64,000 nucleotides of DNA from Patescibacteria group bacterium (GTDB lineage: Bacteria; Patescibacteriota; Patescibacteriia; Magasanikbacterales; JBBTQS01), in the NCBI GenBank assembly GCA_038065555.1, contig JBBTQS010000001.1, positions 256,741-320,740 on the forward strand, read 5' to 3'. Below are positions 1 through 64,000 of this stretch, one piece after another; positions within the stretch are counted from its first letter, which is position 1; every line of letters begins with the position of its first letter. The position numbers were made by a program, and so were the translations under genes. Under the pieces are notes generated by a model. It made no database searches. It was not told where the DNA came from and saw only the letters and a list, made by a program, of their open reading frames with translations.

Positions 1-24
1 GAGACCAGCCGCATCCCTCTCATT

Positions 25-315
25 TTGTTTCTGACTCTAGTGCTCCTCATCGGCCTGAGGGCGTACGACCAGTCTTCTAGTTCTGACAAGGTGCCGCTCG
101 CACAGCAGCAGCCAGCACCTGTTCGAGAGAACAAGCCTGGCGGCTTGCCACTGGCTGCACCGGAATGCGAGAACGCGAACGACTGCGAAGAGCAGTACAA
201 GCGCGCGAACTCGTCGACCGATTTGGGCACGATCCCAACATTCCAGTGCAAGGAGGGCGAGAACGGCAGGAAGGCCTGCTTCGCCACGCACCGGCTGATC
301 AACAACGCGCCATAG
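25..315 (+). CDS. hypothetical small protein with hydrophobic N-terminus and 4 Cys (possible small secreted peptide)
   Basis: ORF of 96 aa with N-terminal hydrophobic stretch (LTLVLLIGL) and Cys pairs C-x5-C / C-x7-C; overlaps an alternative-frame ORF, so it is uncertain. Confidence 0.2.
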   Translation: MFLTLVLLIGLRAYDQSSSSDKVPLAQQQPAPVRENKPGGLPLAAPECENANDCEEQYKRANSSTDLGTIPTFQCKEGENGRKACFATHRLINNAP

Positions 316-386
316 ACGCCGCACACTGCGACGTCTGCCGCAACCGAACCCGCATATCATACGATGTGCGGGTTTCGTCTTTTTTG

Positions 387-395
387 TGCTATACT
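387..395 (+). promoter_or_regulatory. extended -10 promoter element TGcTATACT
   Basis: TGnTATACT followed about 10 nt later by an ATG; the same 9-mer recurs upstream of three other genes in the window. Confidence 0.4.
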
Positions 396-404
396 TGTCC
401 TTGT

Positions 405-944
405 ATGCCATCCATGCAAGACGTACTCAATACATTGCCAAAGCACGAAACAACGCTGGGTGCTGAACCTATTCCACCAGAGCGCATCGGCGAACCACCT
501 GAGAATTTGGGTTCTGAACTCCATCCGCACCAAGAATCAGAATCGCTTACTGAGGAATTGAGTTCTGAACATATTGATGCAATCCCCGACCACACTATTG
601 CAGCGCCCACCGTTGCGCCAACAGCGCCACAAGCACCATCCGCAACCGACGTTCGTGCTTCCAAGGACCCGCTCACACGTGACATCGAGAAAATCCTCGA
701 AGAAAATCTCGCTGAATCATTCACCATGATGACGCCTGAGCAGCAAAACAAATTCAAAACTGCTGGAGAACGCGTGACTGCTGCCATCCGCCAAATCATC
801 AAGTCAGGAATCGTGCAAATGAAGAAGGTACTGAGTTTGATTAGTGATTGGCTCCGCATGATCCCCGGTGTGAATCGATTTTTCCTCGAAAAAGAATCCA
901 AGATCAAGGCCGAGAAAATCCTGCTTCTTGGTGGACAATTCTAA
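405..944 (+). CDS. hypothetical protein (first gene of VirD4-like ATPase module)
   Basis: In-frame ATG at 405 about 10 nt after an extended -10 TGcTATACT (about 387-395), so the start is leaderless; the longer 165 start lies upstream of this promoter; no recognisable domain. Confidence 0.35.
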   Translation: MPSMQDVLNTLPKHETTLGAEPIPPERIGEPPENLGSELHPHQESESLTEELSSEHIDAIPDHTIAAPTVAPTAPQAPSATDVRASKDPLTRDIEKILEENLAESFTMMTPEQQNKFKTAGERVTAAIRQIIKSGIVQMKKVLSLISDWLRMIPGVNRFFLEKESKIKAEKILLLGGQF

Positions 945-956
945 CGCTCCTTTTGC

Positions 957-3464
957 ATGGACACTTCCCAGACACTCACGGCTGCTGACCTGCTCATCAA
1001 CGTCCTTATTGCTGTAGCATCACTGCTCATGGCAGCTGGTGCGCTCTTTTTGCTCCGCATCTTCTTGCGCACACGACATCACCGCACGGTGAGTCTCACC
1101 ATGAGCACTCTACTCATTCGCGTACCGAAGGAGAAGAAGGATCAGCAGCAACAATCCACCACCATGCAATCCGTGGAGTATCTGCGCCAAGATATTGCTG
1201 TGATGGAAACCATTTTCGCAACCATCGGCGGACTGCGTGCGCAGCGCGGCATCATGGCGTGGCTTCGAGGCCGCGAAGATCACGTGAGTTTCGAAATTGT
1301 TTCGCGCGGTGGCAATATTTATTTCTACTGCGTCGTGCCGCGCACATTAGAATCGTTCCTCATCCAACAAATCCACGCGCAGTTCCCATCAGCGCAGATT
1401 GATCGCGAAGAGGATTACAATTTCTTTTCGCCCAAGAGCTCGATTCTCGGCGCGTACATCACGATGACACGCGAGTTCCCCTTTGCCATCAAATCATTCA
1501 AGGAGCAAGATAGCGACCCTCTCTCAGGCCTCACCAACCCACTGGCAAAAATCGACAAGACCGACGGCGCTGCTATTCAATTTGTGGTCCGCTCCAGCAA
1601 GAAGCAATGGCGCAAGCGTGCGAAGTCCATCATCACCCAACTCCAAAAAGGCAAATACCTCACGCAGCACAATGACGGCGTTGGCGCACTCACCCATATG
1701 GCAGGTGCGATGATCAGTGGCAGCAAGCAAGAACAAACACCACAGCAATACCACATGACCGCGTCTGAAGACGAGATGGTCAAGCGCATTGACCACAAGA
1801 TGTCCAAGGCCGGACTCGATGTGAACATTCGTGTAGTTGTTGCTGCACAAAACGACGAACGCGCGCGACAATACCTCGACCAAATCGTGAGCGCCTTTGG
1901 GCAGTTCAACAACTACTCGTACGGCAACTCATTCAAAGCGCTCGTGCCCCGCATTCAGTCCATGGCGATCGAGGATTTTATTTATCGAGCGTTCACCGAA
2001 CGTCGCAGACTCGTACTCAACACTGAGGAAATGGCGTCGCTCTGGCACCCACCACTTCCTACTATTGAGACACCGAACATTGTTTGGCTGGGCGCACGCA
2101 AGGCACCACCACCACAGAACATGCCGAAGGAAGGAATCACGCTGGGCAAGGTTGTGTATCGCGGCGTAGAGAGCGAAGTGCGCATCAAGCGATCAGATCG
2201 ACGTCGCCACCTCTACACCATCGGTAAATCCGGTTCTGGTAAATCCGTGTTCCTCGAGAACATGGCGATTCAGGATATCAACAATGGCGAAGGTGTGTGT
2301 GTCGTAGATCCACACGGAGATCTCGTGCAACACATTCTCGCCAACATCCCAGAGCATCGCATCGATGATGTGGTGTACTTCTGTCCGTCAGATCTCGACC
2401 GCCCTATTGGACTCAACATGCTCGAAGCAAAGACCGAGGACCAGAAGGACTTCCTTGTACAAGAAATGATCGCGATCTTCTACAAGCTGTTCCCACCTGA
2501 GATGATCGGACCAATGTTCGAGCACCAGATGCGCAACGTCATGCTCACGCTCATGGCCGACATTGAGAATCCAGGAACCATTGCCGAGATCCCCCGCATG
2601 TTCTCTGACGAAGCGTATTCGAAGACCTGGGTTGCAAAGCTCAAGGACCCAGTCGTGCGCGCATTCTGGGAAAAGGAAATGGCAAAGACATCAGACTTCC
2701 ACAAGTCCGAAATGCTTGGCTATCTCGTATCCAAGGTCGGACGATTCGTGGAGAACGAAATGTTGCGCAACATCATTGGTCAACCACACTCAGGATTTGA
2801 TTTCCGCGAAGTAATGGACAACAAAAAGATTTTACTTGTGAACCTTTCCAAGGGAACTACAGGTGAAATGAATGCCAAACTCCTCGGACTCATCATTGTT
2901 GCGAAGTTACAGATGGCTGCACTCTCGCGCGCAGACCTGCCTGAGAATGAGCGTCATGACTTCTATCTCTACATCGACGAATTCCAGAACTTCATCACTG
3001 ATTCGATCTCCACGATCCTGTCTGAAGCACGCAAATACCGACTCAATCTCACCATTGCTCACCAATACATGGGACAGCTCGTCGAGAGTGGCAAGAATGA
3101 CACGTCGATTCGCGATGCGGTGCTTGGTAACGTCGGAACCATGGCGGCCTTTCGTATTGGTCCAGAAGATGCTGACCTATTACAAAAGGAGTTTGCACCT
3201 GTTTTCTCAGCGTATGACCTCATTAACGTGGAGCAGTACACTGCATACGTGAAACTGTTGATTGACAACACCGCTGCAAAGCCATTTAATATGGCTACGA
3301 CCGCACCGCTCCCAGAGAACAACGAATACGCGGATATGCTCAAGCAGCTCTCCCGTCTCAAATACGGCAAGGACCGCGCGATGGTTGAGGAAGATATCAT
3401 GGAACGCAGCCAGTTGGGCTCCATGACCATGCCACCTCAACCGCTCACTGAATCGAAACTCTAG
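957..3464 (+). CDS. type IV secretion coupling-protein-like ATPase (VirD4/TraG/TraD family, AAA-like DUF87), N-terminal TM helix
   Basis: Walker A HLYTIGKSGSGKS, Walker B FYLYIDEFQNF, and a C-terminal TIAHQYMGQL motif resembling the TxQSxxQL motif of coupling proteins; single N-terminal TM segment; 835 aa. Confidence 0.55.
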   Translation: MDTSQTLTAADLLINVLIAVASLLMAAGALFLLRIFLRTRHHRTVSLTMSTLLIRVPKEKKDQQQQSTTMQSVEYLRQDIAVMETIFATIGGLRAQRGIMAWLRGREDHVSFEIVSRGGNIYFYCVVPRTLESFLIQQIHAQFPSAQIDREEDYNFFSPKSSILGAYITMTREFPFAIKSFKEQDSDPLSGLTNPLAKIDKTDGAAIQFVVRSSKKQWRKRAKSIITQLQKGKYLTQHNDGVGALTHMAGAMISGSKQEQTPQQYHMTASEDEMVKRIDHKMSKAGLDVNIRVVVAAQNDERARQYLDQIVSAFGQFNNYSYGNSFKALVPRIQSMAIEDFIYRAFTERRRLVLNTEEMASLWHPPLPTIETPNIVWLGARKAPPPQNMPKEGITLGKVVYRGVESEVRIKRSDRRRHLYTIGKSGSGKSVFLENMAIQDINNGEGVCVVDPHGDLVQHILANIPEHRIDDVVYFCPSDLDRPIGLNMLEAKTEDQKDFLVQEMIAIFYKLFPPEMIGPMFEHQMRNVMLTLMADIENPGTIAEIPRMFSDEAYSKTWVAKLKDPVVRAFWEKEMAKTSDFHKSEMLGYLVSKVGRFVENEMLRNIIGQPHSGFDFREVMDNKKILLVNLSKGTTGEMNAKLLGLIIVAKLQMAALSRADLPENERHDFYLYIDEFQNFITDSISTILSEARKYRLNLTIAHQYMGQLVESGKNDTSIRDAVLGNVGTMAAFRIGPEDADLLQKEFAPVFSAYDLINVEQYTAYVKLLIDNTAAKPFNMATTAPLPENNEYADMLKQLSRLKYGKDRAMVEEDIMERSQLGSMTMPPQPLTESKL

Positions 3465-3488
3465 TTGTACTTCTTTTAACTCAACGCT

Positions 3489-4190
3489 ATGGATTCGCTT
3501 GGCAACTTGTTGCACAGCCGTTCTTCGGACTTCTTTCCTCCACAACTTCCCAACGCTCCCGTGCCGCAATCTGCGCCCGAAGTTACTGCACCCACGCCAG
3601 CTCCTGCGCCAGAGCCGCAGCAGCCAGACAGACTCACACAACTGCACACGCTCGTTCACGAAATCGAAGAGCGCCTCGCTCGCGTTCGAGAAATTCTTGC
3701 CAGCGATCAGACACGAGACAATCATCCACACTCCCCTGTGGGTCTACCAACTGTGACAACCCACGGTCGGCCACCAACCATGTCGCCAGTCCACGAGGCA
3801 CCGAAGTCGACACTAGAGCTCACCGTCCACGAAGGAGTATTCAATGGCGAAGAAATGATCGGCGCTGACGGACAGAACTACCCAGTCCCTACCAATTACG
3901 CGTCCAAATCCAAGCTCGTAGAAGGCGATCTCCTCAAGGTCACTATTCTCCCTACCGGCGAGCTCATGTACAAGCAGACCGGTCCAGTAGAGCGCGATCG
4001 CAAAATGGGCAAACTCGTGAAGCACGATGACGGATCCTTCACGGTTATCACTGACAACGTAGAATATCGCGTCCTAACTGCTGCAGTGACGTATCATCGT
4101 GGCGCGCATGGACACACCGCTGTAGTACTCGTGCCGCGCGACAGCTTTAGCACGTGGGCTGCTGTTGAATGTATCTTTCATCAACCGTAA
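3489..4190 (+). CDS. hypothetical protein with Pro-rich N-terminal region
   Basis: 233-aa ORF directly after the ATPase gene, with a Pro/Ala/Gln-rich low-complexity N-terminus and a globular C-terminus; no known domain recognised. Confidence 0.4.
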   Translation: MDSLGNLLHSRSSDFFPPQLPNAPVPQSAPEVTAPTPAPAPEPQQPDRLTQLHTLVHEIEERLARVREILASDQTRDNHPHSPVGLPTVTTHGRPPTMSPVHEAPKSTLELTVHEGVFNGEEMIGADGQNYPVPTNYASKSKLVEGDLLKVTILPTGELMYKQTGPVERDRKMGKLVKHDDGSFTVITDNVEYRVLTAAVTYHRGAHGHTAVVLVPRDSFSTWAAVECIFHQP

Positions 4191-4201
4191 TACTTCCTCC
4201 T

Positions 4202-5830
4202 ATGGCACAGACACTCTACCGCAAATACCGTCCACTGCGCTGGTCTGATGTTGTAGGTCAGGATCATGTGGTGAAGACCCTCACCAATGAATTGCGCCGC
4301 AACGCACTCGTGCACGCCTATCTCTTCACTGGTCCTCGTGGTGTGGGCAAGACCACATCAGCTCGCCTGCTGGCCAAGGCTGCCAACTGCACAGGACGCG
4401 CTGACGCTGCAGAGCCATGTGAGACGTGCCCACAGTGCGTTGCATTTGCTGGTGGACAAGCAATCGACATTATCGAAATCGACGCAGCAAGCCACACAGG
4501 CGTAGACATGGTGCGCGAACATATTATTGAGAATGCTCGGTTCCTCCCCACGCAATCTCGGTACAAAGTTTTCATTATTGATGAAGTGCACATGCTCTCG
4601 ACGAGCGCATTCAACGCACTTCTGAAGACGCTCGAGGAGCCGCCAGCACACGCGCTCTTCATTCTTGCGACCACAGAGATCGACAAATTGCTCGCCACGA
4701 TCCGTTCGCGCTGCGAAGAATATGTATTTCGCCGCGTACCACACGCACTCATCGTAGAGAAATTGCGCACGATCACCACGAGTGAATCACGCGAAGTCGC
4801 CGATGATGTCATCGCACAAATTGCCAGCAACGCTGATGGCTGCCTTCGTGATGCAGAGAGCCTCCTCGGCCAAGTACTCTCGCTCACCGATGGCCCTATC
4901 ACCATGGCCGAGTGTGAACATATTTTGCCACGCGTTGCATACAAAGAAGCCATTGCTATTCTTGAGGCCATCGGCAGCCACAATGCTATGGCTGGACTTG
5001 CCGTTGTTGATTCACTTGCTGACAACGCAACAGAATTCCACGGGTTCGCCAACCAACTCATTGATGTGGCACGTCTGGTGCTCCTCGCAATGCACCGTGC
5101 TGTCATGGAAGAAGAGCGTGCGCGGTTCGACGAAGAATCACTCGCGCGACTTGGTGCACTTGCAAAGACATTCACACCAACGCGCATCACTACTGCGCTC
5201 ACCACATTACTTCAGGCTCGCATTGCTATTAACACCGCACCACTGCCGCAATTGCCTATTGAGATTGCCATTGTGGAGCTTTGCAACGATGCACCTCAGG
5301 CTGCTCCTGTAGTGCATCAGACCTCCTCTGTATCCCCAACCCAGTTCACAACGGCTCCTGCTGCGTCTGTAGCGTCTACCAGCGACGCTGGATCATCTCG
5401 CGCGCTTCCACCAGCACCACAACCACCTGCTCCAGCAGCGTCCACGAGCACCACATCCTCCACAGCACGAACACCGTTATCCAACGCGCCGCTCACGCTC
5501 ACACTCGACAACATCAAATCTCGTTGGAATAAGTTCTTGGAATTCGTGGGTGAGAAGAACCCTTCGACAATGCTGCTCCTACGCATGGCCGTTCCCACAA
5601 CGATCGAAGGGAACAAATTGCGTCTCGAATGTGGCTTCGCACTGCACGCAGACAAACTCCGCGAACCGAAGATCAAATTCGTTGCTGAGGAGTTTTTTGC
5701 TACGTTCTTTGCAGAGCGCGCTGACCTTGACTGCTCGTCTGTCACTATGGTACAACAGAGTACGCCTGACGTAGTCAGCCCCGAAGCAGCGGCTCTTGCC
5801 GCTGAGTTCGAAGGTCAGGTTGTAGGCTGA
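4202..5830 (+). CDS. dnaX: DNA polymerase III subunit gamma/tau
   Basis: MAQTLYRKYRPLRWSDVVGQDHV...LFTGPRGVGKTTSARLLAKAANC is the canonical DnaX N-terminus with AAA+ Walker A, followed by a Zn-finger-like CxxC stretch; start moved to the MAQTLYRKYRP methionine. Confidence 0.9.
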   Translation: MAQTLYRKYRPLRWSDVVGQDHVVKTLTNELRRNALVHAYLFTGPRGVGKTTSARLLAKAANCTGRADAAEPCETCPQCVAFAGGQAIDIIEIDAASHTGVDMVREHIIENARFLPTQSRYKVFIIDEVHMLSTSAFNALLKTLEEPPAHALFILATTEIDKLLATIRSRCEEYVFRRVPHALIVEKLRTITTSESREVADDVIAQIASNADGCLRDAESLLGQVLSLTDGPITMAECEHILPRVAYKEAIAILEAIGSHNAMAGLAVVDSLADNATEFHGFANQLIDVARLVLLAMHRAVMEEERARFDEESLARLGALAKTFTPTRITTALTTLLQARIAINTAPLPQLPIEIAIVELCNDAPQAAPVVHQTSSVSPTQFTTAPAASVASTSDAGSSRALPPAPQPPAPAASTSTTSSTARTPLSNAPLTLTLDNIKSRWNKFLEFVGEKNPSTMLLLRMAVPTTIEGNKLRLECGFALHADKLREPKIKFVAEEFFATFFAERADLDCSSVTMVQQSTPDVVSPEAAALAAEFEGQVVG

Positions 5831-5834
5831 CAAT

Positions 5835-5908
5835 TCCGGGATCGTCTAATGGTAGGACTCATGCCTCTGGAGCATGCTATCTTGGTTCGAATCCAGGTCC
5901 CGGAGCCA
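5835..5908 (+). tRNA. tRNA-Gln (anticodon CUG)
   Basis: 74-nt cloverleaf: acceptor TCCGGGA/TCCCGGA, D-arm GTCT..GGAC, anticodon stem CATGC/GCATG with loop CTCTGGA (anticodon CTG), T-arm CTTGG-TTCGAAT-CCAGG, discriminator G and encoded CCA. Confidence 0.8.
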
Positions 5909-5912
5909 AAAC

Positions 5913-5940
5913 AAAAACACACCTTGCGGTGTGTTTTTGT
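5913..5940. terminator. bidirectional rho-independent terminator
   Basis: AAAAACACACC-TTGC-GGTGTGTTTTT perfect hairpin flanked by an A-tract and a T-tract, between the + strand tRNA and the end of the - strand RND gene. Confidence 0.6.
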
Positions 5941-5952
5941 GCGGATAGCTAT

Positions 5953-8900
5953 TTAGAATCCACTAGTGTCCACTTCTGATTGCATAGCAGCTTTCTTACC
6001 AAATCGATAGAAAACTGCCGGAGTCAAGAATAGCGAAATCGCCGTAGAAGATACTAGGCCACCGAATATAACGACAGCTAACGGGTGCAATAATTCCTTG
6101 CCAGGCTCACCACCGGCTAGCATAAGAGGAATTAATGCAAGAGCAGTAACAAGAGAAGTCATCAGAACCGGAACAACTCTATCCAGTGTTGCTTTAAGGA
6201 TTGTTTCAGGGCTGAATGGTTCCTGATCCTTTTGCACCAACTGTAAGCACTTACCCAGCAACATGATTCCGTTTCTAGAAACGATACCAGCAAGAGATAT
6301 GAACCCGACTAAATGAGCAAGATTAATTACACCGCCAGTAATCCACACTCCCACAATACCACCGATAAACACCGTTGGTATATTAAGCATTATCTGCAAC
6401 ACCAATGGTGTGGACCTAAATGCCTTGTAAAGAATACCGAAAATCAACAGCAGCCCCAGCCCAAATAGGACGGTCAATCTTCTACTGTTTTCCTTCTGGC
6501 TTTTATATGTCCCTTCGTAAGAGATTGTTTGCCCAGTCGGTAATTTTTTAGAGCTCATTACCGTTCTTACGTTTTCGACAGCTCCTACAATGTCCGAACC
6601 TTGATAGTTGGCGCTAACCACCAGAATACGTTTACCACCCTCGTGACTAAATCGGTTGCGACCAGCATCGAGCCTGATATCTGCCGCACCTCCCAAGGAT
6701 TCAGCACCGGTAAATGGGAGTGACAGATCGCGCAAAGCATCCGAGTTCCCACGGGAAGAAAGGTCATACCGGGCTACAACATCAATACGTGCCGGTCCCT
6801 GCTGAACTTGCCCGATTCTCTGACCCAGTAATCCCTGTTCCAACTCTTCAGCTACTTCACCACTGGACACACCGTATTCGGCTAATCTATTTCGATCAGG
6901 ATAGATACGGAATTCTGGAACCATAACTTCTTTTTGCACCTGTGGATTTTTGACACCTGGCTGTTTTGCAAGCTCGCTCTGTATCTGCTCTGCTGTTTGT
7001 CGCAACGTGACCAAATCATCACCAAAAACTTTCATGACGATTGGTGCACGGACACCGGACAATAATTCTTCAACTCGGTGAGTAATCGGTTGTCCCAAGC
7101 TATAGTCAGCTCCGGGAAATCTATCAAGAACTTTCTGCAACTCCTTAAATAATATCTCTGATTCTCCCTCTAGGCCTGGTTCAAATACAACTTGAATTTC
7201 GCTTGTATTTGCACCGCTGTCATGAGGATCAGCACCGGCACGTCCGGTGATATGGCTGACGCGTCTAACCCCCTCAACCTCACGCATAGCATCTTCAACT
7301 TTGGAAGCAAACTCATTGGAGGTATTGAGATCGGTGCCTACTGGCATGACTACTGAAATTGTTGCCGAGCCCTCATTGAATGGCGGTATTCCTTCTTTGC
7401 CAGCCAAGAAATAGAGAACTCCTGCAATGCCCATAGTCGCAACTGTTCCAATCAACACGAACTTTACATTATGAATGCTCCAGAGAATCATCGGTCCAAT
7501 CTTCTGCTTGATAGCTCTCACCAGTCGCGTTTCTTCTTCATGGCCCCTGCTTGAGCCCTTGGCCAATAAGTAAGAAGATAGTACCGGAGTTACACTAAGA
7601 GAGACCACTAATGACGCGATTAGTGAAATCAGGTATGCAGCTCCCAAGGACGAAAGTAAGCGACCCTCGACGCCCGGGATAAAGAAAATTGGCAAGAACA
7701 CGACCGCCACTAACACTGTCGCATAGACAATTGAGTTACGAACCTCACTGGAAGCTTTAAACACTACTTCCATGATGGATGCGCCGGTAGAACCTTTTCG
7801 TCGCCATTCTCTAAGTCTCTTGGAAACATTTTCTACATCGACGATAGCATCATCTACCAGTTCTCCGATAGCAACTGTGATACCTCCAAGCGTCATCACG
7901 TTTACCGACAAGTCAAGGAAACGAAATACAATAACCGTAACGAGAATGCTTAGTGGAATTGCCGTGAGCGTGATAAAGGTAATCCTTACATTCATCAAGA
8001 ACAGAATGAGGATAATAATCACGAGGATCGTCCCATCACGCAGAGCCTCCAAGACATTGCTCAACCCTGCATTAATGAACCACTCCTGACGGAAAAGGTC
8101 ATTTTTGAGTTCTACTCCTTGAGGCAAGCCGGTATTGAGAGACTCCAAAGCTTCATCTACTGCTTCGGTTACCTTTAATGTTTCTGCTTCTGGTTGTTTG
8201 GCAATACGCAGAATGACGCCAGGATTACCATCAATGGTTGCACTCCCACGAACAGGACTTGCTCCTTCCTGAAGAACGGCAACGTCTGCCAATCTAATGG
8301 GTCTACCTTCAAAATTGCCAATTGCGATATCTTGCAATTCAGCAATCTCATTCGGTGCTATGAGTATACGCAAAGGATATTCTTTGCCACCCTGCACAAG
8401 TAGTCCGCCACTTTTGTTGTTGAGGGCTGTGCCAATATTTTCAGCAATATCTTCTATACGCAAGTCATATCGACGCATTTGCTCGGCATTGGTATTTATT
8501 TGCCACTCTCGAACATCCCCACCGAGCACAATTACATCAGATACCCCGGGGACTCGTAGTAGTGCTGGTCTGATAGTCCAATCAGCGAGTGTTCGGAGTT
8601 GCATTCCATCCACCTTGCCATCTTCTGATGTTAATCCTGCCCACATAATCTCGCCCATGATCGAACCGACCGGTCCAAGTACAGGCTTCACACCTTCGGG
8701 GAGTTGCAAGCGTGAGATACGCTCTTGAATTATTTGACGATTGCGAAATATATCACTACCCCAACCAAATTCAGCATTAACGATGGCTAACCCGAAAGAA
8801 GCAGTACCCCTAACACGTTCAACGCCAGGAGCGCCCGAAACGGCAGATTCAAGTGGAGTAAGTACAAGGCGTTCCACTTCTTCGGGGGCCAGTCCTTCAG

Positions 8901-9057
8901 CTTCGGCGAATACCGCAACTGTAGGCTTGTTGATATCTGGGAGCACGTCCACTTTCATAGTCGACAAGCTCCAAACACCGAGAACGCTTATCAAGCCAGC
9001 CATGGCAAGAACAGCGACTCTATTTTTTAGAGACCATTGAATGATTTTGTTAAACAT
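5953..9057 (-). CDS. heavy-metal efflux RND transporter permease (CusA/CzcA HME-RND family)
   Basis: 1034 aa; N-terminus MFNKIIQWSLKNRVAVLAMAGL...VDVLPDINKPTVAV matches the CusA/CzcA start motif; 12-TM RND architecture. Confidence 0.85.
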   Translation of the reverse strand: MFNKIIQWSLKNRVAVLAMAGLISVLGVWSLSTMKVDVLPDINKPTVAVFAEAEGLAPEEVERLVLTPLESAVSGAPGVERVRGTASFGLAIVNAEFGWGSDIFRNRQIIQERISRLQLPEGVKPVLGPVGSIMGEIMWAGLTSEDGKVDGMQLRTLADWTIRPALLRVPGVSDVIVLGGDVREWQINTNAEQMRRYDLRIEDIAENIGTALNNKSGGLLVQGGKEYPLRILIAPNEIAELQDIAIGNFEGRPIRLADVAVLQEGASPVRGSATIDGNPGVILRIAKQPEAETLKVTEAVDEALESLNTGLPQGVELKNDLFRQEWFINAGLSNVLEALRDGTILVIIILILFLMNVRITFITLTAIPLSILVTVIVFRFLDLSVNVMTLGGITVAIGELVDDAIVDVENVSKRLREWRRKGSTGASIMEVVFKASSEVRNSIVYATVLVAVVFLPIFFIPGVEGRLLSSLGAAYLISLIASLVVSLSVTPVLSSYLLAKGSSRGHEEETRLVRAIKQKIGPMILWSIHNVKFVLIGTVATMGIAGVLYFLAGKEGIPPFNEGSATISVVMPVGTDLNTSNEFASKVEDAMREVEGVRRVSHITGRAGADPHDSGANTSEIQVVFEPGLEGESEILFKELQKVLDRFPGADYSLGQPITHRVEELLSGVRAPIVMKVFGDDLVTLRQTAEQIQSELAKQPGVKNPQVQKEVMVPEFRIYPDRNRLAEYGVSSGEVAEELEQGLLGQRIGQVQQGPARIDVVARYDLSSRGNSDALRDLSLPFTGAESLGGAADIRLDAGRNRFSHEGGKRILVVSANYQGSDIVGAVENVRTVMSSKKLPTGQTISYEGTYKSQKENSRRLTVLFGLGLLLIFGILYKAFRSTPLVLQIMLNIPTVFIGGIVGVWITGGVINLAHLVGFISLAGIVSRNGIMLLGKCLQLVQKDQEPFSPETILKATLDRVVPVLMTSLVTALALIPLMLAGGEPGKELLHPLAVVIFGGLVSSTAISLFLTPAVFYRFGKKAAMQSEVDTSGF

Positions 9058-9069
9058 ATAGGGTCTGTT

Positions 9070-10878
9070 TTATTCATCATGCGCATGGCCGTGACCATCG
9101 CCCTCTGGTTGTTCTTCTGTTTTATTTTCTGTGGTACTAGAAAGCTGATCAAGTTGCGTGCCTGTCTTGAGATCGCTTGTTGCTTTAGACACAATTCGAC
9201 TACCTTGCGCCAAGCCCTCTAGAATTTCAATTTTGTCCCCAAGTGTTCGACCGGTTTTGACTTCTTGAGGGCGGATTCTATTTTCTTCTGTGACAAGCCA
9301 CACAGTTGGGTGGCCAGTGTCATTCCACCAAACAGCAGAGAGCGATACTAGCGACTGATCGCCTTGAGTAGCTCCAGGTAATACCCGAACCGAAGCGTGT
9401 ACCGGCCAATCAACTGATTCAATAAAATCAGCATCGGCCAAGAAAGATCCGTTACTATCCAGAGATACACCTATTCCGACCAACTTGATTTTTCTACCAT
9501 CTTTGGGGAAGCCAGGACGAATAACAGTAAGAGTTTCTCCTGTTTGTGGTGGAGTAATGTTGCCTGGAATTCTAAATCGTGCGATGTGGTTTTTTTGAGT
9601 GCCGGAATTTATTGAAGCAACCGCCGTACCAGGACTCACAAAATCACCGTTCTTTTTCAGGATTATTGATACGATGCCTGCGCGAGGCGCGGTGATATTC
9701 AATCCACCAGTCAGCGCGCTAGAGATGGTGTAATAAGCGAAACCAGCACCCTCGGCTTCGGCACGCGCTAATTGTAATTGACGATCGAGATCAATTAGCT
9801 TTTCGTCAATATCCTTAATTTTTTCAGCAGTTTCTTTACTGGAATTAGCCGAACTAATGGAAAAGTCGGTTTTCTTGGCTGCCAACTCACTTTCAATTTT
9901 GGCAGTTTCAGTTTTGGCTTCTGTTAGATCTGTAATTTTTTCCGAGAGTTTAGCTCGTTCATCAGAAACAGCAACTCGCAATGGTGTAAGCCCCTCTGCG
10001 GATCCATTAACCCCGTAACTATTAGCCACGAGTGCATCCGCACTTTGGAGAAATTTGAGTGTTTTTTCTCCCGTTACATCAGCATCGTTTACGAAAGCTT
10101 TCACTGCCTCCGCCAAGTTGCGCATGAAGTCCGTTTGTGTGTTTCCATTCTGCTCTCCCAATCCGGACCTCACAGTAAAGGAGAAGTTTTGTGGATACTG
10201 CTTGTAGGTGATAATTGGATCAGCAGAAAAATTCATGAATAACGGGAATATTTTTCTGATGGCTTCACCGGAGTAATCTTTCACTGATTGCGTCTTGACT
10301 TGGATGTCTCTTTGCGAAGCGTCAAGAGAAGCTTGTACTGTTGCCAATGATTGGGACCTGTCAGAGCTAGCGTCATTGGATAAACTATCTGCTATCTGTT
10401 TGCTACTGTTTACTATCTGCGTTCGTAACGCCATCAGTTGTACTTTGCTCTTTTCTACATAAGTAGCTTGTGCTTCAGCTGTCGCTTTGGCTATTGTCAA
10501 ATTTTTGGCTTGCTCTGCAAGAACTCTAGTGAGTTCGGGAGTAGCAGGTGGAGCAGAAAGTCGTGCCAATACCTGACCTTGCCGGACTTTTTGTCCGATT
10601 GTAACTCTCCACTCCACAATTGTACCTTCGCGCTGGGGTTGCACCTCTACATCACCGGAAGAAATAATTTCTCCAGGCCAAGAAGTACCAACCTGATCAA
10701 TTTCAGTTGCTCCAGTCGATCCTATGGTTTCTAACGGGATATGCATCGCGCTCGCTACAGAAGTGACCTGGTTTGCGGCATCAGCACCACCACCTGACAC
10801 CCGTAAGAAGATTCCAGTGGAGATTGCCGCAACAACAATAAGGCCAGCCCCTGCGTAAAGCAGTTTCGGTTTGTTCAT
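9070..10878 (-). CDS. RND efflux periplasmic adaptor (membrane fusion protein, CusB/CzcB-like) with His-rich C-terminal tail
   Basis: 602 aa with N-terminal TM anchor, very long coiled-coil, beta-barrel/lipoyl-like segments and a C-terminus GDGHGHAHDE; immediately upstream of the RND pump. Confidence 0.75.
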   Translation of the reverse strand: MNKPKLLYAGAGLIVVAAISTGIFLRVSGGGADAANQVTSVASAMHIPLETIGSTGATEIDQVGTSWPGEIISSGDVEVQPQREGTIVEWRVTIGQKVRQGQVLARLSAPPATPELTRVLAEQAKNLTIAKATAEAQATYVEKSKVQLMALRTQIVNSSKQIADSLSNDASSDRSQSLATVQASLDASQRDIQVKTQSVKDYSGEAIRKIFPLFMNFSADPIITYKQYPQNFSFTVRSGLGEQNGNTQTDFMRNLAEAVKAFVNDADVTGEKTLKFLQSADALVANSYGVNGSAEGLTPLRVAVSDERAKLSEKITDLTEAKTETAKIESELAAKKTDFSISSANSSKETAEKIKDIDEKLIDLDRQLQLARAEAEGAGFAYYTISSALTGGLNITAPRAGIVSIILKKNGDFVSPGTAVASINSGTQKNHIARFRIPGNITPPQTGETLTVIRPGFPKDGRKIKLVGIGVSLDSNGSFLADADFIESVDWPVHASVRVLPGATQGDQSLVSLSAVWWNDTGHPTVWLVTEENRIRPQEVKTGRTLGDKIEILEGLAQGSRIVSKATSDLKTGTQLDQLSSTTENKTEEQPEGDGHGHAHDE

Positions 10879-10897
10879 AAATTTATTCAGTTATAGA

Positions 10898-11845
10898 TTA
10901 GTGAGAGGATCCGCCGTGCTCATCAGTATTAGTTGTAGTTTCGTGATCTGCTGGAGCTTGTCCCTCACTGCCGACCGAAACGGTGATAGGGAAAGTTTTC
11001 ACTTGTCCATTAATACTAAATTGAGCAAAGATCGTATAGGTTCCTTTAGTTGGGAATTCTGACTCAAATACGACTTTTCCGTCTATCGGCTTAGTTTCGG
11101 TAATTGGATGGCCGTGAATAAAGTCATCGGGATCTCCGTGACGAAGTACAACAACATGACCAAACGCACCCAAATATGGATCGATTTGAGTGATCAGCTT
11201 TCCATTCTGCGTCAACGAGAAAATTAAGTTTGCATGTTCTTTCGTTTTTAATTCAGACGCTGTTTGCAGAGTTGCTTGAATGCCGCTTACTGTTGCGGAC
11301 ATGTTTGCGCTTACACTCGGAAATTGTGGTTGCTGTGTTGTGCCACCAATGGTAAGCGGAACACGCAAGGTGATCGGACTTTCTTCTACAGGCTCGATAT
11401 CTACGTACATCTGATACGCGCCCTGATTAGCTATAGTTGTCTTTACAGTCCATTGGCCGTCATTGTATTCGGGATGAACATGCTGGAAGCCGGTCATATC
11501 GTCACGCAACAGAATTAAGTGCATGCGTTTCTCGTGTACGACTTTTAAGTCAGCCAGTCCAAACTCGTGAGCGTCGGCTCCATACAATTTAAAGGCCAGC
11601 GTAACTTCGCCCGGCTTTAAGCCGTCTGCATTTTGCAGATCAATTCTTGTTCCAGCCAATTTTGCTCCATGCATCGCATCGTGAGCATGATCACCACGGG
11701 TGGTTACATCTTGCTTGGTCATGTGCGTGTTTTCAGCAACCGTTTTAGGAACATCCTGATCAGCAGTCTTCGCTCTCATAAACCCGTAACCTATTACAGC
11801 TGCGGCAATCATGACTATTGAGATGATGGGGATTAATTTTTTCAT
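10898..11845 (-). CDS. putative periplasmic metal-binding protein with tandem duplicated His-containing domains and a His-rich C-terminus
   Basis: Signal/TM MKKLIPIISIVMIAAAVIGYGF; two internal repeats each with a HxHP-like motif (FQHVHPEY / FIHGHPIT); tail DEHGGSSH; located in the metal efflux operon. Confidence 0.45.
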   Translation of the reverse strand: MKKLIPIISIVMIAAAVIGYGFMRAKTADQDVPKTVAENTHMTKQDVTTRGDHAHDAMHGAKLAGTRIDLQNADGLKPGEVTLAFKLYGADAHEFGLADLKVVHEKRMHLILLRDDMTGFQHVHPEYNDGQWTVKTTIANQGAYQMYVDIEPVEESPITLRVPLTIGGTTQQPQFPSVSANMSATVSGIQATLQTASELKTKEHANLIFSLTQNGKLITQIDPYLGAFGHVVVLRHGDPDDFIHGHPITETKPIDGKVVFESEFPTKGTYTIFAQFSINGQVKTFPITVSVGSEGQAPADHETTTNTDEHGGSSH

Positions 11846-11932
11846 AGGAAGATTAATTGCGATGAATGAATACCAAAAAAAGCCAACAGGAGGGCCATTC
11901 ACAAAAAGGTTTACCCTTTGGATGAATGAATG

Positions 11933-12379
11933 CTAGCAAGAAAAAGCTACGTTGTATTTTTTAGCGTTGAGTATCCCCCTTGAAAAGGCTAACCGTAAGT
12001 AACGGAGAGCAAAAATCTCTAAATTTTTTCGCATACAAAGCCGAACGAAAAAGGCGAGATATTGTTCAAAGTGTTCAAAAATTCGACGTCCTATAATTAC
12101 CGATACGAAAATAAGCCCAGTTGCCAAAACCCTATATAAATCCTGCGAGTGATTTTTAGCAGTGAGAAGAGCTTCCACTAAAGTATGGTCCAATTTTAAA
12201 AGACTGGTTCCACAACACTCCTCGTTGCCCTGAGCGAGAAGGACAACCGATTTAGAAGTTGAACTGTGTGCCGACACCCCGGAATGATGGTTCAAAGCAC
12301 AAAATAAACCCAAAAAAATCCCTGCAACAGAGAGGAGGACTAGAACAATCTTTATCTTTTGAGTAACCGCGAAAAACAT
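11933..12379 (-). CDS. hypothetical small polytopic membrane protein (first gene of metal efflux operon), leaderless
   Basis: ATG at 12379 lies 6 nt downstream of a TATAAT -10; it contains a CC motif in a loop (NEECCGTS); the upstream MHRH start would lie outside the promoter. Confidence 0.4.
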   Translation of the reverse strand: MFFAVTQKIKIVLVLLSVAGIFLGLFCALNHHSGVSAHSSTSKSVVLLAQGNEECCGTSLLKLDHTLVEALLTAKNHSQDLYRVLATGLIFVSVIIGRRIFEHFEQYLAFFVRLCMRKNLEIFALRYLRLAFSRGILNAKKYNVAFSC

Positions 12380-12385
12380 ACAATG

Positions 12386-12413
12386 ATTATAGCTTTTTTC
12401 ATAGATCTGTAAA
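12386..12413 (-). promoter_or_regulatory. sigma70-type promoter TTTACA-16-TATAAT for the metal efflux operon
   Basis: Minus-strand TTTACA (about 12408-12413), 16-nt spacer, TATAAT (about 12386-12391), and start codon 6 nt after the -10. Confidence 0.5.
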
Positions 12414-12529
12414 GGACTCACAATGTGACGATGCATCTTTTTGCTCCGATCACATTTACAACATCAAAATCCTCTAAAGAAAAACCCGCACTCATGTTGA
12501 GCGCGGGGTTTGTCGTCACAGTGTCAGCG

Positions 12530-12805
12530 TCAGCCGATTTGCACCACGCTGATGCGGTGAGCCATGAGCACAAAGACCACTTCGAGCTCGAGCCCACCGA
12601 GTACCCGAATCTCCCAGGACACAGGCACATGACTCCCACTGTCCATCACGCCGACGAAGTTCGCCTGGAGCGCCTTGACAATGAGATCGAAGTCCTTCGG
12701 CGACTCGCTAGTGCAGCTTGCGAAACTCAAGGACAGGTAGTGACCGCCTCCGTCGTACTCGGCACGTTCGAACGTGGCTTCTTCCCCTTGAATCATGAAT
12801 TTCAT
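12530..12805 (-). CDS. hypothetical small protein (91 aa)
   Basis: Minus-strand ORF with AGGAG RBS 7 nt before its ATG and an upstream TTGACA-18-TACTCT promoter; preferred over the overlapping + strand 186-aa ORF, which lacks such signals. Confidence 0.5.
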   Translation of the reverse strand: MKFMIQGEEATFERAEYDGGGHYLSLSFASCTSESPKDFDLIVKALQANFVGVMDSGSHVPVSWEIRVLGGLELEVVFVLMAHRISVVQIG

Positions 12806-12877
12806 CCAGACACTCCTCTCTTGCGTGTTACATCAACAGGACAGCATACTCAGCGAGCATGCGAACCAGTGACGTGG

Positions 12878-12907
12878 GAGAGTAGCGCACTTAGCACATT
12901 CTGTCAA
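12878..12907 (-). promoter_or_regulatory. sigma70-type promoter (TATTGACAG ... TACTCT)
   Basis: Minus-strand TTGACA -35, 18-nt spacer, TACTCT -10, about 70 nt upstream of the 91-aa ORF. Confidence 0.45.
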
Positions 12908-12961
12908 TACTGTAAGGTCGTCCTGACCTCGTTGACGACCCAATACACTCCTGCTTACAAG

Positions 12962-12970
12962 TGGTACAAT
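12962..12970 (+). promoter_or_regulatory. extended -10 promoter TGgTACAAT
   Basis: TGnTACAAT followed by 11 nt and then ATG; the same element precedes the gene at 20914. Confidence 0.4.
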
Positions 12971-12981
12971 CTAAACACTCT

Positions 12982-13479
12982 ATGAAGATCCATACTATCC
13001 TTCTCTGCTCCGTTCTTGTGTTCGTTGGCGCAGGATGTGCTCCCCAAAAACCAACCGAACAAATACCACTTCCCCAAGTGCCACATACTGCTGAGGTTAT
13101 TCCACCAGGCGGTAAGCAAATATTTTGGTGCGGTGCGCGTCATCGCACACATATCGAATCAAGGACAGAAACCACATTGTGGATTTACCCCGAGAGCTTT
13201 AGTGGCATGCACCACGAACCAACGATTTACCACGTGTGCAACAACACTGATGAGCTGTTCTCGATTCAGATGCAGCAATCATCTGCAGACAATACGTACA
13301 CTTGGAACTTTGTAGTTCCTGGAAGTAACTCTGCATTTGCGTTCACTGCCCTCTCGCGCGATCCCGAAGTTGACCTCATGGAAGAGGAGAGCACTGCAGA
13401 TACTATACTGATTACTATCGACGGGCGCGTATACTTCTACGAGACTGCAACAAAGCAATTTTTTGCGCAAAAAAAATAG
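12982..13479 (+). CDS. hypothetical lipoprotein
   Basis: MKIHTILLCSVLVFVGAGC is a signal peptide with lipobox; it is preceded by an extended -10 TGgTACAAT about 11 nt upstream, so it is near-leaderless. Confidence 0.55.
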   Translation: MKIHTILLCSVLVFVGAGCAPQKPTEQIPLPQVPHTAEVIPPGGKQIFWCGARHRTHIESRTETTLWIYPESFSGMHHEPTIYHVCNNTDELFSIQMQQSSADNTYTWNFVVPGSNSAFAFTALSRDPEVDLMEEESTADTILITIDGRVYFYETATKQFFAQKK

Positions 13480-13550
13480 TCTGCGCACATGCGCAGACTA
13501 TTTCACAACATACTCTTTGGAGACTCAAGCAAAAGTTGCGACGATCTTGA
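13467..13550 (-). ncRNA. candidate small RNA (about 84 nt), convergent with the lipoprotein gene
   Basis: It is bounded by a minus-strand promoter CTTGACAAAA-17-TAGTAT (13557-13585) and the hairpin+U8 terminator; no ORF lies within. Confidence 0.3.
13469..13500. terminator. intrinsic terminator hairpin TAGTCTGCGCACATGCGCAGACTA, strongest in the minus direction (A8 upstream on + equals U8 on -)
   Basis: Perfect 10-bp stem with 4-nt loop; on the minus strand the hairpin is followed by UUUUUUUU; on + it is followed only by TTTC. Confidence 0.6.
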
Positions 13551-13556
13551 CTTGAA

Positions 13557-13585
13557 ATACTAGCACAAAAATCACCTTTTGTCAA
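13557..13585 (-). promoter_or_regulatory. sigma70-type promoter CCTTGACAAAA-17-TAGTAT
   Basis: Canonical TTGACA -35 and TAGTAT -10 with 17-nt spacer on the minus strand; no annotated CDS downstream before the terminator. Confidence 0.4.
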
Positions 13586-13594
13586 GGACAATAC

Positions 13595-13625
13595 CAAAAC
13601 ACCGCTTAATTGAGCGGTGTTTTGC
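13595..13625. terminator. bidirectional intrinsic terminator ACACCGCT-TAATTG-AGCGGTGT
   Basis: 8-bp perfect stem with an A-tract on one side and a T-tract on the other; ends the minus-strand ABC operon. Confidence 0.55.
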
Positions 13626-13634
13626 ATCTGTGCA

Positions 13635-14417
13635 TTATCGTCCGCTATACTTCCGGAACAAGATTGCGGCAGTTGGAATCGCCACAATAGTAATCGCCAC
13701 GCACCAGATCACCGTGATCCACCAGTGATTCCCCATCGGCGTTCCAATCATGAGCGAACGGATAGTCTCGATCACATGCGTGATCGGCTGGTTCTCTGCG
13801 AAGATGCGCAAATACTTCGCCATGGTCTCGGTTGGCGCAAATGCAGCGCTCGCAAACGTCAGCGGGAACACAAGGAAGAATCCCATCCACTGCACAGCCT
13901 CGATAGACTTCGCAAGCAACCCAAGAATTGCAGCAACCCACGACATCGCAAACGTGAAGAGCAAAATCACGCCGAGAATTGCCAACCACTCCACAGGCGT
14001 TGCCGTTGGACGAAATCCAACGAGCAGCCCCACGAGCACCATGATCACACACTGAATCACATTGCGAACAAGATCAGCTGTGACATGTCCCATGAGCACT
14101 CCCCATCCTGCAGCTGGCAATGTCTTGAATCGCTCAATAATACCGCGCTGCAAATCCACCGCAACACTCAACGAGGTCGTCATAGACCCAAAGGCAATAC
14201 ACTGCACGAGAATTCCCGCGAGCAAGAAGTCGATATAGCTCACGGAACCTGTCTGAATCGCACCACCAAATACGTAACGAAATAGCACCATGAACATGAT
14301 CGGCTGAACTGTGAGGCCCAGGATCTGATCAGGATTCTTGAAAATGTGGGACAAGCTGCGCTTGATGAACACCCACAAATCACTACAGAGCCAGTACAGG
14401 GAAGAATGTGTAGTCAT
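13635..14417 (-). CDS. ABC-2 type transporter permease
   Basis: 6-TM ABC-2 (DrrB/NodJ-like) permease; start chosen at MTTHSSLYW, 4 nt after the stop of the upstream ATPase gene. Confidence 0.8.
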   Translation of the reverse strand: MTTHSSLYWLCSDLWVFIKRSLSHIFKNPDQILGLTVQPIMFMVLFRYVFGGAIQTGSVSYIDFLLAGILVQCIAFGSMTTSLSVAVDLQRGIIERFKTLPAAGWGVLMGHVTADLVRNVIQCVIMVLVGLLVGFRPTATPVEWLAILGVILLFTFAMSWVAAILGLLAKSIEAVQWMGFFLVFPLTFASAAFAPTETMAKYLRIFAENQPITHVIETIRSLMIGTPMGNHWWITVIWCVAITIVAIPTAAILFRKYSGR

Positions 14418-14421
14418 AGTA

Positions 14422-15381
14422 TTATGCGGTTGTGTCATCGTTCTTTTGCTCTGCCTGGTGTCCTGTGAGCTGCAAAAATACATCATCGAGCGTCGGCTTG
14501 TGCAAGGACAGCGTCTCAATCTCGATCGATGCAGACTCCATACGATCGAGCACACGCTTGATCTCGCTCACCGTACCGCCCGTTGCAACACTGATAACAC
14601 GCTTCTGCGCATCGTGCTGCATCGCCTCACCATCTATAACCTCAATCGCTTTTTCGAACGAACTTCCTTCCTTGATCGTGAGCTCGAGTCGCTCCTTGCC
14701 CACTCGATCCTTGAGCTCGCTCGCAGTTCCCTGCGCAATAATGCGACCACCATCGAGCACGGCAATGCGATCAGCGAGCTTGTCTGCTTCTTCGAGATAC
14801 TGCGTTGTGAGCAAAATAGTCGTATCTGATGCGACGAGCTGCTCGATCACACTCCACATCGCCATGCGGCTACGCGGATCAAGCCCCGTTGTTGGTTCAT
14901 CGAGAAAGACAATCGGTGGTGTGGCAATCAATGACAACGCGAGATCGAGTCTGCGTCGCATACCACCTGAGTAGGTCTTCACTACACGATTTGCTGCCTC
15001 GACCAGATCGAACTGCACGAGCAATTCATTGCCACGCTTAATACTTTCGGCTTTCGACAAATGATAGAGTCTGCCCATCATTTCGAGGTTTTCCATGGCA
15101 GTGAGATACTCGTCCACGGCAGCGTATTGACCTGTGAGGCCGATACTTGCACGAACACCGTCAGGATTCTCTACAACATTGTACCCGTTGACTACAACGT
15201 CACCACTGTCTGGTTGCAACAAGGTAGAAAGAATGCGGACAGTAGTTGTTTTGCCTGCACCGTTTGGCCCGAGCAGTGCGAGTACCTCACCACGCTTGAC
15301 GGTGAGATCGAGCCCCTTCAATACTTCGAGGTTTTTGTACGACTTCTTGAGATTGCTGATGTGAATTGCGTGGTCTTGCAT
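14422..15381 (-). CDS. ABC transporter ATP-binding protein (DrrA-like)
   Basis: LALLGPNGAGKTTT Walker A, LSGGMRRRL signature, ILFLDEPTTGLD Walker B. Confidence 0.85.
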   Translation of the reverse strand: MQDHAIHISNLKKSYKNLEVLKGLDLTVKRGEVLALLGPNGAGKTTTVRILSTLLQPDSGDVVVNGYNVVENPDGVRASIGLTGQYAAVDEYLTAMENLEMMGRLYHLSKAESIKRGNELLVQFDLVEAANRVVKTYSGGMRRRLDLALSLIATPPIVFLDEPTTGLDPRSRMAMWSVIEQLVASDTTILLTTQYLEEADKLADRIAVLDGGRIIAQGTASELKDRVGKERLELTIKEGSSFEKAIEVIDGEAMQHDAQKRVISVATGGTVSEIKRVLDRMESASIEIETLSLHKPTLDDVFLQLTGHQAEQKNDDTTA

Positions 15382-15392
15382 AGGGCAGTATA

Positions 15393-15911
15393 TTAGCGGT
15401 TCTCGATGAAATTGGCAATGGCTGCAGGGAGAATCTGATGCTTGTGATCAGGAATCGTATTCTCTGGCAACGCGTCGATTGGGAACCACTGACCAGTATA
15501 TGCAGCGTCAGACACTGCAGCTGGATCACCAGCCAGCTCCACTACATGCACACGAGACTCAATCCAGCCACGCGGCTCCTGCCAATACACATCTGTCACA
15601 TACGTTGTGGAGACAATAGGTACCTGGAATTCCTTCGCAGCGATTCGCGCAAAGACGTCACGAGGTGTTTCGCCATTTCGCAAAATACTTCCTGGTGTGT
15701 GCCAGAGGCCCGCATACGACTCACCACGCGCACGCTGTGTAAGAAATATTTCTGCGTCCCCCGCCGCCGTGCGTCGCAATGCAACTGCTTCGATCGCAAT
15801 ACTTGGCAACACACGCATTGCTCGCTCAAAGAATGTGTGTTGGTAATACTTGGTATTGTCCACGAAGGGCAACAGTTTCGAAATAATCCACTGAGAAATC
15901 GTATTGAACAT
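15393..15911 (-). CDS. NUDIX-fold protein with degenerate NUDIX box (paralog 1)
   Basis: AGLWHTPGSILRNGETPRDVFARIAAKEFQV aligns position-by-position with the MutT box [30 protein letters not shown], but the REUxEE catalytic glutamates are replaced (RIAAKE). Confidence 0.5.
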   Translation of the reverse strand: MFNTISQWIISKLLPFVDNTKYYQHTFFERAMRVLPSIAIEAVALRRTAAGDAEIFLTQRARGESYAGLWHTPGSILRNGETPRDVFARIAAKEFQVPIVSTTYVTDVYWQEPRGWIESRVHVVELAGDPAAVSDAAYTGQWFPIDALPENTIPDHKHQILPAAIANFIENR

Positions 15912-16004
15912 AGTGTGCGTATTGTAGCAGAGTGCTCTACAAAAATTGAAGACCCCGAGCTGCGTGATGCAACTCAGGGTCGTCGTTCAGTCTGCGGTCG
16001 TCAC

Positions 16005-16694
16005 TCAGACGCCGGAGAGCTGGATGCTCATGTAGTCTCCAAGCTCGCCAGTGCGCCACGCAGCAACCGCCTTGTCGACGATGCCGCGAACCATGCCATG
16101 GTGGACGCAGAGCTTCGACCGATCGAGGTCTCGCACACGGTGCCAGTTGGTCCTGTCTTCGGGCAGTACGCCGACGTCACCGTAGTAGATGAGCCCGAGA
16201 CACGAGCCCCGCGTGTCGTGGTTCATGTGAAGATCCACGAAACTCACGATGCTCGGGAGTGCGAACGGGAACTCCATGCTCTGCAGCCGCTTCGCAACGT
16301 CCCCGATGTCCTCTAGGGGTCGAAGGATCGATCCTGGAACGTGCAGCAGCCCTGCGTAGTGCGGATCGTCGCTCGAACGCTTCGTCATGTAGACCCATGC
16401 GTACCCCTCATCCGGATCACGCGCGATGAGAACCATCTCCAGGGCAACTGCAGCGCGCGCTCGCATGAGTGCCTCGAAGACTGCGGGTGGGAGCACGCGC
16501 CAGTCCTTGACCATTCGCAGCAACGCCGGCAGAACCTTGAATGCCTCTGTGTCGCTTGTGAGCGTCTGAATGACATTGACGAGGAGTGCGATCCGCTCAG
16601 CAGCTGGCAAGTTGCACGCCAGATTCTGCACGTACTCACGATGTTGCTGCATCGCGAGAGTCGTTCCTTGTCCTTGCACGTCAGTATCAGCCAC
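16005..16694 (-). CDS. NUDIX-fold protein with degenerate NUDIX box (paralog 2), GTG start
   Basis: AGLLHVPGSILRPLEDIGDVAKRLQSMEF is the same degenerate box as the neighbouring gene; GAGG RBS before the GTG; own promoter upstream. Confidence 0.5.
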   Translation of the reverse strand: MADTDVQGQGTTLAMQQHREYVQNLACNLPAAERIALLVNVIQTLTSDTEAFKVLPALLRMVKDWRVLPPAVFEALMRARAAVALEMVLIARDPDEGYAWVYMTKRSSDDPHYAGLLHVPGSILRPLEDIGDVAKRLQSMEFPFALPSIVSFVDLHMNHDTRGSCLGLIYYGDVGVLPEDRTNWHRVRDLDRSKLCVHHGMVRGIVDKAVAAWRTGELGDYMSIQLSGV

Positions 16695-16761
16695 GATTCA
16701 CCTCTCAATTGTTGGTTGTTATACCACGTCATTCCAGCACACATGCGCTGGCTAACAATGG

Positions 16762-16790
16762 ACACTACAACAAAATCAGCAGACTGTCAA
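16762..16790 (-). promoter_or_regulatory. sigma70-type promoter TTGACA-17-TAGTGT
   Basis: Minus-strand TATTGACAG -35 and TAGTGT -10 located about 70 nt upstream of the GTG start at 16694, abutting the trhO stop. Confidence 0.45.
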
Positions 16791-16792
16791 TA

Positions 16793-17734
16793 CTACAGCC
16801 GCTGCAACTGATCCTCCTGTCCACCCGGAACCTCACCACGCTCGTGCTTGCCTCGACAGATTTCTGTACAAAATCCGCCTTCTTTTGCAACGCAAGATTC
16901 GCAGCAGAGGAAATGTCGCTTCTCACGACAGTGTAGATACGCACAATCTATATAATTTTCGGTGGCGTTGCCACACCATCCGCACTTCCCAACTACTACG
17001 TGCGCTGGGTCTGCAATATTGAACCCCATCGTAATGCGTCCATCAAAGACATACAGCTGCCCAAGAAAATCTTCGTTCGGATACTTCTCCATGTACGTGA
17101 CGATTCCATTGTACAACTGATACACATCTGCAAATCCCTTCTTGATCAGGAATCCACTCGCCTTTTCGCACCGCACACCACCCGTACACACTGTTACGAT
17201 AGTCTTGCCGCGCAAATGCTCGAGCTGCGGCAAGATCGACGGAAGATCACGAGAATTCTGCAGTGGTGGCAACACACTATTCTTGAAGAACCCAACGGCA
17301 TGCTCGTAGTCATTGCGCATGTCAACAATATAGAACTCCTTGTCGGAGTGAATCCACTCATGGAGCTCTTCTGCAGTAATATATTTGCCTGTCATCTCTT
17401 GCGGGTTCACATCATCCTCTCCCAGTCGCCAGCCCACAATCTCATTGCGCACCTTCACTGCCAATTTTGGAAATGCATCGCCCGTACCCTCACTTCGCTT
17501 GAAATCTACGTCAGCAAATTGTGGCTGCTCCTGCATCCACTTCACGAACACCTCAACCTCATCTGGAGTACCCTCGAACGTTCCATTCACTCCTTCGTGC
17601 GCAACAAGCAGCCGCCCCTTGAGATGGAGCTGCTGTGCCAAGTTCCGCGCAGCGTCAGCCCATGATTGAGGGTCCACAACGTGCGTGTACTTGTAGAAAA
17701 GAATGATGGTTGTTGGAGTCATAGTCGTCACCAT
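16793..17734 (-). CDS. trhO: rhodanese-domain tRNA uridine(34) hydroxylase (TrhO/YceA, UPF0176)
   Basis: IILFYKYTHVVDPQ...LVAHEGVNGTFEG...TVCTGGVRCEKASGFL rhodanese active-site Cys loop; C-terminal Cys-rich tail; exact start (M13/M17) uncertain. Confidence 0.8.
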   Translation of the reverse strand: MVTTMTPTTIILFYKYTHVVDPQSWADAARNLAQQLHLKGRLLVAHEGVNGTFEGTPDEVEVFVKWMQEQPQFADVDFKRSEGTGDAFPKLAVKVRNEIVGWRLGEDDVNPQEMTGKYITAEELHEWIHSDKEFYIVDMRNDYEHAVGFFKNSVLPPLQNSRDLPSILPQLEHLRGKTIVTVCTGGVRCEKASGFLIKKGFADVYQLYNGIVTYMEKYPNEDFLGQLYVFDGRITMGFNIADPAHVVVGKCGWCGNATENYIDCAYLHCREKRHFLCCESCVAKEGGFCTEICRGKHERGEVPGGQEDQLQRL

Positions 17735-17805
17735 CCTACAGAAATCTACCTTTCTTGGCAAGCAAAACACCGCGCCAAGTGACGCGGTGCTGTTGCGCGA
17801 TTTGT

Positions 17806-19041
17806 CTAGAATTGAACTGTATTTGGCGAATGTTCAACGGCCCAGAGTGGGAGACCAACAACCGATGGCGCTGTATATACACTCCACACAACTTTAGCAG
17901 GATTAATCTGTACCGAGAGCGTATCGCCAGATGTTGCTGCATGTGTGTCGAGCGTCACAATCAACGGGAAGGCATTTGAAATCGAATTCACCACAACATC
18001 TTTGAACTCAGCGTCGGTGAACACCACGTCGTCGTTCTTGCTCCCCAAATCCTTTGGTCCTGCAACATATGACTTCTGTGCAAGCAGATTAGCAGGGCTC
18101 ACACTGTCCTTATACACCGAGAGAACATATGGTGTATGCGCCGCTGGTGACTTGATCGTTGTGTCAACGGTAAGACCGATGGACCGGAGGGTGTATGGTA
18201 CTTCCTCAACGTTCATCCAGAGAGGGAGAATATGCTGAGGCGTGTGTCCAACTCGTGACTCCATTACACGTGTCTGCACTGGAGACGCACCAACACCAGT
18301 AAGCGGCGTAGAAGTCGGCACATACTTGATGGTTGGCATCGCTGGATACACCGTAATCGAAGGCACTGCACCACTCACTGCCACTCGACGTCGCGCATCG
18401 GTAAGGACGTCATTTGCCATAACGAGCTTGGGCGCGATTTGGAACGAATATGTACATGCTGCAGCTCCTGACTCGTGATAGGTATTTGTATGCGCAATCA
18501 ACCAGAATCGCTTGGTCTGATTAGGGCCGATCATTGATTCAAACCCATCAATAACGACGGGGTTCTTGGGATCCTTGGAAACTGCCTTGTAGGACGCAAT
18601 CGTGGTTGGCGTTGGACCTTCCCCCTCTTTGAGCGACACATACGGCACATTGCAGAGCGTTGATGTCGCCATCATCCCCTGCGTCGCTCCCAATTGTCGT
18701 GCTGCAAATGTAATTGACGAAATCGAAATCGGATTTACCGTGGTATTGGTGAAGTCATACGTGTACACATTGAGACTCGCCTCCTGTGGGACTAGTGCGG
18801 TTGGCGTATGCTCTGGAACAGTTTTGACCATGATATCAAATGCAGGCGCCGCAACCTTTTGCATCTTCTTCGCTGGCGCAGCATTGGTTACTCCACCCCA
18901 AATTCCAATGCCAGCAGTTCCCAACACCACGAGTGCTGCAACGAGCACGCGTGATCCAGATGTACTAGACCGCGGCATAGGATGTGGACAGCTGTCTCCT
19001 GAGCACTGGTGATTCGGGCGTCGTGTCGAAGGTGCGCGCAT
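17806..19041 (-). CDS. hypothetical secreted protein
   Basis: Signal peptide RVLVAALVVLGTAGIGIWG; Thr/Ser/Val-rich beta-type sequence; start chosen at the first ATG downstream of an extended -10 TGcTATACT. Confidence 0.5.
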   Translation of the reverse strand: MRAPSTRRPNHQCSGDSCPHPMPRSSTSGSRVLVAALVVLGTAGIGIWGGVTNAAPAKKMQKVAAPAFDIMVKTVPEHTPTALVPQEASLNVYTYDFTNTTVNPISISSITFAARQLGATQGMMATSTLCNVPYVSLKEGEGPTPTTIASYKAVSKDPKNPVVIDGFESMIGPNQTKRFWLIAHTNTYHESGAAACTYSFQIAPKLVMANDVLTDARRRVAVSGAVPSITVYPAMPTIKYVPTSTPLTGVGASPVQTRVMESRVGHTPQHILPLWMNVEEVPYTLRSIGLTVDTTIKSPAAHTPYVLSVYKDSVSPANLLAQKSYVAGPKDLGSKNDDVVFTDAEFKDVVVNSISNAFPLIVTLDTHAATSGDTLSVQINPAKVVWSVYTAPSVVGLPLWAVEHSPNTVQF

Positions 19042-19068
19042 ACGTGACTTGAAAAGTATATATGCACG

Positions 19069-19077
19069 AGTATAGCA
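19069..19077 (-). promoter_or_regulatory. extended -10 promoter TGcTATACT
   Basis: Minus-strand TTGTGCTATACT about 28 nt upstream of the ATG at 19041; no SD in the short leader. Confidence 0.4.
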
Positions 19078-19081
19078 CAAA

Positions 19082-19582
19082 TCAACTGATCGCGCCTATG
19101 GTGTATTGCACTTCGCGCTCACCGAGCTTCACTATCACAACATCACCAACACCACGACCAAGGAGCGCCGATCCGATCGGCGAAATATGTGAAATGATTC
19201 CAGCGCTTGGATCACTCTCTGTTGAACCAAGGATCTGGAACGTGCGTTCGCGACCACCAGTGGTTACCGTCACGGTGTTACCTACACGTACGACATCACT
19301 CTTCTTACCCGGTGCAATAATGACTGCCTGACGAAGTTGGTTCTCGATTACCAAGATGCGATTGTTAATGCCGCGTAGCCTCCCCTTCGCCGCTTGATAC
19401 TCTGCGTTCTCCGAGAAATCTCCGAGCTCTGCAAATCGCGCAACATCTGCCGCAGCCTGACGTCGAGTGACATTCTTGAGTCGATCCAATGTCCGCTCCA
19501 ACTCATCGCATTTTTCGCGCGTCAAGAACGCATCAGCTTGATGATGCGTCCATTTGCCTGGTTTGCGATGTGGAGTCTGCAT
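19082..19582 (-). CDS. greA: transcription elongation factor GreA
   Basis: N-terminal coiled-coil (ELGDFSENAEYQAAKGRLRGINNRILVIENQLRQAVII) plus C-terminal FKBP-like domain (VRVGNTVTV...GIISHISPIGSALLG); 166 aa. Confidence 0.9.
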   Translation of the reverse strand: MQTPHRKPGKWTHHQADAFLTREKCDELERTLDRLKNVTRRQAAADVARFAELGDFSENAEYQAAKGRLRGINNRILVIENQLRQAVIIAPGKKSDVVRVGNTVTVTTGGRERTFQILGSTESDPSAGIISHISPIGSALLGRGVGDVVIVKLGEREVQYTIGAIS

Positions 19583-19587
19583 GGAAT

Positions 19588-20022
19588 CTAGCGCACGACC
19601 AAATACGCGATGGTTGCGACAACGCCTGTGAGCAATGCACCCCAGGCCATATCAACTACAGTGAGTGTGACAGGCCAGTGACGCAATGTTGCTTGGTTAG
19701 TGAGATCATACGTTGCGTACGCCAACAATCCCAAGAATGCTCCGCGCATGAATACCGTGCTCACAGCCGATCCCGCAGCAACCGCTGGTTGCACCACAAA
19801 ATAACTAATACCAATGGCGTAGAGAACATAGAAAAGCGCAGCGGGCGCCAACGAGAACTTGGCAGCCATCAAGTCACCCAACCACTTTGCATACCACGCG
19901 CGCGCAATCACTCCGATCCACACTAGATCAATAGCAAGCAAGGCAACCAACGCAATGAGGCTTGAATACAGCATAAAATAAAATATAGCGTCAGTATAAA
20001 ACGAAAACCCCCGGAGCGCCAT
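19588..20022 (-). CDS. small integral membrane protein (DUF2177-like)
   Basis: 144 aa with 4 predicted TM helices; the similarity assignment is weak. Confidence 0.4.
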   Translation of the reverse strand: MALRGFSFYTDAIFYFMLYSSLIALVALLAIDLVWIGVIARAWYAKWLGDLMAAKFSLAPAALFYVLYAIGISYFVVQPAVAAGSAVSTVFMRGAFLGLLAYATYDLTNQATLRHWPVTLTVVDMAWGALLTGVVATIAYLVVR

Positions 20023-20059
20023 GCCTTGTTAAAGACATGGACGCTCCGAGGGTCAACGG

Positions 20060-20797
20060 TTACTTGCGAGTCGTCGCAAGGAAATTCGCCCATTCCGGAT
20101 CGATCGCGCTGACGGACAGCTTGGCCGCAAGCGACCCAGGCACCCACATCCCCGCGTGCAGTGAGTGGCCGTCGTACTGCGAAAGAAGTTTGTACCGCAG
20201 TTCGAGGAACCGAGGACTCACCTCGGAGTCGCAGAACAACTGGTACATGAGGTGCGCCGAGTCTGGTACTTTGTAGATGCCCCACCCCCGAGTCAGTTCT
20301 CCCGCTTCTCCAAATCTGGAGCGGGTCATCGCCCACGTGCCCTGGACTGCTGGGTCCAGTGCGTAGGGAGGAACCCATCCGGCAGCATCGAGGTTGAAGT
20401 CCAGTGGAACCCCCTCTTGTGCAAGCAGTTGCCTCGTTACGATTGCCACATCGACCGTGGTCGAACCGCGTCCCCACCGCACGCGTGTGAGTTCGCCCAC
20501 GTATTTGACCCCGTGTTGCACACACCATCGTTGGAACTTGACGGTGAGACCCGACATCGAAGCGATCTCCTGCGAGAGGACTTCTTGGTACGATCTCCCT
20601 GCTCGTTGAAACGCCGCACGCCTGAGCACCTCGTCACGTGTGAGCACGTCTCCCAGTCTGCCGTTGCGGAAGTGCAGGCAACAGTCGAGAAGCCGATCGA
20701 TCTCATCGATCCCATTTCCCGCCACGAGGTAGTTGAGTATCAGCGAGATCTCCCGCGAGAAGGCGGTGATCGCCTCGTCCTTTGCTGATTGTGTCAC
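20060..20797 (-). CDS. hypothetical protein (GTG start)
   Basis: AAGAGGAGAA RBS immediately before the GTG at 20797 and a CTTGACAAA-type promoter upstream; the antisense + strand ORF (20165-20788) is rejected. Confidence 0.5.
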   Translation of the reverse strand: MTQSAKDEAITAFSREISLILNYLVAGNGIDEIDRLLDCCLHFRNGRLGDVLTRDEVLRRAAFQRAGRSYQEVLSQEIASMSGLTVKFQRWCVQHGVKYVGELTRVRWGRGSTTVDVAIVTRQLLAQEGVPLDFNLDAAGWVPPYALDPAVQGTWAMTRSRFGEAGELTRGWGIYKVPDSAHLMYQLFCDSEVSPRFLELRYKLLSQYDGHSLHAGMWVPGSLAAKLSVSAIDPEWANFLATTRK

Positions 20798-20839
20798 GTT
20801 CTCCTCTTTCTTCGGTACGCCATGTAGCCGAAGATCCGA

Positions 20840-20868
20840 AGAGTAGCACTTTTTGCACGATTTGTCAA
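20840..20868 (-). promoter_or_regulatory. sigma70-type promoter CTTGACAAAT-17-TACTCT
   Basis: Minus-strand -35 TTGACA and -10 TACTCT with 17-nt spacer, 45 nt upstream of the GTG start. Confidence 0.45.
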
Positions 20869-20896
20869 GAATAGTGCACCTTCTGCGATGATTACA

Positions 20897-20905
20897 TGGT
20901 ACAAT
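20897..20905 (+). promoter_or_regulatory. extended -10 promoter TGgTACAAT (divergent from previous)
   Basis: TGGTACAAT followed by 8 nt and then ATG at 20914, which predicts a leaderless transcript. Confidence 0.4.
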
Positions 20906-20913
20906 AGAATTCT

Positions 20914-21759
20914 ATGAACTATTTTCACAACGTAGGACTCATGTTCGTGGGCATTGCGCTTCTCACATCCTCACCAGCTGCCGCGCTGACCAAGCCCGCA
21001 CCCGAAGTTCACACACTCGCCGTCCCACACATTTGGGAAATCCCCGATGGCAAATGGGTACCACCATGGAGTGGTGCATGTGAAGAAGTGAGCGTCGTGA
21101 TGGTCGAACGGTTCTATCTCAAGGACAAGACTGCGCAATTCACACCAGCACAGACCAAGGCTATTGTTGGTCCACTCTTTCCTTGGGAAAACAAACAGTT
21201 CGGAAGCAACATTGACACCGATGCCACTCGCACCGCACGCATGATGAATGATTTCTCCTCTGCAGAAGCAACGATTGTCTGGAATCCAACACTCGCTGCG
21301 ATCAAGGACGAGTTGCGCGCTGGGCGGCCGGTGATCTCCATGCACTATGGATATGACATGAACAATCCTCGCCACCGGTTCCGCCAGGGTAGTTCGTCGT
21401 ATCATGTGGTTGTGCTCGCAGGATTTGATGACGCCAAACAGGAATTCCTCGTGAACGATTCAGAATTCAAGGATGGTCGACACAACCGATACGCGTACAG
21501 CACGATCATGAATTCATTGCACGACTTCGATCACAAGACACGCAAGGCCAATGGCAAACCAGTTGTACTCTTCACCAGTCCCAAGCGTCTGGTGAAGACC
21601 GCGTCTGATCCCAAGGTCTATCTCGTGCGTAACAATACGCGATTCCACATCGCATCAATGGACGTGTTGCGCGCACGCCGCATCGAGCTCAAGAATCTAG
21701 AAATTATCTCTGACAGCGCACTCACCCAAATCCCCGAAGGCGCTGCCATCACAAAGTAA
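20914..21759 (+). CDS. secreted peptidase C39-like domain protein (papain-fold Cys/His, BtrH/C39_2-like)
   Basis: Signal peptide; candidate catalytic Cys in WSGACEEVSVVM, His in SSYHVVVLAGFDD, followed by VNDS; 281 aa. Confidence 0.5.
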   Translation: MNYFHNVGLMFVGIALLTSSPAAALTKPAPEVHTLAVPHIWEIPDGKWVPPWSGACEEVSVVMVERFYLKDKTAQFTPAQTKAIVGPLFPWENKQFGSNIDTDATRTARMMNDFSSAEATIVWNPTLAAIKDELRAGRPVISMHYGYDMNNPRHRFRQGSSSYHVVVLAGFDDAKQEFLVNDSEFKDGRHNRYAYSTIMNSLHDFDHKTRKANGKPVVLFTSPKRLVKTASDPKVYLVRNNTRFHIASMDVLRARRIELKNLEIISDSALTQIPEGAAITK

Positions 21760-21761
21760 AA

Positions 21762-21800
21762 AAGAAAAGACCTTGGGTTACCCTCGGGTCTTTTCTGTTC
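21762..21800 (+). terminator. probable intrinsic terminator
   Basis: Imperfect GACC..GGGTTACCC..GGGTC hairpin followed by TTTTCTGTT immediately after the stop codon. Confidence 0.4.
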
Positions 21801-21860
21801 GAAGTCGGAACACTGCTGCGCTGCGCTATGGCCGCGCGAATGGGGCACAGACCCTTTGCC

Positions 21861-21891
21861 TTGAGATGCTGATATCGCACCCGTATACAAT
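21861..21891 (+). promoter_or_regulatory. promoter TTGAGA ... TATACAAT for the ABC exporter
   Basis: TTGAGA -35, then TACAAT -10, then 8 nt before the ATG at 21900; the same TACAAT-8nt-ATG leaderless geometry as at 20914. Confidence 0.35.
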
Positions 21892-21899
21892 CGTCAACG

Positions 21900-22859
21900 A
21901 TGAGTTGCACAACAGATGCAAGCGCGTTACACTACACTATCATCATTTTACCCATGCAAGCACTTACACTCCAACACATCAACAAGTCCTTCACACTCGC
22001 CAACAAATCCCAGATTGAGGCGGTTCGTGATGTTTCGCTCACGATTGCACCTGGTTCTATTCACGGATTGCTTGGCCCCAACGGCGCTGGTAAATCAACG
22101 ATCATCAGCATGGTCAGCGGCATGATCACACCAGATACTGGCTCGATCTCCCTCTTTGGTGAAGATGTTGTAGCGCACCCCGAACGAACCAAGGCATTCC
22201 TCGGCATCGTTCCGCAAGAGATTGTTGTGGAAATGGCGTTCACTGTGAAGGAAGTCCTCTACTACTTCAGCGGAATGTACGGCGTACCAGCATCGCAGCG
22301 TGAAGTTCGCATTCGTGAAGTATTACAAGCACTCGATCTCGAGAGCAAAATGGACGAACGCGCGCGCAATCTCTCTGGTGGTATGAAGCGTCGGTTGATG
22401 ATTGCAAAAGCCATTCTCCATCGCCCCAAATTCCTCATTCTCGATGAGCCAACCGCAGGAGTTGACGTCACGCTCCGACAGCGCATCTGGTCGCTCGTAC
22501 GCCAGCTCAATGCAGAAGGAACAACGATTCTCTTCACCACGCACTATCTCGAGGAAGCTGAGAATCTCTGCGAGGCAATCACGCTCATTGACCACGGACA
22601 AGTGATCAAGGACGGCAAGCTCAAAGACATTCAACAGGAATTCTCCAAAAATGCGATTCACTTCGAGTTGTACAAGCCGACAACAGCACACCTCCCCGGC
22701 GTAGTGCCTGTTGGCACAGAATTCGAGTATCCAATGACAAATCTCGCAGCAGACACAGGTCTGCTCACTGCGCACTATGGTGACAACATGAAGTCGCTGC
22801 GCTCTGAGGCAGCATCTCTTGAGTCTATTTTCATCAAGCTCACCAATCAATCCGTATGA
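21900..22859 (+). CDS. ABC transporter ATP-binding protein (ABC-2 exporter ATPase)
   Basis: LLGPNGAGKST Walker A, LSGGMKRRL signature, ILDEPTAGVD Walker B; start is either the leaderless ATG at 21900 or the internal MQALTL at 21954. Confidence 0.8.
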   Translation: MSCTTDASALHYTIIILPMQALTLQHINKSFTLANKSQIEAVRDVSLTIAPGSIHGLLGPNGAGKSTIISMVSGMITPDTGSISLFGEDVVAHPERTKAFLGIVPQEIVVEMAFTVKEVLYYFSGMYGVPASQREVRIREVLQALDLESKMDERARNLSGGMKRRLMIAKAILHRPKFLILDEPTAGVDVTLRQRIWSLVRQLNAEGTTILFTTHYLEEAENLCEAITLIDHGQVIKDGKLKDIQQEFSKNAIHFELYKPTTAHLPGVVPVGTEFEYPMTNLAADTGLLTAHYGDNMKSLRSEAASLESIFIKLTNQSV

Positions 22860-23617
22860 TGACCGGCATGTGGGCGCTCTACGCGCGTGAAGTCAAGCGA
22901 TTCCAAAAGATTTTGCTCGATACATTAGCAAGTCCGATTGTTTCTGTGGTGCTCTACCTCGGCATCTTCGGTATTGTCGCTGCGGATAGACTTATTGAAG
23001 GAATCCCGTATGTAACATTCGTGTACACGGGATTGCTCGGCATGATGATGGTCAACAGCAGCTTTTCCAATCCTGCGTTTGCCCTCGTTATTGCGAAGAA
23101 TTTGGGAAGTATTATCGATCTGCAACTTGTTCCGCTCAAGTCGTGGCAAATTGGATTGGCGTACACACTCGCCGCAATGACGCGTGGTTTCATCACGATG
23201 CTTGTGGCAATTCTTGTAACCGTGTGGTTCATTCCAGACATGGGCATTCATAGCTGGTGGTATTTGATCGCCGGTATTCTTGTCACTGGTATTGAATTTG
23301 GTTCTCTTGGTGTTGTATTTGGTCTCTGGGCAAAGAGCTTTGAGGCGCTCACATTCGTGACGACGTTCGTGATGCAACCCATGATCTTCCTTGCTGGTGT
23401 GTTCTATCCGATTGCTGATCTCCCGCATCCTTGGGCAGCAATTAGTATGTGGAATCCGATCCACCACACCATCAACGTGTTGCGCTACGCAGCAACAGGA
23501 TACGCAGACACGTCTCCACTTCTCTCCCTCTCGATCATGACTGGCATCGCGGTTGTACTCTTCGGATGGATGCAGGTGAGCACGCAACGTGGATTGCGAC
23601 GCATCAAGACGCAGTAA
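22856..23617 (+). CDS. ABC-2 type transporter permease
   Basis: ATGA overlap with the ATPase gene; 6-TM ABC-2 permease profile. Confidence 0.8.
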   Translation: MMTGMWALYAREVKRFQKILLDTLASPIVSVVLYLGIFGIVAADRLIEGIPYVTFVYTGLLGMMMVNSSFSNPAFALVIAKNLGSIIDLQLVPLKSWQIGLAYTLAAMTRGFITMLVAILVTVWFIPDMGIHSWWYLIAGILVTGIEFGSLGVVFGLWAKSFEALTFVTTFVMQPMIFLAGVFYPIADLPHPWAAISMWNPIHHTINVLRYAATGYADTSPLLSLSIMTGIAVVLFGWMQVSTQRGLRRIKTQ

Positions 23618-23680
23618 GTCTCGCATACCACAAAAAGACAAGCGCCCTCGTGAAGTGATATCACGGGGGCATTTGCTTGT

Positions 23681-24202
23681 TCATGAGTTGTAGTCCTCGC
23701 CATCAGCGAGAACAATTTCGTAACGACACCCTCCCGACAAGATCATGTCACTTGCCGCCCTGTTCACCCGGGCAAAGAGACGCCAGTGCGCCGTGAATTT
23801 GCCTTGTGGATGTTTTGGCGAAGGAAGGATGACTTTGTCCAGGTCGATTTGGAAGAACACCTTCCCACCATCTACCGGAGCCGGTGAATGGCGCCCCCAG
23901 ATTTCAGATCGAACGAATCCCCCTCCGGAAACCCCGGAGATATGGAACTGACCCGCAGCGTCCAAAATAACGCCGCGCAGTCGACTTCCTGGATACACGT
24001 CCTTTCTCGTATGCATGAGTGTCAGCCCATAGCGTACGCTCTCAACGAGCCACGCTTTTTGCTGCGTTACTCCTGCAATCGGACTACGCGCTCTGTCCAT
24101 GTCTGCCTTGGGGGGCAGCAGGACCGTCAAAAAGGAAGAAGTTGCTGTGGTAACAGCCTCGACAACCGAGACTGCACCACTTGGAACCAATGCAACTGAC
24201 AT
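23681..24202 (-). CDS. hypothetical protein
   Basis: about 173 aa ORF with no recognisable motif; start uncertain. Confidence 0.35.
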   Translation of the reverse strand: MSVALVPSGAVSVVEAVTTATSSFLTVLLPPKADMDRARSPIAGVTQQKAWLVESVRYGLTLMHTRKDVYPGSRLRGVILDAAGQFHISGVSGGGFVRSEIWGRHSPAPVDGGKVFFQIDLDKVILPSPKHPQGKFTAHWRLFARVNRAASDMILSGGCRYEIVLADGEDYNS

Positions 24203-24316
24203 AGTGTCCCTCCTTGTGAGGAATCTGTTGCAGCTCAAGTCTATATGATTCCTCTGTTTTGGTCAATATATACCAACAAACACTGCCATGGTGGGCAGCG
24301 TTTGTGCTGTGTGACC

Positions 24317-27300
24317 TTAAAGCTGTGTGGTCAGAATCGTGTAATTGACGAAGTACGCGTCTGGGACATCGACTACTTTCTTCGCCCAGTCTGCGCCATA
24401 GAGCTCTACAGCACGTGCCTCAGTCGAGACCCACTGCAATGTAGCGTCTGCTGTCACTGCGTAGACCTTCGGAACTGTCGTGATCTTCACGAGGTATGTA
24501 CCTGGCTTGATCGTCATATTCTTGCCGAGCGAGAATGTGGCGAGCTGCTCTGGTGTGATTGTCTTCACCTTGCTGAAGTCCTTGCCATACCAGCTGTGAT
24601 ACACCGCTTCCATAGGGAATGACCGTCGAGTTCCTGATGCGTCAATGTAGTAGACTGCTGTGTTACCGTCGATCTTCACAAGATCGCCCACGCTCAGTCC
24701 AAATGGGATCTGGACACCAGGGACTGGAGTTGTTGGGAGCTTGTCACCCGTAACTGGTGGAGGCGTGACAACGCCGCTTTCTGATGCTGCTGTAACTGTA
24801 ATAGAATCACTTGCAACGGCTGATACCGCACCTGTCGCGCTTGCGAACTTCACATATACTGTCTTGCTTCCATTTCCTGCGCTGAGTGTGAATGCACGTG
24901 AAGTCACGTACGGCTCCCAAACACCTCCAACAAATTCAGGATGTTCGCTCACTGCCATTTCAGATGCACCTGTTGCTGTGAGTTGGAGTACGACGTTGCG
25001 TGATGCTGTTGACGCTGCGTTGGCATTGATGACTACTGTGCCAGCAACTGTTGTTGCGCTTGTAGCACCTGTTGATCCAGATGATCCTTGGCTCAACACA
25101 CTAATCGTTGTGGTTGATGCGTCCGTTGTATTTGTTGCATCCACAAATGCTACCGAAAGCGTTCCGTTACCTGTCATGTCGAGTGTTCCGTCGCCCACTG
25201 ATGCAACGTTGGTACCACGTACCGTGAGCGCACCACGGAAAATTCCTGTTGCAACGCCGGTCTCGGTCATGAGCACTGATTCTGCGTCACCAGTGTTGCT
25301 GTAGAGACGAATCTGGTTAGACCCAGCAGTCATGCTTTCGGACGTTGAGCCATTGAGATTGCCGTCGTCGTCATTTACTTCCACGTAGAGTAGATCTCCT
25401 GCGCGATACGTAATGGTTGATTGCTGTGTACCAGAGCCATCAACAAACCGGAGATACCCATTCGGGTTAATAATTGTTCCTGTTTGTGTCAATGTTCCGC
25501 TGTTGGCGATGCTGCCAACCGCTGGAACCGTGAGATCAACTCCGGTATCTACTACGACAGTTGTTCCTGCTGCAATCGTGAGTGTTCCCATCACTGTCGT
25601 TGTTGCAGTGAATGTGAATGTCTGCCCAGAAGCAGAGATCGTAACATTACCTGGGTATACAAATGTACTTGGCAAGTTACCACTTCCTGTGAAGGCAACC
25701 GTACTTGTTGAAGCAAATCGATACTGGTTGTTTGTGACGGCAATTAATTTTGTTGCATCTGTCGATGCTACCGTAAATGTACCACCATCAACACGGATGT
25801 ACGCAAGAGTTGTTGTAACGCTTGGACGAGTCACTGTGAGTGAGTACCCTGCTGGGATAATCATCGTACTCGAAACAGCGATTTTGCCGAGGTTCATTGT
25901 TCCAGCACTCGCGCCTACTGACTGAAGCGTGCCAGACTGTGTCGTCGAAATCGATGTTGTTGCTGAACCTGCAGTAATCGTTCCCGCTGCAGTCATGAGC
26001 ACATCACCTGCGAAAGTGATTCCAGTAGTTCCGTTAGGCAAAACGATACTCGTTGATGCACCAGTTACAAGGAAGTCATTTGTAACAACCATTGGATCAT
26101 CGAATACATCGAATCGAAGTGTACCTGTCGCAACAGTGAGATTAATGACATCCCAATACCCCATCACATTCGTGAGACTACCACTTGCTGATGTACCAGG
26201 ATAGAGTGTGCCTGATTCCTTACGAATGTATACATCGTAAAACTGTACTGTGGACGAAACAAACTGATCGCCTGTACCATCGAAAATAAATACGTTTTCG
26301 CCTGCTGTAATCGCTGCCGCACCCAGACGTTGGTAGAAGTGCCCACCGACATTGAACTGTCCTGTTCCCCAGAGCAAGCCAATATGCGTCCCTGGATTGC
26401 ACAATCCTGCACCCGATGCTTCGAGTGATAAAGTGCCGTCAGCATCAAGTGTTGCGTTCTTTGTGCGGAAATCTGCGTTACCTTCGGTAACCTTGAGGTG
26501 CGTTGTTGCTAAGCCACCACTCACGATCATTGTTGAAGCACTAGCACACGGGAGTGTTACCTGAAACGTACCAGCAAAAACATGGTTACTCGTTGAAGTT
26601 ACGTAATAAGTTCCAGAATCCTGTGGATCGTAAGAATATGTCGTGCTCACTGTGCTCAGTGTTGCTGATGAACCGATCTGGATATTTCCCTGGAATGTAT
26701 ACGTTGGCGTACCGAGTGCGAGTCCGGCTTGCGCGTTATTTGCGATAGTCAGTGAACCACCTTGTGTCCACGCGATGTTATTTGTTTGGAAATCAAAGAG
26801 TCCTTGTGTAATTGTCGCTGCACAGTACGAGGTCAATGTATCGGATACAAGAATAACACTGTCTGAGGATCCACCTGCTGTATTATTTACTTCAATAGTG
26901 CAGTATGAAGCAGATGAACCTGGTCGGAATGTCTGTGATGCAGCGGTACCACCGAATTCAAGCGCGAACATGTGCGCTTCGTCGAGCGTGAGTGTTCCAC
27001 CGTTGATCATCCAGTCACCCTTCACCGTGGTATCGAGCGCAGGCAAAAAAGTTCCCGAGTTCAACACAAGATCGTCGTTGAATACTGCGGTACCACTATT
27101 AAAAGTAGAAGTAACAGTACCACCTGCGATAGTCATCGCACCTCCGGCCGTCAACGTATATGTTGCAACATTGAATGTACCCGCAGAAATCGTTGATGAT
27201 GCGATTGTAGCGTTGGCACCGAGTGTAATAATACCAGAGTATCCAGATGCAACACGCACTACAAGGTTTGAATAACTCGAGGCAAATGTAGAATCCCAAG

Positions 27301-27523
27301 TTGCATTCGATGTGGATGTGCCGTCGAAGACAATAGTGTCCCCATCTGCAGGTAATGTATTACTATCCCAGTTGGATGCTGTGCTCATGTTACCACTGCC
27401 ATCCCAGGTCTTGGTTGCAGCATGTGTGTCAGCTTGTACACCCACAAACAATGCAAATGCACCTAGGAGCACCCCCGCAGTCCGCAATCCTTGCAACACA
27501 AATGATCTTGTTCCCATACGCAT
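24317..27523 (-). CDS. giant Ser/Thr/Gly-rich cell-surface protein A (beta-helix/Ig-like repeats) with C-terminal about 115-aa shared domain
   Basis: Signal peptide MRMGTRSFVLQGLRTAGVLLGAFALFVGVQA; about 900 aa of T/S/G/A/N-rich beta repeats; C-terminal KPGTYLVKITTVPKVYAV...DVPDAYFVNYT domain homologous to the N-terminus of the 37216-40914 protein. Confidence 0.7.
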   Translation of the reverse strand: MRMGTRSFVLQGLRTAGVLLGAFALFVGVQADTHAATKTWDGSGNMSTASNWDSNTLPADGDTIVFDGTSTSNATWDSTFASSYSNLVVRVASGYSGIITLGANATIASSTISAGTFNVATYTLTAGGAMTIAGGTVTSTFNSGTAVFNDDLVLNSGTFLPALDTTVKGDWMINGGTLTLDEAHMFALEFGGTAASQTFRPGSSASYCTIEVNNTAGGSSDSVILVSDTLTSYCAATITQGLFDFQTNNIAWTQGGSLTIANNAQAGLALGTPTYTFQGNIQIGSSATLSTVSTTYSYDPQDSGTYYVTSTSNHVFAGTFQVTLPCASASTMIVSGGLATTHLKVTEGNADFRTKNATLDADGTLSLEASGAGLCNPGTHIGLLWGTGQFNVGGHFYQRLGAAAITAGENVFIFDGTGDQFVSSTVQFYDVYIRKESGTLYPGTSASGSLTNVMGYWDVINLTVATGTLRFDVFDDPMVVTNDFLVTGASTSIVLPNGTTGITFAGDVLMTAAGTITAGSATTSISTTQSGTLQSVGASAGTMNLGKIAVSSTMIIPAGYSLTVTRPSVTTTLAYIRVDGGTFTVASTDATKLIAVTNNQYRFASTSTVAFTGSGNLPSTFVYPGNVTISASGQTFTFTATTTVMGTLTIAAGTTVVVDTGVDLTVPAVGSIANSGTLTQTGTIINPNGYLRFVDGSGTQQSTITYRAGDLLYVEVNDDDGNLNGSTSESMTAGSNQIRLYSNTGDAESVLMTETGVATGIFRGALTVRGTNVASVGDGTLDMTGNGTLSVAFVDATNTTDASTTTISVLSQGSSGSTGATSATTVAGTVVINANAASTASRNVVLQLTATGASEMAVSEHPEFVGGVWEPYVTSRAFTLSAGNGSKTVYVKFASATGAVSAVASDSITVTAASESGVVTPPPVTGDKLPTTPVPGVQIPFGLSVGDLVKIDGNTAVYYIDASGTRRSFPMEAVYHSWYGKDFSKVKTITPEQLATFSLGKNMTIKPGTYLVKITTVPKVYAVTADATLQWVSTEARAVELYGADWAKKVVDVPDAYFVNYTILTTQL

Positions 27524-27536
27524 TATTATTGGTCGG

Positions 27537-27545
27537 AGTATAGCA
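27537..27545 (-). promoter_or_regulatory. extended -10 promoter TGcTATACT
   Basis: Minus-strand GTGCTATACT 13 nt upstream of the ATG of surface protein A (near-leaderless). Confidence 0.4.
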
Positions 27546-27549
27546 CACT

Positions 27550-28683
27550 TTAGAGTTGTCGGAAAAGTTTTTGCATTCTTTGGGCAATCACTGACCAATC
27601 GAAATTCCTTGCGCGTCGAAGTCCTTCTCCGCGACAGCGCTCTCGCAGTTCGTTATCGCCGCGTAACCGTGTAATTGCCTCTGCGATAGACTGTGGATTA
27701 TTCGGCTCACAGAACACGCCACTCACATCAGACTCCACAATATCTGGGATGCCGCCAACAGGGGTAGCAACAACAGGGATTCCAGCTGCCTGCGCCTCCA
27801 GGAACACATTCCCCAACCCTTCAGAGATCGACGCGCGACAAAATACATCACTCGCATGCAGATATGCAGGCAGATCACGATGGCCAACAGATCCGACGAA
27901 ATGTACTCGCTCACGAATGGATTGCGCCCGCTGTCGCAACACTGGCTCCAGCCCACCACTCCCCACAATTACTACATGCGTGTCCAATGGTAATGCAGCA
28001 CATGCTGCAATCAAATCGCCAACACCATTCTTTTCAACCAACCGAGAAACCGTTATTACAACCCATGCGTCAGCTGGTATTCCGAGTGTTTTTCGCACCT
28101 CGCTGCGCGTTTGCGCCGGTTGTGCAAAATGCGCCACTGCAACGCCATTTGGGATCACCTCTACACGATTGCCCGCATACCCCATCTTCACTGCCCATGC
28201 GCCCAGTGACGAGCTAATCGCATGTATCACTGATGCGCGGCGAAAAATCGCCTGCACCATCCAGAAAAAGCCTCTTGATGCGCGACGAATATGTTCCTCG
28301 CTGTCCCCTTCTTGCACAGACAATACAAAAGGAATCTGTGGACGAAATGCTGCGACAATGCGTGCTGCCAGCCCTCCATAACTCGCCATAATCGCCCAAA
28401 TCGCTTGTACATTACGATGACGAAACGCAATAAGTGGTGCCAAAAGAGGCAATAACACCTTGTCGAGTGCCGCAACACCCACACCAATACGATGCACTTC
28501 CACATTTTCTATGTGTTCGTTTGTCGCGAGTCCTGGCTTGATCCGCGCACAGTAGAGAATCCAACGATACTCAGGAATGCGACGAGTAACCTCTTGTACC
28601 GCAATCTCAGCACCTCCAATAAGCGGCAAATACGCGGTGGAAAAAATCAAAATGGTTTTCTTTGCGTGCACCGCCTGATCCAT
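27550..28683 (-). CDS. glycosyltransferase family 4 (GT-B, GT1/GT4)
   Basis: GT4 N-terminal domain pattern (ILIFSTAYLPLIGGAEIAV) and C-terminal EGLGNVFLEAQAAGIPVV motif. Confidence 0.75.
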   Translation of the reverse strand: MDQAVHAKKTILIFSTAYLPLIGGAEIAVQEVTRRIPEYRWILYCARIKPGLATNEHIENVEVHRIGVGVAALDKVLLPLLAPLIAFRHRNVQAIWAIMASYGGLAARIVAAFRPQIPFVLSVQEGDSEEHIRRASRGFFWMVQAIFRRASVIHAISSSLGAWAVKMGYAGNRVEVIPNGVAVAHFAQPAQTRSEVRKTLGIPADAWVVITVSRLVEKNGVGDLIAACAALPLDTHVVIVGSGGLEPVLRQRAQSIRERVHFVGSVGHRDLPAYLHASDVFCRASISEGLGNVFLEAQAAGIPVVATPVGGIPDIVESDVSGVFCEPNNPQSIAEAITRLRGDNELRERCRGEGLRRARNFDWSVIAQRMQKLFRQL

Positions 28684-28688
28684 ACGTT

Positions 28689-29648
28689 TTATACCTTAGT
28701 CGTCCTGCGAACTTCTTTCTTGAAATAGGCAACTGATTTTTGCAATCCTTCGCGCAATGAGACCTTGGGCTCCCAACCAAGAATCTCCCGAGCACGGGCA
28801 ATATCTGGCTGACGACGACGTGGATCATCTTCGCGTGGCGCGCTGTGTACAACCTCACTACGACTCTTCGTGACAGCCAACACTTCAGCAGCAAGTTCAT
28901 TCACTGTGAACTCAGTGGCGTTACCGAGGTTGATCGGTCCGTGCACATCTGGCGCGCTCGCCATCATACGAACCAACCCGTCAACGAGATCTGAGACATA
29001 ACAAAAACTTCGCGTCTGTGATCCATCACCATCGATGCGAATTGTCGTTCCTTTGATCGCTGACACGATGAAATTACTCACCACGCGTCCATCCTCTAAC
29101 GCCATGTTCGGACCGTACGTATTGAAAATCCGCACCACCTTCACTGGCGCTTGATACTGTCTAATATATTCAAAACACAGCGTCTCAGCGAGACGTTTGC
29201 CTTCGTCGTAGCATGCACGCGGGCCAATCGGATTCACCGAACCCAAATAGGTCTCCGGTTGTGGGTGTACCTCAGGATCTCCATATACTTCTGAGGTCGA
29301 TGCATGCAGGAGCGTCGCACCTTTGGCTCGTGCAAAAGCTAACAGCTGACGAATTCCATCCACGCTCGCAGCAATGGTCTCAAATGGAAATGCAAAATAT
29401 TTTGCTGGTGACGCAGGGCACGCGAGGTTATAAATCTCATGCACAGGCTCTGCAATCTTGAGTGGACGCGTTACATCGTGCTTCTTGAACACAAACGCAC
29501 CAGACTTCGAAAGTCCTCGCAGATTCCGTCGATCGCCGGTGATGAGTGAGTCCACGCCAATGACGCGATGCCCCTGCTCGAGCAAGACGCGCACCAAGTG
29601 ACTCCCGATAAATCCAGCTGCACCAGCGACGACAATGGTTTTTTGCAT
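28689..29648 (-). CDS. UDP-glucuronate decarboxylase / UDP-xylose synthase (NAD-dependent epimerase-dehydratase SDR)
   Basis: GAAGFIGSHLV Rossmann motif, YDEGKR catalytic YxxxK, and FNTYGPNM...DGSQTRSFCYVSDLVDGL typical of UXS/ArnA-decarboxylase type enzymes. Confidence 0.75.
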   Translation of the reverse strand: MQKTIVVAGAAGFIGSHLVRVLLEQGHRVIGVDSLITGDRRNLRGLSKSGAFVFKKHDVTRPLKIAEPVHEIYNLACPASPAKYFAFPFETIAASVDGIRQLLAFARAKGATLLHASTSEVYGDPEVHPQPETYLGSVNPIGPRACYDEGKRLAETLCFEYIRQYQAPVKVVRIFNTYGPNMALEDGRVVSNFIVSAIKGTTIRIDGDGSQTRSFCYVSDLVDGLVRMMASAPDVHGPINLGNATEFTVNELAAEVLAVTKSRSEVVHSAPREDDPRRRQPDIARAREILGWEPKVSLREGLQKSVAYFKKEVRRTTKV

Positions 29649-29717
29649 AGACCCGTTATTCTCTGTATGATGCTAACTACACCATATTTCTTCGCAAAAG
29701 TAAACAAAACACGTTCT

Positions 29718-30878
29718 ATGTCCACCACTCCCCACCCACGTCTCACGGTTGGACTCCTCATTACGCAAGGCCATTGGGGTGGTGCGCAACAATACGTCTT
29801 CGATCTTGCAACGCACCTCGCATCCGAGATGAACGTCGTTGTAGGCATTGGCTCTCCAACACGCGGCCAAGAATTACAACAACGCCTTGCGGCATGGAAT
29901 ACGGCGCATCCCAAATCTCCCATCACCATACAACAACTCACGCATCTTGTGCGCGAGATTTCTCCATTAAAAGACCTTCGTGCGCTTGCTGAAATCAAAA
30001 ACTTCGTTGTACGCAATCACCTTGATATTCTCCACTGCAACAGTGCCAAAGCTACAGTGATCGGTTCATTTGCAACGCGTGCGCTCCCTGTCCGACGCGT
30101 CACAACAGTACATGGATTCACATTCACCGAACCACTTTCCTGGGCACGCAGAGCGTTCTACCGAACACTCGAGCGAATCGCCAGCACCTCTGCACACCTG
30201 CTCATTTGTCCAGATCGCGCATCATACGCCATTGCCAAGGACTCATTCCACATTCCACAATCGCGCCTCGCACTGATTCCACACACACGCACGGACATCG
30301 CGTTCCTTCCACGTGATGCAGCACGTACTGCGCTTGCAAAACACATAGGACACACGATCACAGATCACACCCAAATCATTGGATCAATTGCTAATTTCTA
30401 CAAAGTCAAAAACCAAGCGCTCCTCCTCGAGTCCTTCGCACTCCTCGCACAACAAAATCCCGAAGCCATTTGCATACTCATCGGAGACGGCAGCGAACGC
30501 CAAAACCTAGAGAGTATTCGCACATCACTCCCCTGCGCAAACCGAATTTTCTTCGCGGGTGCAATCGAAAACGCCGCAACACTTCTGCGAGGATTTGAAG
30601 TCTTCGCACTGACTTCAGACAAAGAAGGATACCCATTTGTTCTCCTCGAAGCTCGCGCCGCTGGTATCCCCATTGTTGTGCGCAATATCGGTGGCTGTCC
30701 TGAAATTATAGAAGGGGTGAGCAACGCTAGTAGCGTCACCACCCCCACTCCCACAGCAATTGCTGCGGCACTCACACGCGCACTCGAACAAAATCCTATT
30801 TCACAAACGCGCACATCGAGTGAACTCATGCACAATGCAACGCGTGTACGTTACCATTCTCTAGTCACGAACCAATAA
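29718..30878 (+). CDS. glycosyltransferase family 4
   Basis: GT4 fold; EGYPFVLLEARAAGIPIV motif; start taken at MSTTPHPRL. Confidence 0.7.
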   Translation: MSTTPHPRLTVGLLITQGHWGGAQQYVFDLATHLASEMNVVVGIGSPTRGQELQQRLAAWNTAHPKSPITIQQLTHLVREISPLKDLRALAEIKNFVVRNHLDILHCNSAKATVIGSFATRALPVRRVTTVHGFTFTEPLSWARRAFYRTLERIASTSAHLLICPDRASYAIAKDSFHIPQSRLALIPHTRTDIAFLPRDAARTALAKHIGHTITDHTQIIGSIANFYKVKNQALLLESFALLAQQNPEAICILIGDGSERQNLESIRTSLPCANRIFFAGAIENAATLLRGFEVFALTSDKEGYPFVLLEARAAGIPIVVRNIGGCPEIIEGVSNASSVTTPTPTAIAAALTRALEQNPISQTRTSSELMHNATRVRYHSLVTNQ

Positions 30879-32966
30879 TTCGTAGAACCGAGCCAACTCT
30901 TCATCCTTCACAACCTTTGCAACCTGAATGGCAACCTGACGTGCCTGCTCTGTCATAGTCTCAGGTCGTCGTGTGCGCACTTCTCGGAACATTTCCGCCG
31001 ATGCCACAGCATCATCAAATGCGGCGTAGAGCATCGCTGCGCGCCAATACGACTGACCAACTGCAGGATCAAGTGCAATCGCTTCTTTCATTGCCGCTTC
31101 AGCCGCGGGCTTGTTACGCAGCACCAACTGCGCCTGCGCTACTTCATACAGGAGCTGCTGACGTTTGGGTGAAAGTGCCCGCGCCTGCTCTAACACCTGC
31201 AATACCATGAACTGACGAGCCGCATTGTTGGTAATAATCGCTTCCTGCTGCAACATCTGTGCGCGCAACACCGCGATACGCAATTCAAAAGGACGCTTTT
31301 GCAACTGCGCTTCTAAGTCAGGCAATACCACTGTGTAGGTTTCGGAGTGCAACGACTTGGCGAGCGCAGTTGACGCTTGTGTCGCTGCATTCAGGAACCG
31401 AACAAGTGCCGTTGCGAACTCGCGAGTAATATCATCGTCGTGCGGCGATTGATACGACTTCGCCTGTGCATACAACCGCATTGCTTCTCGTGTGAGTGGA
31501 ACTGCTTGTTGTGGGTTCTGGTTGGACCCAGCCAACATGAGATGCTGCAACGCGAGCAATGTTGACGCGTTTGCCTGCGCCGTACGCACATTTCCTTGAT
31601 AGATGAGCAGCACAGCAACAAGTACAGCGACAATCGCCACACCTGGCGCAGCGGTTCGCGTCGGCGACAATCGTGGGAGCTCCTGCTCACCCAACGCACT
31701 GCGCCGATCAATATAGGCAAGCAATACGAACCACGCGAGATACGAAGTCACATTATCGAACACAAAGAGATTGTGCACGAAATACGCAACCAGGAACATC
31801 TGCAACACGAGTGACTCTTCCCACGATTCCTTCCCAATGCGCACAGCACCAATATACGCGCACACGAAGAGCGCGAGGTATGCGACAAGCCCCACAACCC
31901 CCTGTGTCGTTAACGTATTGAAGACAATGTTATGGGCGTTATCAAACCACGTTTCTGAATCTCCAAACCGCAAGAATTCTGGATCAAAGTGTTCATTAAA
32001 TGCAAAGTAGAAGGTGTTGAGCCCCCATCCTTGGACCGGATGTTCCTTCCACGCCTCAATCGCCACGCTCCACGTCATAATACGCGTTCGCCCCGTACCC
32101 TCAGTCAACGACAAATGCGTCATGCGATTAAGGAATGGCTGGTTACGTATGACCGTGGTATCTCGAGCCAACCAGAGCCCTGCGAGCAACACTACAAACC
32201 CAACGCACGCAGCAAGTGTCCATTTGCGCACACGAGCATCCACCCCCTTCCGGAACAACACCAGGAGCATTCCCACAACAACAGCAACCGCCACACCAAT
32301 CATCGTACCGCGTGTCTTGGTCGGCAAAATTGTCGCAAGCGCAATCACACCTGAGATCGCCCACACCCATCGTAACTCGTTCGACTTCTCCTTCACCCAC
32401 AACACCGCGGCAATCGAAGCCAAGAACAGTGCATATCCACTCACATAGATCGTGTTGCCGAGCGTCGAACGCACGCGATCGCTCCCCTCATTGAGCAAAA
32501 AAAGTGGATTGCTCACCTGCAACCATGCAATCAACACAAATGGGAGGCCAATAATCAGAATCCAAATGAATAACGCACGCCATTCCTTCCACGTTCGGAA
32601 CACCTGACGACTCACGAAGTACAACGCAACATAATGAAAAATTGTGTACAAACCAAGCATGCGCTCATGATTGTCCCAGAGACTGCGACGCACATCCACA
32701 CTCCAAACCGTAGAGAGAATACCCGCCAAGATGAACCCAAGCACCGCATACAAAATCGGCGTACGTCGAATCTGCGAACGCTCAGTTGCATACAGCGCTA
32801 TATACCAAGCATACACCGCCGCAAGCAGTGTAATCATGACGCGCAAGAACAACACCTTTGGAACCACAAACGGAAACACGTACGATGCCGTTGTAACAAT
32901 CAGCGGTGTAATGAACGTGAGCGCTACACCAATTTGCAATATCCGCGTCAAAACTCGATGAGACAT
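30861..32966 (-). CDS. O-antigen ligase (Wzy_C) family membrane protein fused to C-terminal TPR repeats (paralog 1)
   Basis: about 12 TM helices with the Wzy_C core (ILPTKTRGTMIGVAVAVVVG) and a large periplasmic loop, then about 250 aa of TPR-like helical repeats. Confidence 0.65.
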   Translation of the reverse strand: MSHRVLTRILQIGVALTFITPLIVTTASYVFPFVVPKVLFLRVMITLLAAVYAWYIALYATERSQIRRTPILYAVLGFILAGILSTVWSVDVRRSLWDNHERMLGLYTIFHYVALYFVSRQVFRTWKEWRALFIWILIIGLPFVLIAWLQVSNPLFLLNEGSDRVRSTLGNTIYVSGYALFLASIAAVLWVKEKSNELRWVWAISGVIALATILPTKTRGTMIGVAVAVVVGMLLVLFRKGVDARVRKWTLAACVGFVVLLAGLWLARDTTVIRNQPFLNRMTHLSLTEGTGRTRIMTWSVAIEAWKEHPVQGWGLNTFYFAFNEHFDPEFLRFGDSETWFDNAHNIVFNTLTTQGVVGLVAYLALFVCAYIGAVRIGKESWEESLVLQMFLVAYFVHNLFVFDNVTSYLAWFVLLAYIDRRSALGEQELPRLSPTRTAAPGVAIVAVLVAVLLIYQGNVRTAQANASTLLALQHLMLAGSNQNPQQAVPLTREAMRLYAQAKSYQSPHDDDITREFATALVRFLNAATQASTALAKSLHSETYTVVLPDLEAQLQKRPFELRIAVLRAQMLQQEAIITNNAARQFMVLQVLEQARALSPKRQQLLYEVAQAQLVLRNKPAAEAAMKEAIALDPAVGQSYWRAAMLYAAFDDAVASAEMFREVRTRRPETMTEQARQVAIQVAKVVKDEELARFYELLVRD

Positions 32967-32976
32967 ACCGGCAAAA

Positions 32977-35196
32977 TTATTGGTCAAGTTCTTTAAGAAA
33001 TTGTTCTGCACCTTCACGATACGACGGATCCAACTCTATAGCACGAAGCGCTGCGTGACGAGCTTCAGCCTTGCGTCCCACCTGCCCATACGCAAGAGCA
33101 AGGCGTGACCACCACAGAGGCTCCAGTGGCAACTGCTGCACGACGATCTCATACAGATCCACGAGTCGATCATGCTTTTGCTTTTCCACCAGCACACGCG
33201 TCACCACTTCAACTTGCGCAGCAGTCTCGAACTGAAATCGCATATCCATTGCACGTTCCACATGCATGAGTCCCTCGTCAACAGTTGCTGGATCACTCAA
33301 AAGCGGGAACCCGTAATACCAATGCACCAACACCGTGTCCCCCGCCCGCTGAAGTGCCTCCTTCATCACGCGCGTTGCCTCGTCTTTTCGCTCCAGAGCC
33401 AACAACGCTTGTGCTTGAAGCAAATACCCTTCTTCGCGACTCGGACTCAGCGCCGTTGCTTCGCGGAAATACGCAAGTGCCCGCTCCAACAACGCCGTAT
33501 CATTACGCAATACTCCTACTTGATACTCCATTTTCCCAGCCATTACAATCAGGAGAACCGTACGAGGCTGTGACGCAAGAATTTCCTCAAGATTCGCCCT
33601 CACCCACGCAATATCCTTGTCAAACCATGCACGCACTTCCGGAGTCAACCCCTCAAGCGAATTATCCTTCGAATTGCCATGCACCATATCTGTCACCGAA
33701 CCAGCAGTCCAACGCCAACGCTCGAATTGATACGGCGTGTACCATGCATACGCATAATACAAATACTCACGCGCCCCACTCCAATTCCCCACATACGACA
33801 GTTGCAAACCATAGTTGGTCATTGATGCAGAAATAAGCGGAGTAATACTACCCCACAATACCGCAACACCAATAACAGCAGTACTCATCCAAAGTACAAC
33901 TTGCGGCACACGCCACGCATTACCCGCACGCCCAATCGCTAATCGCTGTTCCTGTGCTAACACCAACCCAACAAGCAACGCCACCGGCAAATACGTCCCT
34001 GGATTCTCGAACAAAAACACCATTTGGCCCAGATGCCCCACCCCTACTCCCACCAGAACTGCAACGAGCCCCGGACTCCACACATCCTCACATCGCGCTC
34101 GTATAAGCACACGAACCAGGCACACAACCACCGCAACAAATGCCACGAGACCCACAACACCACTGGTCGCCATGAGCTCCAGCACGTGACTGTGCGGCTT
34201 GTCGACATAGGACTCCACAAATGCAATTTCCGAAAGCGCGGGATTATAGAATGCATCACTCACCCGACGATAATTCTCCGGACCCCACCCAAAGATTGGC
34301 CGACCAAGGAATCCATCCCACGCCACACCCCAGTTAATTGCACGAGTAGAGAGCGACGTAACGCCCAGTAGACTTGTTGCCCACCCTCGAACCGCTGAAG
34401 ATTGTGTAAACACAAGCCCGGCCACAACTATCATGGCACCAACCACCCCCACGCCCCACAACACAACTGCGCGAGTAATTCGTTGTCGCTGCAACACAAT
34501 CCACACTCCCATTCCAGCAACAACTCCAGCAGCCAGACCAACATATGTTCCACGTGCCTGAGCCATAATCAACGCAACTGCCGCGAGCACCACGAACACT
34601 CCAGCAATCCCACGCCAGCGTCGTCGGTCCTGCGCAATAATCACCCCCGCAATACCAAGATGAAGCAATAGGTACGATGCAAAAAGCACAGGATTACCAA
34701 GTGTACTTCCAATACGCACCGCCGAAACATTTGGAACAAGCGACGGGAACCACCACTGCAAAATACCAACGACAGCAACAACACTCGCCGCCCACACACT
34801 CACGCGCAATACCCGAGCTCGCGATTCAGCTGAAAAAAGTGGCGAAGCAAACACCAAGAGCGCACCCAAAATGTGCAACTGATACCACAACCCCGTCGAG
34901 CGAGCCATATCACTCCACAGACTCTGCCACCAATCCACCCCAACTACCGCGCACAACAACTGCACGACAAAGAAGACTACAATAGCGATCAGAAGCGGCG
35001 ACCAACGCAACCGCAACGACGGCTCACGATACCACACCCACACACTCGCCCCAACCATCACAGATACAACCGTCTGCAATACCATCGCCTGCACAAAGGA
35101 CAGTGGATACAAAGACAATGGAAAGTAAAACAGCGGCACCCACACCAACACATACGCACACCACAGTATCACCCGATGTAACATCTTAGTACTCAT
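32977..35196 (-). CDS. O-antigen ligase (Wzy_C)-TPR fusion membrane protein (paralog 2)
   Basis: Same architecture as paralog 1; RPIFGWGPENY motif; C-terminal TPR region. Confidence 0.65.
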   Translation of the reverse strand: MSTKMLHRVILWCAYVLVWVPLFYFPLSLYPLSFVQAMVLQTVVSVMVGASVWVWYREPSLRLRWSPLLIAIVVFFVVQLLCAVVGVDWWQSLWSDMARSTGLWYQLHILGALLVFASPLFSAESRARVLRVSVWAASVVAVVGILQWWFPSLVPNVSAVRIGSTLGNPVLFASYLLLHLGIAGVIIAQDRRRWRGIAGVFVVLAAVALIMAQARGTYVGLAAGVVAGMGVWIVLQRQRITRAVVLWGVGVVGAMIVVAGLVFTQSSAVRGWATSLLGVTSLSTRAINWGVAWDGFLGRPIFGWGPENYRRVSDAFYNPALSEIAFVESYVDKPHSHVLELMATSGVVGLVAFVAVVVCLVRVLIRARCEDVWSPGLVAVLVGVGVGHLGQMVFLFENPGTYLPVALLVGLVLAQEQRLAIGRAGNAWRVPQVVLWMSTAVIGVAVLWGSITPLISASMTNYGLQLSYVGNWSGAREYLYYAYAWYTPYQFERWRWTAGSVTDMVHGNSKDNSLEGLTPEVRAWFDKDIAWVRANLEEILASQPRTVLLIVMAGKMEYQVGVLRNDTALLERALAYFREATALSPSREEGYLLQAQALLALERKDEATRVMKEALQRAGDTVLVHWYYGFPLLSDPATVDEGLMHVERAMDMRFQFETAAQVEVVTRVLVEKQKHDRLVDLYEIVVQQLPLEPLWWSRLALAYGQVGRKAEARHAALRAIELDPSYREGAEQFLKELDQ

Positions 35197-37073
35197 AGTA
35201 TCGGAAAACGTGTTCCAAGAGCCTCACCATCGCGCTTCACTTCTTCAGCTTTTTCTGGCTGATCAGCAACACGATACGCAAGATACAAATACAGATACGT
35301 CTCGCGAACACCTGGAGCATCAGCACGCACTGCCTCAAGACGTGTGATAGCATCCGCAACACGATTTGTACCAATCAAGAACTCACTCTCCGCATACGCG
35401 GGATACGGATGACGAGGTGCCAACGCCTGCGCTTGTGCAAATGTTCGCTGTGCCAAATCTATCCAATCATTCCCATTACTCTGCGCTTGTTGCGCATAGA
35501 ACTGTGCGAGGAGATATGTTCGATAGAACCGAGTTCCGTCCTGCGTACACCGCGGTGCAGCTCGCTCCAGATCACGCGCCGTGCGCACACGAATATCAGC
35601 AGCTATACGATCACTCCCCGCAACTGCCACCCACGTTTGCATCGCCTTCTCCCACAACACACACGATGCAGGCACAGCATCATCTGCACTGCGCGTGACC
35701 TCTTCCATCCACGGGAACCAGCGCCCTGCGGCACGCGCATCCTCCGCACGAGTGTACGACGCAAATGCGCTCATCTGCGCCACAACACCATACAAACTCC
35801 ACACAACCAACACTCCTGCAACGCCAATCACCGCACGGTGTCGAACATTCGCCACAGGCAATACCTTGCGTACTCGTGGCACCGCGATCACACTTCCCAC
35901 AATGATCCAAAAAAACGCTGCGACAATCGGTTGCTCCGGTGTGAACAAAAGATACATCCCATACGCACCCACCATTCCAAATAACGCTGGCGACACACGC
36001 CATGCAATCAACAACACCATAGCAAACAACGCAATCCACACAACAAGTCCAACAATACCCATCTCCACAGCAACCATCAATACTGCGTTATGCGCGTCAT
36101 CGTTGAACGCCTCACTTCCTGCATACACCAGACTCTCAGGATTGAACCGTGCAGCAAACACTTCAGGATACGCGCCCCGTCCCCACCCAAACCATGGTCG
36201 ATCCTGAATCCCCTCCCACGCACCACGCCACTGCAACAATCGCGTCTGCGATGTCACTGCCGACGGAGCAATCTGCAATGCTCGTGGCACACCCCAGGAG
36301 GCTGGAACAAATTGCAGCGCAACAAAGAGCAACACAATGGCACCAACACCACCCCCGATACGCAGTGCCCGAACGCGCTCCATATGCGCAACCATCCACA
36401 AACTCGCCATGACTATTCCTACAATCAATCCTAGCAATCCAGCACGACTATCCGTTGCAACAAGCGCACTCACTTGCACCAACGCTGCAGCAATCCACCA
36501 TCCACGAACAGCCGCATGGGCACGTACATACGCTATACCCGTTGCCCCCAATGCAACGAGCAAAAATCCAGCAAGAAATGAAGCATTTCCAAAACTTGAA
36601 ATTACACTTCCAGTCGATCCAATCCACACCCATCCAGGGAATACATTTCCCAACCAACCCAGTACTGCCACAACAACCCCCATTCCAGCAATCACACGCA
36701 CCAATCGATCGCGCCACACCTGCGTACACAATGATACCGCCAACAATGACCCACCAACTGCATGCACCCAAATCCACCATCCATTTGCACGTAACAGCGA
36801 TCCCCATCCGACCATTTCTCCACCCCGCGTCGCAATACCAAGTAACACCAGATACCCCAACACAATCCACCACAAATACTTGCTCATCCGCGCAGAACCG
36901 AGGTCAGCGTCAACATGAACACCTCGGCGCATCTGCGTAATTACAACCCAAAGAAATCCCAAATCCAAAAGCCCCATCATTGCCAACACCTTTGGTGTCA
37001 AATGCGCCTCAGGCAACGATGGCGCCACCAACAATGGCACACTTACCGCAAGTACAATAAGAAAAATACCCAT
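35193..37073 (-). CDS. O-antigen ligase (Wzy_C)-TPR fusion membrane protein (paralog 3)
   Basis: Same architecture; DRPWFGWGRGAY motif; 4-nt overlap with paralog 2. Confidence 0.65.
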   Translation of the reverse strand: MGIFLIVLAVSVPLLVAPSLPEAHLTPKVLAMMGLLDLGFLWVVITQMRRGVHVDADLGSARMSKYLWWIVLGYLVLLGIATRGGEMVGWGSLLRANGWWIWVHAVGGSLLAVSLCTQVWRDRLVRVIAGMGVVVAVLGWLGNVFPGWVWIGSTGSVISSFGNASFLAGFLLVALGATGIAYVRAHAAVRGWWIAAALVQVSALVATDSRAGLLGLIVGIVMASLWMVAHMERVRALRIGGGVGAIVLLFVALQFVPASWGVPRALQIAPSAVTSQTRLLQWRGAWEGIQDRPWFGWGRGAYPEVFAARFNPESLVYAGSEAFNDDAHNAVLMVAVEMGIVGLVVWIALFAMVLLIAWRVSPALFGMVGAYGMYLLFTPEQPIVAAFFWIIVGSVIAVPRVRKVLPVANVRHRAVIGVAGVLVVWSLYGVVAQMSAFASYTRAEDARAAGRWFPWMEEVTRSADDAVPASCVLWEKAMQTWVAVAGSDRIAADIRVRTARDLERAAPRCTQDGTRFYRTYLLAQFYAQQAQSNGNDWIDLAQRTFAQAQALAPRHPYPAYAESEFLIGTNRVADAITRLEAVRADAPGVRETYLYLYLAYRVADQPEKAEEVKRDGEALGTRFPIL

Positions 37074-37124
37074 AGAAAATACTACACACCACTATACCCC
37101 GACACACCCCGCTCTGTTAAGAGC

Positions 37125-37170
37125 CACACAATAACAAAACCCCCCAGTTTCCCGGGGAGTTTTGTTTTGG
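37125..37170. terminator. intrinsic terminator CAAAACCCCC-AGTTTCCC-GGGGAGTTTTG for surface protein B gene
   Basis: 11-bp stem (one G-U) with T/U tracts on both sides, 50 nt after the stop of the 37216-40914 gene. Confidence 0.5.
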
Positions 37171-37215
37171 ATGAGGTCATTCCTCTTGCGAGGAAGCCGC
37201 AACCGCTAACCTAGA

Positions 37216-40200
37216 TTAGTAGGTAAGCGTCTTGCCAGAGAATGGCAAGCCACCGAGACCGGAAGCTGTTGGCTTGAGGTCGTAGATAGCTGCGGTGTAA
37301 CCGTCAGTCCAAGTAATACCGCTCACAGCTGTCGAGCCACCGGAGGTACCTCCAACAGCGAGACCGATCGTGAGAGTATTGTTCGAAGCTGCGTCATCCG
37401 TGTCCATCGTGACGATAACCGTCTTGCTGGAACCAGATGGGACTTCCAAATCGGTGAAGGAAGCTTCAGCGATGTTGGTGTCATCCATCGAGCTGCCCAA
37501 GTCGCCAGACGAGAGCGTACTTACGTACGAAGTCGAAGCGAGGAGGTTACCCGAAGAGATGCTGTCCTTGTAGATCTTGATTTCACGAGCAGCGTGAGCA
37601 GCAGCTGCGGAGATCGAGGTGTCAACCTTGAGGTTGAGCAACTTGATCGTAGCGGACTGGTTGTTCACGTTTGCTGGGTTAGTGAAGACCCACTTAGCAA
37701 CTGTCTTGTCGTCACCCTTCGAAGTAGCGCCTGATGGTGCGTCCGAAGCGTGAGCGATGCTCAAGTTAGCCTTGAGAGGGTGCTTTGCCGTAGCAACAAT
37801 GCGCATGCTGTCGCCGGTCAAACCAGTGAAGGTTGTGATCGAAGCGCCAGATTCTGCACCGCGTGCAACGATAGAAGCGGAGTTGCTGCTGTCATAGCCG
37901 TACAAGAGACCTGCGAAGAACGTAGAGCTCGAGAAGCTATCTGGCGAACCAGTGATGTCAGCAACAAGGCGAAGCGTCTTGCTCGAGTTCTTTGGAACTA
38001 CGAGGTTAAGACCAGTGAACGTAGCGTACGCGGTCGAGGTTGCATATACAGCCGTCGAAGTCGCGCTTGCTGTTGCAAGGCTTGATACTGCGGAACCAAC
38101 CATTGTGTCACCGTCCATAAGGCGGAGGTTGCCAACAACACCAGTGGTGCTGGTAGCGAACAACGTCATGATGGATGGGGTGAGCTCGCTGATTGTCACG
38201 CCTTCTTCCTTACCTGCAGAGAACTTGAAGCGTCCAAGTTCAACGTCGGTGGAACCCATCGTTACGTAGTGCTCAGCTGTAGAGTCTGAAGCAAGAGCAA
38301 CGGTGAGAGAGCCAGACGATGCAACGTAAACGTTCTGGAGACCTGCGGACAAGGTAGCGGTACCACTCTGAGACGTCTCAAGTGTCTGGTAGGACACAGA
38401 AGATGGGTAGAGAATACCGTTCGTGTCTGCATTGATGTTTGCGCTAGAACCACCGGTCACGTCAGCAAGTACATCAACTACGTACGTCTCACCCTTTGCG
38501 AGCACGATAGGTGTCGTGAGGGTGTAGTCGTATGTGTCGGATGCGCCTGTTGTCAACGTGCCCTTAACGCCCGCGATGTCAGCACCATTGTGCTGGAGGC
38601 GGAGGTTGGAGAAGACTGCAGAGAGACCACCAGTTACATCAGCCTTTACGGTGATGTTGGTAATCTTTGCACCTTCGCCAGATCCTGCCTTTACCACGAA
38701 CGAGCTGATGCGTGCACTCTTGGTGCTCGATACAGCAGTTGGGTTCACAGAGCTACCATCAGCAACCGTCAAGTTCTCAGACAAAGTCGGAACTGACGAT
38801 GCGAAAGTAAGGCTGTAAGCCGTAGCAGCAGCAGTGCTGATCGACGTAAGAGAGGTCTTAGCCTGAGCGTTAGCAGAGCCAGCGCGGACTACAACCTGTA
38901 CTGTGTCGCCAGCCACAACCGAAGTATCGGTGGTGTCAGCAGTAACTACGAGCTTGCCAGTCGTACCTGGGGTCACAACAAAGTTGTTGGAGAACGTGTA
39001 GTCTGCGTCCAAGCTGGTGTTGTTACCAGAGGTCGAAGAAGCTACAGCTGTACCAACCTGTACACCGTTAAGGAAAAGCTTAACGTTCTTGTACGCGTTG
39101 TTGGAGGATCCTGCGAGGTAGAGAGACATGCTGTCAACCTTCACAGCTTCACCAGCTGCAACGAGGTCAAACGTTGCGAGGTTGACGCCAGTAGCGCCAG
39201 TCGCAATGTTGTTCTTCGTTGATTCGGTAGCTGGAGTGATTGTGAGCGTACCTGTGTTGATCGTCGTCTGTGCGGTGGTCTGAATGGAGAACGCCGTCGT
39301 ATTGAGGGTTACCACTGGAGCGTACACACCGTACTGAAGATCCCATGCAGTTACATCATTTTCTTCCTGAACCGAGAACTGGAAGTTACGGTTGGTACCG
39401 CCAACTACTGTTCCGTAGAGGTCCAAGAACTTCGACTGACCAGCAGTGATCTTGAGACCACCGTCTGCAGAGTTGGTGAAGTCGAACGTGAGCTTGTTGT
39501 TTCCAAGATCAGCGTACGTTGCACCAAACTGCGTGCCAGCAACAGTCAACTTGATGTTCTTGATGTCGGAAGCGCTTACCGAACCAATCTGTGTGAAGGT
39601 AATACGCTTCACAAGGAGGTTCTGATCTGTAGCAAGGATCTTGAACTTAGCAAGTTCCTTGTCTGCAGATGCGTTTGCATCCATGGTTGTAGCAGATACT
39701 GGGGACGATGTAGCAACCTGGAGATAGCCGAGGTCAGTGACCGTAGCAATCGTCATGTTGTTTCCAACAGCCGAACCAGATGCTGCACCGGACTTCACTT
39801 CAGCAGCGTTCACGGTAAAACCAACGGTTGTACCAGTGCTTGCTGACTTGTTGATGTTTGCCTTCACCCAAATGGTCTTGGTCTGGCCAGCTGGAACGGT
39901 GAAAATACCGTTCGAGTTGCTCCAGGTTACCTTGCCGCTCGAGATAGAAGAGGACTCTGCAAGAATAGTCTCGCCGTCCATGAGCATTACTTCATCAACA
40001 TCGCTGTCCTTCGAGATACCTGTGCGAGTTGCAGTAACCATAGTTACTACAGCCTCTGCACCCACTGCGGAGAAGCGTACAGCCGTCATTGGGGCCATGC
40101 GCTGTCCGAGCGTAGCGCTAGCTGTTGTGTCAACCACAACGGAACCAGCTGCTGGTGTAGCGGAGTCGAGCGAAATTGTCAACGTCGTTGGAGCTGTTGG

Positions 40201-40914
40201 CGAGACTGGCGTACCGCCTGTCTGTGCCGTGTCTGCAACGTCGCTAGCGCCAAGAGCTGAACCAGCGGTCAAGCCAGCGAGAGATCCAGTTACAACGAAC
40301 TTCGTGTTGAAGTGGTTGCTTGTGAATGCTGCATCGCTCACCATGCGCTTCATGTTGCCCTCAACGTAGTACTTAGAAGCTCCGTCCATCACAACTGCAC
40401 CTGTTGGGTACACGCCTGCTGTAGCAAGCTCTGCACCAGTGGTGTAGTTCGTGAAGAATGCGTCTGAGACGTCGATTACCGACTTGCCCCAGTTAGCACC
40501 CCAAAGAGACTTAGCAACTTCTTCGGTCTTTACCCAGCGCAATACGCCCTTAGGCTCTACTGCGTATACCTTTGGATCCGTCGTGATTTTCACGAGGAAG
40601 GTACCAGGGCGCACTACAATGTTTCCTGCAAGTGGTACTGCTGCCAATTCGTCAGCCGATACCACGGTTACGCCGTTGAAGTTTGGATACCAAGCTTCAA
40701 AGGTCTTTTGTGACGGGAAGGTGTAGCGGCCGTTATTCATGTAGTAGTACACCGTCGAGAGATCCGCACGCTTGATCAACATTCCGTTGGTCAAGGTTGC
40801 TGCTGAAGCGGTCAATGGGGCTACCATTGCTGCAAATCCAACAGCCCAGAGGATCGTCGCGGTCGCTACTACATACGTAGCGGACTGCTTCACCATTCTC
40901 ACTGCATCTGTCAT
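37216..40914 (-). CDS. giant cell-surface protein B (S-layer-like, tandem Ig-like/beta-sandwich repeats) with N-terminal about 115-aa shared domain
   Basis: Signal peptide ...ILWAVGFAAMVAPLTASAA; N-terminal RPGTFLVKITTDPKVYAV...DVSDAFFTNYT domain homologous to the C-terminus of protein A; about 1000 aa of S/T/A/G/V-rich repeats. Confidence 0.7.
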   Translation of the reverse strand: MTDAVRMVKQSATYVVATATILWAVGFAAMVAPLTASAATLTNGMLIKRADLSTVYYYMNNGRYTFPSQKTFEAWYPNFNGVTVVSADELAAVPLAGNIVVRPGTFLVKITTDPKVYAVEPKGVLRWVKTEEVAKSLWGANWGKSVIDVSDAFFTNYTTGAELATAGVYPTGAVVMDGASKYYVEGNMKRMVSDAAFTSNHFNTKFVVTGSLAGLTAGSALGASDVADTAQTGGTPVSPTAPTTLTISLDSATPAAGSVVVDTTASATLGQRMAPMTAVRFSAVGAEAVVTMVTATRTGISKDSDVDEVMLMDGETILAESSSISSGKVTWSNSNGIFTVPAGQTKTIWVKANINKSASTGTTVGFTVNAAEVKSGAASGSAVGNNMTIATVTDLGYLQVATSSPVSATTMDANASADKELAKFKILATDQNLLVKRITFTQIGSVSASDIKNIKLTVAGTQFGATYADLGNNKLTFDFTNSADGGLKITAGQSKFLDLYGTVVGGTNRNFQFSVQEENDVTAWDLQYGVYAPVVTLNTTAFSIQTTAQTTINTGTLTITPATESTKNNIATGATGVNLATFDLVAAGEAVKVDSMSLYLAGSSNNAYKNVKLFLNGVQVGTAVASSTSGNNTSLDADYTFSNNFVVTPGTTGKLVVTADTTDTSVVAGDTVQVVVRAGSANAQAKTSLTSISTAAATAYSLTFASSVPTLSENLTVADGSSVNPTAVSSTKSARISSFVVKAGSGEGAKITNITVKADVTGGLSAVFSNLRLQHNGADIAGVKGTLTTGASDTYDYTLTTPIVLAKGETYVVDVLADVTGGSSANINADTNGILYPSSVSYQTLETSQSGTATLSAGLQNVYVASSGSLTVALASDSTAEHYVTMGSTDVELGRFKFSAGKEEGVTISELTPSIMTLFATSTTGVVGNLRLMDGDTMVGSAVSSLATASATSTAVYATSTAYATFTGLNLVVPKNSSKTLRLVADITGSPDSFSSSTFFAGLLYGYDSSNSASIVARGAESGASITTFTGLTGDSMRIVATAKHPLKANLSIAHASDAPSGATSKGDDKTVAKWVFTNPANVNNQSATIKLLNLKVDTSISAAAAHAAREIKIYKDSISSGNLLASTSYVSTLSSGDLGSSMDDTNIAEASFTDLEVPSGSSKTVIVTMDTDDAASNNTLTIGLAVGGTSGGSTAVSGITWTDGYTAAIYDLKPTASGLGGLPFSGKTLTY

Positions 40915-41081
40915 AAGAATGATTACTTTCTATTAATTGCACTTACCTGTGACCACCGCACTCGCGGTGTCGACCCTAATGAGTCACAGTCCTCGGTATC
41001 CTTATCGCGAGACAAGGGATACACACGAGCCTGTCGCCGTCCGGGGCATCGCCGGGTGCGGCAGGCAGCGTGTATATCTCT

Positions 41082-42293
41082 TTATTCTTGTACGTTTGGA
41101 GTCGTACTTGGAATCTGTATTGTACTGCTCACGGTAGTAGACGCAGCAGGAGTGATTTCGATACTCTTTGTGGTTACTGGTGTGAGTGGTACTGCTAATT
41201 TTGCAGCAGCATCCACGTCCATGGCAGCTTGTTGCACAATCTTTGCTTGCGCGGTTACCTCCATCGTCGCAGGTCCGAGCACTCGAATCTGCAGTGCCGC
41301 TGCTGCGACATTATCCTCTTCGAGCAATACCTTGGTCTTTGCTACAACTTCGCGCACTTCTTCGCTCTTGCGTTGTACCTGCATTGCAGGAGCAATCACC
41401 TTGGATTTCTCAGCTACCATGCTCGGCTGAAGTGGAGATGCTTGCACGGATTTCACTGCGCCATTCACGTCCTCTGTTGCACCTGCAACCTTTGATTCAA
41501 TTTCCAACAATTTCTTGTCTACAATTTGTCGTACTTCATCCTTTGAGATTGCATCGTTCCCTTTCGCAAGTGAATCTACATACACCTCAACAGTCTTCAC
41601 ACTCGTCACACCCACTGCAGCCTCTGCTGCAATGACAGCGTCTTTCACACTGTCGTCCCCTGCTACTTCTGCGAGTACTTTTGCTTGATCAATCTGCACG
41701 AGATAACGAGTTGCATGAACGTCCATGGATTTTGCAATATCTACCGCAGTAACTGAGTCAGAATTCTTGAGATGTTCGAGTGTTGCATTCACCTCGGTCA
41801 TGCTGTCCTTGAATCGCTGCACCGCTTCCATCGCTTTTTCTGGTTCTGCAATTACTTTTTGTGCTTCGTCGAGGCGTCGGGTTGCGTATTCAGCTTGCAG
41901 CTGTGTCTTGGCCGATGTTCCTTGCGTAGCGCCTACAACAGCAACTGTAGTGTTCTCAATACCAATCTTCACTGGATACCAGACATCTCCCGGCACACTA
42001 TTGAGCGAAGCAAATGCACCAGTCACCCACGATCCTGTTGCAATACCGAAGGCAACACCCATGAGCACAATTGGACGAACCACGGCATACACAGTGCGTG
42101 GTGGGATGAAAATAGACAACAAAAGCCACATGTTCGCAAAGGAGAACATGCGAACGCGTGGCGTGGAACCAGTATTAGACAACGTCGAGAGAAGATGCTC
42201 ACGCGTTGCATGCACAAACGCCGCACGTGGATTGATATTTCCACGAACGTCATTGAGCTGATGTAAGTTGTGGCGCAACTGTCGACGGGTCAT
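41082..42293 (-). CDS. putative anti-sigma factor / membrane-anchored helical protein (DUF5667-like)
   Basis: Directly downstream of the ECF sigma gene; single TM (IVLMGVAFGIATGSWVTGAF), then a long Ala/Val/Lys/Glu-rich helical extracytoplasmic domain. Confidence 0.45.
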   Translation of the reverse strand: MTRRQLRHNLHQLNDVRGNINPRAAFVHATREHLLSTLSNTGSTPRVRMFSFANMWLLLSIFIPPRTVYAVVRPIVLMGVAFGIATGSWVTGAFASLNSVPGDVWYPVKIGIENTTVAVVGATQGTSAKTQLQAEYATRRLDEAQKVIAEPEKAMEAVQRFKDSMTEVNATLEHLKNSDSVTAVDIAKSMDVHATRYLVQIDQAKVLAEVAGDDSVKDAVIAAEAAVGVTSVKTVEVYVDSLAKGNDAISKDEVRQIVDKKLLEIESKVAGATEDVNGAVKSVQASPLQPSMVAEKSKVIAPAMQVQRKSEEVREVVAKTKVLLEEDNVAAAALQIRVLGPATMEVTAQAKIVQQAAMDVDAAAKLAVPLTPVTTKSIEITPAASTTVSSTIQIPSTTPNVQE

Positions 42294-42304
42294 ACGAGAA
42301 GTAC

Positions 42305-42877
42305 CTATTCAACTTTTAGAATTTTTCGTAATGCTTTCATTGCGCGGTGCGTGGTGACACGGACATCAACACTTGATTTGCCTAGGATCTCAGCAACCTC
42401 TGTTGCAGAGAGTCCATCGACATACCGGAAGAGAACGACTTCTCGATACTCTTCTTTGAGTTGTGCGATCGCGTCGAGCACCTGCTTGTGATCGTGCGCT
42501 GTCTCAATCTTCTTCACGCCTACTCCCTTGTCAGAGAGATGTGTGAGATGATCGTCAGGCAATTCGTCTTCATCCGGGAATCCTGTTACTTCATTGCGAC
42601 TTGCTCGCCGTCGATAGAGATCGATCACGAGGTTGCGCGCAATGCGGTAGATCACGGCCCGGAATGAGCGAACATCCGTGTGCTCAGTGATATAGTTCCA
42701 TGCTTTGAGGAACACATCTGCTGTGAGATCCTCTGCATCTTCGTGACTATTCACCTTGAAATACACGAACCGATAAATGGACGTCACATACGTGTCATAC
42801 AGCTGCGCATAGGCCTGAGGGTCTTTGCGTGTCTGTGCACGATAGAGCCAATATTTCTCTTTTATGGCGTCCTTCAT
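42305..42877 (-). CDS. RNA polymerase sigma-70 family ECF-type sigma factor
   Basis: Region 2 (DLTADVFLKAWNYI...RNLVIDLYRRR) and region 4 HTH (LSATEVAEILGKSSVDVRVTTHRAMKALRK); 190 aa. Confidence 0.8.
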   Translation of the reverse strand: MKDAIKEKYWLYRAQTRKDPQAYAQLYDTYVTSIYRFVYFKVNSHEDAEDLTADVFLKAWNYITEHTDVRSFRAVIYRIARNLVIDLYRRRASRNEVTGFPDEDELPDDHLTHLSDKGVGVKKIETAHDHKQVLDAIAQLKEEYREVVLFRYVDGLSATEVAEILGKSSVDVRVTTHRAMKALRKILKVE

Positions 42878-42950
42878 CTCAAGATGACGTTAGCATTAGG
42901 AAAGTGTTACACCTGTGCACAACTCGCCCTTCTAGGGCGTATGGTGCCGT

Positions 42951-42959
42951 AGTATAGCA
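42951..42959 (-). promoter_or_regulatory. extended -10 promoter TGcTATACT upstream of the sigma factor gene
   Basis: Minus-strand TTTTGCTATACT about 75 nt upstream of the sigma gene ATG; adjacent to a 12-bp hairpin (42958-42991) overlapping the end of the upstream GT4 gene. Confidence 0.35.
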
Positions 42960-42971
42960 AAATCAGTGGAT

Positions 42972-44195
42972 TTAGCCACTGATTTTGCTTGTTTGCGCTG
43001 AAATTGAATGTTTTTTCAGGTCCTGAACTGCCATTCCAGCAAGGGCTGTGTACCGTTTGCTCAGAGATTGAGCCAGGGTATCCCAGTCATATCGCAGGGC
43101 GATACGCTGGCGAGAATAGCTCGATCCCATCGCTACCCAGGCAGGATCAGTGACTGCGCGCATAATACGCTCAGCCAATACACCCTTGGCGCCAACAGGA
43201 TACTGCCACGAGAGATCTCCCATGGCTTCACGATGTGGAATAATGTCGCTTACAATCACTGGAACGCCGTACACCATCAACTCAAGCACACTCATCGGCA
43301 ATCCTTCTGCATGCGACGCGTGCACGCCTACGTAGGCGTTACGCATAAGTGCTGCAAGTGCAAGACCGCTCTGATAGCCTGTGAAGATGATATCTTCGTG
43401 ACCACGTGCGCGCTCGTGCAACTCTGCTACATATTTCTCTGTGTAGCTCCCATCCCCCACGATCACGAGCTGCATTCCCTGCATGCGCGGATCCAGAGAT
43501 AGACTCTTCGCAATGATGAATGCATCAATTGCTTCATGCACTGCTTTGTGCGCAATGAGACGTGTAACAACTACGATGTATTTCTTTGGTTCGATATTCC
43601 AAGGCGCAATGAGTGCACGTTCTACTGCTGGAACTGCTGGCCATGGCTGTGACGCACCATTAGGAAGGTATGTTGCTGTCTCGTTGTAGCTCTTCTTGAT
43701 GTACGTACGAATCATGTGTGAGCTGGCAAGCACTTCGTGTGCTGCCTTCACCGACACCCACTCACCCAAGTGCAACATCATCCGCGCAAACCATCCCCAC
43801 TTCGCATGCTCACGATCAATAGACTGAAAGCTCACGATGACCGTGGCACCAGGACGAAAGATTCGCGGAAGGAATGACAAGAGTGAAGGCCCAACTCCAT
43901 GGAAATGATACACATCGAACCCCTGCCACATCGCGTGGATTGTGGCGAAGAAGGTATGCGTGATGGCATCGAGATGCTTGGTGTGCATCGTTGGCACCAT
44001 CTGGAGACGCATCCCCTTGTACGTGCGCTTCTTGATGCGTGTATACCAGCTACGGCAATACACAGTGACGCTGTGGCCCATCTCAGCAAGACGAGACCCC
44101 AATTCATCCACCGAACGTTCAATACCGCCAAAAATCGCAGGCGCCCCTTTGGCCCCGATCATCGCGATCTTTAGTTGATTAACGGTATTTTTCAT
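42972..44195 (-). CDS. glycosyltransferase family 4
   Basis: GT4 motifs (IAMIGAKGAPAIFGGIE ... EGLPMSVLELMVYGVPVIVS); start at MKNTVNQLK downstream of a canonical promoter. Confidence 0.7.
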   Translation of the reverse strand: MKNTVNQLKIAMIGAKGAPAIFGGIERSVDELGSRLAEMGHSVTVYCRSWYTRIKKRTYKGMRLQMVPTMHTKHLDAITHTFFATIHAMWQGFDVYHFHGVGPSLLSFLPRIFRPGATVIVSFQSIDREHAKWGWFARMMLHLGEWVSVKAAHEVLASSHMIRTYIKKSYNETATYLPNGASQPWPAVPAVERALIAPWNIEPKKYIVVVTRLIAHKAVHEAIDAFIIAKSLSLDPRMQGMQLVIVGDGSYTEKYVAELHERARGHEDIIFTGYQSGLALAALMRNAYVGVHASHAEGLPMSVLELMVYGVPVIVSDIIPHREAMGDLSWQYPVGAKGVLAERIMRAVTDPAWVAMGSSYSRQRIALRYDWDTLAQSLSKRYTALAGMAVQDLKKHSISAQTSKISG

Positions 44196-44212
44196 ATGGA
44201 AATAACCGCGAT

Positions 44213-44241
44213 TTATACCATATGCAAACCGTTTTGTCAAG
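44213..44241 (-). promoter_or_regulatory. sigma70-type promoter CTTGACAAAA-17-TATAAA
   Basis: Minus-strand TTGACA -35, 17-nt spacer, TATAAA -10, and start codon about 17 nt after the -10. Confidence 0.5.
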
Positions 44242-44329
44242 TCTACCTATTCCAAAAAGTGCTAAAATAAAACAAAAATGCCGCATAAACGGCTAAAATA
44301 AGCACTATAAATTGCCTGTGGATAAGTCC

Positions 44330-45505
44330 CTATTTTACAGCATTTTGTATTGCCTGCTGATAGGCCATGAGTAGACGTCCGTAGTGGACAACTGGGGCGT
44401 GGTAGAGCGTAACCCAGGCCCGAGCCTCATCCCCTATTGCCTGCACCTGGCGAGGCTTCAGTGCCTGCACGTGGGCAATGGCTGCTGCCCAGGCTTCTGG
44501 CGTACTCTCGTGCACCAGGAACCCCGTAACACCATGCTTGATCTGCTCTGGAATGCCACCTGCACGTGCAGCAATAACCATCTTGCCCATTGCCTGCGCC
44601 TCGAGCACTGCAAGTGGGTAATTCTCAGGCCACTGAGATGGCACAGCCACAATACTAGCCTGCGTCATCTCCTGACGCAGCGCATCCTTGCTCAGATGCC
44701 CCACGAAGATAACACGATCATCCAACGCATGCTCTCTCACCAACGACCGCAACGACGCTTCCAGTGGCCCGGTCCCAGCAATGACCAATCGACACGTCGG
44801 CACCAATGCCACTGCGCGAATCAACAACTCAACACCCTTCTCGTGTGACAATCGTCCCGCGTATAGCACACTCCCATCACCGCCTGGCGTGAAGGGAATC
44901 GCCGCGACATCAACGACATACGGGAACCGCACAAATCTCGCGCGTGGCCACCCAGCACGCACACAATACTCTTGCATGAATTTGCTCGGCGCATGAAACA
45001 GTGTCACACCACGCGCATAGGACCGCGCAATCTGGTGCACCACACGCTCCACCATTCCACCAACCTTCTCTGTGAAGGATCTCGGAATCACCAACGCGTA
45101 ATTCGCATCAACGAGTTTGTAATCATGCAACGTCATGAGCACAGGAATGTGATGCTTCACCAGTACATGCAATATCGCTGGAGTGAGATGATGATAAATA
45201 TTATGCACGTGCGCTACATCAAATGGTCCTTCCTCAGCAATGAGTTCATCGAGTTGACGCGCTGCCTGTGAGTTCCACACAACTCGTTTTGCCTTTTGCA
45301 CGGTATCCAAGAGCGTGCGATTCGCGCGCAGATCCAACTCATCTACAAAATATTTTTCGTATGGTGTAGGAAGATTGTGATCGCCCTTCATCGCAAAAGG
45401 CACCACGGTATGCCCGTAAGATTCCATGAGTGCATTCACGTCAAGGAAGTAGGTGCTGGCACCATCTCGATAGAAGTAATGCTTGTGTATTGCCAGAATC
45501 TTCAT
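44330..45505 (-). CDS. glycosyltransferase family 4
   Basis: MKILAIHKHYFYRDGASTYF... GT4 N-domain; C-terminal EGVELLIRA...ENYPLAVLEAQAMGKMVIA motif. Confidence 0.75.
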   Translation of the reverse strand: MKILAIHKHYFYRDGASTYFLDVNALMESYGHTVVPFAMKGDHNLPTPYEKYFVDELDLRANRTLLDTVQKAKRVVWNSQAARQLDELIAEEGPFDVAHVHNIYHHLTPAILHVLVKHHIPVLMTLHDYKLVDANYALVIPRSFTEKVGGMVERVVHQIARSYARGVTLFHAPSKFMQEYCVRAGWPRARFVRFPYVVDVAAIPFTPGGDGSVLYAGRLSHEKGVELLIRAVALVPTCRLVIAGTGPLEASLRSLVREHALDDRVIFVGHLSKDALRQEMTQASIVAVPSQWPENYPLAVLEAQAMGKMVIAARAGGIPEQIKHGVTGFLVHESTPEAWAAAIAHVQALKPRQVQAIGDEARAWVTLYHAPVVHYGRLLMAYQQAIQNAVK

Positions 45506-46596
45506 ACGCGCTCACGTGCAAGTAATCGCAGATACAGCGTCTCATACTCTCGCACCATATCCTGAATCCGAAAATGCAACAACGCATAGGTACGCGCTGC
45601 ATCAGCATGTCGTCGCAAATGCACATGGTCTTCGCATGCAAATTCAATAGCAGCGGCAAGCTCGTTCACATCAGTACTATCAACAAGCGTACCCGTCTCA
45701 CCATCAATCACAATCTCTGCGATACCGCCCACACGACTTGCAATGACAGGACGCCCTGCAGTCATTGCTTCCATCACAACCAATCCCAACCCCTCCCAGC
45801 GGGAGGTCAACACAAAAACATCGTGTGTTGAGAACACTTCAGGGATATTGTCTGTCGTTCCGTAAAATTGTACTCGATCGTCGATTCCCAATGCTGCTGC
45901 CTGAGACTGCAATCGCGACAGCTCTGTCCCCGCTCCCACAATAGTCAATCGCCAATCACTACGCACGAGCGCGCACGCATTCAACAACAGATCAAATCCT
46001 TTTTGATGCTCGAGGCGACCAATACTCAAGAGACGCAGCGGCGTGCGCAAGAGCGGAGCAGGAATCTTCGCAAATCGGTCTACGTCAATTCGGTTGAGAA
46101 TCACACTGAGCTTCGATGGCGATACACCTTCTACACGTGTTGCATATTCAGCAACTGATGCAGAGACCGCGATAATGCGATCAGTGATACGCGAGAGTAC
46201 ACCCTTGATCCAATGCTTCCACTGCGGCTCGTCATACCACTGATTGTGCTCAGTAGAGAGAATGAGTGGCACACCAGCGAACCACGCAGCAACCTTGCCA
46301 TACGCGTCTGCACCAAAGAGATGTGTGTGCACAATCGCTGGTTTTTCTTTGCGCAACCACTTCGTGAGCCGCCACAAATACGCCAGACTCCAACGACCAT
46401 GTGCTGTCATAGGAACCACACGTACTCCATGAGATTGAATAACATCAACAAGTGGCCCAAGAGCAATCGTTGCAACCACAGTTAATTCAAATTTCGCGTG
46501 GTCATGATACCGCGCGATTTCTGCCAGCAGTCGTTCGGCTCCACCGAACTGCAGCGTCGGAATTAAATGAATGACTTTGATTCTCGGTACTTCCAT
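45502..46596 (-). CDS. glycosyltransferase family 4
   Basis: IKVIHLIPTLQFGGAERLL... and EGLGLVVMEAMTAGRPVIAS motifs; 4-nt overlap with the upstream GT gene. Confidence 0.7.
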   Translation of the reverse strand: MEVPRIKVIHLIPTLQFGGAERLLAEIARYHDHAKFELTVVATIALGPLVDVIQSHGVRVVPMTAHGRWSLAYLWRLTKWLRKEKPAIVHTHLFGADAYGKVAAWFAGVPLILSTEHNQWYDEPQWKHWIKGVLSRITDRIIAVSASVAEYATRVEGVSPSKLSVILNRIDVDRFAKIPAPLLRTPLRLLSIGRLEHQKGFDLLLNACALVRSDWRLTIVGAGTELSRLQSQAAALGIDDRVQFYGTTDNIPEVFSTHDVFVLTSRWEGLGLVVMEAMTAGRPVIASRVGGIAEIVIDGETGTLVDSTDVNELAAAIEFACEDHVHLRRHADAARTYALLHFRIQDMVREYETLYLRLLARERV

Positions 46597-47972
46597 ACCA
46601 CAACATGAGCGCCCACGAGCAACAACCCAATCGGCAACCACATTTTGCCGGAATAATACGACGTATTAAAAATCTGATACACAATCGCCCCCGATGCTGC
46701 GACAAAGAGCGCCACCACCAGCGGATACTCCGGAAGTGACCGTGCACGCATCACTCCCCGCCATCCATACAACATAAATATCGTGAGCATCAACACCCAG
46801 GTAATGAGTCCCAACAGTCCACTCTCAGCAATAATCTTCTGCAACATCCCGTGCGCATCGAGTGGATCACCATACTCGATCACATACACATGCGTATCTG
46901 CAACAATGGACAAGAATGTTCCCGGTCCCTGACCCAACAGCGGTCGATCGCGGAAATACTCCCAAGAAATTCGCGCCAAATCAATACGCGTGTCATTGCT
47001 CCCCGCCACCAGCGAGCTCGTACTAATCGCTATCATGTAGACGAGTATTGGCAACAAGAGCGCAAGCGCCAACCCGACCATCTGCCGGCGAAATCGCACG
47101 ACAGGAAGTCGACCAATAGAATCGCGCATGAGCCATAACGCAAGCAGGCATTCAACGAACAATACAATCCACGCACTGCGCGCGAACGTAAGTAACGTTG
47201 CAACCAGAATCAATGCATTCCCCACGAACAACCAACGACGCACATGCGGACGATCTTCCTGATGCAACAAATACGCACCAATAGGCAGAATAACCACGAG
47301 CACTTCAGCCAACAAATTATGGTTAGTTCCAAACGGCGTCCAACCAGCAAGTGCAAAAGGCGTCACACGAGTCCACCCACCTTGGGCCGCTCCTAGTATC
47401 AACGAAATCATCCCCATCACCGCGCCCCCAACTCCGACACCGTACATCCACCGCAGCACACGATCCAACGCCTCACGCGTTCGTACAATAGTGAACGGAA
47501 GGAGCACCCACATCAGATACATGAAGAGCATCGGTCGCAGTACGTATTTGACCCCAATCCCCAGCGCATCTTCACGCGTCGCAAATACCACCGACAACAA
47601 TTGTACAAACAAAAATAACCAGAACACCGCACTATGCGGCGCGAGTCGTGGCCGCTCCTCACGCCCAGGAATTCCCCACAGTGCGAGCAATCGCACGCTA
47701 TACGAAATCAACAACACTAATGCAAAGAAATCTGCAGCCGGTGCATCAATCGTATTGAGTATAGGAATATGTCGCGACCAATTGTACACACCGAAATTAA
47801 TCACCCACCCACTCATCGGCATGAGCGCCGCAAGCAAACACATCCCTGCGACAGGAAAAAAAGCCAGCGCAGTAATCACACCAGCGCCTACTAGGACAAT
47901 AAGAGGTAACCAACCTGGTATGATCGTTGCAAGTATTGCTGCCCCAACCAGTGCCACAAAAAAAACAAACAT
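46563..47972 (-). CDS. O-antigen ligase (Wzy_C) family membrane protein (no TPR tail)
   Basis: Polytopic membrane protein with the LTFARSAWIVLFVECLLALWL Wzy_C core; start uncertain. Confidence 0.6.
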   Translation of the reverse strand: MFVFFVALVGAAILATIIPGWLPLIVLVGAGVITALAFFPVAGMCLLAALMPMSGWVINFGVYNWSRHIPILNTIDAPAADFFALVLLISYSVRLLALWGIPGREERPRLAPHSAVFWLFLFVQLLSVVFATREDALGIGVKYVLRPMLFMYLMWVLLPFTIVRTREALDRVLRWMYGVGVGGAVMGMISLILGAAQGGWTRVTPFALAGWTPFGTNHNLLAEVLVVILPIGAYLLHQEDRPHVRRWLFVGNALILVATLLTFARSAWIVLFVECLLALWLMRDSIGRLPVVRFRRQMVGLALALLLPILVYMIAISTSSLVAGSNDTRIDLARISWEYFRDRPLLGQGPGTFLSIVADTHVYVIEYGDPLDAHGMLQKIIAESGLLGLITWVLMLTIFMLYGWRGVMRARSLPEYPLVVALFVAASGAIVYQIFNTSYYSGKMWLPIGLLLVGAHVVVWKYRESKSFI

Positions 47973-48071
47973 CGTACGACGTTCGACGAATGATTGCGTG
48001 ACGGAACGAGAGATGCGCAGCGCGTGCATATGCGTGCAGTATATCACAAACTAAACACCTCGAACCCAAAA

Positions 48072-48112
48072 ACAAAAAAGAGACCTCAGTTGCTGAGAAT
48101 CTCTGCCGCTCC
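48072..48112 (-). terminator. intrinsic terminator
   Basis: On the minus strand, an AGAGAUUCUCAGCAACUGAGGUCUCU hairpin followed by UUUUUUGUUUUUGG, 30 nt after the stop of the small Gly/Asp-rich protein gene. Confidence 0.45.
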
Positions 48113-48139
48113 ATCAACTACGCTCGTGTGCGTAGGATG

Positions 48140-48373
48140 TTAGTCGCCACCGCCTCCGTCGCCGCCAGAATCACCGCTGCCCCAGTCACCGTCTCCGCTG
48201 TCACCGCCACCAGATCCGCCGAACAGATTTCCGACGAAATCCAGGAAGCCGGAGAAGCCACCACGATCGTAGCGCGAAGGCGTGCGTACGAGGTAGGCCA
48301 GCACGATGATCACGAACAGAACCACGATAGCGATGACTACGATGCAGCCCTGAGTACCCAAGAACTCACACAT
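48140..48373 (-). CDS. small single-pass membrane protein with Gly/Asp-rich C-terminal tail (about 77 aa)
   Basis: MCEFLGTQGCIVVIAIVVLFVIIVLAYLV TM helix, then GGFSGFLDFVGNLFGGSGGGDSGDGDWGSGDSGGDGGGGD; AAGGAGG RBS 7 nt before the ATG; consensus TATAAT -10 upstream. Confidence 0.5.
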   Translation of the reverse strand: MCEFLGTQGCIVVIAIVVLFVIIVLAYLVRTPSRYDRGGFSGFLDFVGNLFGGSGGGDSGDGDWGSGDSGGDGGGGD

Positions 48374-48388
48374 GCAGTTTCCTCCTTG

Positions 48389-48420
48389 GATTATACCTGC
48401 TATTGCGAGCGTACCACACA
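48389..48420 (-). promoter_or_regulatory. promoter with consensus TATAAT -10 for the small membrane protein
   Basis: Minus-strand GGTATAAT located about 12 nt upstream of the AAGGAGG RBS; weak -35 (TTGTGT/TGTGGT). Confidence 0.4.
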
Positions 48421-48585
48421 ATATCGCGAGGTTCAAGATGTCTATAAATCGAAAAGCCGGAGAGCGTCATGGAGATGTTGAATCTGCATGCGCTCGCCGG
48501 CTTTCGGTCGGTTGCCTCATTGCTGAGGCAAGTTGTTCGCGCTATCGAGTGCGCGAGTATTCAATGATCGTCTTCCGAACCTCGA

Positions 48586-50268
48586 TTAGTTCGGTGGGGT
48601 GTAGGTGCACAGGTAGTTGAGCCCCTGCGAACCATTGGTCACTTCGACACAGTCGACCGAGCCCGTACCCGTGTTGGCCATGAGAACGTCCACGGATTGG
48701 ATACCGGGATTCTCCCACGGCGTCGGGAAGTAGAACTTCTGGAACGACGAGGCGGCGACCTTGTACTCGATGAAAAGGATGAAGTAGGTGATGTCGTTCC
48801 CGAAGACCGGGATCTCGAACTCCTTCCATCCTTCGATCAACAGCGGCGTCGTGCTGTTGATCCCCCAGTCCGTGTAGGTGCGATCTCCGCTACCGTACGG
48901 ATCCTCGAGGTCCTCGTAGTTCTCGCAGCTGAACTCGTTGATCGCCCACCCAGCCGCCTTCTTGGCCGGGTCGGTCTCGAGCTGCCCACTTGCGCAGGTA
49001 TAGCCGTTGACCTCGAGCGAGTAGATGTTCGCTGATGACTTCTTCGTGACCTGAACCGCGATTTCGACGAGGCTGAGCGGATTGGCCGGCGGCTCGGGAT
49101 CAGTTGCACACTGACCACCGATACTGCAGGCGCAAACCGGCACGTTGCTGCACTGACCGCTCACACAGGAGTCGGCCGTGCATGCCTTGTCGTCGTTGCA
49201 GTTCTTGGCGACTCCGACGCACGCGCCTCCGACGATGATCTCGTCGTTGACCGTACAGCTATCGAAATCGTTGCAGGCGTCGCCGACTTGCGGTCCGACC
49301 ACCACGCACTGCCCCGTTGACGCGGAACACTCTTTGCCGTCGGCGCACTGGACCGGCTCGTTGACACAGGTGCCGCTGACGCAACCGTCTTGCGTGCACT
49401 TGCTGTTATCGAGACACTCCTTCTGCACGCCGTGGCACTCGCCGTTCTGCTTGATCCGATCCGTGACCGTGCAGGGGTCATTGTCGTTACACGACTCGCC
49501 CGGCTGCGGCTCGACGACCGGCTCCTTGCAGACGCCAGACTCGCAGACGTCACCGTCCACGCACTTGGGCGAGGTCGCGCAACCGCTGTCACCCTCGCAG
49601 GTGTCGTTGGTACACGCATTGCCGTCGTCGCACACCTTTGCCACCGCGACGCACTTCTTGCCGTCGCAGGTGTTGTCAGTGCAGAGATCGCCGTCGTCGC
49701 ACAAGGCATTCTTCGCCGTGTGCGAACAGTTGCCGTCGACAATCGCGTCGACGGTGCACGGAACCTCGTCGTCGCAGTCCGGGACCACCACCACTTCGAC
49801 GCATTTGTCGGCGTCGTCGTCGCAGTAGTTACCGTCACCGCAGTCGCGCTCGAAGTGGAGGCAGTCGCCCGTCTCCGCTTCGCACTCGTCCGTGGTGCAG
49901 AACTTGCCGTCGGCGCACGTGCGGACTTCTCCGCCGTTGCACTCGAATTCACCGTCGGCATTCGCATGCCAGCAGGTGCCCTCGGTGCACGGCTTGCCGT
50001 CATCGCACGGGTCGCCTTCCTTCGGGCCGGACGAATCCGGCTCGACGGTGACGTCCTTGGGCGGGACGTAGGTGTCGGCGCTGTCGGTCGCGTCCGAACC
50101 ATCCGTCGTGTCGGGCGGGACGTACGTATCCGGCTGCCCGGCGTCGTACGGCTCCTGCCACGTGTCGGACGGCGGCGGGTTGTTGTACCCCACGTCGTAA
50201 CCATACGGAACAGCAGCCTGACACGCACCCATGAACATCGCCGCCAGTACCACCACCAACTTCTTCAT
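48586..50268 (-). CDS. secreted lipoprotein with tandem cysteine-rich CxDGxxCTxDxC repeats and a C-terminal beta-rich domain
   Basis: MKKLVVVLAAMFMGAC lipobox; Pro/Asp-rich linker; about 8 repeats such as CDDGKPCTEGTC, CDDGDLCTDNTC, CDDGNACTNDTC; the gene is markedly GC-richer than flanking DNA. Confidence 0.6.
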   Translation of the reverse strand: MKKLVVVLAAMFMGACQAAVPYGYDVGYNNPPPSDTWQEPYDAGQPDTYVPPDTTDGSDATDSADTYVPPKDVTVEPDSSGPKEGDPCDDGKPCTEGTCWHANADGEFECNGGEVRTCADGKFCTTDECEAETGDCLHFERDCGDGNYCDDDADKCVEVVVVPDCDDEVPCTVDAIVDGNCSHTAKNALCDDGDLCTDNTCDGKKCVAVAKVCDDGNACTNDTCEGDSGCATSPKCVDGDVCESGVCKEPVVEPQPGESCNDNDPCTVTDRIKQNGECHGVQKECLDNSKCTQDGCVSGTCVNEPVQCADGKECSASTGQCVVVGPQVGDACNDFDSCTVNDEIIVGGACVGVAKNCNDDKACTADSCVSGQCSNVPVCACSIGGQCATDPEPPANPLSLVEIAVQVTKKSSANIYSLEVNGYTCASGQLETDPAKKAAGWAINEFSCENYEDLEDPYGSGDRTYTDWGINSTTPLLIEGWKEFEIPVFGNDITYFILFIEYKVAASSFQKFYFPTPWENPGIQSVDVLMANTGTGSVDCVEVTNGSQGLNYLCTYTPPN

Positions 50269-50321
50269 ATCTCTTCTCCCGGGCCACTTGGACCCTTGCT
50301 CAAGAAATCGCTTTCGAGGGC

Positions 50322-50333
50322 TGACACATGTCA
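50322..50333. promoter_or_regulatory. perfect 12-bp palindrome TGACACATGTCA in the 5' UTR of the Cys-rich lipoprotein gene
   Basis: Inverted repeat TGACA-CA-TGTCA about 55 nt upstream of the start codon; candidate operator. Confidence 0.3.
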
Positions 50334-50486
50334 CCCCTCACCATCGCATTCAGTTTTCAAACGTCGATTTGGTAAGTCGCACATTGCTGTGACGTCTTCC
50401 AATCGTTCGGCTCAAGGCAACACACGAAGGAGGGTACGTGCGTTACCGAACCGAACGATTGCAAAACACCAGTAAATGAACAAGAA

Positions 50487-50515
50487 AGAATACCATATTT
50501 AGCTTAATTTGTCAA
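50487..50515 (-). promoter_or_regulatory. sigma70-type promoter CCTTGACAAAT-17-TATTCT
   Basis: Minus-strand TTGACA/TATTCT with 17-nt spacer, about 210 nt upstream of the lipoprotein start (long 5' UTR containing a 62-nt hairpin at about 50400-50461). Confidence 0.45.
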
Positions 50516-50526
50516 GGGGTAAAAGT

Positions 50527-50572
50527 GGCTAAAATAGCAAGAACCCGCAAAATCGTTTGACTTTGCGGGTTC
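50527..50572 (-). terminator. intrinsic terminator GAACCCGCAAA-N10-TTTGCGGGTTC
   Basis: Perfect 11-bp stem followed on the minus strand by UUGCUAUUUU; lies between the OmpA-like gene end and the next promoter. Confidence 0.5.
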
Positions 50573-50658
50573 AGGTTTTCCCTTTCAGGATCAATTGTGG
50601 GCATTCACTCGCACGTGAAAGGGGTCGTGCGGGGTGGTTTAATGTCGCCCTAGTGGAT

Positions 50659-52092
50659 CTAGAAGCGGACGCCGAGCAAAGCCTGGCCGTCGACGGCTGC
50701 CTCGGCAGAGGTCACGCCGGGCACATCGTTGCCACCGCTGACCTCGAAGCCGATGAAGCCATTGACCGGCGCGCGCTGGTCCTCGAGGAAGTACGCCTTG
50801 TACCCGAATCCGGCTCCGAAGAACACGAAGTCCGAGTACCCCGGCTTGTGCGTCGAGTACCAGGTGAACCGACCGTTGATGGAGAACATGTGCCGACCAA
50901 CCCGACCGAAGACGCCGTAGCGAACTCCGCCGTTCCAGCCTGCATCTGCCTCCTTGTCAGCTTCGGGGAAGCTGTTGGTCGATCCAACTGCCAGGGAGCC
51001 ACCGATGTAGGCGCCCCAGTTCTCGTGCCACTGGAACAGCATGTCCAAGGACAGCTGCCCCATGACGAGTGTCTCGTTGACGTCGAGATCGAGGTCGCCC
51101 ATCACGCGATGGACCGACACTCCAGCCGCAAGTTCGATCGCCGCGTAGGAGAACGAACGAGTGCTGGTTGAACCGACGGTGCCGTTCTTGATGATGCCAT
51201 CGACGTCCTTGCGAAGGCCGTCGATTTCGCGCCATTGGCTGACGTTGTCGTCCTCGAGATCGCCGACGCGCTTGTTGAGCGTCTGGAACTGGGATTCGAA
51301 GTAGCCGACGACGGATTCCGTGTTGGGACCGAGATCCCACACGACAACCGCACGCAGACCCTTGCGTTGATTCCCAACTCCAGGCAGCGCACGCGCCGTC
51401 TGGAAGCCGCCATTGGCCAGCAACTGATTGAATCGCGAGACCCGGAGGTCTGCGAGCATCCGGTTGCAGCTGCTGTGCGTCTTGCCCTGCGTCTGGCACC
51501 GGATCTCATCCGCGAACCCGACCAGACCGATGTCGTGGCCGGACTTCGCGACGCTCAACGCCTTGTCCACGCACTGCTGCGTCGACGCGTTGGCCTCGTA
51601 CTTCCCGACTTCGTACATCGCCACGCAGACGATGTGGTTGTCGAGTCGCCCGAGGACGCTGTGCGCCGCTCGCTGTGCTTGGACGATATGCGGGCGAGCG
51701 CGAACCGTCATCGCGGGACCGGCCTCGGCTGCACGTGTTGCCACGCTCAGCTTCGACTTGAGGTCTGCGACGACGTTGAGCAACTCGGCGTTGTTCGTCT
51801 TGAACGCCGCGAGCTGCTCATTGACCGCTGCGAGGAGCGCCTTGATGCGCTCGTTCTCTTCGCGGGCGGCGGCGAGGTCGGCGAAACCGTTCCCGTTGGC
51901 CTGTGCGGCCTCGAGAACACGGCAACGCTCATTCGCGGCCTCGAGCAGGGCCTTGACCCGCTCGAGCTCGTTCAAGTCCGACTCCAAGGTGGGGTCGAGC
52001 ATGACGATGGTGTCGTCGGCGACAGCGGCGAACGGGATGAACAGAGCCGCGACGATCGCGGCGAGAACGAGGTTGCAGAGGAACTTCTTCAT
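50659..52092 (-). CDS. OmpA-like peptidoglycan-binding domain protein with N-terminal coiled-coil and C-terminal beta-barrel-like region ending in Phe
   Basis: Signal peptide; coiled-coil (LNELERVKALLEAANERC...); OmpA_C-like core (IGLVGFADE...NRMLADLRVSRFNQLLANGG...LRAVVVW); alternating-hydrophobic C-terminal half ending ...ALLGVRF. Confidence 0.55.
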   Translation of the reverse strand: MKKFLCNLVLAAIVAALFIPFAAVADDTIVMLDPTLESDLNELERVKALLEAANERCRVLEAAQANGNGFADLAAAREENERIKALLAAVNEQLAAFKTNNAELLNVVADLKSKLSVATRAAEAGPAMTVRARPHIVQAQRAAHSVLGRLDNHIVCVAMYEVGKYEANASTQQCVDKALSVAKSGHDIGLVGFADEIRCQTQGKTHSSCNRMLADLRVSRFNQLLANGGFQTARALPGVGNQRKGLRAVVVWDLGPNTESVVGYFESQFQTLNKRVGDLEDDNVSQWREIDGLRKDVDGIIKNGTVGSTSTRSFSYAAIELAAGVSVHRVMGDLDLDVNETLVMGQLSLDMLFQWHENWGAYIGGSLAVGSTNSFPEADKEADAGWNGGVRYGVFGRVGRHMFSINGRFTWYSTHKPGYSDFVFFGAGFGYKAYFLEDQRAPVNGFIGFEVSGGNDVPGVTSAEAAVDGQALLGVRF

Positions 52093-52279
52093 GACTAACT
52101 CCGGCCCCCTTTTCGAATAAAGGTAGGAGGCAAACCGTTTGAGACACTAACGTAAATTGTCGATGTGCGGGTTTCCCCCGCGTCGCCCTTTCGGGTGGGT
52201 ACTGGGGAAAACCATGTGTACCGCGATATTCCCACAGAATACTCTGGAAATATCGCGAAACACTTGAATTGAACGTCGA

Positions 52280-52308
52280 ATCGTATCACAATCTACAGAT
52301 TTTGTCAA
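52280..52308 (-). promoter_or_regulatory. sigma70-type promoter CTTGACAAAA-17-TACGAT
   Basis: Minus-strand -35/-10 with 17-nt spacer, about 185 nt upstream of the OmpA-like gene start; the leader contains the CGCGATATTCC...GGAAATATCGCG hairpin (52223-52257). Confidence 0.45.
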
Positions 52309-52421
52309 GTAGTCATTCTAGCTGAAATAACTCGAGGCTCGCGATTTCTTCCCGTAGGGTTGAAATCGCGAGCCTCGTCGTTGACGCCATCGTCGCTGTT
52401 GGCGGCGATGACATCAGAGCG

Positions 52422-53180
52422 TTAGCGGCATTCGAGCTGACACTTGGTGTCTGCCCCACAGCGCGCAATGCACTCTTGAGCCCATCCAGACGCGGGCGAA
52501 CCCTCGTCAGACGGCACGCTGGCGACCGCGGGCTTGCTGGGCTTGGTGACCCGAGCAACGCCGCGGCGCGCACCCTTGGGGATGGACTTGCCCGGGCTCG
52601 CCGCGCGCTCCACAGCCGGTGAGGCGGTGGAAACGGCGAGCGTCGTGCTCAGGCGGCGCAGGACCTCCTTCACGTAGGACAGCTTGGTATCGTCATTGCT
52701 GACGAGCTTGCGCTGCTCTTCGCGAAGGGCCTTCTCGAGACGTCGGATCTCGAGATGCGCCACATCGACGTCCTTGGGATCGAGCTGGGCCGAGTTGCCA
52801 GCGTCGTCCTCGAGCGCGATGGCCACCCGGTAGACCTGGTCGACATCCCAGTCGTCGTTGACGGCGTTCTTGAGGTCGTACCCAGGAAAGGCGTCAGTCG
52901 GCGGGGTCGCGGCGGGGTTGGCCGGGATCTCGGTCGCCTTGCGGACGACCTCGACCAGGCGCGGATCGCGAGCGAGCTGGAGCAGGGCCTCGCGGGCCTG
53001 CTCGAGCAACTCCTCCTTGGCCTCCTCCTTGGGGAGCTGGCGACGGAGCTTGGCGCACTCCGCGGCCGTGGTGCACGTCGGATTGACCGTCGGCGGCGCG
53101 CAGTACGCGACGCCGGTGTAGAAACACGCGATCGCTGCGATCGCGAGGACGGCCATCTTGGAAACGAACTTGTTTCGCAT
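52422..53180 (-). CDS. hypothetical secreted coiled-coil protein with terminal Cys pairs
   Basis: Signal peptide MRNKFVSKMAVLAIAAIACF; N-terminal CTTAAEC and C-terminal CIARCGADTKCQLEC Cys clusters; Ala/Glu/Arg-rich helices; GC-rich. Confidence 0.45.
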   Translation of the reverse strand: MRNKFVSKMAVLAIAAIACFYTGVAYCAPPTVNPTCTTAAECAKLRRQLPKEEAKEELLEQAREALLQLARDPRLVEVVRKATEIPANPAATPPTDAFPGYDLKNAVNDDWDVDQVYRVAIALEDDAGNSAQLDPKDVDVAHLEIRRLEKALREEQRKLVSNDDTKLSYVKEVLRRLSTTLAVSTASPAVERAASPGKSIPKGARRGVARVTKPSKPAVASVPSDEGSPASGWAQECIARCGADTKCQLECR

Positions 53181-53355
53181 TTGCTCTCTCTCCCGCCCAC
53201 ATCAACTGATGGGGCAACGTGGTGAAGTCCGTCGTGATACGGCGGACAGGGACAATTGTAGGTACTACTCGGTTGATGCCGTTGCTACGAATGTAGCTTC
53301 GGCGAAGAACGATTCGTTAAGCGAGGGGTGAAAAACACCGATCGCAGAACCGAGT

Positions 53356-53384
53356 AAACTAACACGTTTGCGCAGTTTTGTCAA
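53356..53384 (-). promoter_or_regulatory. sigma70-type promoter CTTGACAAAA-17-TAGTTT
   Basis: Minus-strand -35/-10 with 17-nt spacer, about 175 nt upstream of the 52422-53180 gene. Confidence 0.45.
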
Positions 53385-53396
53385 GACTTGCGCGAT

Positions 53397-53957
53397 TTAG
53401 ACGTGTTTTTTCTTCTGAAATAGGACAAAAATTGATGCGAGGATGGCGCCGAAGAGGAAGCCGATCAGACCATTCATGGGGAGATTTGGGCGAACTGGAA
53501 ATCGTGAGGCAATGGGCTCGTCTGCGATCTTGAATGTGGCCTGAGCACCTACATACTCAATACCGTACTCCATGATTGTTTTGCTCACACCCTGTGCGAG
53601 AATCACTGCTTGTGCGGGATCTGTGCTATACGCTGTCATGCGCAGGAGGCCAGTACCAGGAGTCACATCTGATTCAATATTCTTGAGCCAGTATTTGCGA
53701 CGCAGACGCTCCTCAGTTGGGAAGGCAGTTTGATCAATGCGTGGCTCCACCTCGAGCACGCGGCCGAGGAACTCACTCGTCCCGATGGCAAGCGCGAGGT
53801 TCTCACCTACTCGCTCCGAGGATTTGATCACTGTGTATGGATCCACACCAAATCCCTGACGCGGAATCACGAACACTCCAGCAGTAGCAGAATATTTGAG
53901 CGGGAAGAAAAGACTCACAATGATTGCGATGAAGAGTCCGATGAACCCCACACTCAT
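53397..53957 (-). CDS. Wzz/chain-length-determinant-like (polysaccharide co-polymerase) small bitopic membrane protein
   Basis: N- and C-terminal TM helices flanking an approximately 130-aa extracytoplasmic domain; C-terminal GLIGFLFGAILASIFVLF typical of PCP proteins. Confidence 0.45.
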   Translation of the reverse strand: MSVGFIGLFIAIIVSLFFPLKYSATAGVFVIPRQGFGVDPYTVIKSSERVGENLALAIGTSEFLGRVLEVEPRIDQTAFPTEERLRRKYWLKNIESDVTPGTGLLRMTAYSTDPAQAVILAQGVSKTIMEYGIEYVGAQATFKIADEPIASRFPVRPNLPMNGLIGFLFGAILASIFVLFQKKKHV

Positions 53958-54016
53958 GATGAAGCGAGATCGAGATACGAGAATCAAAAGGTACGATGGG
54001 TGGGACATAGTGATGA

Positions 54017-55132
54017 TTACGGTGTTGTTGTCATGGTGACATCCACCACGATATCTTTGCCCGCGCGCACGACCTGCATAGGCACGATCGCACCTGCACG
54101 AGAAGAGAACACCAAATTGGCAAATGATTGTGCACTCGAGACAGCAACGCCGCCTACTGCCGTAACAATATCCCCTTCACGCAGTGGAAATGTCTCACGA
54201 CCAGACTTGGCGGTCACGGTGAGAATGCGCGCGCCTTGGGTAAGTGCTGCGTCATCGAGAATCGTTGCTTGCGACAACTCCACATAGGTCACGGGCAACT
54301 GCGGACGCACGATCTTGCCTGAGGCAAAGAGCTCGGGCAACACTGGTGCAATAAGTGAGGAAGGAATGAATCGCATTGCACGCGCTGTAGCATCCTTCAT
54401 CGTTACTACACCGAGCAATTCACCTTGTGAAGAGATGATTGGATGTCCTGCTTCTACTCCTTCAATTGCAGGACTTGCGAGTCCGTACTCACTATACATC
54501 TTTGCGTCGTGTGTGAGTGCATCAGTTGCAATGAGACTCAACCCATCGATCATTGTGGCGCGAAGAATACCGTAGCTCGTTGGTACAGCCGACACGTCTG
54601 AGAGTGTTTTGGTATCCCCTCGCCCGAGTGTCATTGGTGAGAGCACTGCGTTCTTGAGTTTTGCAAAGACAAGTGATGTTGCTGCGTCTGGAACCATCTT
54701 CTCCAGTGTGACTGCGCGGCCGTCTACGAGGAATACGACGTCGGATGATTTGAGTACATCCTTGGTCGTCACAATCCAGCCATCTGACGTAAGCGCAACA
54801 GCGTACCCTACGCGATCGCGTGCGATGTAGACTGTGGATGTTACTCCCTTGATCGCGCCAGTCGCCTTGCTATTCATGACAGGAATGACTGAGCGAAGAA
54901 TGCCACGATCCATGCGCGCAACCACGGTTGCAGCATCTTGTGGAACGAAGACTGGTGTTGCGCGTTCGATGATCTGTACATTCACCGATCGATTGCGCCA
55001 GAGCCATCCTGCTCCTACTCCCACGCACAGCACAATGACAACAAGGAGCGTGAGCAGCAGTACGCGCATGCGCCAGGAAAGACGTGGGGATTCTGGTTCT
55101 CGTGAAGGCAAATGTGGAGGATGAACAGCCAT
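54017..55132 (-). CDS. membrane-anchored trypsin-fold (HtrA/S1C-like) + PDZ protein, predicted catalytically inactive
   Basis: TM anchor; the segment aligning to the GNSGGPL serine loop reads VEAGHPIISSQGELLGVV (Ser replaced by Ala) and the His position is not conserved; C-terminal PDZ (GARILTVTA...GDIVTAVGGVAV). Confidence 0.5.
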   Translation of the reverse strand: MAVHPPHLPSREPESPRLSWRMRVLLLTLLVVIVLCVGVGAGWLWRNRSVNVQIIERATPVFVPQDAATVVARMDRGILRSVIPVMNSKATGAIKGVTSTVYIARDRVGYAVALTSDGWIVTTKDVLKSSDVVFLVDGRAVTLEKMVPDAATSLVFAKLKNAVLSPMTLGRGDTKTLSDVSAVPTSYGILRATMIDGLSLIATDALTHDAKMYSEYGLASPAIEGVEAGHPIISSQGELLGVVTMKDATARAMRFIPSSLIAPVLPELFASGKIVRPQLPVTYVELSQATILDDAALTQGARILTVTAKSGRETFPLREGDIVTAVGGVAVSSAQSFANLVFSSRAGAIVPMQVVRAGKDIVVDVTMTTTP

Positions 55133-55147
55133 AGATTTCGAAAATAA

Positions 55148-55915
55148 TTACCAGCGCGCAACAAGGAATAATACGACCGTAACAATGAGCCCAGCGATCG
55201 CGGCAAATATCCACGTACGACGGGATTCACGAGGCAAATCGCCGGTTTCTTGCAGCATGAGGTGGGTTGTTACGAGGTACAACACTGCTGCAAAGATCGC
55301 AGACAATGTATACCCAATGGGCAACAAAAGCAATGACCAGACCAGCTCCACCATTGCCACGTTCATCATCACCGTCACAAGCCAACGTACATGTGAACGC
55401 GACTCAACGAGTGACAAAAATGGATACATGAGCGTCGTAACTACCGCAATAATCGCTCCAATCACCCACCAGATCGACTCGTGAATGGTAACAACTACAC
55501 CCAACCCAACAGCCGTTGTCATGTACACAGCACAGGCTTGCACCACACGCGAAGTCAGGAGCATCACTGCACGCGAACGCTGTCCTGGTACTTCCACAAA
55601 TCGAACTGCGTGATATTGGTTGATGAGCAACAACGCCATCGCAATGAACACAATGAATCCTTGCAACCATGGTTCCTCGGTAAGCAATATCAAACCGATT
55701 GAACCTGCTGTGATCCACAATGCCTGAATGATCGTGACGCGTCGCACCGGTGTGCCGCCAGCAGGATAGAGCGCGAAGAAAAGGAGAAACGCTTGCACCG
55801 CAAGCGTCGCCACTGCACCAATCCACCAATACGCAAGTGGTAATACAGGAATACTCCAGAGGCCTGCACCCACAAGCAACGAGAGGAGGAGGGCGTTAGT
55901 AAAGGGAGTATACAT
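55148..55915 (-). CDS. hypothetical polytopic membrane protein
   Basis: 255 aa with about 8 TM helices; no motif recognised. Confidence 0.45.
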   Translation of the reverse strand: MYTPFTNALLLSLLVGAGLWSIPVLPLAYWWIGAVATLAVQAFLLFFALYPAGGTPVRRVTIIQALWITAGSIGLILLTEEPWLQGFIVFIAMALLLINQYHAVRFVEVPGQRSRAVMLLTSRVVQACAVYMTTAVGLGVVVTIHESIWWVIGAIIAVVTTLMYPFLSLVESRSHVRWLVTVMMNVAMVELVWSLLLLPIGYTLSAIFAAVLYLVTTHLMLQETGDLPRESRRTWIFAAIAGLIVTVVLFLVARW

Positions 55916-55933
55916 AGGTACTCGCGAGTCTCA

Positions 55934-57010
55934 TTACGCTCGATCGATTTTGAATGTTTGTGCAGGTACGAGATCTTCTTCGCCTTCTCCACCTGCGTCG
56001 TTACTCACAATCTCCTTGCTGATAATAAGGATGGCTGTTGCTACTGGTACTGCAAGTAATGCGCCGATCACTCCTGCAAGCTTTGCACCGATCAAGATCG
56101 CTACGATGCTAATGAGTGGATTGAGCCCAACTGCCTTCTGCATGATCTTCGGAACAATGAGATTGTTCTCGAGGATTTGGACAACCCAGCAGAAGCCGAG
56201 GGTGATAAGTGCGATAAGTGGCGAAACAGTGAAGGCGAAGAATACCGCAGGAATTGCTGCGATGACTGGACCAATGTACGGAACCAATTCGAGCAGTCCT
56301 GCAATGAGTGCGAGTACGCCAGCGTATGGCACGCCGATAATACTCAATCCAATATAGGTGAGCACACCAATCACCACACACAGTGCGAGCTGACCACGAA
56401 CCCACAGTGCGAGCATCACTCGTACCTTCGTGAGAATGCGATTCACAAATGGTTGATACTGATCAGGCACTACCGTGCGAAGTGCGCGACGCATGTCATC
56501 GCGCTCCACGACCATGTAGAAGGACAACACCATCACAAAAAGAAATGTGAAAATCCCACCGAAGAATCCGGTGATCGTCGTGAAGATGGTACCAAAGCTG
56601 TCTTGCAGTGAACCGCGAACACTATCAATGCTTGATTGAATTGCTGTTCCCATTCCACCCTCTCCACCGATGTGGCGAAGCGCGTCGATATTACCAGCAA
56701 CGCTATCCCATTGCGAAGAAATGTTGGTGACAAGATCACGTGCCTGTGACGCAATTGCTGGAACAATCAAGATGCCGATGAGCACGAGCATTCCAATCAA
56801 CAACACAAATACGCCCAACACGGCAACGGATCGCGGGATGCGGTATCGTTCACACCAATCTGCTGCAGGATCAATGATCGCTGCAAAGACAAGTGCGAAG
56901 AACAACATGAACAAAATGTCGCTGATCATGTACGCGAACCAGAGAACTGCGAGCGTGAGAATCAGCTTCACGATCGACTTCGTACTAATAGTAATCGAAT
57001 ATTCGCGCAT
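55934..57010 (-). CDS. AI-2E family transporter (PerM/UPF0118)
   Basis: 8-TM architecture with large central loop; ILFMLFFALVFAAIIDP and the C-terminal LIGAKLAGVIGALLAVP motif typical of AI-2E/YhhT. Confidence 0.7.
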   Translation of the reverse strand: MREYSITISTKSIVKLILTLAVLWFAYMISDILFMLFFALVFAAIIDPAADWCERYRIPRSVAVLGVFVLLIGMLVLIGILIVPAIASQARDLVTNISSQWDSVAGNIDALRHIGGEGGMGTAIQSSIDSVRGSLQDSFGTIFTTITGFFGGIFTFLFVMVLSFYMVVERDDMRRALRTVVPDQYQPFVNRILTKVRVMLALWVRGQLALCVVIGVLTYIGLSIIGVPYAGVLALIAGLLELVPYIGPVIAAIPAVFFAFTVSPLIALITLGFCWVVQILENNLIVPKIMQKAVGLNPLISIVAILIGAKLAGVIGALLAVPVATAILIISKEIVSNDAGGEGEEDLVPAQTFKIDRA

Positions 57011-57069
57011 ATATATAGAGCTAGACTAACGTCAGTGTAGCGTATATAGTGATCTTGCACAATTGCTGT

Positions 57070-57516
57070 ATGCCTACGCTTGCAACCAACAGAACCGCAC
57101 GATTCAACTACGAAATCCTCGAAACCATCGAGGCAGGTATTGTGTTGTCCGGTGACGAGGTCAAATCCGTGCGCGCAGGAGGCATGCGACTGACCGAGAG
57201 CTTTGTCACATTCCGTGGCGAACGCGCAGTACTCACTAACGCGCACATTAGTCGCTACGCAAAGAGTAACCCACTTGTTGGGTACGATCCGGAGCACACA
57301 CGCGAACTCCTTCTGCACAAGGCACAGATCATGCATCTGCTTGGCAAAAAGACGCGAGATGGATTGACTATTGTGCCTCTTTCTGCCTATACTTCCAGAG
57401 GTCGCATCAAAATTGAAATCGGTCTTGCACGTGGCAAGAAGACCATTGACAAACGAGAAAGTATCAAACGTCGTGAATCAGATCGCGAGATTGCTCGTGC
57501 GATGAAATCGCGCTAG
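57070..57516 (+). CDS. smpB: SsrA-binding protein
   Basis: NRTARFNYEILETIEAGIVLSGDEVKSVRAG...GLTIVPLSAYTSRGRIKIEIGLARGKK is canonical SmpB; followed directly by tmRNA. Confidence 0.9.
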   Translation: MPTLATNRTARFNYEILETIEAGIVLSGDEVKSVRAGGMRLTESFVTFRGERAVLTNAHISRYAKSNPLVGYDPEHTRELLLHKAQIMHLLGKKTRDGLTIVPLSAYTSRGRIKIEIGLARGKKTIDKRESIKRRESDREIARAMKSR

Positions 57517-57541
57517 CGACTGCGACACTCACATCATCACT

Positions 57542-57935
57542 GGGGATGCCCGGCTTCGATGGGAGGTTCATGGACGTGTCGTAGCATACCGAGCGGACGG
57601 ACGCTCGTTAATCCCCGTCAAACAGTCTACGTGCAAACGTTTACTCGCGCGTGAAGAATTCGATCGCTTCGGCGTTCGCAATGCCTTCATTCGCTCCGGT
57701 CGCAGCCTAATAACTCCGACCCATCACCCTCAGGACACCTCTACTGAGATCGTGGTGCAATACCGAGGTGTAGCATAGGAACGTCGCACCGCGTCCTTCG
57801 CGAAATCAACTGGTGCGCCGTGAGTCAGGGCTTCGCACGCATGCTGCCTGTCTCCCGTATTTCATGCGTGCTTCGTATGGACACTCGATACGCACATCCT
57901 TCCAGACGCGGGTTCGACTCCCGCCATCTCCACCA
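57542..57935 (+). ncRNA. ssrA: tmRNA (ssrA)
   Basis: 5' GGGGATGCCCGGCTTCGATGGG and 3' GACGCGGGTTCGACTCCCGCCATCTCCACCA tRNA-like ends; internal tag reading frame ending ...GCAATGCCTTCATTCGCTCCGGTCGCAGCC TAA TAA (…AMPSFAPVAA**). Confidence 0.85.
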
Positions 57936-57942
57936 AAAAATT

Positions 57943-58029
57943 ATGAATGATCCAACGATTTGGATCATGATCGTATTCGTCGTCATTGGCGTTCCGGTCA
58001 TGTTCTACTACCTCACGAAATGGAACTAG
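57943..58029 (+). CDS. possible 28-aa hydrophobic micro-protein in the tmRNA 3' trailer
   Basis: MNDPTIWIMIVFVVIGVPVMFYYLTKWN lies between the tmRNA CCA end and the terminator; no SD; speculative. Confidence 0.2.
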   Translation: MNDPTIWIMIVFVVIGVPVMFYYLTKWN

Positions 58030-58034
58030 AATCA

Positions 58035-58070
58035 AAAACCCCGCACACAAGGTGTCGCGGGGTTTTTGAT
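58035..58070 (+). terminator. intrinsic terminator AAAACCCCGCACAC-AAGG-GTGTCGCGGGGTTTTTG
   Basis: GC-rich 10-bp stem with A-tract before and T-tract after; terminates the ssrA transcript and, on the other strand, the 58098 gene. Confidence 0.6.
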
Positions 58071-58097
58071 TTGCTTGCGTATTCCAATACGTTCGCA

Positions 58098-58712
58098 CTA
58101 CTGGTCACTCCACGGCTTGCCGTCGATGTAGAGTTCCTTGATCAATGCTGCACCATTTTGCCCAACACTAATATTGAGTAATGCTTTTTTGTTTGCGAAT
58201 GAAAATGTTCGTCCTGTCCCTTCGGGGATAAAGAACTCCTCAATTGCATACGTGATCACCAGTTGTGCAGGTATTGTTTTTGGCTGCATCTCGGGCAATA
58301 GCGGATAGTTACCACTCGGTTTTGTCGCGGGAGTGAATGACTGTACCTGTCCACGCAAGAAGAGTGATCCGTCGCGCGGCTCCACTGATGTCACACGACG
58401 CGCTGCATCAGGAATCATTATAGGCTGTCCGAGTTGCTCATGCGTCGTAGCCAACACCATTGGAACAAATACGGTTTGACCTTTGTAGAACTGTTCTCCT
58501 GACGCCATCGGTCCCTCAATGCGAGTGAACGATGCCAACTGGTATACCAAGTAGTCACCACGAAATGGATCACGTGGATCTACAGGCGCGATTTCGACAA
58601 GCACTGAGCGGCCTTGCGTCAGTGCTGATTCCTTCACTATCACGATTCCGAGGATGATGCATACTTGGAGCGCAACGATGAGGCAGAATTTGATGACTGG
58701 AGTGAACGTCAT
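58098..58712 (-). CDS. GDYXXLXY-like domain protein (membrane-anchored)
   Basis: N-terminal TM, then ...DPRDPFRGDYLVYQLAS... matching the GDYxxLxY family signature region; usually partnered with DUF2157/DUF4401 membrane proteins. Confidence 0.4.
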   Translation of the reverse strand: MTFTPVIKFCLIVALQVCIILGIVIVKESALTQGRSVLVEIAPVDPRDPFRGDYLVYQLASFTRIEGPMASGEQFYKGQTVFVPMVLATTHEQLGQPIMIPDAARRVTSVEPRDGSLFLRGQVQSFTPATKPSGNYPLLPEMQPKTIPAQLVITYAIEEFFIPEGTGRTFSFANKKALLNISVGQNGAALIKELYIDGKPWSDQ

Positions 58713-58717
58713 AGTGA

Positions 58718-60460
58718 TTACGCGCTATGATGATGCGTGAATGAAGCGATGATGCGTTTGCGACCGCGTTCGAGTGCATATCCGACAACAAGGAGCACAA
58801 CTCCCAAGCTAATGAATCCAATGCTCTTGTTGAGATAGGTGAAGATCCAATCGAAGTAGCGTGCAAGCACCCAAATAATAATCGCAACAGCTGCCGTGCT
58901 CACACGCCACCTGTCACGACGCTGGTACCCAACGATCGCCAACCAAATCATGGTTGCAAACGCGATAATATTCATGAAGAACGACCACACGATTCCACCC
59001 GTTGTGAAAACTGGCTCTCGGTAGATGAACACAGACGATGCAGCCCCCTCCTGCAAAACACGCAACCCTGCTGCACCAACAACAAGCGCAAAGAGCGACA
59101 ACACGCCCAACCCAATCCATTCCACTCGCGAGAGCACCCGCAACCGCGCAAGAATGAAGAGTAACCCCACCACAAGTGCAATGAGTACAAAGTATGTGAA
59201 CGTCATACTCCATGAAGTGAGCACTGACGCCTGATTACCATAGTTACCCCACAGATTCGTGATCACACCAGACGAAGAGATGACGATGAGCAATATCAGA
59301 AGTGCGGTCAATGCGGGACCGATAAAAATGCCACCGAAATGTCGGAATGCTGGATACATGCGATGCGCCCCTCCAACAACAATCAGTGCAATAAGGGTGA
59401 GAAGCACCAACCCAATATGTGCATGCGCTGCTACCAGATGGCTCGCATTCTCTATCGCAATAATCGAAGTCCACCACCAGCCGAGTAATGACGCCACGCC
59501 GAAGAACAACACAATGCGGCCACGCATCCAGTACGCCACAAAGAGATGCACCAGTACCATCATCGCTCCAACCACTTGCTCTGTCATTGTTGGAGACCCT
59601 CCCATGAGCACAACGAGCATGATGAGCGCCTGCGTGGTGTTCCCTACTGCGTAGACAAACAGAAGTTGCGCAATACGTCCCAGCCATTTCTTCGCTCGTG
59701 GTGTAATTGGTTCAAGAGACGCATGGTGACCTGTTATCGTGCGCCAGAGATACCATGCACTCATCCACAACGCTGCAGACGCCAATGCTGTGATACTCGC
59801 TGTAGTCCAAGAATTGTATTCCAACCACGATGCAAAACCCTCATTACTCAACGCACGCACCATGAGACTCGCACCATACGCAACACCACCAGCAATCGGG
59901 ATAAGACACGCGAGCACTCCATGACTGATCGATGTGAAAAGCGCCATCATCGCAAGCGCACCAATCAACCACAAATTGAACGCATTGATCCAGTGCGTGT
60001 GTACATGGTACATCTGTCCCACCAACATGATACCTGCGCCAAAGATAATCGTGCCCAAGAGTACAAGCGCTCGTCCTGTAGCACTATGTCCACGCCGCAT
60101 CACGATCCATCCGCCAGCGTACGACGCAACCATTGCAACAAGAATGATCACGATGCGCAGTGCATGGCTCATCGCATCCCAATTGGAAGCAACAAAACTC
60201 AAGATTCCCACACCAACTAACACCGCTCCAAGAATGAGCATCACTGCAACGCCTGAGATCGAAGATTCGCGCGCATGTGCTGCCTTCCACGCGCTCTCAA
60301 TAGCGCTCACTGAGTGACCTTTTCCTAATAGCTCGCGATAGACGTCTTCCTTGCTTTTGCCTTGTTGGAGCTCTTTCTCAATGTGATCATGTAATGAATG
60401 CATAGATACGCGTGATAAGTGTCGGAATGATAAAAATACTATATACCAATGCGCCTGCAA
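58718..60460 (-). CDS. large polytopic membrane protein (DUF2157/DUF4401-like)
   Basis: 580 aa; cytoplasmic N-terminal helical region, then about 14 TM helices; 5-nt gap to the GDYXXLXY-like gene downstream. Confidence 0.4.
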   Translation of the reverse strand: MQAHWYIVFLSFRHLSRVSMHSLHDHIEKELQQGKSKEDVYRELLGKGHSVSAIESAWKAAHARESSISGVAVMLILGAVLVGVGILSFVASNWDAMSHALRIVIILVAMVASYAGGWIVMRRGHSATGRALVLLGTIIFGAGIMLVGQMYHVHTHWINAFNLWLIGALAMMALFTSISHGVLACLIPIAGGVAYGASLMVRALSNEGFASWLEYNSWTTASITALASAALWMSAWYLWRTITGHHASLEPITPRAKKWLGRIAQLLFVYAVGNTTQALIMLVVLMGGSPTMTEQVVGAMMVLVHLFVAYWMRGRIVLFFGVASLLGWWWTSIIAIENASHLVAAHAHIGLVLLTLIALIVVGGAHRMYPAFRHFGGIFIGPALTALLILLIVISSSGVITNLWGNYGNQASVLTSWSMTFTYFVLIALVVGLLFILARLRVLSRVEWIGLGVLSLFALVVGAAGLRVLQEGAASSVFIYREPVFTTGGIVWSFFMNIIAFATMIWLAIVGYQRRDRWRVSTAAVAIIIWVLARYFDWIFTYLNKSIGFISLGVVLLVVGYALERGRKRIIASFTHHHSA

Positions 60461-60953
60461 CGACAGCTAGCACTAGGCCGATCCATTCTTCGCGCTTGAA
60501 GACAGCGAGTGATTTGTGCCCAGCAACACTCTTCCATGCGATCTGGCGCCCAGAGAATCCGAGCTCGACTGCAAGTGCTGCATAGAATACTACACCAAAA
60601 ATCGGAATCATCAGTACCAAAAAACTCACACCAGCAAGTGCCCACTGGCGATGCATCAGTGCCCAAGCCGGAGCAAAGAGAAATGCACCCCACGAAAATC
60701 CATGGACATACACCGATGTTTCGTTCTTCTCAAATGTTCGCTGCAATTTGTGAATGATTGGGAACACGTATGCAGCAGGCAACAAAAACAACAGCCCCAA
60801 AATGGCTGCAACTACCGCGCGCGTTGTGTGGGACGCTAACAGTGGTGCAGTCGGTGCATCATTGGGCAAGTACTGCAGTACAAACCAACTAAAGCCCAAC
60901 AACACCAACCCACCCATCATTCCTAATATGGAAAAGAAGCGCGATGTATTCAT
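60387..60953 (-). CDS. hypothetical membrane protein
   Basis: about 188 aa with 5 TM helices; start taken at MNTSRFFSIL. Confidence 0.4.
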   Translation of the reverse strand: MNTSRFFSILGMMGGLVLLGFSWFVLQYLPNDAPTAPLLASHTTRAVVAAILGLLFLLPAAYVFPIIHKLQRTFEKNETSVYVHGFSWGAFLFAPAWALMHRQWALAGVSFLVLMIPIFGVVFYAALAVELGFSGRQIAWKSVAGHKSLAVFKREEWIGLVLAVVAGALVYSIFIIPTLITRIYAFIT

Positions 60954-61025
60954 ACACTTGGCGTGATCGTGAAGTAACCCGCACGATACCTCCACACTCA
61001 CCCTAGCACAGCGCGACAGTATTAG

Positions 61026-62108
61026 CTATCTTCCACGCGACGAAATAATATGCAACACCATGAGCGCGATGCGCATGCCAGCATCAGTGCGCAAGACACC
61101 AGGCCACGATTCGCGCATCTGAGCGAGCGCAGATTCGTCGCGAAGCAAATCACACGCCGTCTGCACTACAGTGTCACTCGTTGCTACGAGCCCCGCACGT
61201 AATCGAAATACTTCTTGCGCGTTGTATTCTTGGTGCGATGACGTGATCGGCACCAGGATTGCTGCTTTGCGCAATAGCGCAAGCTCGCTCACTGTCCCCA
61301 TCCCCGCGCGTGCAACAACGAGATCTGCAACAGCATACGCATCGGCCATCTGCGCACGGCCCAAGAATTCAAGCTGAGTATAGTGCTCATGCACAAACGC
61401 TGTATCGATTTTGCCTCGTCCTGTGACGTGTATTACGTGTGCGTGTTGTGTTAATGCGCTGACACCAGCTCGAATTGCATTATTGAGCGTTTGTGCGCCC
61501 AATCCTCCACCGAGCACAAGTACCACTGGACGCCCCTCCGCAATTCCCCACTCCTTGCGAGCACGCGCGCGACTCCCCTGCGTCACATCGGCGCGTACAG
61601 GATTACCAATCACTGCGGCGTATGACGGCAACTGTGCCTTGGATGCCGCAAATGCGCACGTGAGTGATGACGCCATGGGTGCAACAATCTTGTTGGTGAG
61701 CCCGACAACAACGTCTTGTTGGTGCACATGCGATGGAATGCGATGCAGCCATGCAACAATATGCACAGGCACTGCTGTGAATCCGCCCGCACTCACTACA
61801 ACCGTTGGGCGGACGCGTCGTACTATTGTCCATGCACGAATAATCGACGCAATGAAGACAAATGGAACGAAGAGGTTTTGCCATGCCCAATACCGACGGA
61901 GCTTGGCGCTGGCAAGCGACATTACTTCAATATCTTTTTCTGCTGCGAGAATGAGATGCTCTGGACCATCTGGCGTTGCAACCCACGTAACACGCAATGG
62001 TAGTGGTGACTTCTCTCGCAACGCGTCGAGGACCGCAAGCAGCGGCAACACAGGACCAAGTGTACCGCCACCTACGAACATCACGACTGGATTCTGATGT
62101 GGTGTCAT
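61026..62108 (-). CDS. murG: undecaprenyldiphospho-muramoylpentapeptide beta-N-acetylglucosaminyltransferase
   Basis: VMFVGGGTLGPVLPLLAVLDAL N-terminal G-loop; LVLGGGLGAQTLN and the C-terminal GT28 motif; 4-nt overlap with ftsW. Confidence 0.85.
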   Translation of the reverse strand: MTPHQNPVVMFVGGGTLGPVLPLLAVLDALREKSPLPLRVTWVATPDGPEHLILAAEKDIEVMSLASAKLRRYWAWQNLFVPFVFIASIIRAWTIVRRVRPTVVVSAGGFTAVPVHIVAWLHRIPSHVHQQDVVVGLTNKIVAPMASSLTCAFAASKAQLPSYAAVIGNPVRADVTQGSRARARKEWGIAEGRPVVLVLGGGLGAQTLNNAIRAGVSALTQHAHVIHVTGRGKIDTAFVHEHYTQLEFLGRAQMADAYAVADLVVARAGMGTVSELALLRKAAILVPITSSHQEYNAQEVFRLRAGLVATSDTVVQTACDLLRDESALAQMRESWPGVLRTDAGMRIALMVLHIISSRGR

Positions 62109-63229
62109 ACGGTTGCGCGTGTTTGACGTGAGATATTGGTAAGCACTCCTAGTGCGCCTAATTGTACGAGTAGTGCTGTTCCGCCATGAGAGACTAGTGG
62201 CAGCGGCACACCCGTGAGCGGCAAGAGCCCGAGCATCGCGCCAATATTAATAAACGCCTGACATCCGAACCACGCAGCCAATGCGACAGCCAAGTACATG
62301 CCAAACGGATCAGGACTATAGCGCGCAATATGGAGCGCGCGCACAAAAAGTGTCAGGACAAGTACAAGGAAAATCGAGCTCACAACAAATCCCATCTCCT
62401 CAGCAAACACTGCAAAAATAGAGTCCGTACTCACCTCAGGAAGATATTGGAACTTCTGACGCGAATTGCCATAGCCGACGCCGAACCATCCGCCAGATCC
62501 TACTGCAAGGAATGCTTGGTTGATTTGATATCCCACGCCTTGAGGATCCAATTCAGGATGCAAGAATGTGTTGATACGTTCTGCGCGATAGGGCGCGCTA
62601 GCGATCATAATAGCAACAAGTGCTGCGCCAACTGCGAGCAACGTCACAATATGAGAGAGTTTGCTGCGCGCAGCCACCAGCAACACAAATGCCATTCCCA
62701 CCATGATCATCATGGTACCTGTGTCTGGTTGCCGCATGAGAATCGCAGCGGGTACTGTCATCAAGCCCACGAATACCAAGAAATCTTGTACAAACCTCAC
62801 CATACCAAATCGCCCACGTCCTTCGAGCCACAGCGCCATGAACACGGCAAACGTTCCCTTCGCAATTTCTGACGGTTGCAGCGAAAAATTACCGACGTGT
62901 ATCCAACTTTGCGCACCATTGATTGTCTGACCAATCCCCGGAACAAAGGAAAGAAGCAACAGCACTATTGTGAGCGCATACCATCCCCAGAGATACCGAC
63001 GCATCCAGTGATAATCGAGCCATGACGCCAGAGCAAACAGCGCCAATCCCGGCAGCACACCGAAGAGCAACTGACGTTTCACAAAAAAATATTTGTCACC
63101 AAAGCGCTCGAATCCAACAGGCGCTGACGCACTCGCTAATACGATGAGGCCAACGACGAGCAAGATACCAACACTCGCGAGAAACCAGTAATCAGGTGCG
63201 TGTGCTTTTGCTCGTGTCAGCAAACTCAT
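62105..63229 (-). CDS. ftsW: SEDS-family peptidoglycan glycosyltransferase FtsW/RodA
   Basis: 10-TM SEDS profile with QPSEIAKGTFAVFMALWL and LPLVSHGGTALL motifs. Confidence 0.85.
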   Translation of the reverse strand: MSLLTRAKAHAPDYWFLASVGILLVVGLIVLASASAPVGFERFGDKYFFVKRQLLFGVLPGLALFALASWLDYHWMRRYLWGWYALTIVLLLLSFVPGIGQTINGAQSWIHVGNFSLQPSEIAKGTFAVFMALWLEGRGRFGMVRFVQDFLVFVGLMTVPAAILMRQPDTGTMMIMVGMAFVLLVAARSKLSHIVTLLAVGAALVAIMIASAPYRAERINTFLHPELDPQGVGYQINQAFLAVGSGGWFGVGYGNSRQKFQYLPEVSTDSIFAVFAEEMGFVVSSIFLVLVLTLFVRALHIARYSPDPFGMYLAVALAAWFGCQAFINIGAMLGLLPLTGVPLPLVSHGGTALLVQLGALGVLTNISRQTRATV

Positions 63230-64000
63230 AGCGCTGTTCGACTGATATCAAGGACTACCAGCGCAATTCCAATTGCAGCACTCACACCAGAGACCAACCA
63301 GAATCGCATGGTGACGCGATAGCTTGGCCATCCTTTGGCTTCGAAGTGATGATGAATCGGCGCAACAAGAAAGATTTTCTTCTTTCGGATTTTCTTGGAG
63401 GCGAGTTGCAGTGCAACGGAGAGGGCTTCGATCACGAGGACAGAGCCGATGATAGGGAGCAACAGCACTGTGTCTGTGAAGAATGCGATGACAGCAAGAG
63501 TTGTTGTGAGTCCCATAATCCCCGTCTCACCCATGTAGAATCGCGCTGGAGGAATGTTGAACCAAAGGAATGCGAGAATAGAGCCTGCGATGACAGCGCA
63601 CAGAATCGCAATGTCATCCTGTCCGCGCATGAAAGCAATCACAGAGTACGCGCTGTACATGATCGTGAACACGCCACCTGCCAGTCCATCGAGTCCATCA
63701 ACAACACTCGTGCTGAAGACCCCCATGATGATGCTGATGAAAAGTGGAATGTACCACCACCCAATGAAGACATCGCCGTAAAACGGAATATGCAGCTCGT
63801 TCCATCCCAACTTGAAGAAGAACCAGTATGCACCTACGAGTCCGATCAAAAAGACAAACAACAATCGTCGACGAAATGTAATACCACCGCCCTTGGCTAC
63901 GTCTCCTCGCTCACGAACCACAAGGAGATCATCAACAAGACCGAGCAGTGACGCGGAGAGCAATGTGAAAAGCGGAATCCATGTCTGAGAACGACTCAGG
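63226..64000 (-). CDS. mraY: phospho-N-acetylmuramoyl-pentapeptide transferase (partial; N-terminus beyond window edge)
   Basis: C-terminal MraY motifs VAPIHHHFEAKGW and GETGIMGLTTTLAVIAFF; the ORF is open to the window end. Confidence 0.85.
   Translation of the reverse strand, partial: LSRSQTWIPLFTLLSASLLGLVDDLLVVRERGDVAKGGGITFRRRLLFVFLIGLVGAYWFFFKLGWNELHIPFYGDVFIGWWYIPLFISIIMGVFSTSVVDGLDGLAGGVFTIMYSAYSVIAFMRGQDDIAILCAVIAGSILAFLWFNIPPARFYMGETGIMGLTTTLAVIAFFTDTVLLLPIIGSVLVIEALSVALQLASKKIRKKKIFLVAPIHHHFEAKGWPSYRVTMRFWLVSGVSAAIGIALVVLDISRTAL

What the first reader, a model, noticed from the sequence alone, without database searches (positions are those of the whole stretch)
48437..53396. GC-rich about 5-kb island encoding three secreted/outer-membrane-type proteins, each with its own promoter and long structured 5' UTR
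Codon usage here is visibly GC3-rich (runs such as GTCGTCGTCGCAGTCCGGGACCACC). Both strands carry long spurious overlapping ORFs, a hallmark of high-GC DNA and unlike the flanking roughly 52% GC sequence. The three genes (Cys-rich repeat lipoprotein, OmpA-like barrel protein, coiled-coil secreted protein) all have signal peptides. Each is preceded by the same CTTGACAAAA-N13-TAnnnT promoter used elsewhere in the window, with unusually long leaders of about 175-210 nt. This points to a horizontally acquired but regulatorily assimilated envelope module, or to a locally distinct composition driven by the Cys/Asp/Gly-rich proteins.
Basis: seen in the sequence. Interest (0 to 1): 0.7.

Follow-up and report, generated by a model that had tools for sequence, protein, structure and literature searches.

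The report
GC3-rich envelope gene module in Patescibacteria
Three neighbouring genes for secreted cell-envelope proteins in a tiny groundwater bacterium (Patescibacteria) use a strongly G/C-ending codon dialect that every related lineage has kept at the same locus, so it is a long-maintained property of these genes and not recently imported DNA.

Summary
Three minus-strand genes (g3 52422-53180, g2 50659-52092, g1 48586-50268) have GC3 of 0.82-0.84. All other ~70 genes of this genome that I could read have GC3 of 0.37-0.69. The excess sits in the coding sequences only: the promoter and leader regions between the genes are about 50% GC, like other intergenic DNA.

It is not a recent import, a misassembly or an amino-acid effect. 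The same module occupies the same slot (PDZ protease, Wzz-like gene, [module], Wzy_C, GT4) in nine lineages whose background GC3 ranges from 0.20 to 0.61. In each lineage it is raised by a similar logit shift (1.2-2.2).

Each gene has a near-consensus extended -10 promoter, a structured leader of about 170-210 nt and its own terminator-like hairpin. The g1 leader carries a covariation-supported hairpin, absent from Rfam, whose loop is CCCUCCUU (anti-Shine-Dalgarno-like). The proteins evolve fast (dN/dS 0.18-0.64, against 0.02-0.06 in the flanks), yet synonymous divergence is about 2.5 times lower.

g2 models as a permuted OmpA-like protein: coiled coil, peptidoglycan-binding domain, coiled coil, then an 8-stranded outer-membrane-type barrel ending in Phe. 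That is unexpected in a phylum treated as monoderm.

Best explanation: a persistent, gene-specific GC-favouring pressure, probably selection tied to strong expression. GC-biased gene conversion is the main rival.

The parts
53356..53384 (-). g3 promoter: TTGACA-N14-TGtTAGTTT (exact -35 plus extended -10)
   Evidence: Exact match to the pattern. The same motif stands upstream of the g3-type gene in L018, L011 and L016.
53181..53349 (-). g3 5' leader, about 169 nt, structured
   Evidence: MFE -58.9 kcal/mol, z = -3.4 against shuffles. It is 96% identical in L001. It is 88% identical in L004, whose protein is only about 35% identical.
52422..53180 (-). g3: 252-aa secreted protein. Signal peptide, N-terminal Cys pair, Ala/Pro-rich helical middle part, C-terminal CxxxCxxxxxCxxxC motif. 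Function unknown.
   Evidence: GC3 0.84. dN/dS 0.64 against L001. Only 5 relatives found, all in this clade. A mosaic allele exists in L004. No Pfam or NCBIfam family. The coiled-coil character was not modelled.
52333..52377 (-). Terminator-like hairpin after g3
   Evidence: Inverted repeat of 21 nt, 90% complementary, 3-nt loop, followed by a T-rich stretch.
52280..52308 (-). g2 promoter: TTGACA-N14-TGaTACGAT
52093..52273 (-). g2 5' leader, about 181 nt, structured. A CCUCC stretch is predicted to pair with the GGGGG/GGAG ribosome-binding region.
   Evidence: z = -4.2. 11 of 33 consensus pairs carry compensatory changes across 4 sequences.
50659..52092 (-). g2: 477-aa permuted OmpA-like protein. 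Signal peptide, coiled coil (34-147), OmpA_C/Pal/MotB-like peptidoglycan-binding domain (about 153-256), helix (258-302), 8-stranded barrel (315-476) ending ...GVRF.
50541..50572 (-). Terminator-like hairpin after g2 (14-bp stem plus T run)
50487..50515 (-). g1 promoter: TTGACA-N14-TGgTATTCT
   Evidence: Nearly invariant in L001, L002 and L010.
50269..50480 (-). g1 5' leader, about 212 nt, highly structured
   Evidence: MFE -94.7 kcal/mol, z = -6.8. The whole g1 upstream intergenic region is 96% identical in L001. The core is conserved across all lineages.
50399..50462 (-). Conserved leader hairpin: 24 bp, 10-nt loop U(A/G/C)CCCUCCUU (anti-Shine-Dalgarno-like). New RNA motif.
   Evidence: In 8 distinct sequences 94.4% of cells are paired and 8 pairs change on both sides. 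0 of 500 shuffles reach the observed values for cells paired, cells changed on both sides, pair types and covariation score (8 of 500 for the count of pairs changed on both sides). Pairing collapses when partners are slid. The covariance model finds one strong forward-strand copy per locus, 69-86 bits. No Rfam match.
48586..50268 (-). g1: 560-aa lipoprotein. Lipobox-like FMGAC, Pro/Asp/Thr-rich linker, about 12 Cys-rich repeats (Dicty_CTDC-like), C-terminal non-repeat domain of about 170 aa.
   Evidence: PF00526 scores 19.1 bits, below its cut-off of 27. 238 repeat-level homologues were found; almost all of the 120 listed carry PF00526, in Myxococcota, 'Deltaproteobacteria' and CPR records. 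Internal repeat families D1-D3. GC3 0.82. An Lgt gene is present in the genome.
48446..48506 (-). Terminator-like hairpin after g1 (AAAGCCGG...CCGGCTTTTCGATTT)
   Evidence: Read from the sequence. Not listed by the scan.
48140..48373 (-). Small 77-aa membrane protein with a Gly/Asp-rich tail. It partly shares the codon dialect (C3 0.49, A3 0.09, GC3 0.67). Seen only in the window and L001.
   Evidence: dS 0.13 against L001.

Best explanation
The region is an old, vertically inherited and rapidly evolving cell-envelope module of one clade of Patescibacteria (CPR). It sits inside a surface-glycan gene cluster (Wzz-like, Wzy_C, GT4).

It consists of independent transcription units. Each has a near-consensus sigma-70 promoter with an extended -10 element, a conserved structured 5' leader of about 170-210 nt (150-320 nt in relatives), a purine-rich ribosome-binding site and its own terminator-like hairpin.

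The products are:
- a secreted protein with Cys motifs at both ends (g3);
- a permuted OmpA-like protein with a peptidoglycan-binding domain and a C-terminal 8-stranded barrel (g2);
- a lipoprotein with Cys-rich repeats (g1).

The GC-richness is a property of the coding sequences, mainly of their synonymous sites. It is kept up in every lineage by a persistent GC-favouring pressure of roughly constant population-scaled strength (logit shift about 1.5). This pressure works against each genome's own mutational bias.

I infer that the pressure is selection at synonymous sites linked to very strong or robust expression of these envelope proteins. G/C-ending codons, or a GC-rich and stable mRNA body, would act together with leaders that stabilise the mRNA and gate translation.

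Shown: the anatomy, the conservation across lineages, the compositional pattern, the substitution rates, the RNA structure and the protein folds.
Inferred: that the force is selection, that expression is high, and that the leaders act as stabilisers and as elements that sequester the ribosome-binding site.
For: 1. GC3 is 0.82-0.84 in the island and 0.37-0.69 in about 70 other genes of the genome.
2. The excess is confined to coding sequences and has abrupt edges. Leaders are 0.48-0.52 GC.
3. The module occupies the same slot in the window, L001, L018 (with L002, L009, L013 carrying the same g1 leader), L010/L011, L012, L014, L015, L016 and Azambacteria L020. Flank GC3 runs from 0.20 to 0.61 and island GC3 from 0.54 to 0.89. 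The logit shift is 1.2-2.2 in all nine.
4. Against L001, island dS is 0.20-0.26 while flank dS is 0.38-0.83. dN/dS is 0.18-0.64 in the island and 0.02-0.06 in the flanks. Synonymous sites are therefore constrained even though the proteins evolve fast.
5. At the L018 distance, flank proteins are 83-85% identical and island proteins 31-54%. The composition is nevertheless retained. By a rough decay estimate of my own, neutral amelioration is untenable at that distance.
6. Every island gene in every lineage where the upstream region is held has TTGACA-N14-TGnTAnnnT and a leader of 150-320 nt. The one exception is an extra 448-aa gene in L010/L011, with a leader of about 50 nt. The window holds only 5 exact copies of this promoter and 3 of them are here.
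7. The leaders are structured and more conserved than the proteins they precede.
8. C over U in Phe, Tyr, Ile and Asn codons is also mildly favoured in GreA, SmpB, L27 and a pilin (S = 0.78). The island is an extreme in the same direction (S = 2.0-3.5).
9. No phage or plasmid match, and no border repeats.
Against: - The offset of 0.23-0.46 in GC3 is far larger than any expression-linked codon bias I know of (my knowledge). CPR are presumed to grow slowly, so translational selection should be weak.
- The only ribosomal protein gene within reach (L27, GC3 0.59) and a type IV pilin gene (0.53) are not GC3-rich.
- The shift is a uniform G/C push. No A- or T-ending codon rises. That looks more like a compositional force than adaptation to particular tRNAs.
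- No expression data were available.
- The lower island dS could instead reflect more recent gene flow at this locus.
Confidence: 0.5

Rival explanations
1. GC-biased gene conversion at a recombination hot spot. The module encodes surface proteins under diversifying selection. Alleles are often exchanged by homologous recombination anchored in the conserved leaders and flanks, and biased repair of heteroduplex DNA drives synonymous sites towards G/C. The leaders escape only because purifying selection holds their sequence.
For: - A mosaic g3 allele exists in L004: the leader is 88% identical to the window, the last ~45 codons plus terminator are 82% identical, and the central coding part is unrelated.
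- dN/dS is high and the proteins are hypervariable.
- Gene content differs between lineages, from 3 to 5 genes, with g2 domains reshuffled.
- The G/C push is uniform over all codon classes and independent of residue conservation.
- A constant logit shift is what a constant conversion bias predicts.
- An association between recombination and GC3 in bacteria is published (PMC4450053).
Against: - The edges are abrupt at start and stop codons. There is no leak into the last 40 codons of the adjacent Wzz-like gene or the first 40 of Wzy_C, although conversion tracts should not respect gene ends.
- The leaders are not GC-enriched.
- The effect is much larger than I recall for bacterial gene conversion (my knowledge).
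- Island divergence rises with flank divergence, as expected for mainly vertical descent.
Confidence: 0.25
2. Foreign DNA. The three genes were acquired from a GC-rich donor (for example Myxococcota or another diderm, possibly the host of this episymbiont) and still carry the donor's codon usage. Only the promoters were assimilated.
For: - The codon usage resembles that of high-GC bacteria.
- The g1 repeats have many homologues in Myxococcota and 'Deltaproteobacteria' records.
- The products are diderm-type envelope proteins (an outer-membrane-type barrel, a lipoprotein) in a phylum regarded as monoderm.
- An ancient transfer as the ultimate origin cannot be excluded.
Against: - The module is present in the same slot in all nine lineages examined.
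- GC3 tracks the recipient's background instead of holding a donor value: 0.54 in the AT-rich L016 and 0.89 in L018.
- No donor-like homologue of g2 or g3 was found in 5.8 billion proteins or 1.8 billion cluster representatives.
- The DNA between the genes has the host's composition and the host's promoter type.
- There are no border repeats, and no integrase or tRNA adjoins the locus.
- Flank synonymous sites have diverged heavily since the lineages split, so an unselected donor signature should have decayed (the decay estimate is my own rough calculation).
Confidence: 0.05
3. Amino-acid composition or an assembly artefact. The GC-richness is a by-product of Cys/Asp/Gly/Ala-rich proteins, or the contig is chimeric.
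For: g3 has the highest GC1 in the window (0.68), and the proteins are rich in Ala, Gly and Asp.
Against: - The signal is at third positions: GC3 is raised by about 0.31 while GC1+2 is raised by only about 0.02 in the window. It appears within each amino acid's set of synonymous codons.
- The same junctions are recovered in at least 4 independent assemblies and in 8 other lineages.
Confidence: 0.01

Closest known systems
OmpA family (8-stranded outer-membrane barrel plus OmpA_C peptidoglycan-binding domain, PF00691)
   Different: The domain order is reversed: peptidoglycan-binding domain first, barrel last. Two long coiled-coil segments are inserted. No Pfam, NCBIfam or PDB match at the sequence level. 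The organism belongs to a phylum treated as monoderm.
OmpM/SlpA-type outer-membrane tethers of diderm Terrabacteria (SLH domain, coiled-coil stalk, C-terminal barrel)
   Same: The order is the same: N-terminal wall-binding module, coiled-coil spacer, C-terminal barrel (architecture as described in PMC10628300).
   Different: The wall-binding module is OmpA_C-like, not SLH. The barrel has 8 strands and is not a large porin. CPR are reported to have lost porins and SLH domains (10.1101/2021.05.31.446380).
Codon bias of highly expressed genes and long stabilising 5' UTRs (E. coli ompA leader, S-layer gene leaders; from my own knowledge)
   Same: Strong consensus promoters, long structured leaders, monocistronic units, biased synonymous codon use and reduced dS.
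   Different: The magnitude is much greater (Sharp-type S 2.0-3.5; GC3 raised by 0.23-0.46). The push towards G/C is uniform and not specific to tRNAs. It is restricted to one locus. It was not seen in the one ribosomal protein gene available. Expression was not measured.
Genomic islands acquired by horizontal transfer
   Same: A local, strong deviation in GC and codon usage.
   Different: No mobility genes, border repeats or tRNA target. Present in every relative examined. The composition tracks the host's background. The DNA between the genes has the host's composition.
Cys-rich repeat proteins (Pfam Dicty_CTDC PF00526; Myxococcus-type cysteine-rich repeats)
   Same: g1 carries about 12 CxxDGxxCTxDxC-type repeats. 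It retrieves 238 homologues, almost all of the 120 listed carrying PF00526.
   Different: The window protein itself scores below the Pfam cut-off (19.1 against 27 bits). It has a lipoprotein signal and a unique C-terminal domain. The closest relative outside the clade is about 30-40% identical, over the repeats only.
C-rich-loop regulatory RNAs and 5' UTR elements that sequester the Shine-Dalgarno sequence (for example RNA thermometers; from my own knowledge)
   Same: The g1 leader presents CCCUCCUU in a hairpin loop, complementary to GGAGG-type ribosome-binding sites. All three leaders are predicted to pair their ribosome-binding regions.
   Different: No Rfam family matches. The pairing partner of the loop was not established. 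The function was not tested.

Membership tests
Horizontally acquired genomic island | Composition and codon usage deviate from the host genome | tested here: met
   GC3 0.82-0.84 against 0.37-0.69 elsewhere.
Horizontally acquired genomic island | Patchy distribution among related genomes (present or absent) | tested here: not met
   Present in the same slot in all nine lineages examined.
Horizontally acquired genomic island | Mobility signatures: integrase, flanking direct repeats, tRNA target | tested here: not met
   No border repeats. Neighbouring genes are Wzz-like, PDZ, Wzy_C and GT4. The nearest tRNA is more than 40 kb away.
Horizontally acquired genomic island | Identifiable donor lineage with closer homologues than the recipient's relatives have | tested here: not met
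   g2 has 1 hit by word-indexed search and 5 by full HMMER. g3 has 5 hits. All those whose context could be read lie in the same syntenic slot of relatives.
OmpA family (PF00691 OmpA_C-like domain) | Alpha/beta peptidoglycan-binding fold | tested here: met
OmpA family (PF00691 OmpA_C-like domain) | Significant match to the family's sequence profile | tested here: not met
   No Pfam or NCBIfam hit at E <= 0.01. No PDB sequence hit.
OmpA family (PF00691 OmpA_C-like domain) | Conserved Asp and Arg that bind the peptide stem of peptidoglycan | tested here: inconclusive
   D195 and R217 are invariant in the 6-sequence alignment, within ...GxADE... and ...LAxxR... contexts. Their equivalence to the ligand-binding residues was not checked residue by residue.
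OmpA family (PF00691 OmpA_C-like domain) | Canonical order: N-terminal barrel, C-terminal peptidoglycan-binding domain | tested here: not met
   The order is reversed, with coiled coils inserted.
Outer-membrane 8-stranded beta-barrels (OmpX, OmpA-TM, NspA, Ail) | Eight antiparallel strands forming a closed barrel | tested here: met
   AF2 gives 8 strands of 13-16 residues with pLDDT about 70-90. Foldseek: NspA TM 0.66, OmpX 0.58, OmpA-TM 0.56-0.61.
Outer-membrane 8-stranded beta-barrels (OmpX, OmpA-TM, NspA, Ail) | Alternating hydrophobic (lipid-facing) and polar faces | tested here: met
   Mean Kyte-Doolittle hydropathy +1.74 on one face and -0.82 on the other. Charged or polar residues: 3 of 55 against 18 of 56.
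Outer-membrane 8-stranded beta-barrels (OmpX, OmpA-TM, NspA, Ail) | C-terminal aromatic residue (the signal read by BAM) | tested here: met
   g2 ends ...GVRF. P0001 and P0007-P0010 end in F or Y, as do the g2-type genes of L014 and L016.
Outer-membrane 8-stranded beta-barrels (OmpX, OmpA-TM, NspA, Ail) | The organism has an outer membrane and BamA/Omp85 insertion machinery | not testable with these tools
   Only about 84 kb of a genome of about 0.9 Mb could be read, and no BamA, Lpt or Lol genes were seen in it. CPR are described as monoderm (PMC8871954; 10.1101/2021.05.31.446380).
OmpM-type tether | N-terminal SLH domain | tested here: not met
   No SLH hit in Pfam. The wall-binding module is OmpA_C-like.
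OmpM-type tether | Coiled-coil stalk between the wall-binding module and a C-terminal barrel | tested here: met
   A helix at residues 258-302 lies between the domain (153-256) and the barrel (315-476). This segment has low confidence (pLDDT 29-56).
Translationally selected codon bias of highly expressed genes | Same preferred codons, at lower intensity, in ribosomal protein and other highly expressed genes | tested here: inconclusive
   L27 has GC3 0.59 and a pilin 0.53. Pooled GreA, SmpB, L27 and pilin have GC3 0.53, with a mild preference for C over U (S 0.78, against 2.8 for the island). Only one ribosomal protein gene was within reach.
Translationally selected codon bias of highly expressed genes | Reduced synonymous divergence | tested here: met
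   dS 0.20-0.26 against 0.38-0.83 in the flanks.
Translationally selected codon bias of highly expressed genes | Stronger bias at conserved residues (Akashi test) | tested here: not met
Translationally selected codon bias of highly expressed genes | High measured expression | not testable with these tools
   No transcriptome or proteome data. Only promoter quality is available as a proxy.
Dicty_CTDC / Cys-rich repeat proteins (PF00526) | Repeat matches the family profile above its cut-off | tested here: inconclusive
   The window protein scores 19.1 bits against a cut-off of 27. Almost all of its 120 listed homologues carry precomputed PF00526.
Bacterial lipoprotein | Signal peptide with a lipobox Cys, and Lgt present in the genome | tested here: met
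   MKKLVVVLAAMFMGAC in the window...TVGC...WAGC and ...AGGC in orthologues. An Lgt gene (PF01790) lies 10 kb beyond the window's low-coordinate end. Lipidation itself was not tested.
Any Rfam RNA family (for the leaders) | Match to a curated covariance model | tested here: not met
   No hit at gathering score in the window. One chance-level hit at E <= 1 in 48000-53500, on the terminator hairpin.

The most novel reading that the evidence does not exclude
A clade of Patescibacteria, a phylum treated as monoderm, maintains a dedicated diderm-style envelope module. It comprises a peptidoglycan-anchored, coiled-coil-spaced outer-membrane-type beta-barrel with a BAM-like C-terminal signal, together with a lipoprotein. 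Either these cells have an unrecognised outer layer that holds barrels, or the barrel is inserted into the outer membrane of a host cell as an attachment device.

The genes of this module are written in a privileged GC-ending codon dialect. A gene-specific selective force has held that dialect for the whole history of the clade, against backgrounds as AT-rich as GC3 0.2. The genes are also controlled by a new class of conserved leader RNAs, one of which has an anti-Shine-Dalgarno loop.
Probability: 0.15. Interest if true: 0.85.

Novelty: new variant of a known kind. Interest (0 to 1): 0.62.

Why it matters
1. Reading compositional islands. Here a very strong GC3 anomaly is an inherited and actively maintained property of a gene set. 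Because the logit offset is nearly constant across genomes whose GC3 spans 0.2-0.6, it offers a natural experiment for measuring a GC-favouring force (selection or biased gene conversion) in bacteria, a question that remains open.

2. CPR cell envelope. The locus points to the likely major envelope or surface proteins of an uncultivated CPR clade. One of them is an OmpA-like protein with an outer-membrane-type barrel, which bears on whether all CPR are monoderm and on how episymbionts attach to hosts.

3. A new RNA motif. The analysis yields a leader RNA motif supported by covariation and absent from Rfam.

4. Annotation. Gene callers mis-annotate these GC3-rich genes and call antisense ORFs instead. 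The module is therefore probably under-reported in CPR genomes.

Tried and rejected
- Misassembly or chimera: rejected, because the same junctions appear in independent assemblies.
- Amino-acid-driven GC: rejected, because the signal is synonymous.
- Phage or plasmid origin: no DNA match to phages for the whole island, and no protein match to plasmids for g2.
- Integron-like or cassette repeats, att sites: none found. The only repeats are the internal Cys-repeat families of g1 and the hairpins.
- Shared leader element across the three genes: the alignment shows only the promoter and a short GTTC...GTGTTT stretch in common. The covariance model of the g1 hairpin finds no copy in the g2 or g3 leaders.
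- Known RNA families: none.
- Avoidance of an RNase or toxin motif (for example ACA) as the reason for A-depletion: a k-mer test against synonymous shuffles found only generic avoidance of TA, TAA and TTAA and of CCC and GGG.
- Real antisense genes: the long antisense ORFs are the expected by-product of high GC3. None stood out in the ORF list of the AT-richer L016. Not pursued.
- Translational-accuracy (Akashi) signal: absent.
- Polarising AT-to-GC against GC-to-AT substitutions with an outgroup: not attempted, because the outgroup (L018) is too divergent at synonymous sites.
- AFDB fold search to look for the same architecture elsewhere: the library was unavailable.
- Sequence-profile search of PDB for g2: only coiled-coil noise.
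- Literature searches for GC3 or codon usage in Patescibacteria, and for CPR envelope structure, returned nothing specific.

Full report
**1. The observation**

GC in 1-kb windows rises to 0.56-0.63 between 48 and 53 kb, against about 0.44-0.57 elsewhere. Three minus-strand ORFs fill the region:
- g3, 52422-53180, 252 aa;
- g2, 50659-52092, 477 aa;
- g1, 48586-50268, 560 aa from the ATG that follows a GGGAGAAGAG ribosome-binding site.

Their GC3 is 0.84, 0.82 and 0.82. The 49 other ORFs of the window range from 0.37 to 0.69. Twenty more genes in the 10 kb beyond each end of the window range from 0.44 to 0.65.

The change is abrupt and follows gene boundaries. GC3 is 0.55 in the last 40 codons of the upstream Wzz-like gene and 0.88 in the first 40 codons of g3. 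It is 0.78 at the end of g1 and 0.50 at the start of Wzy_C. The stretches between the genes are 0.48-0.52 GC, the same as other intergenic DNA. The 'island' is therefore three GC3-rich coding sequences embedded in DNA of ordinary composition.

Third-position composition is A .05, C .50, G .33, T .11 in the island and .21.25.28.27 elsewhere. Every codon class shifts (NNY to C, NNR to G, four-fold boxes mainly A to C), and no A- or T-ending codon rises. GC1 and GC2 are near normal, so amino-acid composition is not the cause.

**2. Transcription-unit anatomy**

The motif TTGACA-N14-TGnTAnnnT gives 8 matches with at most one mismatch in 64 kb, against 1.2 expected (0 of 100 shuffles reach 8). Three of the five exact matches precede g3, g2 and g1.

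Leaders are about 169, 181 and 212 nt long. They fold more stably than shuffled sequence, with z = -3.4, -4.2 and -6.8. Terminator-like hairpins follow g3 and g2, and one can be read after g1.

A 77-aa Gly-rich membrane-protein gene (48140-48373) downstream partly shares the C-ending codon preference.

**3. Where it comes from**

g1 is 100% identical to a protein that NCBI names 'hypothetical protein AAB384_01555 [Patescibacteria group bacterium]'. It is recorded on contigs of up to 881 kb. The window also matches contigs from the Hainich groundwater site.

The window's other genes fit a CPR genome: several Wzy_C/TPR membrane proteins, GT4 glycosyltransferases, tmRNA and SmpB, a VirD4-like ATPase. 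PilM and a pilin gene lie just beyond the window.

**4. The module is old and clade-wide**

I recovered relatives in three ways:
- through the rare protein homologues;
- by scanning genome and metagenome collections for the conserved leader hairpin;
- through other CPR Cys-repeat proteins.

This gave the same slot (PDZ protease, Wzz-like, [module], Wzy_C, GT4, GT4) in nine lineages.

Flank GC3 and island GC3 in each lineage:

| Lineage | Flank GC3 | Island GC3 |
|---|---|---|
| window | 0.52 | 0.83 |
| L001 | 0.53 | 0.84 |
| L018 | 0.52 | 0.89 |
| L011 | 0.61 | 0.84 |
| L012 | 0.37 | 0.83 |
| L014 | 0.41 | 0.86 |
| L015 | 0.34 | 0.65 |
| L016 | 0.20 | 0.54 |
| Azambacteria L020 | 0.49 | 0.81 |

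The logit(GC3) shift is 1.2-2.2 everywhere. Island GC1+2 stays at 0.52-0.59 while flank GC1+2 ranges from 0.40 to 0.53.

A donor signature would give one fixed GC3, or a decaying one. What is seen instead is a constant offset on each genome's own background. That is the pattern expected from a directional force of constant population-scaled strength.

There are no border repeats, no phage or plasmid matches, and no homologues of g2 or g3 outside the clade.

**5. Rates of evolution**

L001 is 89.5% identical to the window over 17 kb. Against L001:
- flanking genes have dS 0.38-0.83 and dN/dS 0.02-0.06;
- island genes have dS 0.20-0.26 and dN/dS 0.18-0.64;
- the island's intergenic regions are 93-96% identical.

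At the L018 distance, flank proteins are 83-85% identical and island proteins 31-54%. At greater distances the figures are 43-59% and 21-41%. The core of the g1 leader nevertheless stays nearly invariant. The order of conservation is therefore leader RNA, then flanking proteins, then island proteins.

A 1.1-kb contig from the same aquifer (L004) carries a mosaic g3 allele. Its leader is 88% identical to the window's and its last ~45 codons plus terminator are 82% identical, but the central coding part is unrelated. This shows allelic replacement at the locus.

**6. Leader RNAs**

The g1 leader contains a 24-bp hairpin (window 50399-50462) with the loop U(A/G/C)CCCUCCUU. Across eight distinct sequences:
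- 94.4% of cells are paired;
- eight pairs change on both sides;
- 0 of 500 shuffles reach the observed values for cells paired, cells changed on both sides, pair types and covariation score (8 of 500 do for the count of pairs changed on both sides);
- pairing collapses when the partners are slid by 1-3 columns.

A covariance model finds one strong forward-strand copy per locus, at 69-86 bits. The g2 leader has 11 of 33 pairs with compensatory changes. No Rfam family matches.

The loop is complementary to GGAGG-type ribosome-binding sites, and minimum-energy folds pair the ribosome-binding regions of all three leaders. A role in gating translation or stabilising the mRNA is my inference. It was not tested.

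**7. The proteins**

*g2.* AlphaFold on a six-sequence alignment gives a signal peptide, a coiled coil (34-147), an alpha/beta domain (153-256), a helix (258-302) and eight beta-strands (315-476).
- The barrel matches NspA, OmpX, the OmpA transmembrane domain and Ail (Foldseek E 1e-5 to 1e-3, TM up to 0.66).
- Its strands alternate a hydrophobic and a polar face.
- g2 and its aligned homologues P0001 and P0007-P0010 end in Phe or Tyr, as do the g2-type genes of L014 and L016.
- Sequence profiles do not detect it.

g2 is thus a permuted OmpA-like protein. Its order of wall anchor, stalk and barrel recalls OmpM-type tethers.

CPR are described as monoderm and as having lost porins. Whether this genome has BamA could not be tested.

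*g1.* A lipoprotein with about 12 Dicty_CTDC-like Cys repeats.

*g3.* A secreted protein with Cys motifs at both ends and no known family.

**8. What keeps GC3 high**

*Recent transfer, amino-acid composition and misassembly* are rejected (sections 1 and 4).

*Selection tied to strong expression* fits the following:
- the consensus promoters and long leaders, in every lineage;
- the gene-delimited edges;
- the reduced dS;
- the constant logit offset;
- the same, weaker preference for C over U in GreA, SmpB, L27 and a pilin (S 0.78, against 2.0-3.5 for the island).

Against it:
- the magnitude is very large;
- L27 (GC3 0.59) and the pilin (0.53) are not GC3-rich;
- the push is uniform and not specific to tRNAs;
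- there is no Akashi-type signal;
- there are no expression data.

*GC-biased gene conversion* at a recombining, diversifying locus (PMC4450053) fits the uniform push, the mosaic allele and the hypervariability. It does not fit the abrupt edges or the GC-normal leaders.

I put selection at about 0.5 and gene conversion at about 0.25. The remainder goes to mixed or unknown forces.

**9. Verdict**

The finding is real. Its 'horizontal island' interpretation is largely wrong.

What is there is a conserved, fast-evolving envelope module of a CPR clade with three features that are each unusual:
- a long-maintained, gene-specific GC3 excess of constant logit size across very different genomic backgrounds;
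- leader RNAs more conserved than the proteins they control, including a new motif with an anti-Shine-Dalgarno loop;
- an OmpA-like protein with an outer-membrane-type barrel in a phylum regarded as monoderm.

Noticed in passing
window 5953-12436 (tRNA-Gln at 5835-5908): A second compositional anomaly in the opposite direction. Four minus-strand genes (AcrB-type RND pump 5953-9057, a membrane-fusion protein 9070-10878, and two ORFs with no family) have GC 0.40-0.46 and GC3 0.37-0.41, against about 0.52 elsewhere. They lie directly next to tRNA-Gln(CTG). This may be a genuine acquired island.
   Followed up: no
L001 7589-8575(-) and 8825-9388(-); L007/L008 about 20004-20475(-): Public gene calls in related assemblies place ORFs on the antisense strand of g1 and g3 and miss the real genes. 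This is the usual artefact of high GC3, so the module is probably under-annotated in CPR genomes.
   Followed up: partly
L012-L016 (CAYZOG010000035.1, CAZVGV010000002.1, OZ246400.1, CAZKMQ010000007.1, CAZVIA010000005.1): These records are titled 'uncultured Gammaproteobacteria bacterium'. They carry the same CPR-type synteny and leader hairpin, and OZ246400.1 is a 931-kb chromosome. The taxonomic labels look wrong.
   Followed up: no
L020 5523-15920 (Candidatus Azambacteria, GCA_016234725.1): Four Dicty_CTDC lipoprotein genes with GC3 0.70-0.85 lie next to Wzy_C and GT4 genes at 0.46-0.53, with a 135-aa gene of GC3 0.29 in between. In an Uhrbacteria contig (L019) the two Dicty_CTDC genes are only mildly raised (0.51-0.55 against 0.29-0.55). 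The phenomenon extends beyond the window's clade but not to all CPR.
   Followed up: partly
window 48586-53180 (island coding sequences): TTAA is absent from the island coding sequences: 0 occurrences in the window's 3.9 kb, and 0 observed against 18 expected from synonymous shuffles over seven lineages. It occurs 0.8-0.9 times per kb elsewhere in the window. This may be general TA avoidance or site avoidance.
   Followed up: partly
window 30861-37073: Three consecutive large Wzy_C-domain membrane proteins (718, 739 and 626 aa; the middle one has TPR repeats) lie in a stretch of very strong strand skew (GC skew down to -0.42, AT skew up to +0.39 per kb).
   Followed up: no
window 37216-40914 and 24317-27598: Two very large ORFs (1232 and 1093 aa) have no Pfam or NCBIfam family and ordinary GC3 (0.56 and 0.42).
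   Followed up: no
window 57446-57935: A TTGACAAA sequence lies about 90 nt upstream of the tmRNA gene (57542-57935; tag peptide ANVYSRVKNSIASAFAMPSFAPVAA). The tmRNA is 99% identical to L001 while neighbouring genes are about 88-90% identical. SmpB is adjacent at 57049-57516.
   Followed up: no
L004 1-1134 (Hainich H41, ENA ERZ1292624): A mosaic allele of g3 from the same aquifer keeps the leader, the last ~45 codons and the terminator, but has an unrelated acidic, Pro/Thr-rich central region. Several g3 allele types therefore coexist in the local population.
   Followed up: partly

What the first reader, a model, noticed from the sequence alone, without database searches (positions are those of the whole stretch)
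48586..50268. Lipoprotein with about 8 CxDGxxCTxDxC cysteine-rich repeats and an unassigned C-terminal beta-rich domain
The repeats are regularly spaced with 6 Cys per unit, e.g. DPCDDGKPCTEGTCW, CDDGDLCTDNTCDGKKC, CDDGNACTNDTCEGDSGC. They resemble the disulfide-rich repeat families of Myxococcota/Bdellovibrionota (DUF4215/TIGR02232-like), which are rare outside those lineages. An N-terminal Pro/Asp-rich linker follows the lipobox. The last about 200 residues (…SLVEIAVQVTKK…GWKEFEIPVFGNDITYFILFIEYKV…) form a separate beta-rich domain with no motif I can assign.
Basis: partly seen in the sequence, partly recalled or inferred. Interest (0 to 1): 0.55.

Follow-up and report, generated by a model that had tools for sequence, protein, structure and literature searches.

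The report
Cysteine-repeat stalk lipoprotein of a groundwater ultra-small bacterium
This gene encodes a membrane-anchored surface protein with a rigid, disulfide-stapled stalk of 12 known-type cysteine repeats and an unknown tip domain; the protein type is fairly ordinary, but it sits in a three-gene envelope cassette with very unusual codon usage and a conserved structured mRNA leader.

Summary
Window 48586-50268 (minus strand) encodes a 560-aa protein identical to a hypothetical protein of a Patescibacteria (CPR) groundwater MAG.

**Architecture**
- Lipobox signal peptide (Cys16).
- 70-aa Pro/Asp-rich tether.
- 173-aa C-terminal domain with no detectable relative.

**Family.** The repeats are the Pfam Dicty_CTDC (PF00526) type, not DUF4215/TIGR02232. 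They are not confined to Myxococcota. Other CPR genomes carry such lipoproteins at the same Wzy/GT4 locus.

**Structure.** AlphaFold models the repeat region confidently as a beta-hairpin rod. Its only solved analogue is the cysteine-rich arm of the Entamoeba Gal/GalNAc lectin heavy chain.

**Best reading.** It is an abundant, lipid-anchored stalk-and-head surface protein. The function is inferred.

**More unusual context**
- This gene and two neighbouring secreted-protein genes have GC3 0.82-0.84, against about 0.5 in the genome, while their spacers have host-like GC.
- They show low dS and high dN.
- Each has its own TTGACA -35 hexamer and a structured leader.
- The target's promoter and leader hairpin are 80-90% conserved between species whose coding sequences share only 34% amino-acid identity.

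The parts
50487..50515 (-). Promoter-like site of the target gene: TTGACA, 17 nt, TATTCT with TG upstream of the second hexamer.
   Evidence: Consensus scan, 10 of 12 matches. The stretch is nearly invariant in window, L009 and L007.
50269..50482 (-). 5' leader of about 212 nt. Its first ~105 nt (50378-50482) form an extended hairpin of about 41 bp. The loop UACCCUCCUUCG (50425-50438) is invariant and resembles an anti-Shine-Dalgarno sequence.
   Evidence: MFE -90 kcal/mol against -62.9 +/- 4.6 for shuffles, z -5.95. RNAalifold on 3 sequences gives 51 pairs, 6 of them with compensatory double changes in L007. The stretch is 80-90% identical between species whose synonymous sites are saturated. 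No Rfam family matches. It is single-copy, found only upstream of this gene in every locus.
50221..50268 (-). Signal peptide with lipobox (MKKLVVVLAAMFMGA|C16).
   Evidence: Sequence. The lipobox Cys is conserved in P0002 (LTVGC) and in the L009 orthologue (FLVGC), although the signal peptide is otherwise only 7/18 identical.
50008..50220 (-). Pro/Asp-rich tether, residues 17-87, with DTYVPP occurring twice.
   Evidence: Composition. This is the most variable part between close relatives: 58% identity with a 12-residue indel. AF2 pLDDT is below 50.
49108..50007 (-). Cys-rich rod, residues 88-387: 12 tandem Dicty_CTDC-type units (C-x-[DN]-x3-C-[TS]-x2-4-C...) plus a 3-Cys cap.
   Evidence: Unit table and shuffle test. 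Pfam PF00526 matches in 7 stretches. AF2 pLDDT is 74-96 with paired beta-strands in each unit. Foldseek finds the E. histolytica lectin heavy chain, 9gjc_H, E 4.4e-5.
48586..49107 (-). C-terminal orphan domain ('head'), residues 388-560, with 4 Cys (C425, C448, C540, C554). It follows a PEPPANP hinge.
   Evidence: No relative was found in 1.84 billion representative proteins, apart from itself and a short repeated-motif match. No Pfam, PDB-sequence or word-index hit. It is 96% identical in L009 but about 26% identical to the P0002 C-terminus, with C425 and C448 kept. AF2 pLDDT is below 50.
48446..48501 (-). Terminator-like hairpin (GCCGGCGAGCG...CGCTCTCCGGC) followed by TTTTCGATTT, downstream of the stop codon.
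   Evidence: Read by eye. The 3' arm and T-run are conserved in L007. The consensus scan did not report it because the loop is long.
50659..52092 (-). Neighbour B: a 477-aa secreted protein with coiled-coil segments and a conserved C-terminal beta-rich region ending in ...LLGVRF. It has its own promoter (52308..52280) and terminator (50572..50541).
   Evidence: GC3 is 0.82. The only word-index homologue is P0122 at 94%. There is a weak OmpA-family match in the L001 orthologue only (E 5.9e-4, below cut-off). The leader folds with z -4.9.
52422..53180 (-). Neighbour A: a 252-aa secreted protein, partly coiled-coil, with Cys clusters at both ends.
   Evidence: GC3 is 0.84. Identity to the L001/L007 orthologue is 53-59%. 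The leader folds with z -3.8.
48140..48373 (-). Small 77-aa membrane protein with a Gly/Asp/Ser-rich tail. It is present in window and L009 and absent from L007.
   Evidence: GC3 is 0.65-0.67.

Best explanation
The gene encodes an abundant, lipid-anchored 'stalk-and-head' protein of the cell surface of a groundwater Patescibacteria bacterium.

**Shown**
- A Sec/lipobox signal peptide with acceptor Cys16.
- A disordered Pro/Asp tether of about 70 aa.
- A rod of about 300 aa made of 12 tandem, roughly 24-aa beta-hairpin modules of the Dicty_CTDC class. Its 45 conserved Cys are placed so that disulfides staple the modules.
- A short Pro-rich hinge and a 173-aa orphan domain, conserved at short evolutionary range.

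**Inferred**
- After lipidation the protein stays in the outer leaflet of the cytoplasmic membrane.
- The tether crosses the wall.
- The rigid rod holds the head beyond the glycan layer made by the adjacent Wzy/Wzz/GT4 genes.
- The head binds an external partner, either a host-cell surface or an envelope polymer.

**Expression**
- The gene is its own transcription unit. It has a near-consensus promoter, a long leader that begins with a 41-bp hairpin, and a probable terminator.
- Like the two neighbouring secreted-protein genes, it uses almost only G/C-ending codons.
- Strong promoter, long structured 5' UTR and biased codon usage are the triad described for very highly expressed S-layer genes.
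- I therefore read A, B and C as major envelope proteins of this clade, evolving fast in sequence as surface proteins do.
For: **Architecture**
- Sequence and domain layout.
- Lipobox conserved in orthologues.
- Dicty_CTDC assignment.

**Rod structure**
- The rod is modelled with pLDDT 74-96 as serial beta-hairpins.
- The only significant PDB fold matches are the E. histolytica Gal/GalNAc lectin heavy chain. Its cysteine-rich region is described as an elongated arm rigidified by interdomain disulfides (PMC12948311).

**Spacer role of the repeats**
- Homologues fuse the same repeats to many different extracellular domains: M23 peptidase, amidase_2, C-type lectin, fibrinogen_C, FGE-sulfatase, CAP, cupredoxin, dockerin (Pfam column). 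That fits a spacer or display role.

**Envelope context**
- The neighbours are Wzy, Wzz-like and three GT4 genes.
- The same gene order, Dicty_CTDC gene(s) then Wzy then GT4, is found in a CPR genome whose Wzy is only 38% identical.

**Head is functional**
- 96% identity to L009, against 58% for the tether.

**Expression signature**
- Promoter.
- Leader hairpin with z -5.95 and 6 compensatory pairs.
- GC3 0.83 against about 0.5, with TTC, TAC, ATC and AAG at 0.94-0.97.
- Host-like GC in the island spacers.
- dS 0.20-0.27 against 0.47-0.83 in flanking genes, and dN/dS 0.18-0.57 against 0.01-0.06.
- The S-layer gene triad is taken from PMC3666127. S-layers are reported in some members of the phylum (PMC13293708).
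Against: - No expression, localisation or binding data exist. Abundance is inferred only from sequence signatures.
- The codon shift raises G/C endings in every codon family and reverses host preferences (GTC 0.61 against 0.11; CCA 0.02 against 0.46). That pattern looks more like a compositional or foreign signature than classical translational selection. No ribosomal-protein or EF-Tu gene is in the window for comparison.
- The window protein itself scores below Pfam's gathering cut-off for Dicty_CTDC.
- The Cys count in the rod is odd (45), so at least one Cys is unpaired or pairs outside the rod.
- The head could not be modelled (pLDDT below 50), so 'ligand-binding head' is an analogy and not a result.
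- Presence of Lgt/Lsp and of an extracytoplasmic disulfide-forming system in this genome was not checked.
Confidence: 0.55

Rival explanations
1. The three-gene cassette, including this lipoprotein, is foreign DNA taken from a high-GC diderm such as a Myxococcota-like bacterium. The Cys-repeat protein is then a myxobacterial-type lipoprotein that happens to sit in a CPR genome.
For: - GC3 is 0.82-0.84 in A, B and C, against 0.37-0.62 in all other genes of the window.
- The codon preferences are the opposite of the host's.
- Dicty_CTDC proteins are numerous in Myxococcota and Deltaproteobacteria.
- B ends in an OMP-like ...GVRF and has a weak OmpA-like match in one orthologue.
Against: - Spacers inside the island have host-like GC of 0.48-0.52.
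- The promoter and leader of the target are orthologous and 80-90% identical in a sister species whose flanking genes are saturated at third positions. Both species nevertheless keep GC3 at 0.82-0.90. An old foreign insert should have ameliorated.
- A deeply divergent CPR genome has Dicty_CTDC genes at the same locus with GC3 0.70-0.85, against 0.29-0.53 for their neighbours.
- No donor-like relative of B or of the head was found in 5.8 or 1.84 billion proteins.
- There is no integrase, phage or defence signal.
Confidence: 0.2
2. The protein is a structural component of a surface layer or envelope scaffold. It would assemble with A and B, and the C-terminal domain would mediate self-assembly or wall attachment rather than binding a foreign ligand.
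For: - Three adjacent, separately transcribed secreted proteins share the same codon and leader signature.
- The cassette is syntenic in two species.
- The S-layer-gene-like triad is present, and S-layers are reported in the phylum.
- Sequence divergence between species is very fast, as is typical of S-layer proteins.
Against: - No SLH, CWB or other known anchoring or lattice domain was found.
- A lipid anchor plus a long rod is more typical of displayed adhesins or enzymes than of lattice subunits.
- Homologues carry enzymatic or lectin heads.
- No interaction evidence exists.
Confidence: 0.2
3. The head is an undetected enzyme or toxin, for example a wall hydrolase used on a host cell, displayed on the stalk.
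For: Several homologues with the same repeats end in M23 peptidase or amidase_2 domains (P0034, P0047, P0057-P0059).
Against: - The head matches no enzyme family by Pfam, NCBIfam, PDB sequence or exhaustive HMMER search.
- No conserved His/Asp/Cys catalytic constellation is shared with P0002 in the alignment.
Confidence: 0.05

Closest known systems
[quoted passage not shown]
   Same: - The tandem unit is about 24 aa with C-x-D-x3-C-T-x-D-x-C spacing.
- It is the only Pfam family matched.
- The orthologue P0002 scores 83 bits, and 117 of the 120 listed homologues carry the domain.
- The proteins are extracellular and are often lipoproteins with a variable extra domain.
   Different: - The window protein itself is below the gathering score (19.1 and 24.9 bits against 27).
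- Half of its units have lost one Cys.
- The head domain is an orphan.
- The family was listed in 2021 among repeat families without a known structure (PMC8078820).
- From my own knowledge, not tested here: in Dictyostelium such repeats occur in extracellular matrix and spore-coat proteins.
   Same: Both are short, Asp-rich, disulfide-type repeats in secreted proteins and lipoproteins of environmental bacteria.
   Different: No match was reported in Pfam or NCBIfam at permissive thresholds. None of the 120 listed homologues is annotated with PF13948.
[quoted passage not shown]
   Same: - It is the only significant solved-structure match to the modelled rod (E 4.4e-5 to 4e-3).
- It is built of small serial beta-hairpin modules of about 20 residues.
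- It forms an elongated arm rigidified by disulfides on a surface adhesin (PMC12948311).
   Different: - Sequence identity is 14-17% and TM-scores are low because both are long flexible rods. There is no sequence-level match to PDB.
- It is a eukaryotic type I membrane protein in which sugar binding resides in a separate light chain.
- This is a structural analogy, not shown homology.
S-layer protein genes of Gram-positive bacteria (for example Lactobacillus slpA), as an expression model
   Same: An efficient promoter, a long 5' UTR with a stabilising secondary structure, and biased codon usage (PMC3666127) are all seen here. Sequence divergence between relatives is also fast.
   Different: - There is no sequence or domain similarity to any S-layer protein and no SLH or cell-wall-binding domain.
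- The lipid anchor and Cys-rich rod are not S-layer features.
- Lattice formation is untested.

Membership tests
Dicty_CTDC repeat (Pfam PF00526) | Score at or above Pfam's gathering cut-off (27 bits) against the family HMM. | tested here: not met
   The full-length protein scores 19.1 bits. The repeat region alone scores 24.9 bits in 7 stretches. The orthologue P0002 scores 83 bits in 9 stretches.
Dicty_CTDC repeat (Pfam PF00526) | Tandem units of about 24 aa with the C-x5-C-x4-C-x4-10-C / CxDxxxCTxDxC pattern. | tested here: met
   There are 12 units of 22-30 aa. Six have the full 4-Cys pattern and six have 3 Cys. 13 motifs are observed against 1.3 +/- 1.1 in shuffles.
Dicty_CTDC repeat (Pfam PF00526) | Significant sequence homology to proteins that are bona fide members. 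| tested here: met
   238 proteins match at E<=1e-3. 117 of the 120 listed carry PF00526, and the Cys columns are invariant in the 40-sequence alignment.
Myxococcus cysteine-rich repeat TIGR02232 / DUF4215 (PF13948) | A match to the family HMM. | tested here: not met
   No hit at E<=1 in NCBIfam. No hit at E<=1 for the full length or E<=10 for the repeat region in Pfam.
Bacterial lipoprotein (PROSITE PS51257-type lipobox) | Positively charged N-region, hydrophobic core, and [LIVMFWSTAG](2)-[LIVMFYSTAGCQ]-[AGS]-C with the Cys at position 15-35. | tested here: met
   MKK...FMGA-C16 was read against the pattern by eye. The Cys is conserved as VGC in P0002 and in L009.
Bacterial lipoprotein (PROSITE PS51257-type lipobox) | The genome encodes Lgt and signal peptidase II, and the protein is actually acylated. 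| not testable with these tools
   Only the 64-kb window is available and neither gene was seen in it. Acylation needs experiment.
S-layer-type highly expressed envelope gene | Strong promoter, long structured 5' UTR and biased codon usage. | tested here: met
   The triad is taken from PMC3666127.
S-layer-type highly expressed envelope gene | A known S-layer anchoring or lattice domain (for example SLH), or a demonstrated 2D lattice. | tested here: not met
   No such Pfam domain was found in A, B or C. Lattice formation is not testable here.
Diversity-generating retroelement target protein | A template/variable repeat pair at the C-terminus and a nearby reverse transcriptase. | tested here: not met
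   No repeat copy of the 3' end of the gene occurs within 40000-64000. No RT was found among the neighbouring genes. The head is 96% identical between close relatives.
OmpA-family peptidoglycan-associated protein (neighbour B) | A match to PF00691 above the cut-off. | tested here: not met
   Window B has no hit. The L001 orthologue scores 20.6 bits against a cut-off of 27.2, E 5.9e-4.

The most novel reading that the evidence does not exclude
**Proposed reading**
- The A-B-C cassette is the clade-specific major surface and attachment apparatus of these ultra-small bacteria.
- Its extreme G/C-ending codon usage is not a relic of transfer. It is actively maintained in place, either by selection on translation or mRNA stability or by a recombination-linked bias.
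- It has been maintained across lineages old enough to be saturated at synonymous sites.
- Meanwhile the proteins diversify rapidly.
- The conserved 5' hairpin with its invariant anti-SD-like loop would be a new cis-acting RNA element controlling the stalk lipoprotein.

**Recurrence elsewhere**
- The same GC3 elevation in Dicty_CTDC genes at the Wzy/GT4 locus of a distant CPR genome (L014) suggests a recurring phenomenon.
Probability: 0.2. Interest if true: 0.65.

Novelty: new member of a known kind. Interest (0 to 1): 0.4.

Why it matters
- Taken alone, the protein adds one more divergent member to a large, uncharacterised class of bacterial Cys-repeat surface proteins. It also corrects the family assignment.
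- It matters more as a candidate surface or contact protein of a Patescibacteria lineage, whose envelope and host-attachment molecules are largely unknown.
- Its locus offers a clean test case. Three envelope genes keep GC3 above 0.8 in a genome with GC3 near 0.5, with host-like spacers, low dS, high dN and a conserved structured leader.
- Deciding whether this reflects expression-linked selection or recurrent transfer would inform how atypical-composition genes in reduced genomes should be interpreted. Such genes are routinely called horizontally transferred.

Tried and rejected
**Family assignment**
- DUF4215/TIGR02232: no hits.

**C-terminal domain by sequence**
- Word-index search: nothing.
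- Exhaustive phmmer over 1.84 billion representatives found only the protein itself plus P0121. P0121 matches a 29-residue motif (VxVTxGxxGxNYxxTYTP) ten times and is uninformative.
- Pfam at E<=10: none.
- Three-sequence profile against PDB sequences: only noise at E>1.
- hhalign against the C-terminal domains of two L014 paralogues: no relation.

**C-terminal domain by structure**
- AF2 on the domain with a 2-sequence alignment gave pLDDT 37.7, which is unusable.
- In the full-length model the domain is also below 50, so no fold search on it is meaningful.
- BFVD gave nothing significant.

**Mobile-element, phage and defence origins**
- DGR target idea: rejected. There is no TR/VR repeat and the head is conserved between close relatives.
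- Phage or defence origin: no convincing PHROG or PADLOC hit. The only match is a coiled-coil match of B to LmuB at E 0.002.

**Other checks**
- Assembly chimera: rejected, because independent assemblies share the junctions.
- Neighbour B: no PDB sequence relative and no Pfam domain.
- Search for an 'empty site' relative: scans of genome and metagenome contigs returned only the same two species.
- Rfam on the island: no family.
Full report
**What is there**

The finding's coordinates hold one gene on the minus strand, from ATG at 50268 to the stop at 48586, encoding 560 aa. A GGGAG ribosome-binding site sits upstream. An upstream in-frame GTG at 50334 would add 22 residues. The ATG form starts with a typical signal peptide, and that start is the one conserved in relatives.

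The protein is 100% identical to NCBI 'MAG: hypothetical protein AAB384_01555 [Patescibacteria group bacterium]' on an 881-kb contig. The same gene with the same neighbours occurs in several independent assemblies, including ENA contigs named Hain_H41. The locus is therefore not an assembly artefact.

**Anatomy**

- Residues 1-16 form a lipoprotein signal peptide, MKKLVVVLAAMFMGA|C. The Cys is kept in the two available orthologues although the rest of the signal peptide is only 7/18 identical.
- Residues 17-87 are Pro/Asp-rich (13 Pro and 12 Asp of 70) with DTYVPP twice. This is the most variable part between close relatives (58% identity).
- Residues 88-387 hold 45 Cys. They parse into 12 units of 22-30 aa, each starting C-x-[DN]-x3-C, plus a 3-Cys cap. 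Six units have 4 Cys and six have 3.
- 13 C-x-[DN]-x3-C motifs are observed, against 1.3 +/- 1.1 (maximum 6) in 10,000 shuffles.
- Residues 388-560 follow a PEPPANP hinge and contain four more Cys.

**Which repeat family**

- Pfam gives one match, Dicty_CTDC (PF00526). It scores 19.1 bits for the full length and 24.9 bits in 7 stretches for the repeat region alone. Both are below the gathering score of 27.
- NCBIfam gives nothing, so there is no TIGR02232 match. Pfam shows no DUF4215 match.
- The one full-length relative, P0002 (34% identity, 96% coverage), scores 83 bits for PF00526.
- 117 of the 120 listed homologues carry that domain.
- I file the protein as a divergent Dicty_CTDC-repeat protein and reject the DUF4215/TIGR02232 assignment.
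- Named hits come from Uhrbacteria, Azambacteria, Myxococcota, Deltaproteobacteria, Binatia, Limnocylindrales, Flavobacteriales and Phycisphaerae. The repeats are thus not restricted to Myxococcota/Bdellovibrionota.

**Structure**

- AlphaFold2 with a 40-sequence alignment models residues 80-387 with pLDDT 74-96 as a series of two-stranded beta-hairpins. The tether and the C-terminal domain are below 50.
- The 2026 paper on that structure describes its cysteine-rich region as small modules of about 20 residues. These form an elongated arm rigidified by interdomain disulfides (PMC12948311).
- PDB has no sequence relative. In 2021 Dicty_CTDC was listed among repeat families without a known structure (PMC8078820).

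**The C-terminal domain**

- It has no detectable relative. The word-index search found nothing.
- An exhaustive phmmer over 1.84 billion representatives returned only the protein itself and a short repeated-motif match.
- Pfam at E<=10 and a profile search of PDB sequences gave nothing.
- It could not be modelled (pLDDT 37.7).
- It is nevertheless 96% identical in the close relative L009, more conserved than the rod (90%) or the tether (58%).
- It aligns at about 26% with the C-terminus of P0002, with two Cys, several aromatic residues and the terminal PN kept.
- It is a real, constrained domain of unknown fold.
- Homologues attach the same repeats to very different extracellular domains: M23 peptidase, amidase_2, C-type lectin, fibrinogen_C, FGE-sulfatase, CAP, cupredoxin and dockerin. 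The repeats therefore behave as a display stalk.

**Context**

- Downstream on the coding strand lie a 77-aa membrane protein, a Wzy_C protein and three GT4 glycosyltransferases.
- Upstream lie two secreted proteins, B (477 aa; coiled coil plus a conserved C-terminal region) and A (252 aa). Beyond them are a Wzz-like protein and a PDZ protein.
- The order PDZ, Wzz, A, B, C, Wzy is kept in a sister species (L001 = L010, L007, L011) and in a close relative (L009).
- In a far more distant CPR genome labelled Azambacteria (L014), Wzy is 38% and GT4 40% identical. There, four Dicty_CTDC genes sit in the same position relative to Wzy and GT4.
- An Uhrbacteria genome has two such genes among mur genes.
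- Dicty_CTDC lipoproteins are therefore a recurrent envelope-locus feature in CPR bacteria.

**The unexpected part: composition and evolution**

*Codon usage*
- A, B and C have GC3 of 0.84, 0.82 and 0.83. Every other gene in the window lies between 0.37 and 0.62.
- Third positions in the island are C 0.50, G 0.33, A 0.05 and T 0.11. Host genes show 0.23, 0.29, 0.21 and 0.27.
- TTC, TAC, ATC and AAG reach 0.94-0.97. Host preferences are reversed for GTC (0.61 against 0.11), GCC (0.37 against 0.08) and CCA (0.02 against 0.46).
- The spacers inside the island nevertheless have host-like GC of 0.48-0.52.

*Close relative (L009)*
- Flanking genes show dS 0.47-0.83 and dN/dS 0.01-0.06.
- A, B and C show dS 0.20-0.27 and dN/dS 0.57, 0.18 and 0.25.

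*Sister species (L001/L007)*
- Flanking proteins are 82-89% identical, with third positions saturated at 48-52% identity.
- A, B and C are only 53-59%, 29% and 34% identical by BLASTP. They still have GC3 of 0.84-0.90.
- L014 shows the same contrast: 0.70-0.85 for the Dicty genes and 0.29-0.53 for their neighbours.

*Interpretation*
- A single old transfer should have ameliorated.
- A recent transfer does not fit the orthologous, host-like spacers.
- No donor-like relatives of B or of the head exist in the databases searched.

**Transcription signals**

- Each of A, B and C has an upstream TTGACA -35 hexamer conserved across the three genomes; the consensus scan called full promoter-like sites only for B and C, not for A.
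- Each has a leader of 170-210 nt that folds much better than shuffles: z -5.95, -4.9 and -3.8.
- For the target gene, the promoter (50515..50487) and the first ~160 nt downstream are 80-90% identical between the two species. That is far above the ~50% identity at saturated synonymous sites.
- The leader begins with a hairpin of about 41 bp. Six of its pairs show compensatory double changes in the sister species. Its loop, UACCCUCCUUCG, is invariant.
- The element matches no Rfam family and is single-copy.
- A terminator-like hairpin follows the stop codon, and B has its own terminator. The target is therefore monocistronic.
- Efficient promoter, long stabilising 5' UTR and biased codon usage are what a review lists for S-layer genes (PMC3666127). 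S-layers are reported in some members of this phylum (PMC13293708).

**Mechanism I commit to (confidence about 0.55)**

The protein is an abundant lipid-anchored stalk-and-head surface protein.

- Shown: the lipobox, the tether, the 12-module Cys rod with a confident beta-hairpin model, the constrained orphan head, the envelope-gene context and the expression-type signals.
- Inferred: acylation, disulfide formation, projection of the head beyond the wall or glycan layer, ligand binding by the head, and high expression.

**Rivals**

- Foreign cassette from a high-GC diderm (0.2).
- Structural layer component rather than adhesin (0.2).
- Displayed enzyme or toxin (0.05).

**What I could not do**

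- Model the head or protein B. The structure jobs were exhausted and two fold libraries were unavailable.
- Compare codon usage with ribosomal or other highly expressed genes, because none is in the window.
- Find a relative with an empty site.

**Verdict**

- The protein is a new, divergent member of a known repeat class with an orphan head, which is of moderate interest.
- The cassette's codon usage, substitution pattern and conserved structured leader are the more surprising features and deserve a genome-wide follow-up.

Noticed in passing
window 48586-53180 (three genes at 48586-50268, 50659-52092, 52422-53180): These three adjacent secreted-protein genes have GC3 0.82-0.84, against 0.37-0.62 for all other genes in the window. 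Their spacers have host-like GC of 0.48-0.52. Against a close relative they show lower dS (0.20-0.27 against 0.47-0.83) and higher dN/dS (0.18-0.57 against 0.01-0.06) than the flanking genes.
   Followed up: partly
window 50378-50515 (minus strand); also L007 10004-10150 and L009 7410-7556: The promoter and a 41-bp 5'-leader hairpin with an invariant CCUCCU-containing loop lie upstream of the target gene. They are 80-90% identical between species whose coding sequence shares only 34% aa identity. Six pairs show compensatory changes, and no Rfam family matches.
   Followed up: partly
window 50659-52092 (minus strand): Neighbour B is a secreted coiled-coil protein. Its conserved C-terminal ~170 aa show alternating hydrophobic and aromatic strands and end in ...LLGVRF (...LGGHF in the sister species). 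This resembles an outer-membrane beta-barrel signature, which is odd in a Patescibacteria genome. A weak sub-threshold OmpA match appears in one orthologue only.
   Followed up: partly
L014 3523-13719 (NCBI GCA_016234725.1, labelled Candidatus Azambacteria): Four Dicty_CTDC genes lie next to Wzy and GT4, in the same order as in the window. Their GC3 is 0.70-0.85 against 0.29-0.53 for their neighbours. Their C-terminal domains are unrelated to the window's.
   Followed up: partly
L009 7589-9388: The public gene calls place two antisense ORFs (328 and 187 aa) where the real 548-aa orthologue of the target lies on the other strand (7607/7625-9271). High GC3 produces long spurious ORFs, and the window has the same kind (for example 49390-50475 on the plus strand, 361 aa).
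   Followed up: yes
L007 (CAZVGV010000002.1): The record is titled 'uncultured Gammaproteobacteria bacterium'. Its PDZ, Wzz and Wzy proteins are nevertheless 82-88% identical to this Patescibacteria window, and the locus is syntenic. The taxonomic label or the binning is probably wrong.
   Followed up: no
window 5953-10878 (minus strand): A full-length AcrB-type RND transporter (766 bits) and a HlyD-type membrane-fusion protein lie in a stretch of lower GC (0.45-0.46; GC3 0.37-0.41). This is a tripartite-pump-like pair in a lineage not expected to have an outer membrane, so it may have been acquired.
   Followed up: no
window 30861-37073 and 46563-48047 (minus strand): Four Wzy_C (O-antigen ligase-like) proteins occur within 17 kb. 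Three are tandem and large (626-739 aa), and one carries TPR repeats. Two very large proteins without any Pfam match (1232 aa at 37216-40914 and 1093 aa at 24317-27598) lie nearby. This is a dense surface-glycan and surface-protein region.
   Followed up: no
window 48140-48373 (minus strand): A 77-aa protein has one transmembrane helix and a Gly/Asp/Ser-rich tail. It lies between the target and Wzy, has GC3 0.65-0.67, and is present in window and L009 but absent from the sister species L007.
   Followed up: no
window 957-3464 (plus strand), 57542-57935, 5835-5908: These positions hold a type IV secretion coupling protein-like ATPase (T4SS-DNA_transf/TrwB), a tmRNA gene and a tRNA-Gln(CTG).
   Followed up: no
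P0121 (876 aa, fragment): The last 29 residues of the target (VDCVEVTNGSQGLNYLCTYTPPN) resemble a motif (VKVTDGNSGNNYSYTYTPAN) repeated ten times in an unrelated repeat protein. This is probably a common beta-hairpin motif and not evidence of homology.
   Followed up: no

Follow-up and report, generated by a model that had tools for sequence, protein, structure and literature searches.

In the Terrabacteria, OmpM (Negativicutes) and SlpA (Deinococcus-Thermus) are abundant tethers between the outer membrane (OM) and the cell wall, built from an SLH domain, a coiled coil and a C-terminal barrel (PMC10628300, PMC9388160). Both act in proven diderms that encode BamA, and both end in trimeric porins: OmpM has a 16-stranded barrel and that of SlpA is much larger. 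OmpA and OprF of Proteobacteria, also presumed wall-to-membrane tethers, combine an 8-stranded beta-barrel with an OmpA-like peptidoglycan-binding domain that carries a DAP-binding Asp/Arg pair; in these proteins the barrel comes first. Related wall-binding domains are held by other anchors, a lipid in Pal and a TM helix in MotB. Inverse autotransporters (intimin, YeeJ) and trimeric autotransporters join a wall-binding domain and/or a coiled coil to a barrel, the periplasmic extension being a LysM, SLH or OmpA domain (10.64898/2026.01.22.700529). The Patescibacteria (CPR) are held to be monoderm and to lack OM tethers; the cells imaged so far are reportedly monoderm, with few data on the envelope available for the group (10.1101/2021.05.31.446380; PMC12102498; PMC8871954). 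Most are obligate epibionts (PMC12102498).

The protein described here is encoded in a window of 64,000 nucleotides from a genome whose assignment to the Patescibacteria, as proposed in a preliminary description of this DNA, agrees with the relatives of its ftsW, with its NCBI label and with its 881-kb contig. In its predicted make-up the protein is OmpA's two modules in the order of OmpM and SlpA.

Layout of the protein and its gene

The ORF has exactly the boundaries that the preliminary description had assigned to it (Table 1), starts with ATG and is preceded by GGAG 6 nt upstream. From the N-terminus, the order is a signal peptide, a helical region, a domain of the OmpA/Pal/MotB fold, a heptad coiled coil and eight amphipathic strands. 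The strings quoted earlier for the protein are all present: VGFADE (residues 191-196), NRMLADLRVSRF (210-221), LRAVVVW (246-252) and the C-terminal ALLGVRF. A signal peptide had been proposed, and the N-terminus is indeed of the Sec type, with MKK, a hydrophobic core and AVA before DD. The coil that was said to follow over about 120 aa exists as a helical region of about 90 aa; its pLDDT in the AF2 model is low (about 45-62), so that helical character alone is supported. The supposed beta region of about 190 aa divides in two: some 163 aa do form the eight strands, and the first 45 aa or so are instead a second coiled coil of clean heptads, directly followed by the barrel. This second coil, 45 aa long, had been missed.

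Table 1. Coordinates of the features of the locus (positions in the window)
Feature	Position	Strand	Basis or remark
Target ORF (477 aa)	50659..52092	-	hypothetical protein MEK7647707.1 of NCBI (locus tag AAB384_01560)
Sec signal peptide, residues 1-25 (MKK, hydrophobic core, AVA/DD cut)	52018..52092	-	from sequence and hydropathy, with an inferred cleavage site
N-terminal helical / coiled-coil region, residues 34-124	51721..51993	-	AF2 model; repeated motif (L/I)(R/K)ALLxAxN
OmpA/Pal/MotB-fold peptidoglycan-binding domain (predicted), residues ~150-257	51322..51645	-	AF2, hhalign, family conservation
Heptad coiled-coil stalk, residues 258-302	51187..51321	-	AF2 helix; 3-4 spacing F265...I300
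C-terminal 8-stranded amphipathic beta-barrel (predicted), residues 315-477	50662..51150	-	ends LLGVRF; AF2, Foldseek
Upstream cassette gene, 252-aa secreted coiled-coil protein	52422..53180	-	without family match; GC3 0.84
Downstream cassette gene, Cys-rich probable lipoprotein with Dicty_CTDC-like repeats	48586..50334	-	GC3 0.82
Promoter-like site of the target gene, TTGACA-17-(TG)TACGAT	52280..52308	-	-35 box CTTGACAAAA kept in five orthologous loci
Structured 5' leader (predicted), ~180 nt	52093..52273	-	dG -67.8 kcal/mol, z -4.3; transcription start inferred from promoter match
Strong intrinsic terminator, a 14-bp stem with 7 G-C pairs and a T-tract	50541..50572	-	about 90 nt past the target stop codon
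Promoter-like site of the downstream gene	50487-50515		

Whole-protein searches against Pfam, NCBIfam, PHROGs and PDB sequences returned coiled-coil noise only and failed to assign a family, and the only matches of PDB profile searches with both excised domains were spurious ones to armadillo-repeat and cytochrome oxidase proteins. Purifying selection acts on the gene, whose dN/dS is 0.18 when it is compared with the L001 orthologue.

Middle domain and C-terminal region

The middle domain was modelled by AF2 with a pLDDT of 74.9 and a pTM of 0.65, and the model shows the beta-alpha-beta-alpha-beta-beta arrangement of the OmpA-like fold. Its neighbours in a structure search are almost only peptidoglycan-binding domains of MotB, Pal, OmpA-C and OprF. 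The periplasmic domains of Pal (2w8b, TM 0.72, rmsd 2.5 A) and MotB (2zvy, E 7e-4) are the top matches, and the MotB-like N-terminal helix is shared as well; A. baumannii OmpA-C and OprF are also among the matches. In hhalign the register of the beta-alpha-beta-alpha core agrees with that of Pal (E 0.0033) and of OmpA-C (E 0.019). In the same alignments, D195 pairs with the Asp of G-H-A-D (Pal) or G-Y-T-D (OmpA), and R217 with the second Arg of E-R-R-A. The aligned Asp and Arg of Pal and OmpA are the canonical DAP-binding pair; D195 and R217 are invariant in the family (6/6). Between them lies an insert of 7 residues that is bracketed by Cys199 and Cys209. The OmpA family of Pfam (PF00691) gave nothing on the target, neither with the whole protein at E<=1 nor at E<=10 with the domain cut out; the score of the paralogue P0005, 20.6 bits (E 5.8e-4), falls short of the gathering threshold of 27.2 bits. 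The earlier assignment of an OmpA-like core thus finds support in the predicted fold, in the register with Pal and OmpA-C and in the sub-threshold match of P0005, and the domain probably binds peptidoglycan. Its structural matches also include MotS of B. subtilis and OmpATb of M. tuberculosis; since OmpA-like domains occur in monoderms too, the domain alone is no marker of a diderm.

In the full-length AF2 model, residues 315-476 form eight strands of 13-16 residues, joined by alternating long and short loops, with block means of pLDDT at about 50-90 that peak in the strands. All 23 Foldseek matches in the PDB at E<=1e-3 are outer-membrane barrels. Pla scored E 1e-5, Ail and OmpW were matched too, and TM scores reached 0.66 for NspA, 0.58 for OmpX and 0.56-0.61 for OmpA-TM (probability 1.0). 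Lipocalins, avidins and sandwiches are absent from the significant PDB neighbours, and the model is not the soluble beta-sandwich that would have spoken against a membrane barrel. One face of the strands consists of V/A/F/L/I/W and the opposite face of 23% Gly plus polar and charged residues. The terminal residue is F in five of the six family members and Y in the sixth, and the strict zeta-x-G-x-x-hydrophobic-x-hydrophobic spacing is broken in some of them. The outer-membrane-type barrel claimed for this region is therefore retained as a prediction, which the strands, their two faces, the structural matches and the conserved terminal aromatic residue jointly favour. At the sequence level, similarity is undetectable: the barrel profile gave hhalign E 0.33 with OmpX and E 0.14 with OmpA-TM, and homology to either was rejected. 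The excised region of the target matches neither a Pfam family, OMP_b-brl and OmpA_membrane included, nor a PDB sequence, and the C-terminal region of one family member has a weak match to Pfam Autotransporter (PF03797, E 0.0033). The predicted barrel may insert into a membrane, and it may depend on BAM.

Set against OmpA and OprF, the target shares both modules in reversed order, the wall-binding domain first and the barrel last, and it adds the two coiled-coil segments and the Cys-bracketed insert; it also scores under Pfam's threshold in each of the two domains and belongs to a CPR host. The order was earlier called unusual, which is correct for OmpA; there is precedent for it in OmpM and SlpA, which share the signal peptide, the N-terminal wall-binding domain, the coiled-coil stalk and the C-terminal barrel. 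Because the second coiled coil lies between wall-binding domain and barrel, these two proteins are the closest analogue. The target differs from them in its OmpA-like wall-binding domain (there is no Pfam SLH match), in the extra N-terminal helical region and in a barrel that is predicted to be 8-stranded and pore-less. The structures closest to residues 315-477, OmpX, NspA, Ail and Lom (TM 0.47-0.66), resemble it in their eight long strands, in a lumen face rich in Gly and in the C-terminal ...G-x-R-F, but they are barrel-only proteins. Where Pal and MotB are anchored by a lipid or a TM helix, the target would be anchored by its predicted barrel. The inverse and trimeric autotransporters use a 12-stranded barrel to export a large passenger, whereas the target has 8 strands and nothing beyond the barrel.

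A three-gene cassette in a narrow clade

The gene lies in a glycopolymer/envelope locus, between a gene for a secreted coiled-coil protein, which evolves fast (dN/dS 0.59), and one for a Cys-rich probable lipoprotein. The latter is adhesin-like; it has a promoter-like site of its own, and its true start is likely the ATG of MKKLVVV... at about 50268. The predicted promoter of the target gene is a strong one, with a perfect -35 box and an extended -10, and the 5'-proximal hairpin of the leader is retained with differing sequences across orthologous loci. These promoter and leader features suggest that the gene may be highly expressed.

An exhaustive phmmer search of 1.84 billion representatives found five true relatives and one spurious sushi-repeat protein. 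The relatives all belong to related Patescibacteria and share the envelope locus. Word-indexed searches brought up P0001 and P0004 only, whether the query was the protein, the full alignment or the coil-trimmed one. New members were found neither by a pattern scan of genome contigs, nor in JGI metagenomes (two scans, including a hand-built motif pattern), viral contigs (two scans) or phage records (tblastn), nor with domain HMMs on every ORF in 1.36 Mb of retrieved loci. The cassette belongs to a narrow group of Patescibacteria, which apparently come from groundwater. It occupies the same locus, with the same junctions, in six independent assemblies, and an SLT lytic transglycosylase adjoins it in two lineages. 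Identity among the relatives is only 14-31% in the barrel region; as all five have nevertheless kept the layout and the terminal F/Y, these features are real beyond chance.

GC3 in the three genes is 0.82-0.84, against about 0.52 in the flanks. It is high in all five cassette-bearing lineages, which have diverged to 23-38% identity, whatever the GC3 of the flanks (0.35-0.63), and a recent single horizontal transfer is therefore ruled out as its cause. Codon selection linked to expression was also considered and is unsupported: the L27 (GC3 0.59) and pilin (0.53) genes of the same genome are normal and differ from the cassette in codon composition, and Nc of the cassette is just slightly under the GC3 expectation. 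The excess is lineage-independent and still without explanation. The cassette is less diverged than its flanks and carries indel-rich hypervariable patches.

Within about 84 kb (Pfam on the ORFs of the window, and gene tables of 10-kb extensions at each end) there are no genes for BamA/Omp85, POTRA, Lpt (LptD), Lol or TolC, and hence over that distance no BAM machinery that would make the target an ordinary OMP. A TolC-like partner for an AcrB/MFP pair was considered and rejected, the adjacent 334-aa ORF being weakly YtkA-like. As CPR are regarded as monoderm and none of these genes occurs in the region, the barrel has no obvious membrane or insertase.

A possible tether between wall and bilayer

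By analogy with OmpA and OmpM, we lean towards a role of the protein as a secreted, probably oligomeric tether that links the wall to a lipid bilayer. It would be exported by Sec and its signal peptide cleaved; the OmpA/Pal-fold domain would then hold the cell's own peptidoglycan non-covalently via Asp195 and Arg217, the heptad coiled coil (roughly 5-6 nm) would serve as an oligomerising spacer, and the C-terminal barrel, of OmpX/NspA size and hydrophobic on its outer face, would sit within the bilayer. Such an arrangement of wall-binding domain, spacer and barrel would fix the distance between wall and membrane. The tether would be the central, separately transcribed gene product of the surface cassette. 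If the barrel is a membrane barrel, the cytoplasmic membrane of the cell itself, entered from its outer side, is a plausible site with somewhat less than an even chance; an unrecognised outer lipid layer of the lineage and the outer membrane of a host cell are both rather unlikely, to about the same degree. A bolder form of the proposal, which we hold to be doubtful, is that a genuine OMP-type transmembrane barrel is made in this clade although no BAM machinery can be recognised, and that it ends up in a bilayer beyond the cell's own wall. This would be either an outer lipid layer that has escaped recognition, in which case these CPR cells are not strictly monoderm, or a host OM to which a self-inserting barrel fastens the epibiont's peptidoglycan; the GC3, foreign-looking in every lineage, would then mark a host-interaction module exchanged or maintained apart from the remainder of the genome.

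The eight strands might also belong to a surface or lattice protein that the OmpA-like domain anchors to peptidoglycan, its C-terminal beta domain either forming a soluble barrel or burying its hydrophobic face in S-layer-like or adhesin contacts with the two secreted neighbours. This is unlikely, though several observations agree with it: the monoderm appearance of CPR cells in the sparse envelope data, the coiled-coil and adhesin-like Cys-rich neighbours, and hypervariable patches in the style of surface antigens; moreover, an alternation of hydrophobic and polar residues alone cannot tell which face points outward. However, the significant structural neighbours are all integral OMP barrels, the strands have a length of 13-16 residues and end on a conserved aromatic residue, and the second face is rich in Gly, as in a narrow OMP lumen, rather than in Lys, Glu and Thr, as on a solvent-exposed surface.

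We consider it improbable that the protein is anchored in its host, with the OmpA-like domain on the wall of the epibiont and the coiled coils projecting a barrel that inserts itself into a Gram-negative host's outer membrane and thereby ties the two cells to each other. The epibiotic life of CPR would suit such a role, as would the adhesin-like lipoprotein, the lytic transglycosylase, the atypical composition of the cassette and its recombining, diversifying pattern (less diverged than the flanks, hypervariable patches, fast-evolving upstream gene); neither an insertase nor an own outer membrane is evident in the about 84 kb examined. Against it, no monomeric barrel of 8 strands is known to insert from outside through an LPS leaflet.

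A non-functional import, acquired recently from a diderm, or an artefact (a chimeric join or a misbinned contig) could account for the high GC3 and for OMP-type features without obvious use in a monoderm. This is very improbable and largely refuted: the junctions are identical in the six independent assemblies, among whose contigs are two, 338 kb and 881 kb long, that have the gene content of CPR; the cassette, with high GC3 in each case, is present in five diverged lineages; the gene is under purifying selection and its promoter and leader are conserved; and a homologue outside the clade is absent from the 1.84 billion representatives, JGI metagenomes, viral contigs and phage records. An autotransporter-like unit, whose barrel would export the coiled-coil and OmpA-like region to the surface in type V style, is hardly credible, as the layout of passenger, helix and C-terminal barrel and the weak Autotransporter match of one relative are countered by 8 predicted strands rather than 12 (classical) or 4 per chain (trimeric), by top structural matches of the pore-less OmpX/NspA type and by an OmpA-like domain that, as a wall-binding module, is an atypical passenger.

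As a tether, the protein joins an OmpA-like domain, a coiled coil and a C-terminal barrel in a third combination beside the OmpA and OmpM designs, and the GC3 excess of its cassette adds a compositional puzzle. CPR count among the monoderm branch of the Terrabacteria, and models of OM loss use them as a lineage stripped of OM, porins and tethers. A selected, conserved protein that carries strong expression signals and in which a wall-binding domain and a spacer are joined to a predicted OMP-type barrel is the kind of molecule that these models predict to be absent. Should the barrel be embedded in a membrane, one of three things would hold: an outer lipid layer exists in some CPR, the use of OMP-type barrels does not require BAM (the cytoplasmic membrane being one example of a site), or an epibiont plugs into its host by means of one. 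The finding thus questions either the envelope model for CPR or the way in which OMP-type barrels are used.

Domain organization and predicted fold

The 477-aa protein, identical to NCBI MEK7647707.1 ('hypothetical protein AAB384_01560 [Patescibacteria group bacterium]'), begins with a Sec-type signal peptide (MKK, a hydrophobic core and AVA/DD) and ends in ...ALLGVRF; all motifs quoted in the preliminary description are found in this ORF. Compared as a whole with Pfam, NCBIfam and PDB sequences, it returns coiled-coil noise only, with no OmpA match even at E<=1. An exhaustive phmmer search with residues 120-477 against 1.84 billion representatives retrieves five true relatives, P0001 (96% identity) and P0002-P0005 (31-50% along the stretch that matches best); the remaining match, to a sushi-repeat protein, is spurious. 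Word-indexed searches, JGI metagenomes, viral contigs and phage records yield no further members, nor do domain HMMs over 1.36 Mb of fetched loci. Judged by sequence, the family is real but tiny. All six members share a signal peptide, a helical region (short in P0005), a middle domain, a second coiled coil and Gly-rich strands, and end in F or Y. The middle domain carries the motif G-x-(A/S)-D...H...L-A-x-x-R...R-x-V-x-V-(F)-W in every member, with D195, H206, L213, A214, R217, R247 and W252 invariant. The structural evidence is predictive throughout and the family comprises these six sequences.

The middle domain is modelled as an OmpA-like fold. The AF2 model of residues 120-268 (pLDDT 74.9, pTM 0.65) has the topology beta-alpha-beta-alpha-beta, and nearly all of its Foldseek matches are OmpA-like domains that bind peptidoglycan: MotB (2zvy, E 7e-4), Pal (2w8b, TM 0.72, rmsd 2.5 A), A. 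baumannii OmpA-C, OprF, TagL, PorE, B. subtilis MotS and M. tuberculosis OmpATb. Because MotS and OmpATb are among them, the domain alone is uninformative on one versus two membranes. When the family profile is aligned by hhalign with E. coli Pal and OmpA-C (E 0.0033 and 0.019), beta1, alpha1, beta2 and alpha2 are in register, and the DAP-binding pair of Pal/OmpA is matched by D195 (Asp of G-H-A-D / G-Y-T-D) and R217 (second Arg of E-R-R-A). Fold and key residues thus agree with an OmpA-like domain, whereas no match reaches the Pfam gathering threshold for OmpA (27.2), the best being P0005 (20.6 bits, E 5.8e-4). The OmpA-like core first read from the sequence therefore gains backing from the model, the alignment register and this sub-threshold match.

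The helical segments differ in character. Residues 258-302 form a helix of 3-4 hydrophobic periodicity (F265, F269, L272, V276, L279, N283, W287, I290, L293, V297, I300), a heptad pattern by which the protein would oligomerise and which would give a spacer about 5-6 nm long; by sequence and model this linker is a true coiled coil. The N-terminal region (residues 34-124, modelled with low confidence) carries a motif found in two to four copies, ~20-40 residues apart, in four members (the 477-aa protein, P0001, P0002 and P0004), and may be a helical hairpin or bundle instead of one long coiled coil.

The C-terminal domain is predicted to be an OMP-type barrel. In the full-length AF2 model (mean pLDDT 61.7), eight strands of 13-16 residues each are predicted between 315 and 476, with block-mean pLDDT of about 50-90 peaking inside strands. 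Strand faces alternate between V/A/F/L/I/W and 23% Gly plus Ser, Tyr, Arg, Glu and Asp, and inter-strand lengths (10, 4, 13, 2, 8, 9, 5) alternate like OMP loops and turns. The terminal LLGVRF is similar to the OmpX terminus, GVGYRF. Taken together, these modules tip the balance toward a wall-to-bilayer tether: the OmpA-like domain would hold peptidoglycan, the coiled coil would set spacing and oligomerise the protein, and the barrel would serve as membrane anchor. The bilayer could be the cytoplasmic membrane of the cell itself, approached from its outer side, an outer layer that has gone unrecognised, or the outer membrane of a host.

The barrel region has no sequence-level homology to OmpX or OmpA-TM, and Pfam barrel families are unmatched by the family C-terminal regions except for a weak Autotransporter match in one member. 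On the structural side, all 23 Foldseek PDB matches at E<=1e-3 are integral outer-membrane barrels, including Pla (1e-5), NspA (TM 0.66), OmpX (0.58), OmpA-TM (0.56-0.61), Ail, OpcA and OmpW; lipocalin, avidin and sandwich folds are absent from the C-terminal PDB matches. The soluble beta-sandwich named in the preliminary description as the outcome that would count against a barrel does not appear, and its barrel claim is sustained by the eight predicted strands, these matches and the conserved F/Y terminus. A non-membrane barrel, or a component of a surface lattice, is an unlikely though appreciable alternative.

Host and membrane-biogenesis genes

The CPR-like host suggested earlier agrees with the NCBI label, with the FtsW of the window, which is closest to proteins of Candidatus Magasanikbacteria and of further Patescibacteria MAGs (identity up to 89%, then about 50%), and with the gene content: DUF5667, a VirD4-like coupling protein, four Wzy_C proteins, glycosyltransferases, ABC-2 exporters, type IV pilus genes and Lgt. 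ENA assemblies labelled Hain_H41 contain the same organism; the prefix presumably denotes the Hainich groundwater wells. Among loci L008-L087, the FtsW of many TPA_asm MAGs titled 'uncultured Gammaproteobacteria bacterium' are interleaved with those of Magasanikbacteria and other Patescibacteria, one at 89% identity to that of the window, and these organism labels look wrong.

Among the window ORFs scanned and the genes called in two 10-kb extensions (~84 kb), there is no match to Omp85/POTRA, LptD, Lol or TolC. Of the genome-wide search for BAM, LptD and Lol proposed in the preliminary description, this ~84-kb part is negative. A low-GC island (5953-11902, (-), GC3 0.37-0.41) encodes an AcrB-family RND pump, a 602-aa HlyD/CzcB-like adaptor and a 334-aa protein; no outer-membrane factor accompanies the AcrB/MFP pair, the adjoining 334-aa ORF being weakly YtkA-like. 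The island was probably acquired on its own, as a module for metal or drug efflux in a single-membrane setting. CPR are treated as monoderm, without OM tethers, and envelope data are sparse (10.1101/2021.05.31.446380; PMC12102498; PMC8871954). A host-directed anchor, whose barrel would enter the outer membrane of another cell, seems rather improbable to us.

Locus conservation, composition and expression signals

In six independent assemblies the gene is flanked by those of a ~250-aa secreted protein and a Cys-rich 'Dicty_CTDC' protein (with a lipobox-like signal peptide in the window), and this cassette is bounded by a conserved 203-aa membrane protein/PDZ protease and a Wzy_C gene. The family is absent from 80 other Patescibacteria ftsW loci (0/80; +/-10 kb around ftsW each). 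In the orthologous locus L001 the Cys-rich gene (7571-9265, (+), 84% identity) is publicly called as two opposite-strand ORFs (328 and 187 aa), and in L117 and L118 the start of the cassette is likewise called on the wrong strand; high GC3 seems to have misled gene calling. In L002 the interval with the SLT gene also encodes a Bro-N domain protein of low GC3 (0.41), the SLT genes being intermediate (0.71). The window further contains a dense glycopolymer locus (27550-48047) with four Wzy_C proteins (O-antigen ligase/polymerase-like), one with TPR repeats, several GT4 glycosyltransferases, an epimerase, an ECF sigma factor with a DUF5667 protein and a 1232-aa protein without family match. The 1093-aa and 424-aa ORFs are possibly CPR-specific surface proteins.

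Features of the window and of two orthologous loci (L002, L003)
Feature	Position	Strand	Remarks
tRNA-Gln(CTG)	5835-5908	(+)	
ABC-2 exporter pairs (two)	13635-15381; 21900-23617		outside 27550-48047
424-aa ORF	17806-19080	(-)	no Pfam match
1093-aa ORF	24317-27598	(-)	no Pfam match
477-aa ORF	50659..52092	(-)	ATG start, GGAG Shine-Dalgarno 6 nt upstream
N-terminal helical region	51721-51993	(-)	motif (L/I)(R/K)ALLxAxN
Promoter-like site	52308-52280	(-)	perfect TTGACA, 17-nt spacer, extended -10
Terminator	~90 nt past stop codon of 477-aa ORF	(-)	14-bp stem
tmRNA gene	57542-57935	(+)	tag ANVYSRVKNSIASAFAMPSFAPVAA; where related loci place smpB
SLT lytic transglycosylase (in L002 with the Bro-N gene)	L002 1308-3624; L003 5081-6427		between conserved 203-aa gene and cassette, just upstream

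The 5.4-kb stretch holding the gene has a GC content of about 0.60 versus about 0.51 elsewhere. GC3 of the three cassette genes (48586-53180, (-)) is 0.82-0.84 against 0.50-0.55 in the flanks; GC1 and GC2 are near normal and spacers host-like (0.47-0.54). Orthologous cassettes (L001-L006), whose proteins are 23-38% identical, have GC3 of 0.78-0.95 whatever that of the flanks (0.35-0.63), and this pattern across lineages excludes a single recent HGT as its source. Compared with L001, the cassette including spacers is mostly 0.92-0.98 identical (flanks 0.81-0.91), with dS of 0.20-0.25 (flanks 0.50-0.83), and carries indel-rich hypervariable patches. Low divergence combined with such patches points to an exchange of alleles at a surface locus, in which GC-biased gene conversion or an unsampled reservoir rich in GC may take part. 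The shift to G/C-ending codons affects all amino acids. Selection at synonymous sites is another possible source of the GC3 excess. Its expression-linked form is unsupported: Nc is only slightly below the GC3 expectation, and ribosomal protein L27 (GC3 0.59) and pilin (0.53) from this genome have ordinary values.

Upstream of the 477-aa ORF, the -35 box CTTGACAAAA, kept in five loci, is followed by an extended -10 and a ~180-nt leader (within 52093-52308, (-)) whose predicted fold is much more stable than those of shuffled controls (dG -67.8 kcal/mol, z -4.3). The leader matches no Rfam family; its 5'-proximal hairpin is kept with differing sequences in the window/L001, L005, L003 and L002, and it may be an mRNA-stabilising element. 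This arrangement resembles that of stabilised mRNAs of abundant envelope proteins, from which we infer high expression. The dN/dS versus L001 is 0.18 for this gene and 0.59 for the upstream gene. A non-functional import or artefact is very improbable: recurrence in independent assemblies, purifying selection and the conservation of regulatory elements largely refute it.

Relation to known envelope tethers

OmpM/SlpA proteins follow the order SLH, coiled coil, C-terminal barrel (PMC10628300), and the putative tether has the modules of OmpA arranged in this order. Inverse and trimeric autotransporters similarly join a barrel to wall-binding domains in the periplasm or to coiled coils (10.64898/2026.01.22.700529). 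That the protein is itself an autotransporter-like unit is hardly credible, as the strand count contradicts it. Going by the models, both domains of the proposed wall-to-bilayer tether are known folds. The literature searched holds no description of the same four-part combination, and to our knowledge a helical region, an OmpA-like domain, a coiled coil and a C-terminal 8-stranded barrel have not been described together; in Patescibacteria, such a combination is unexpected.
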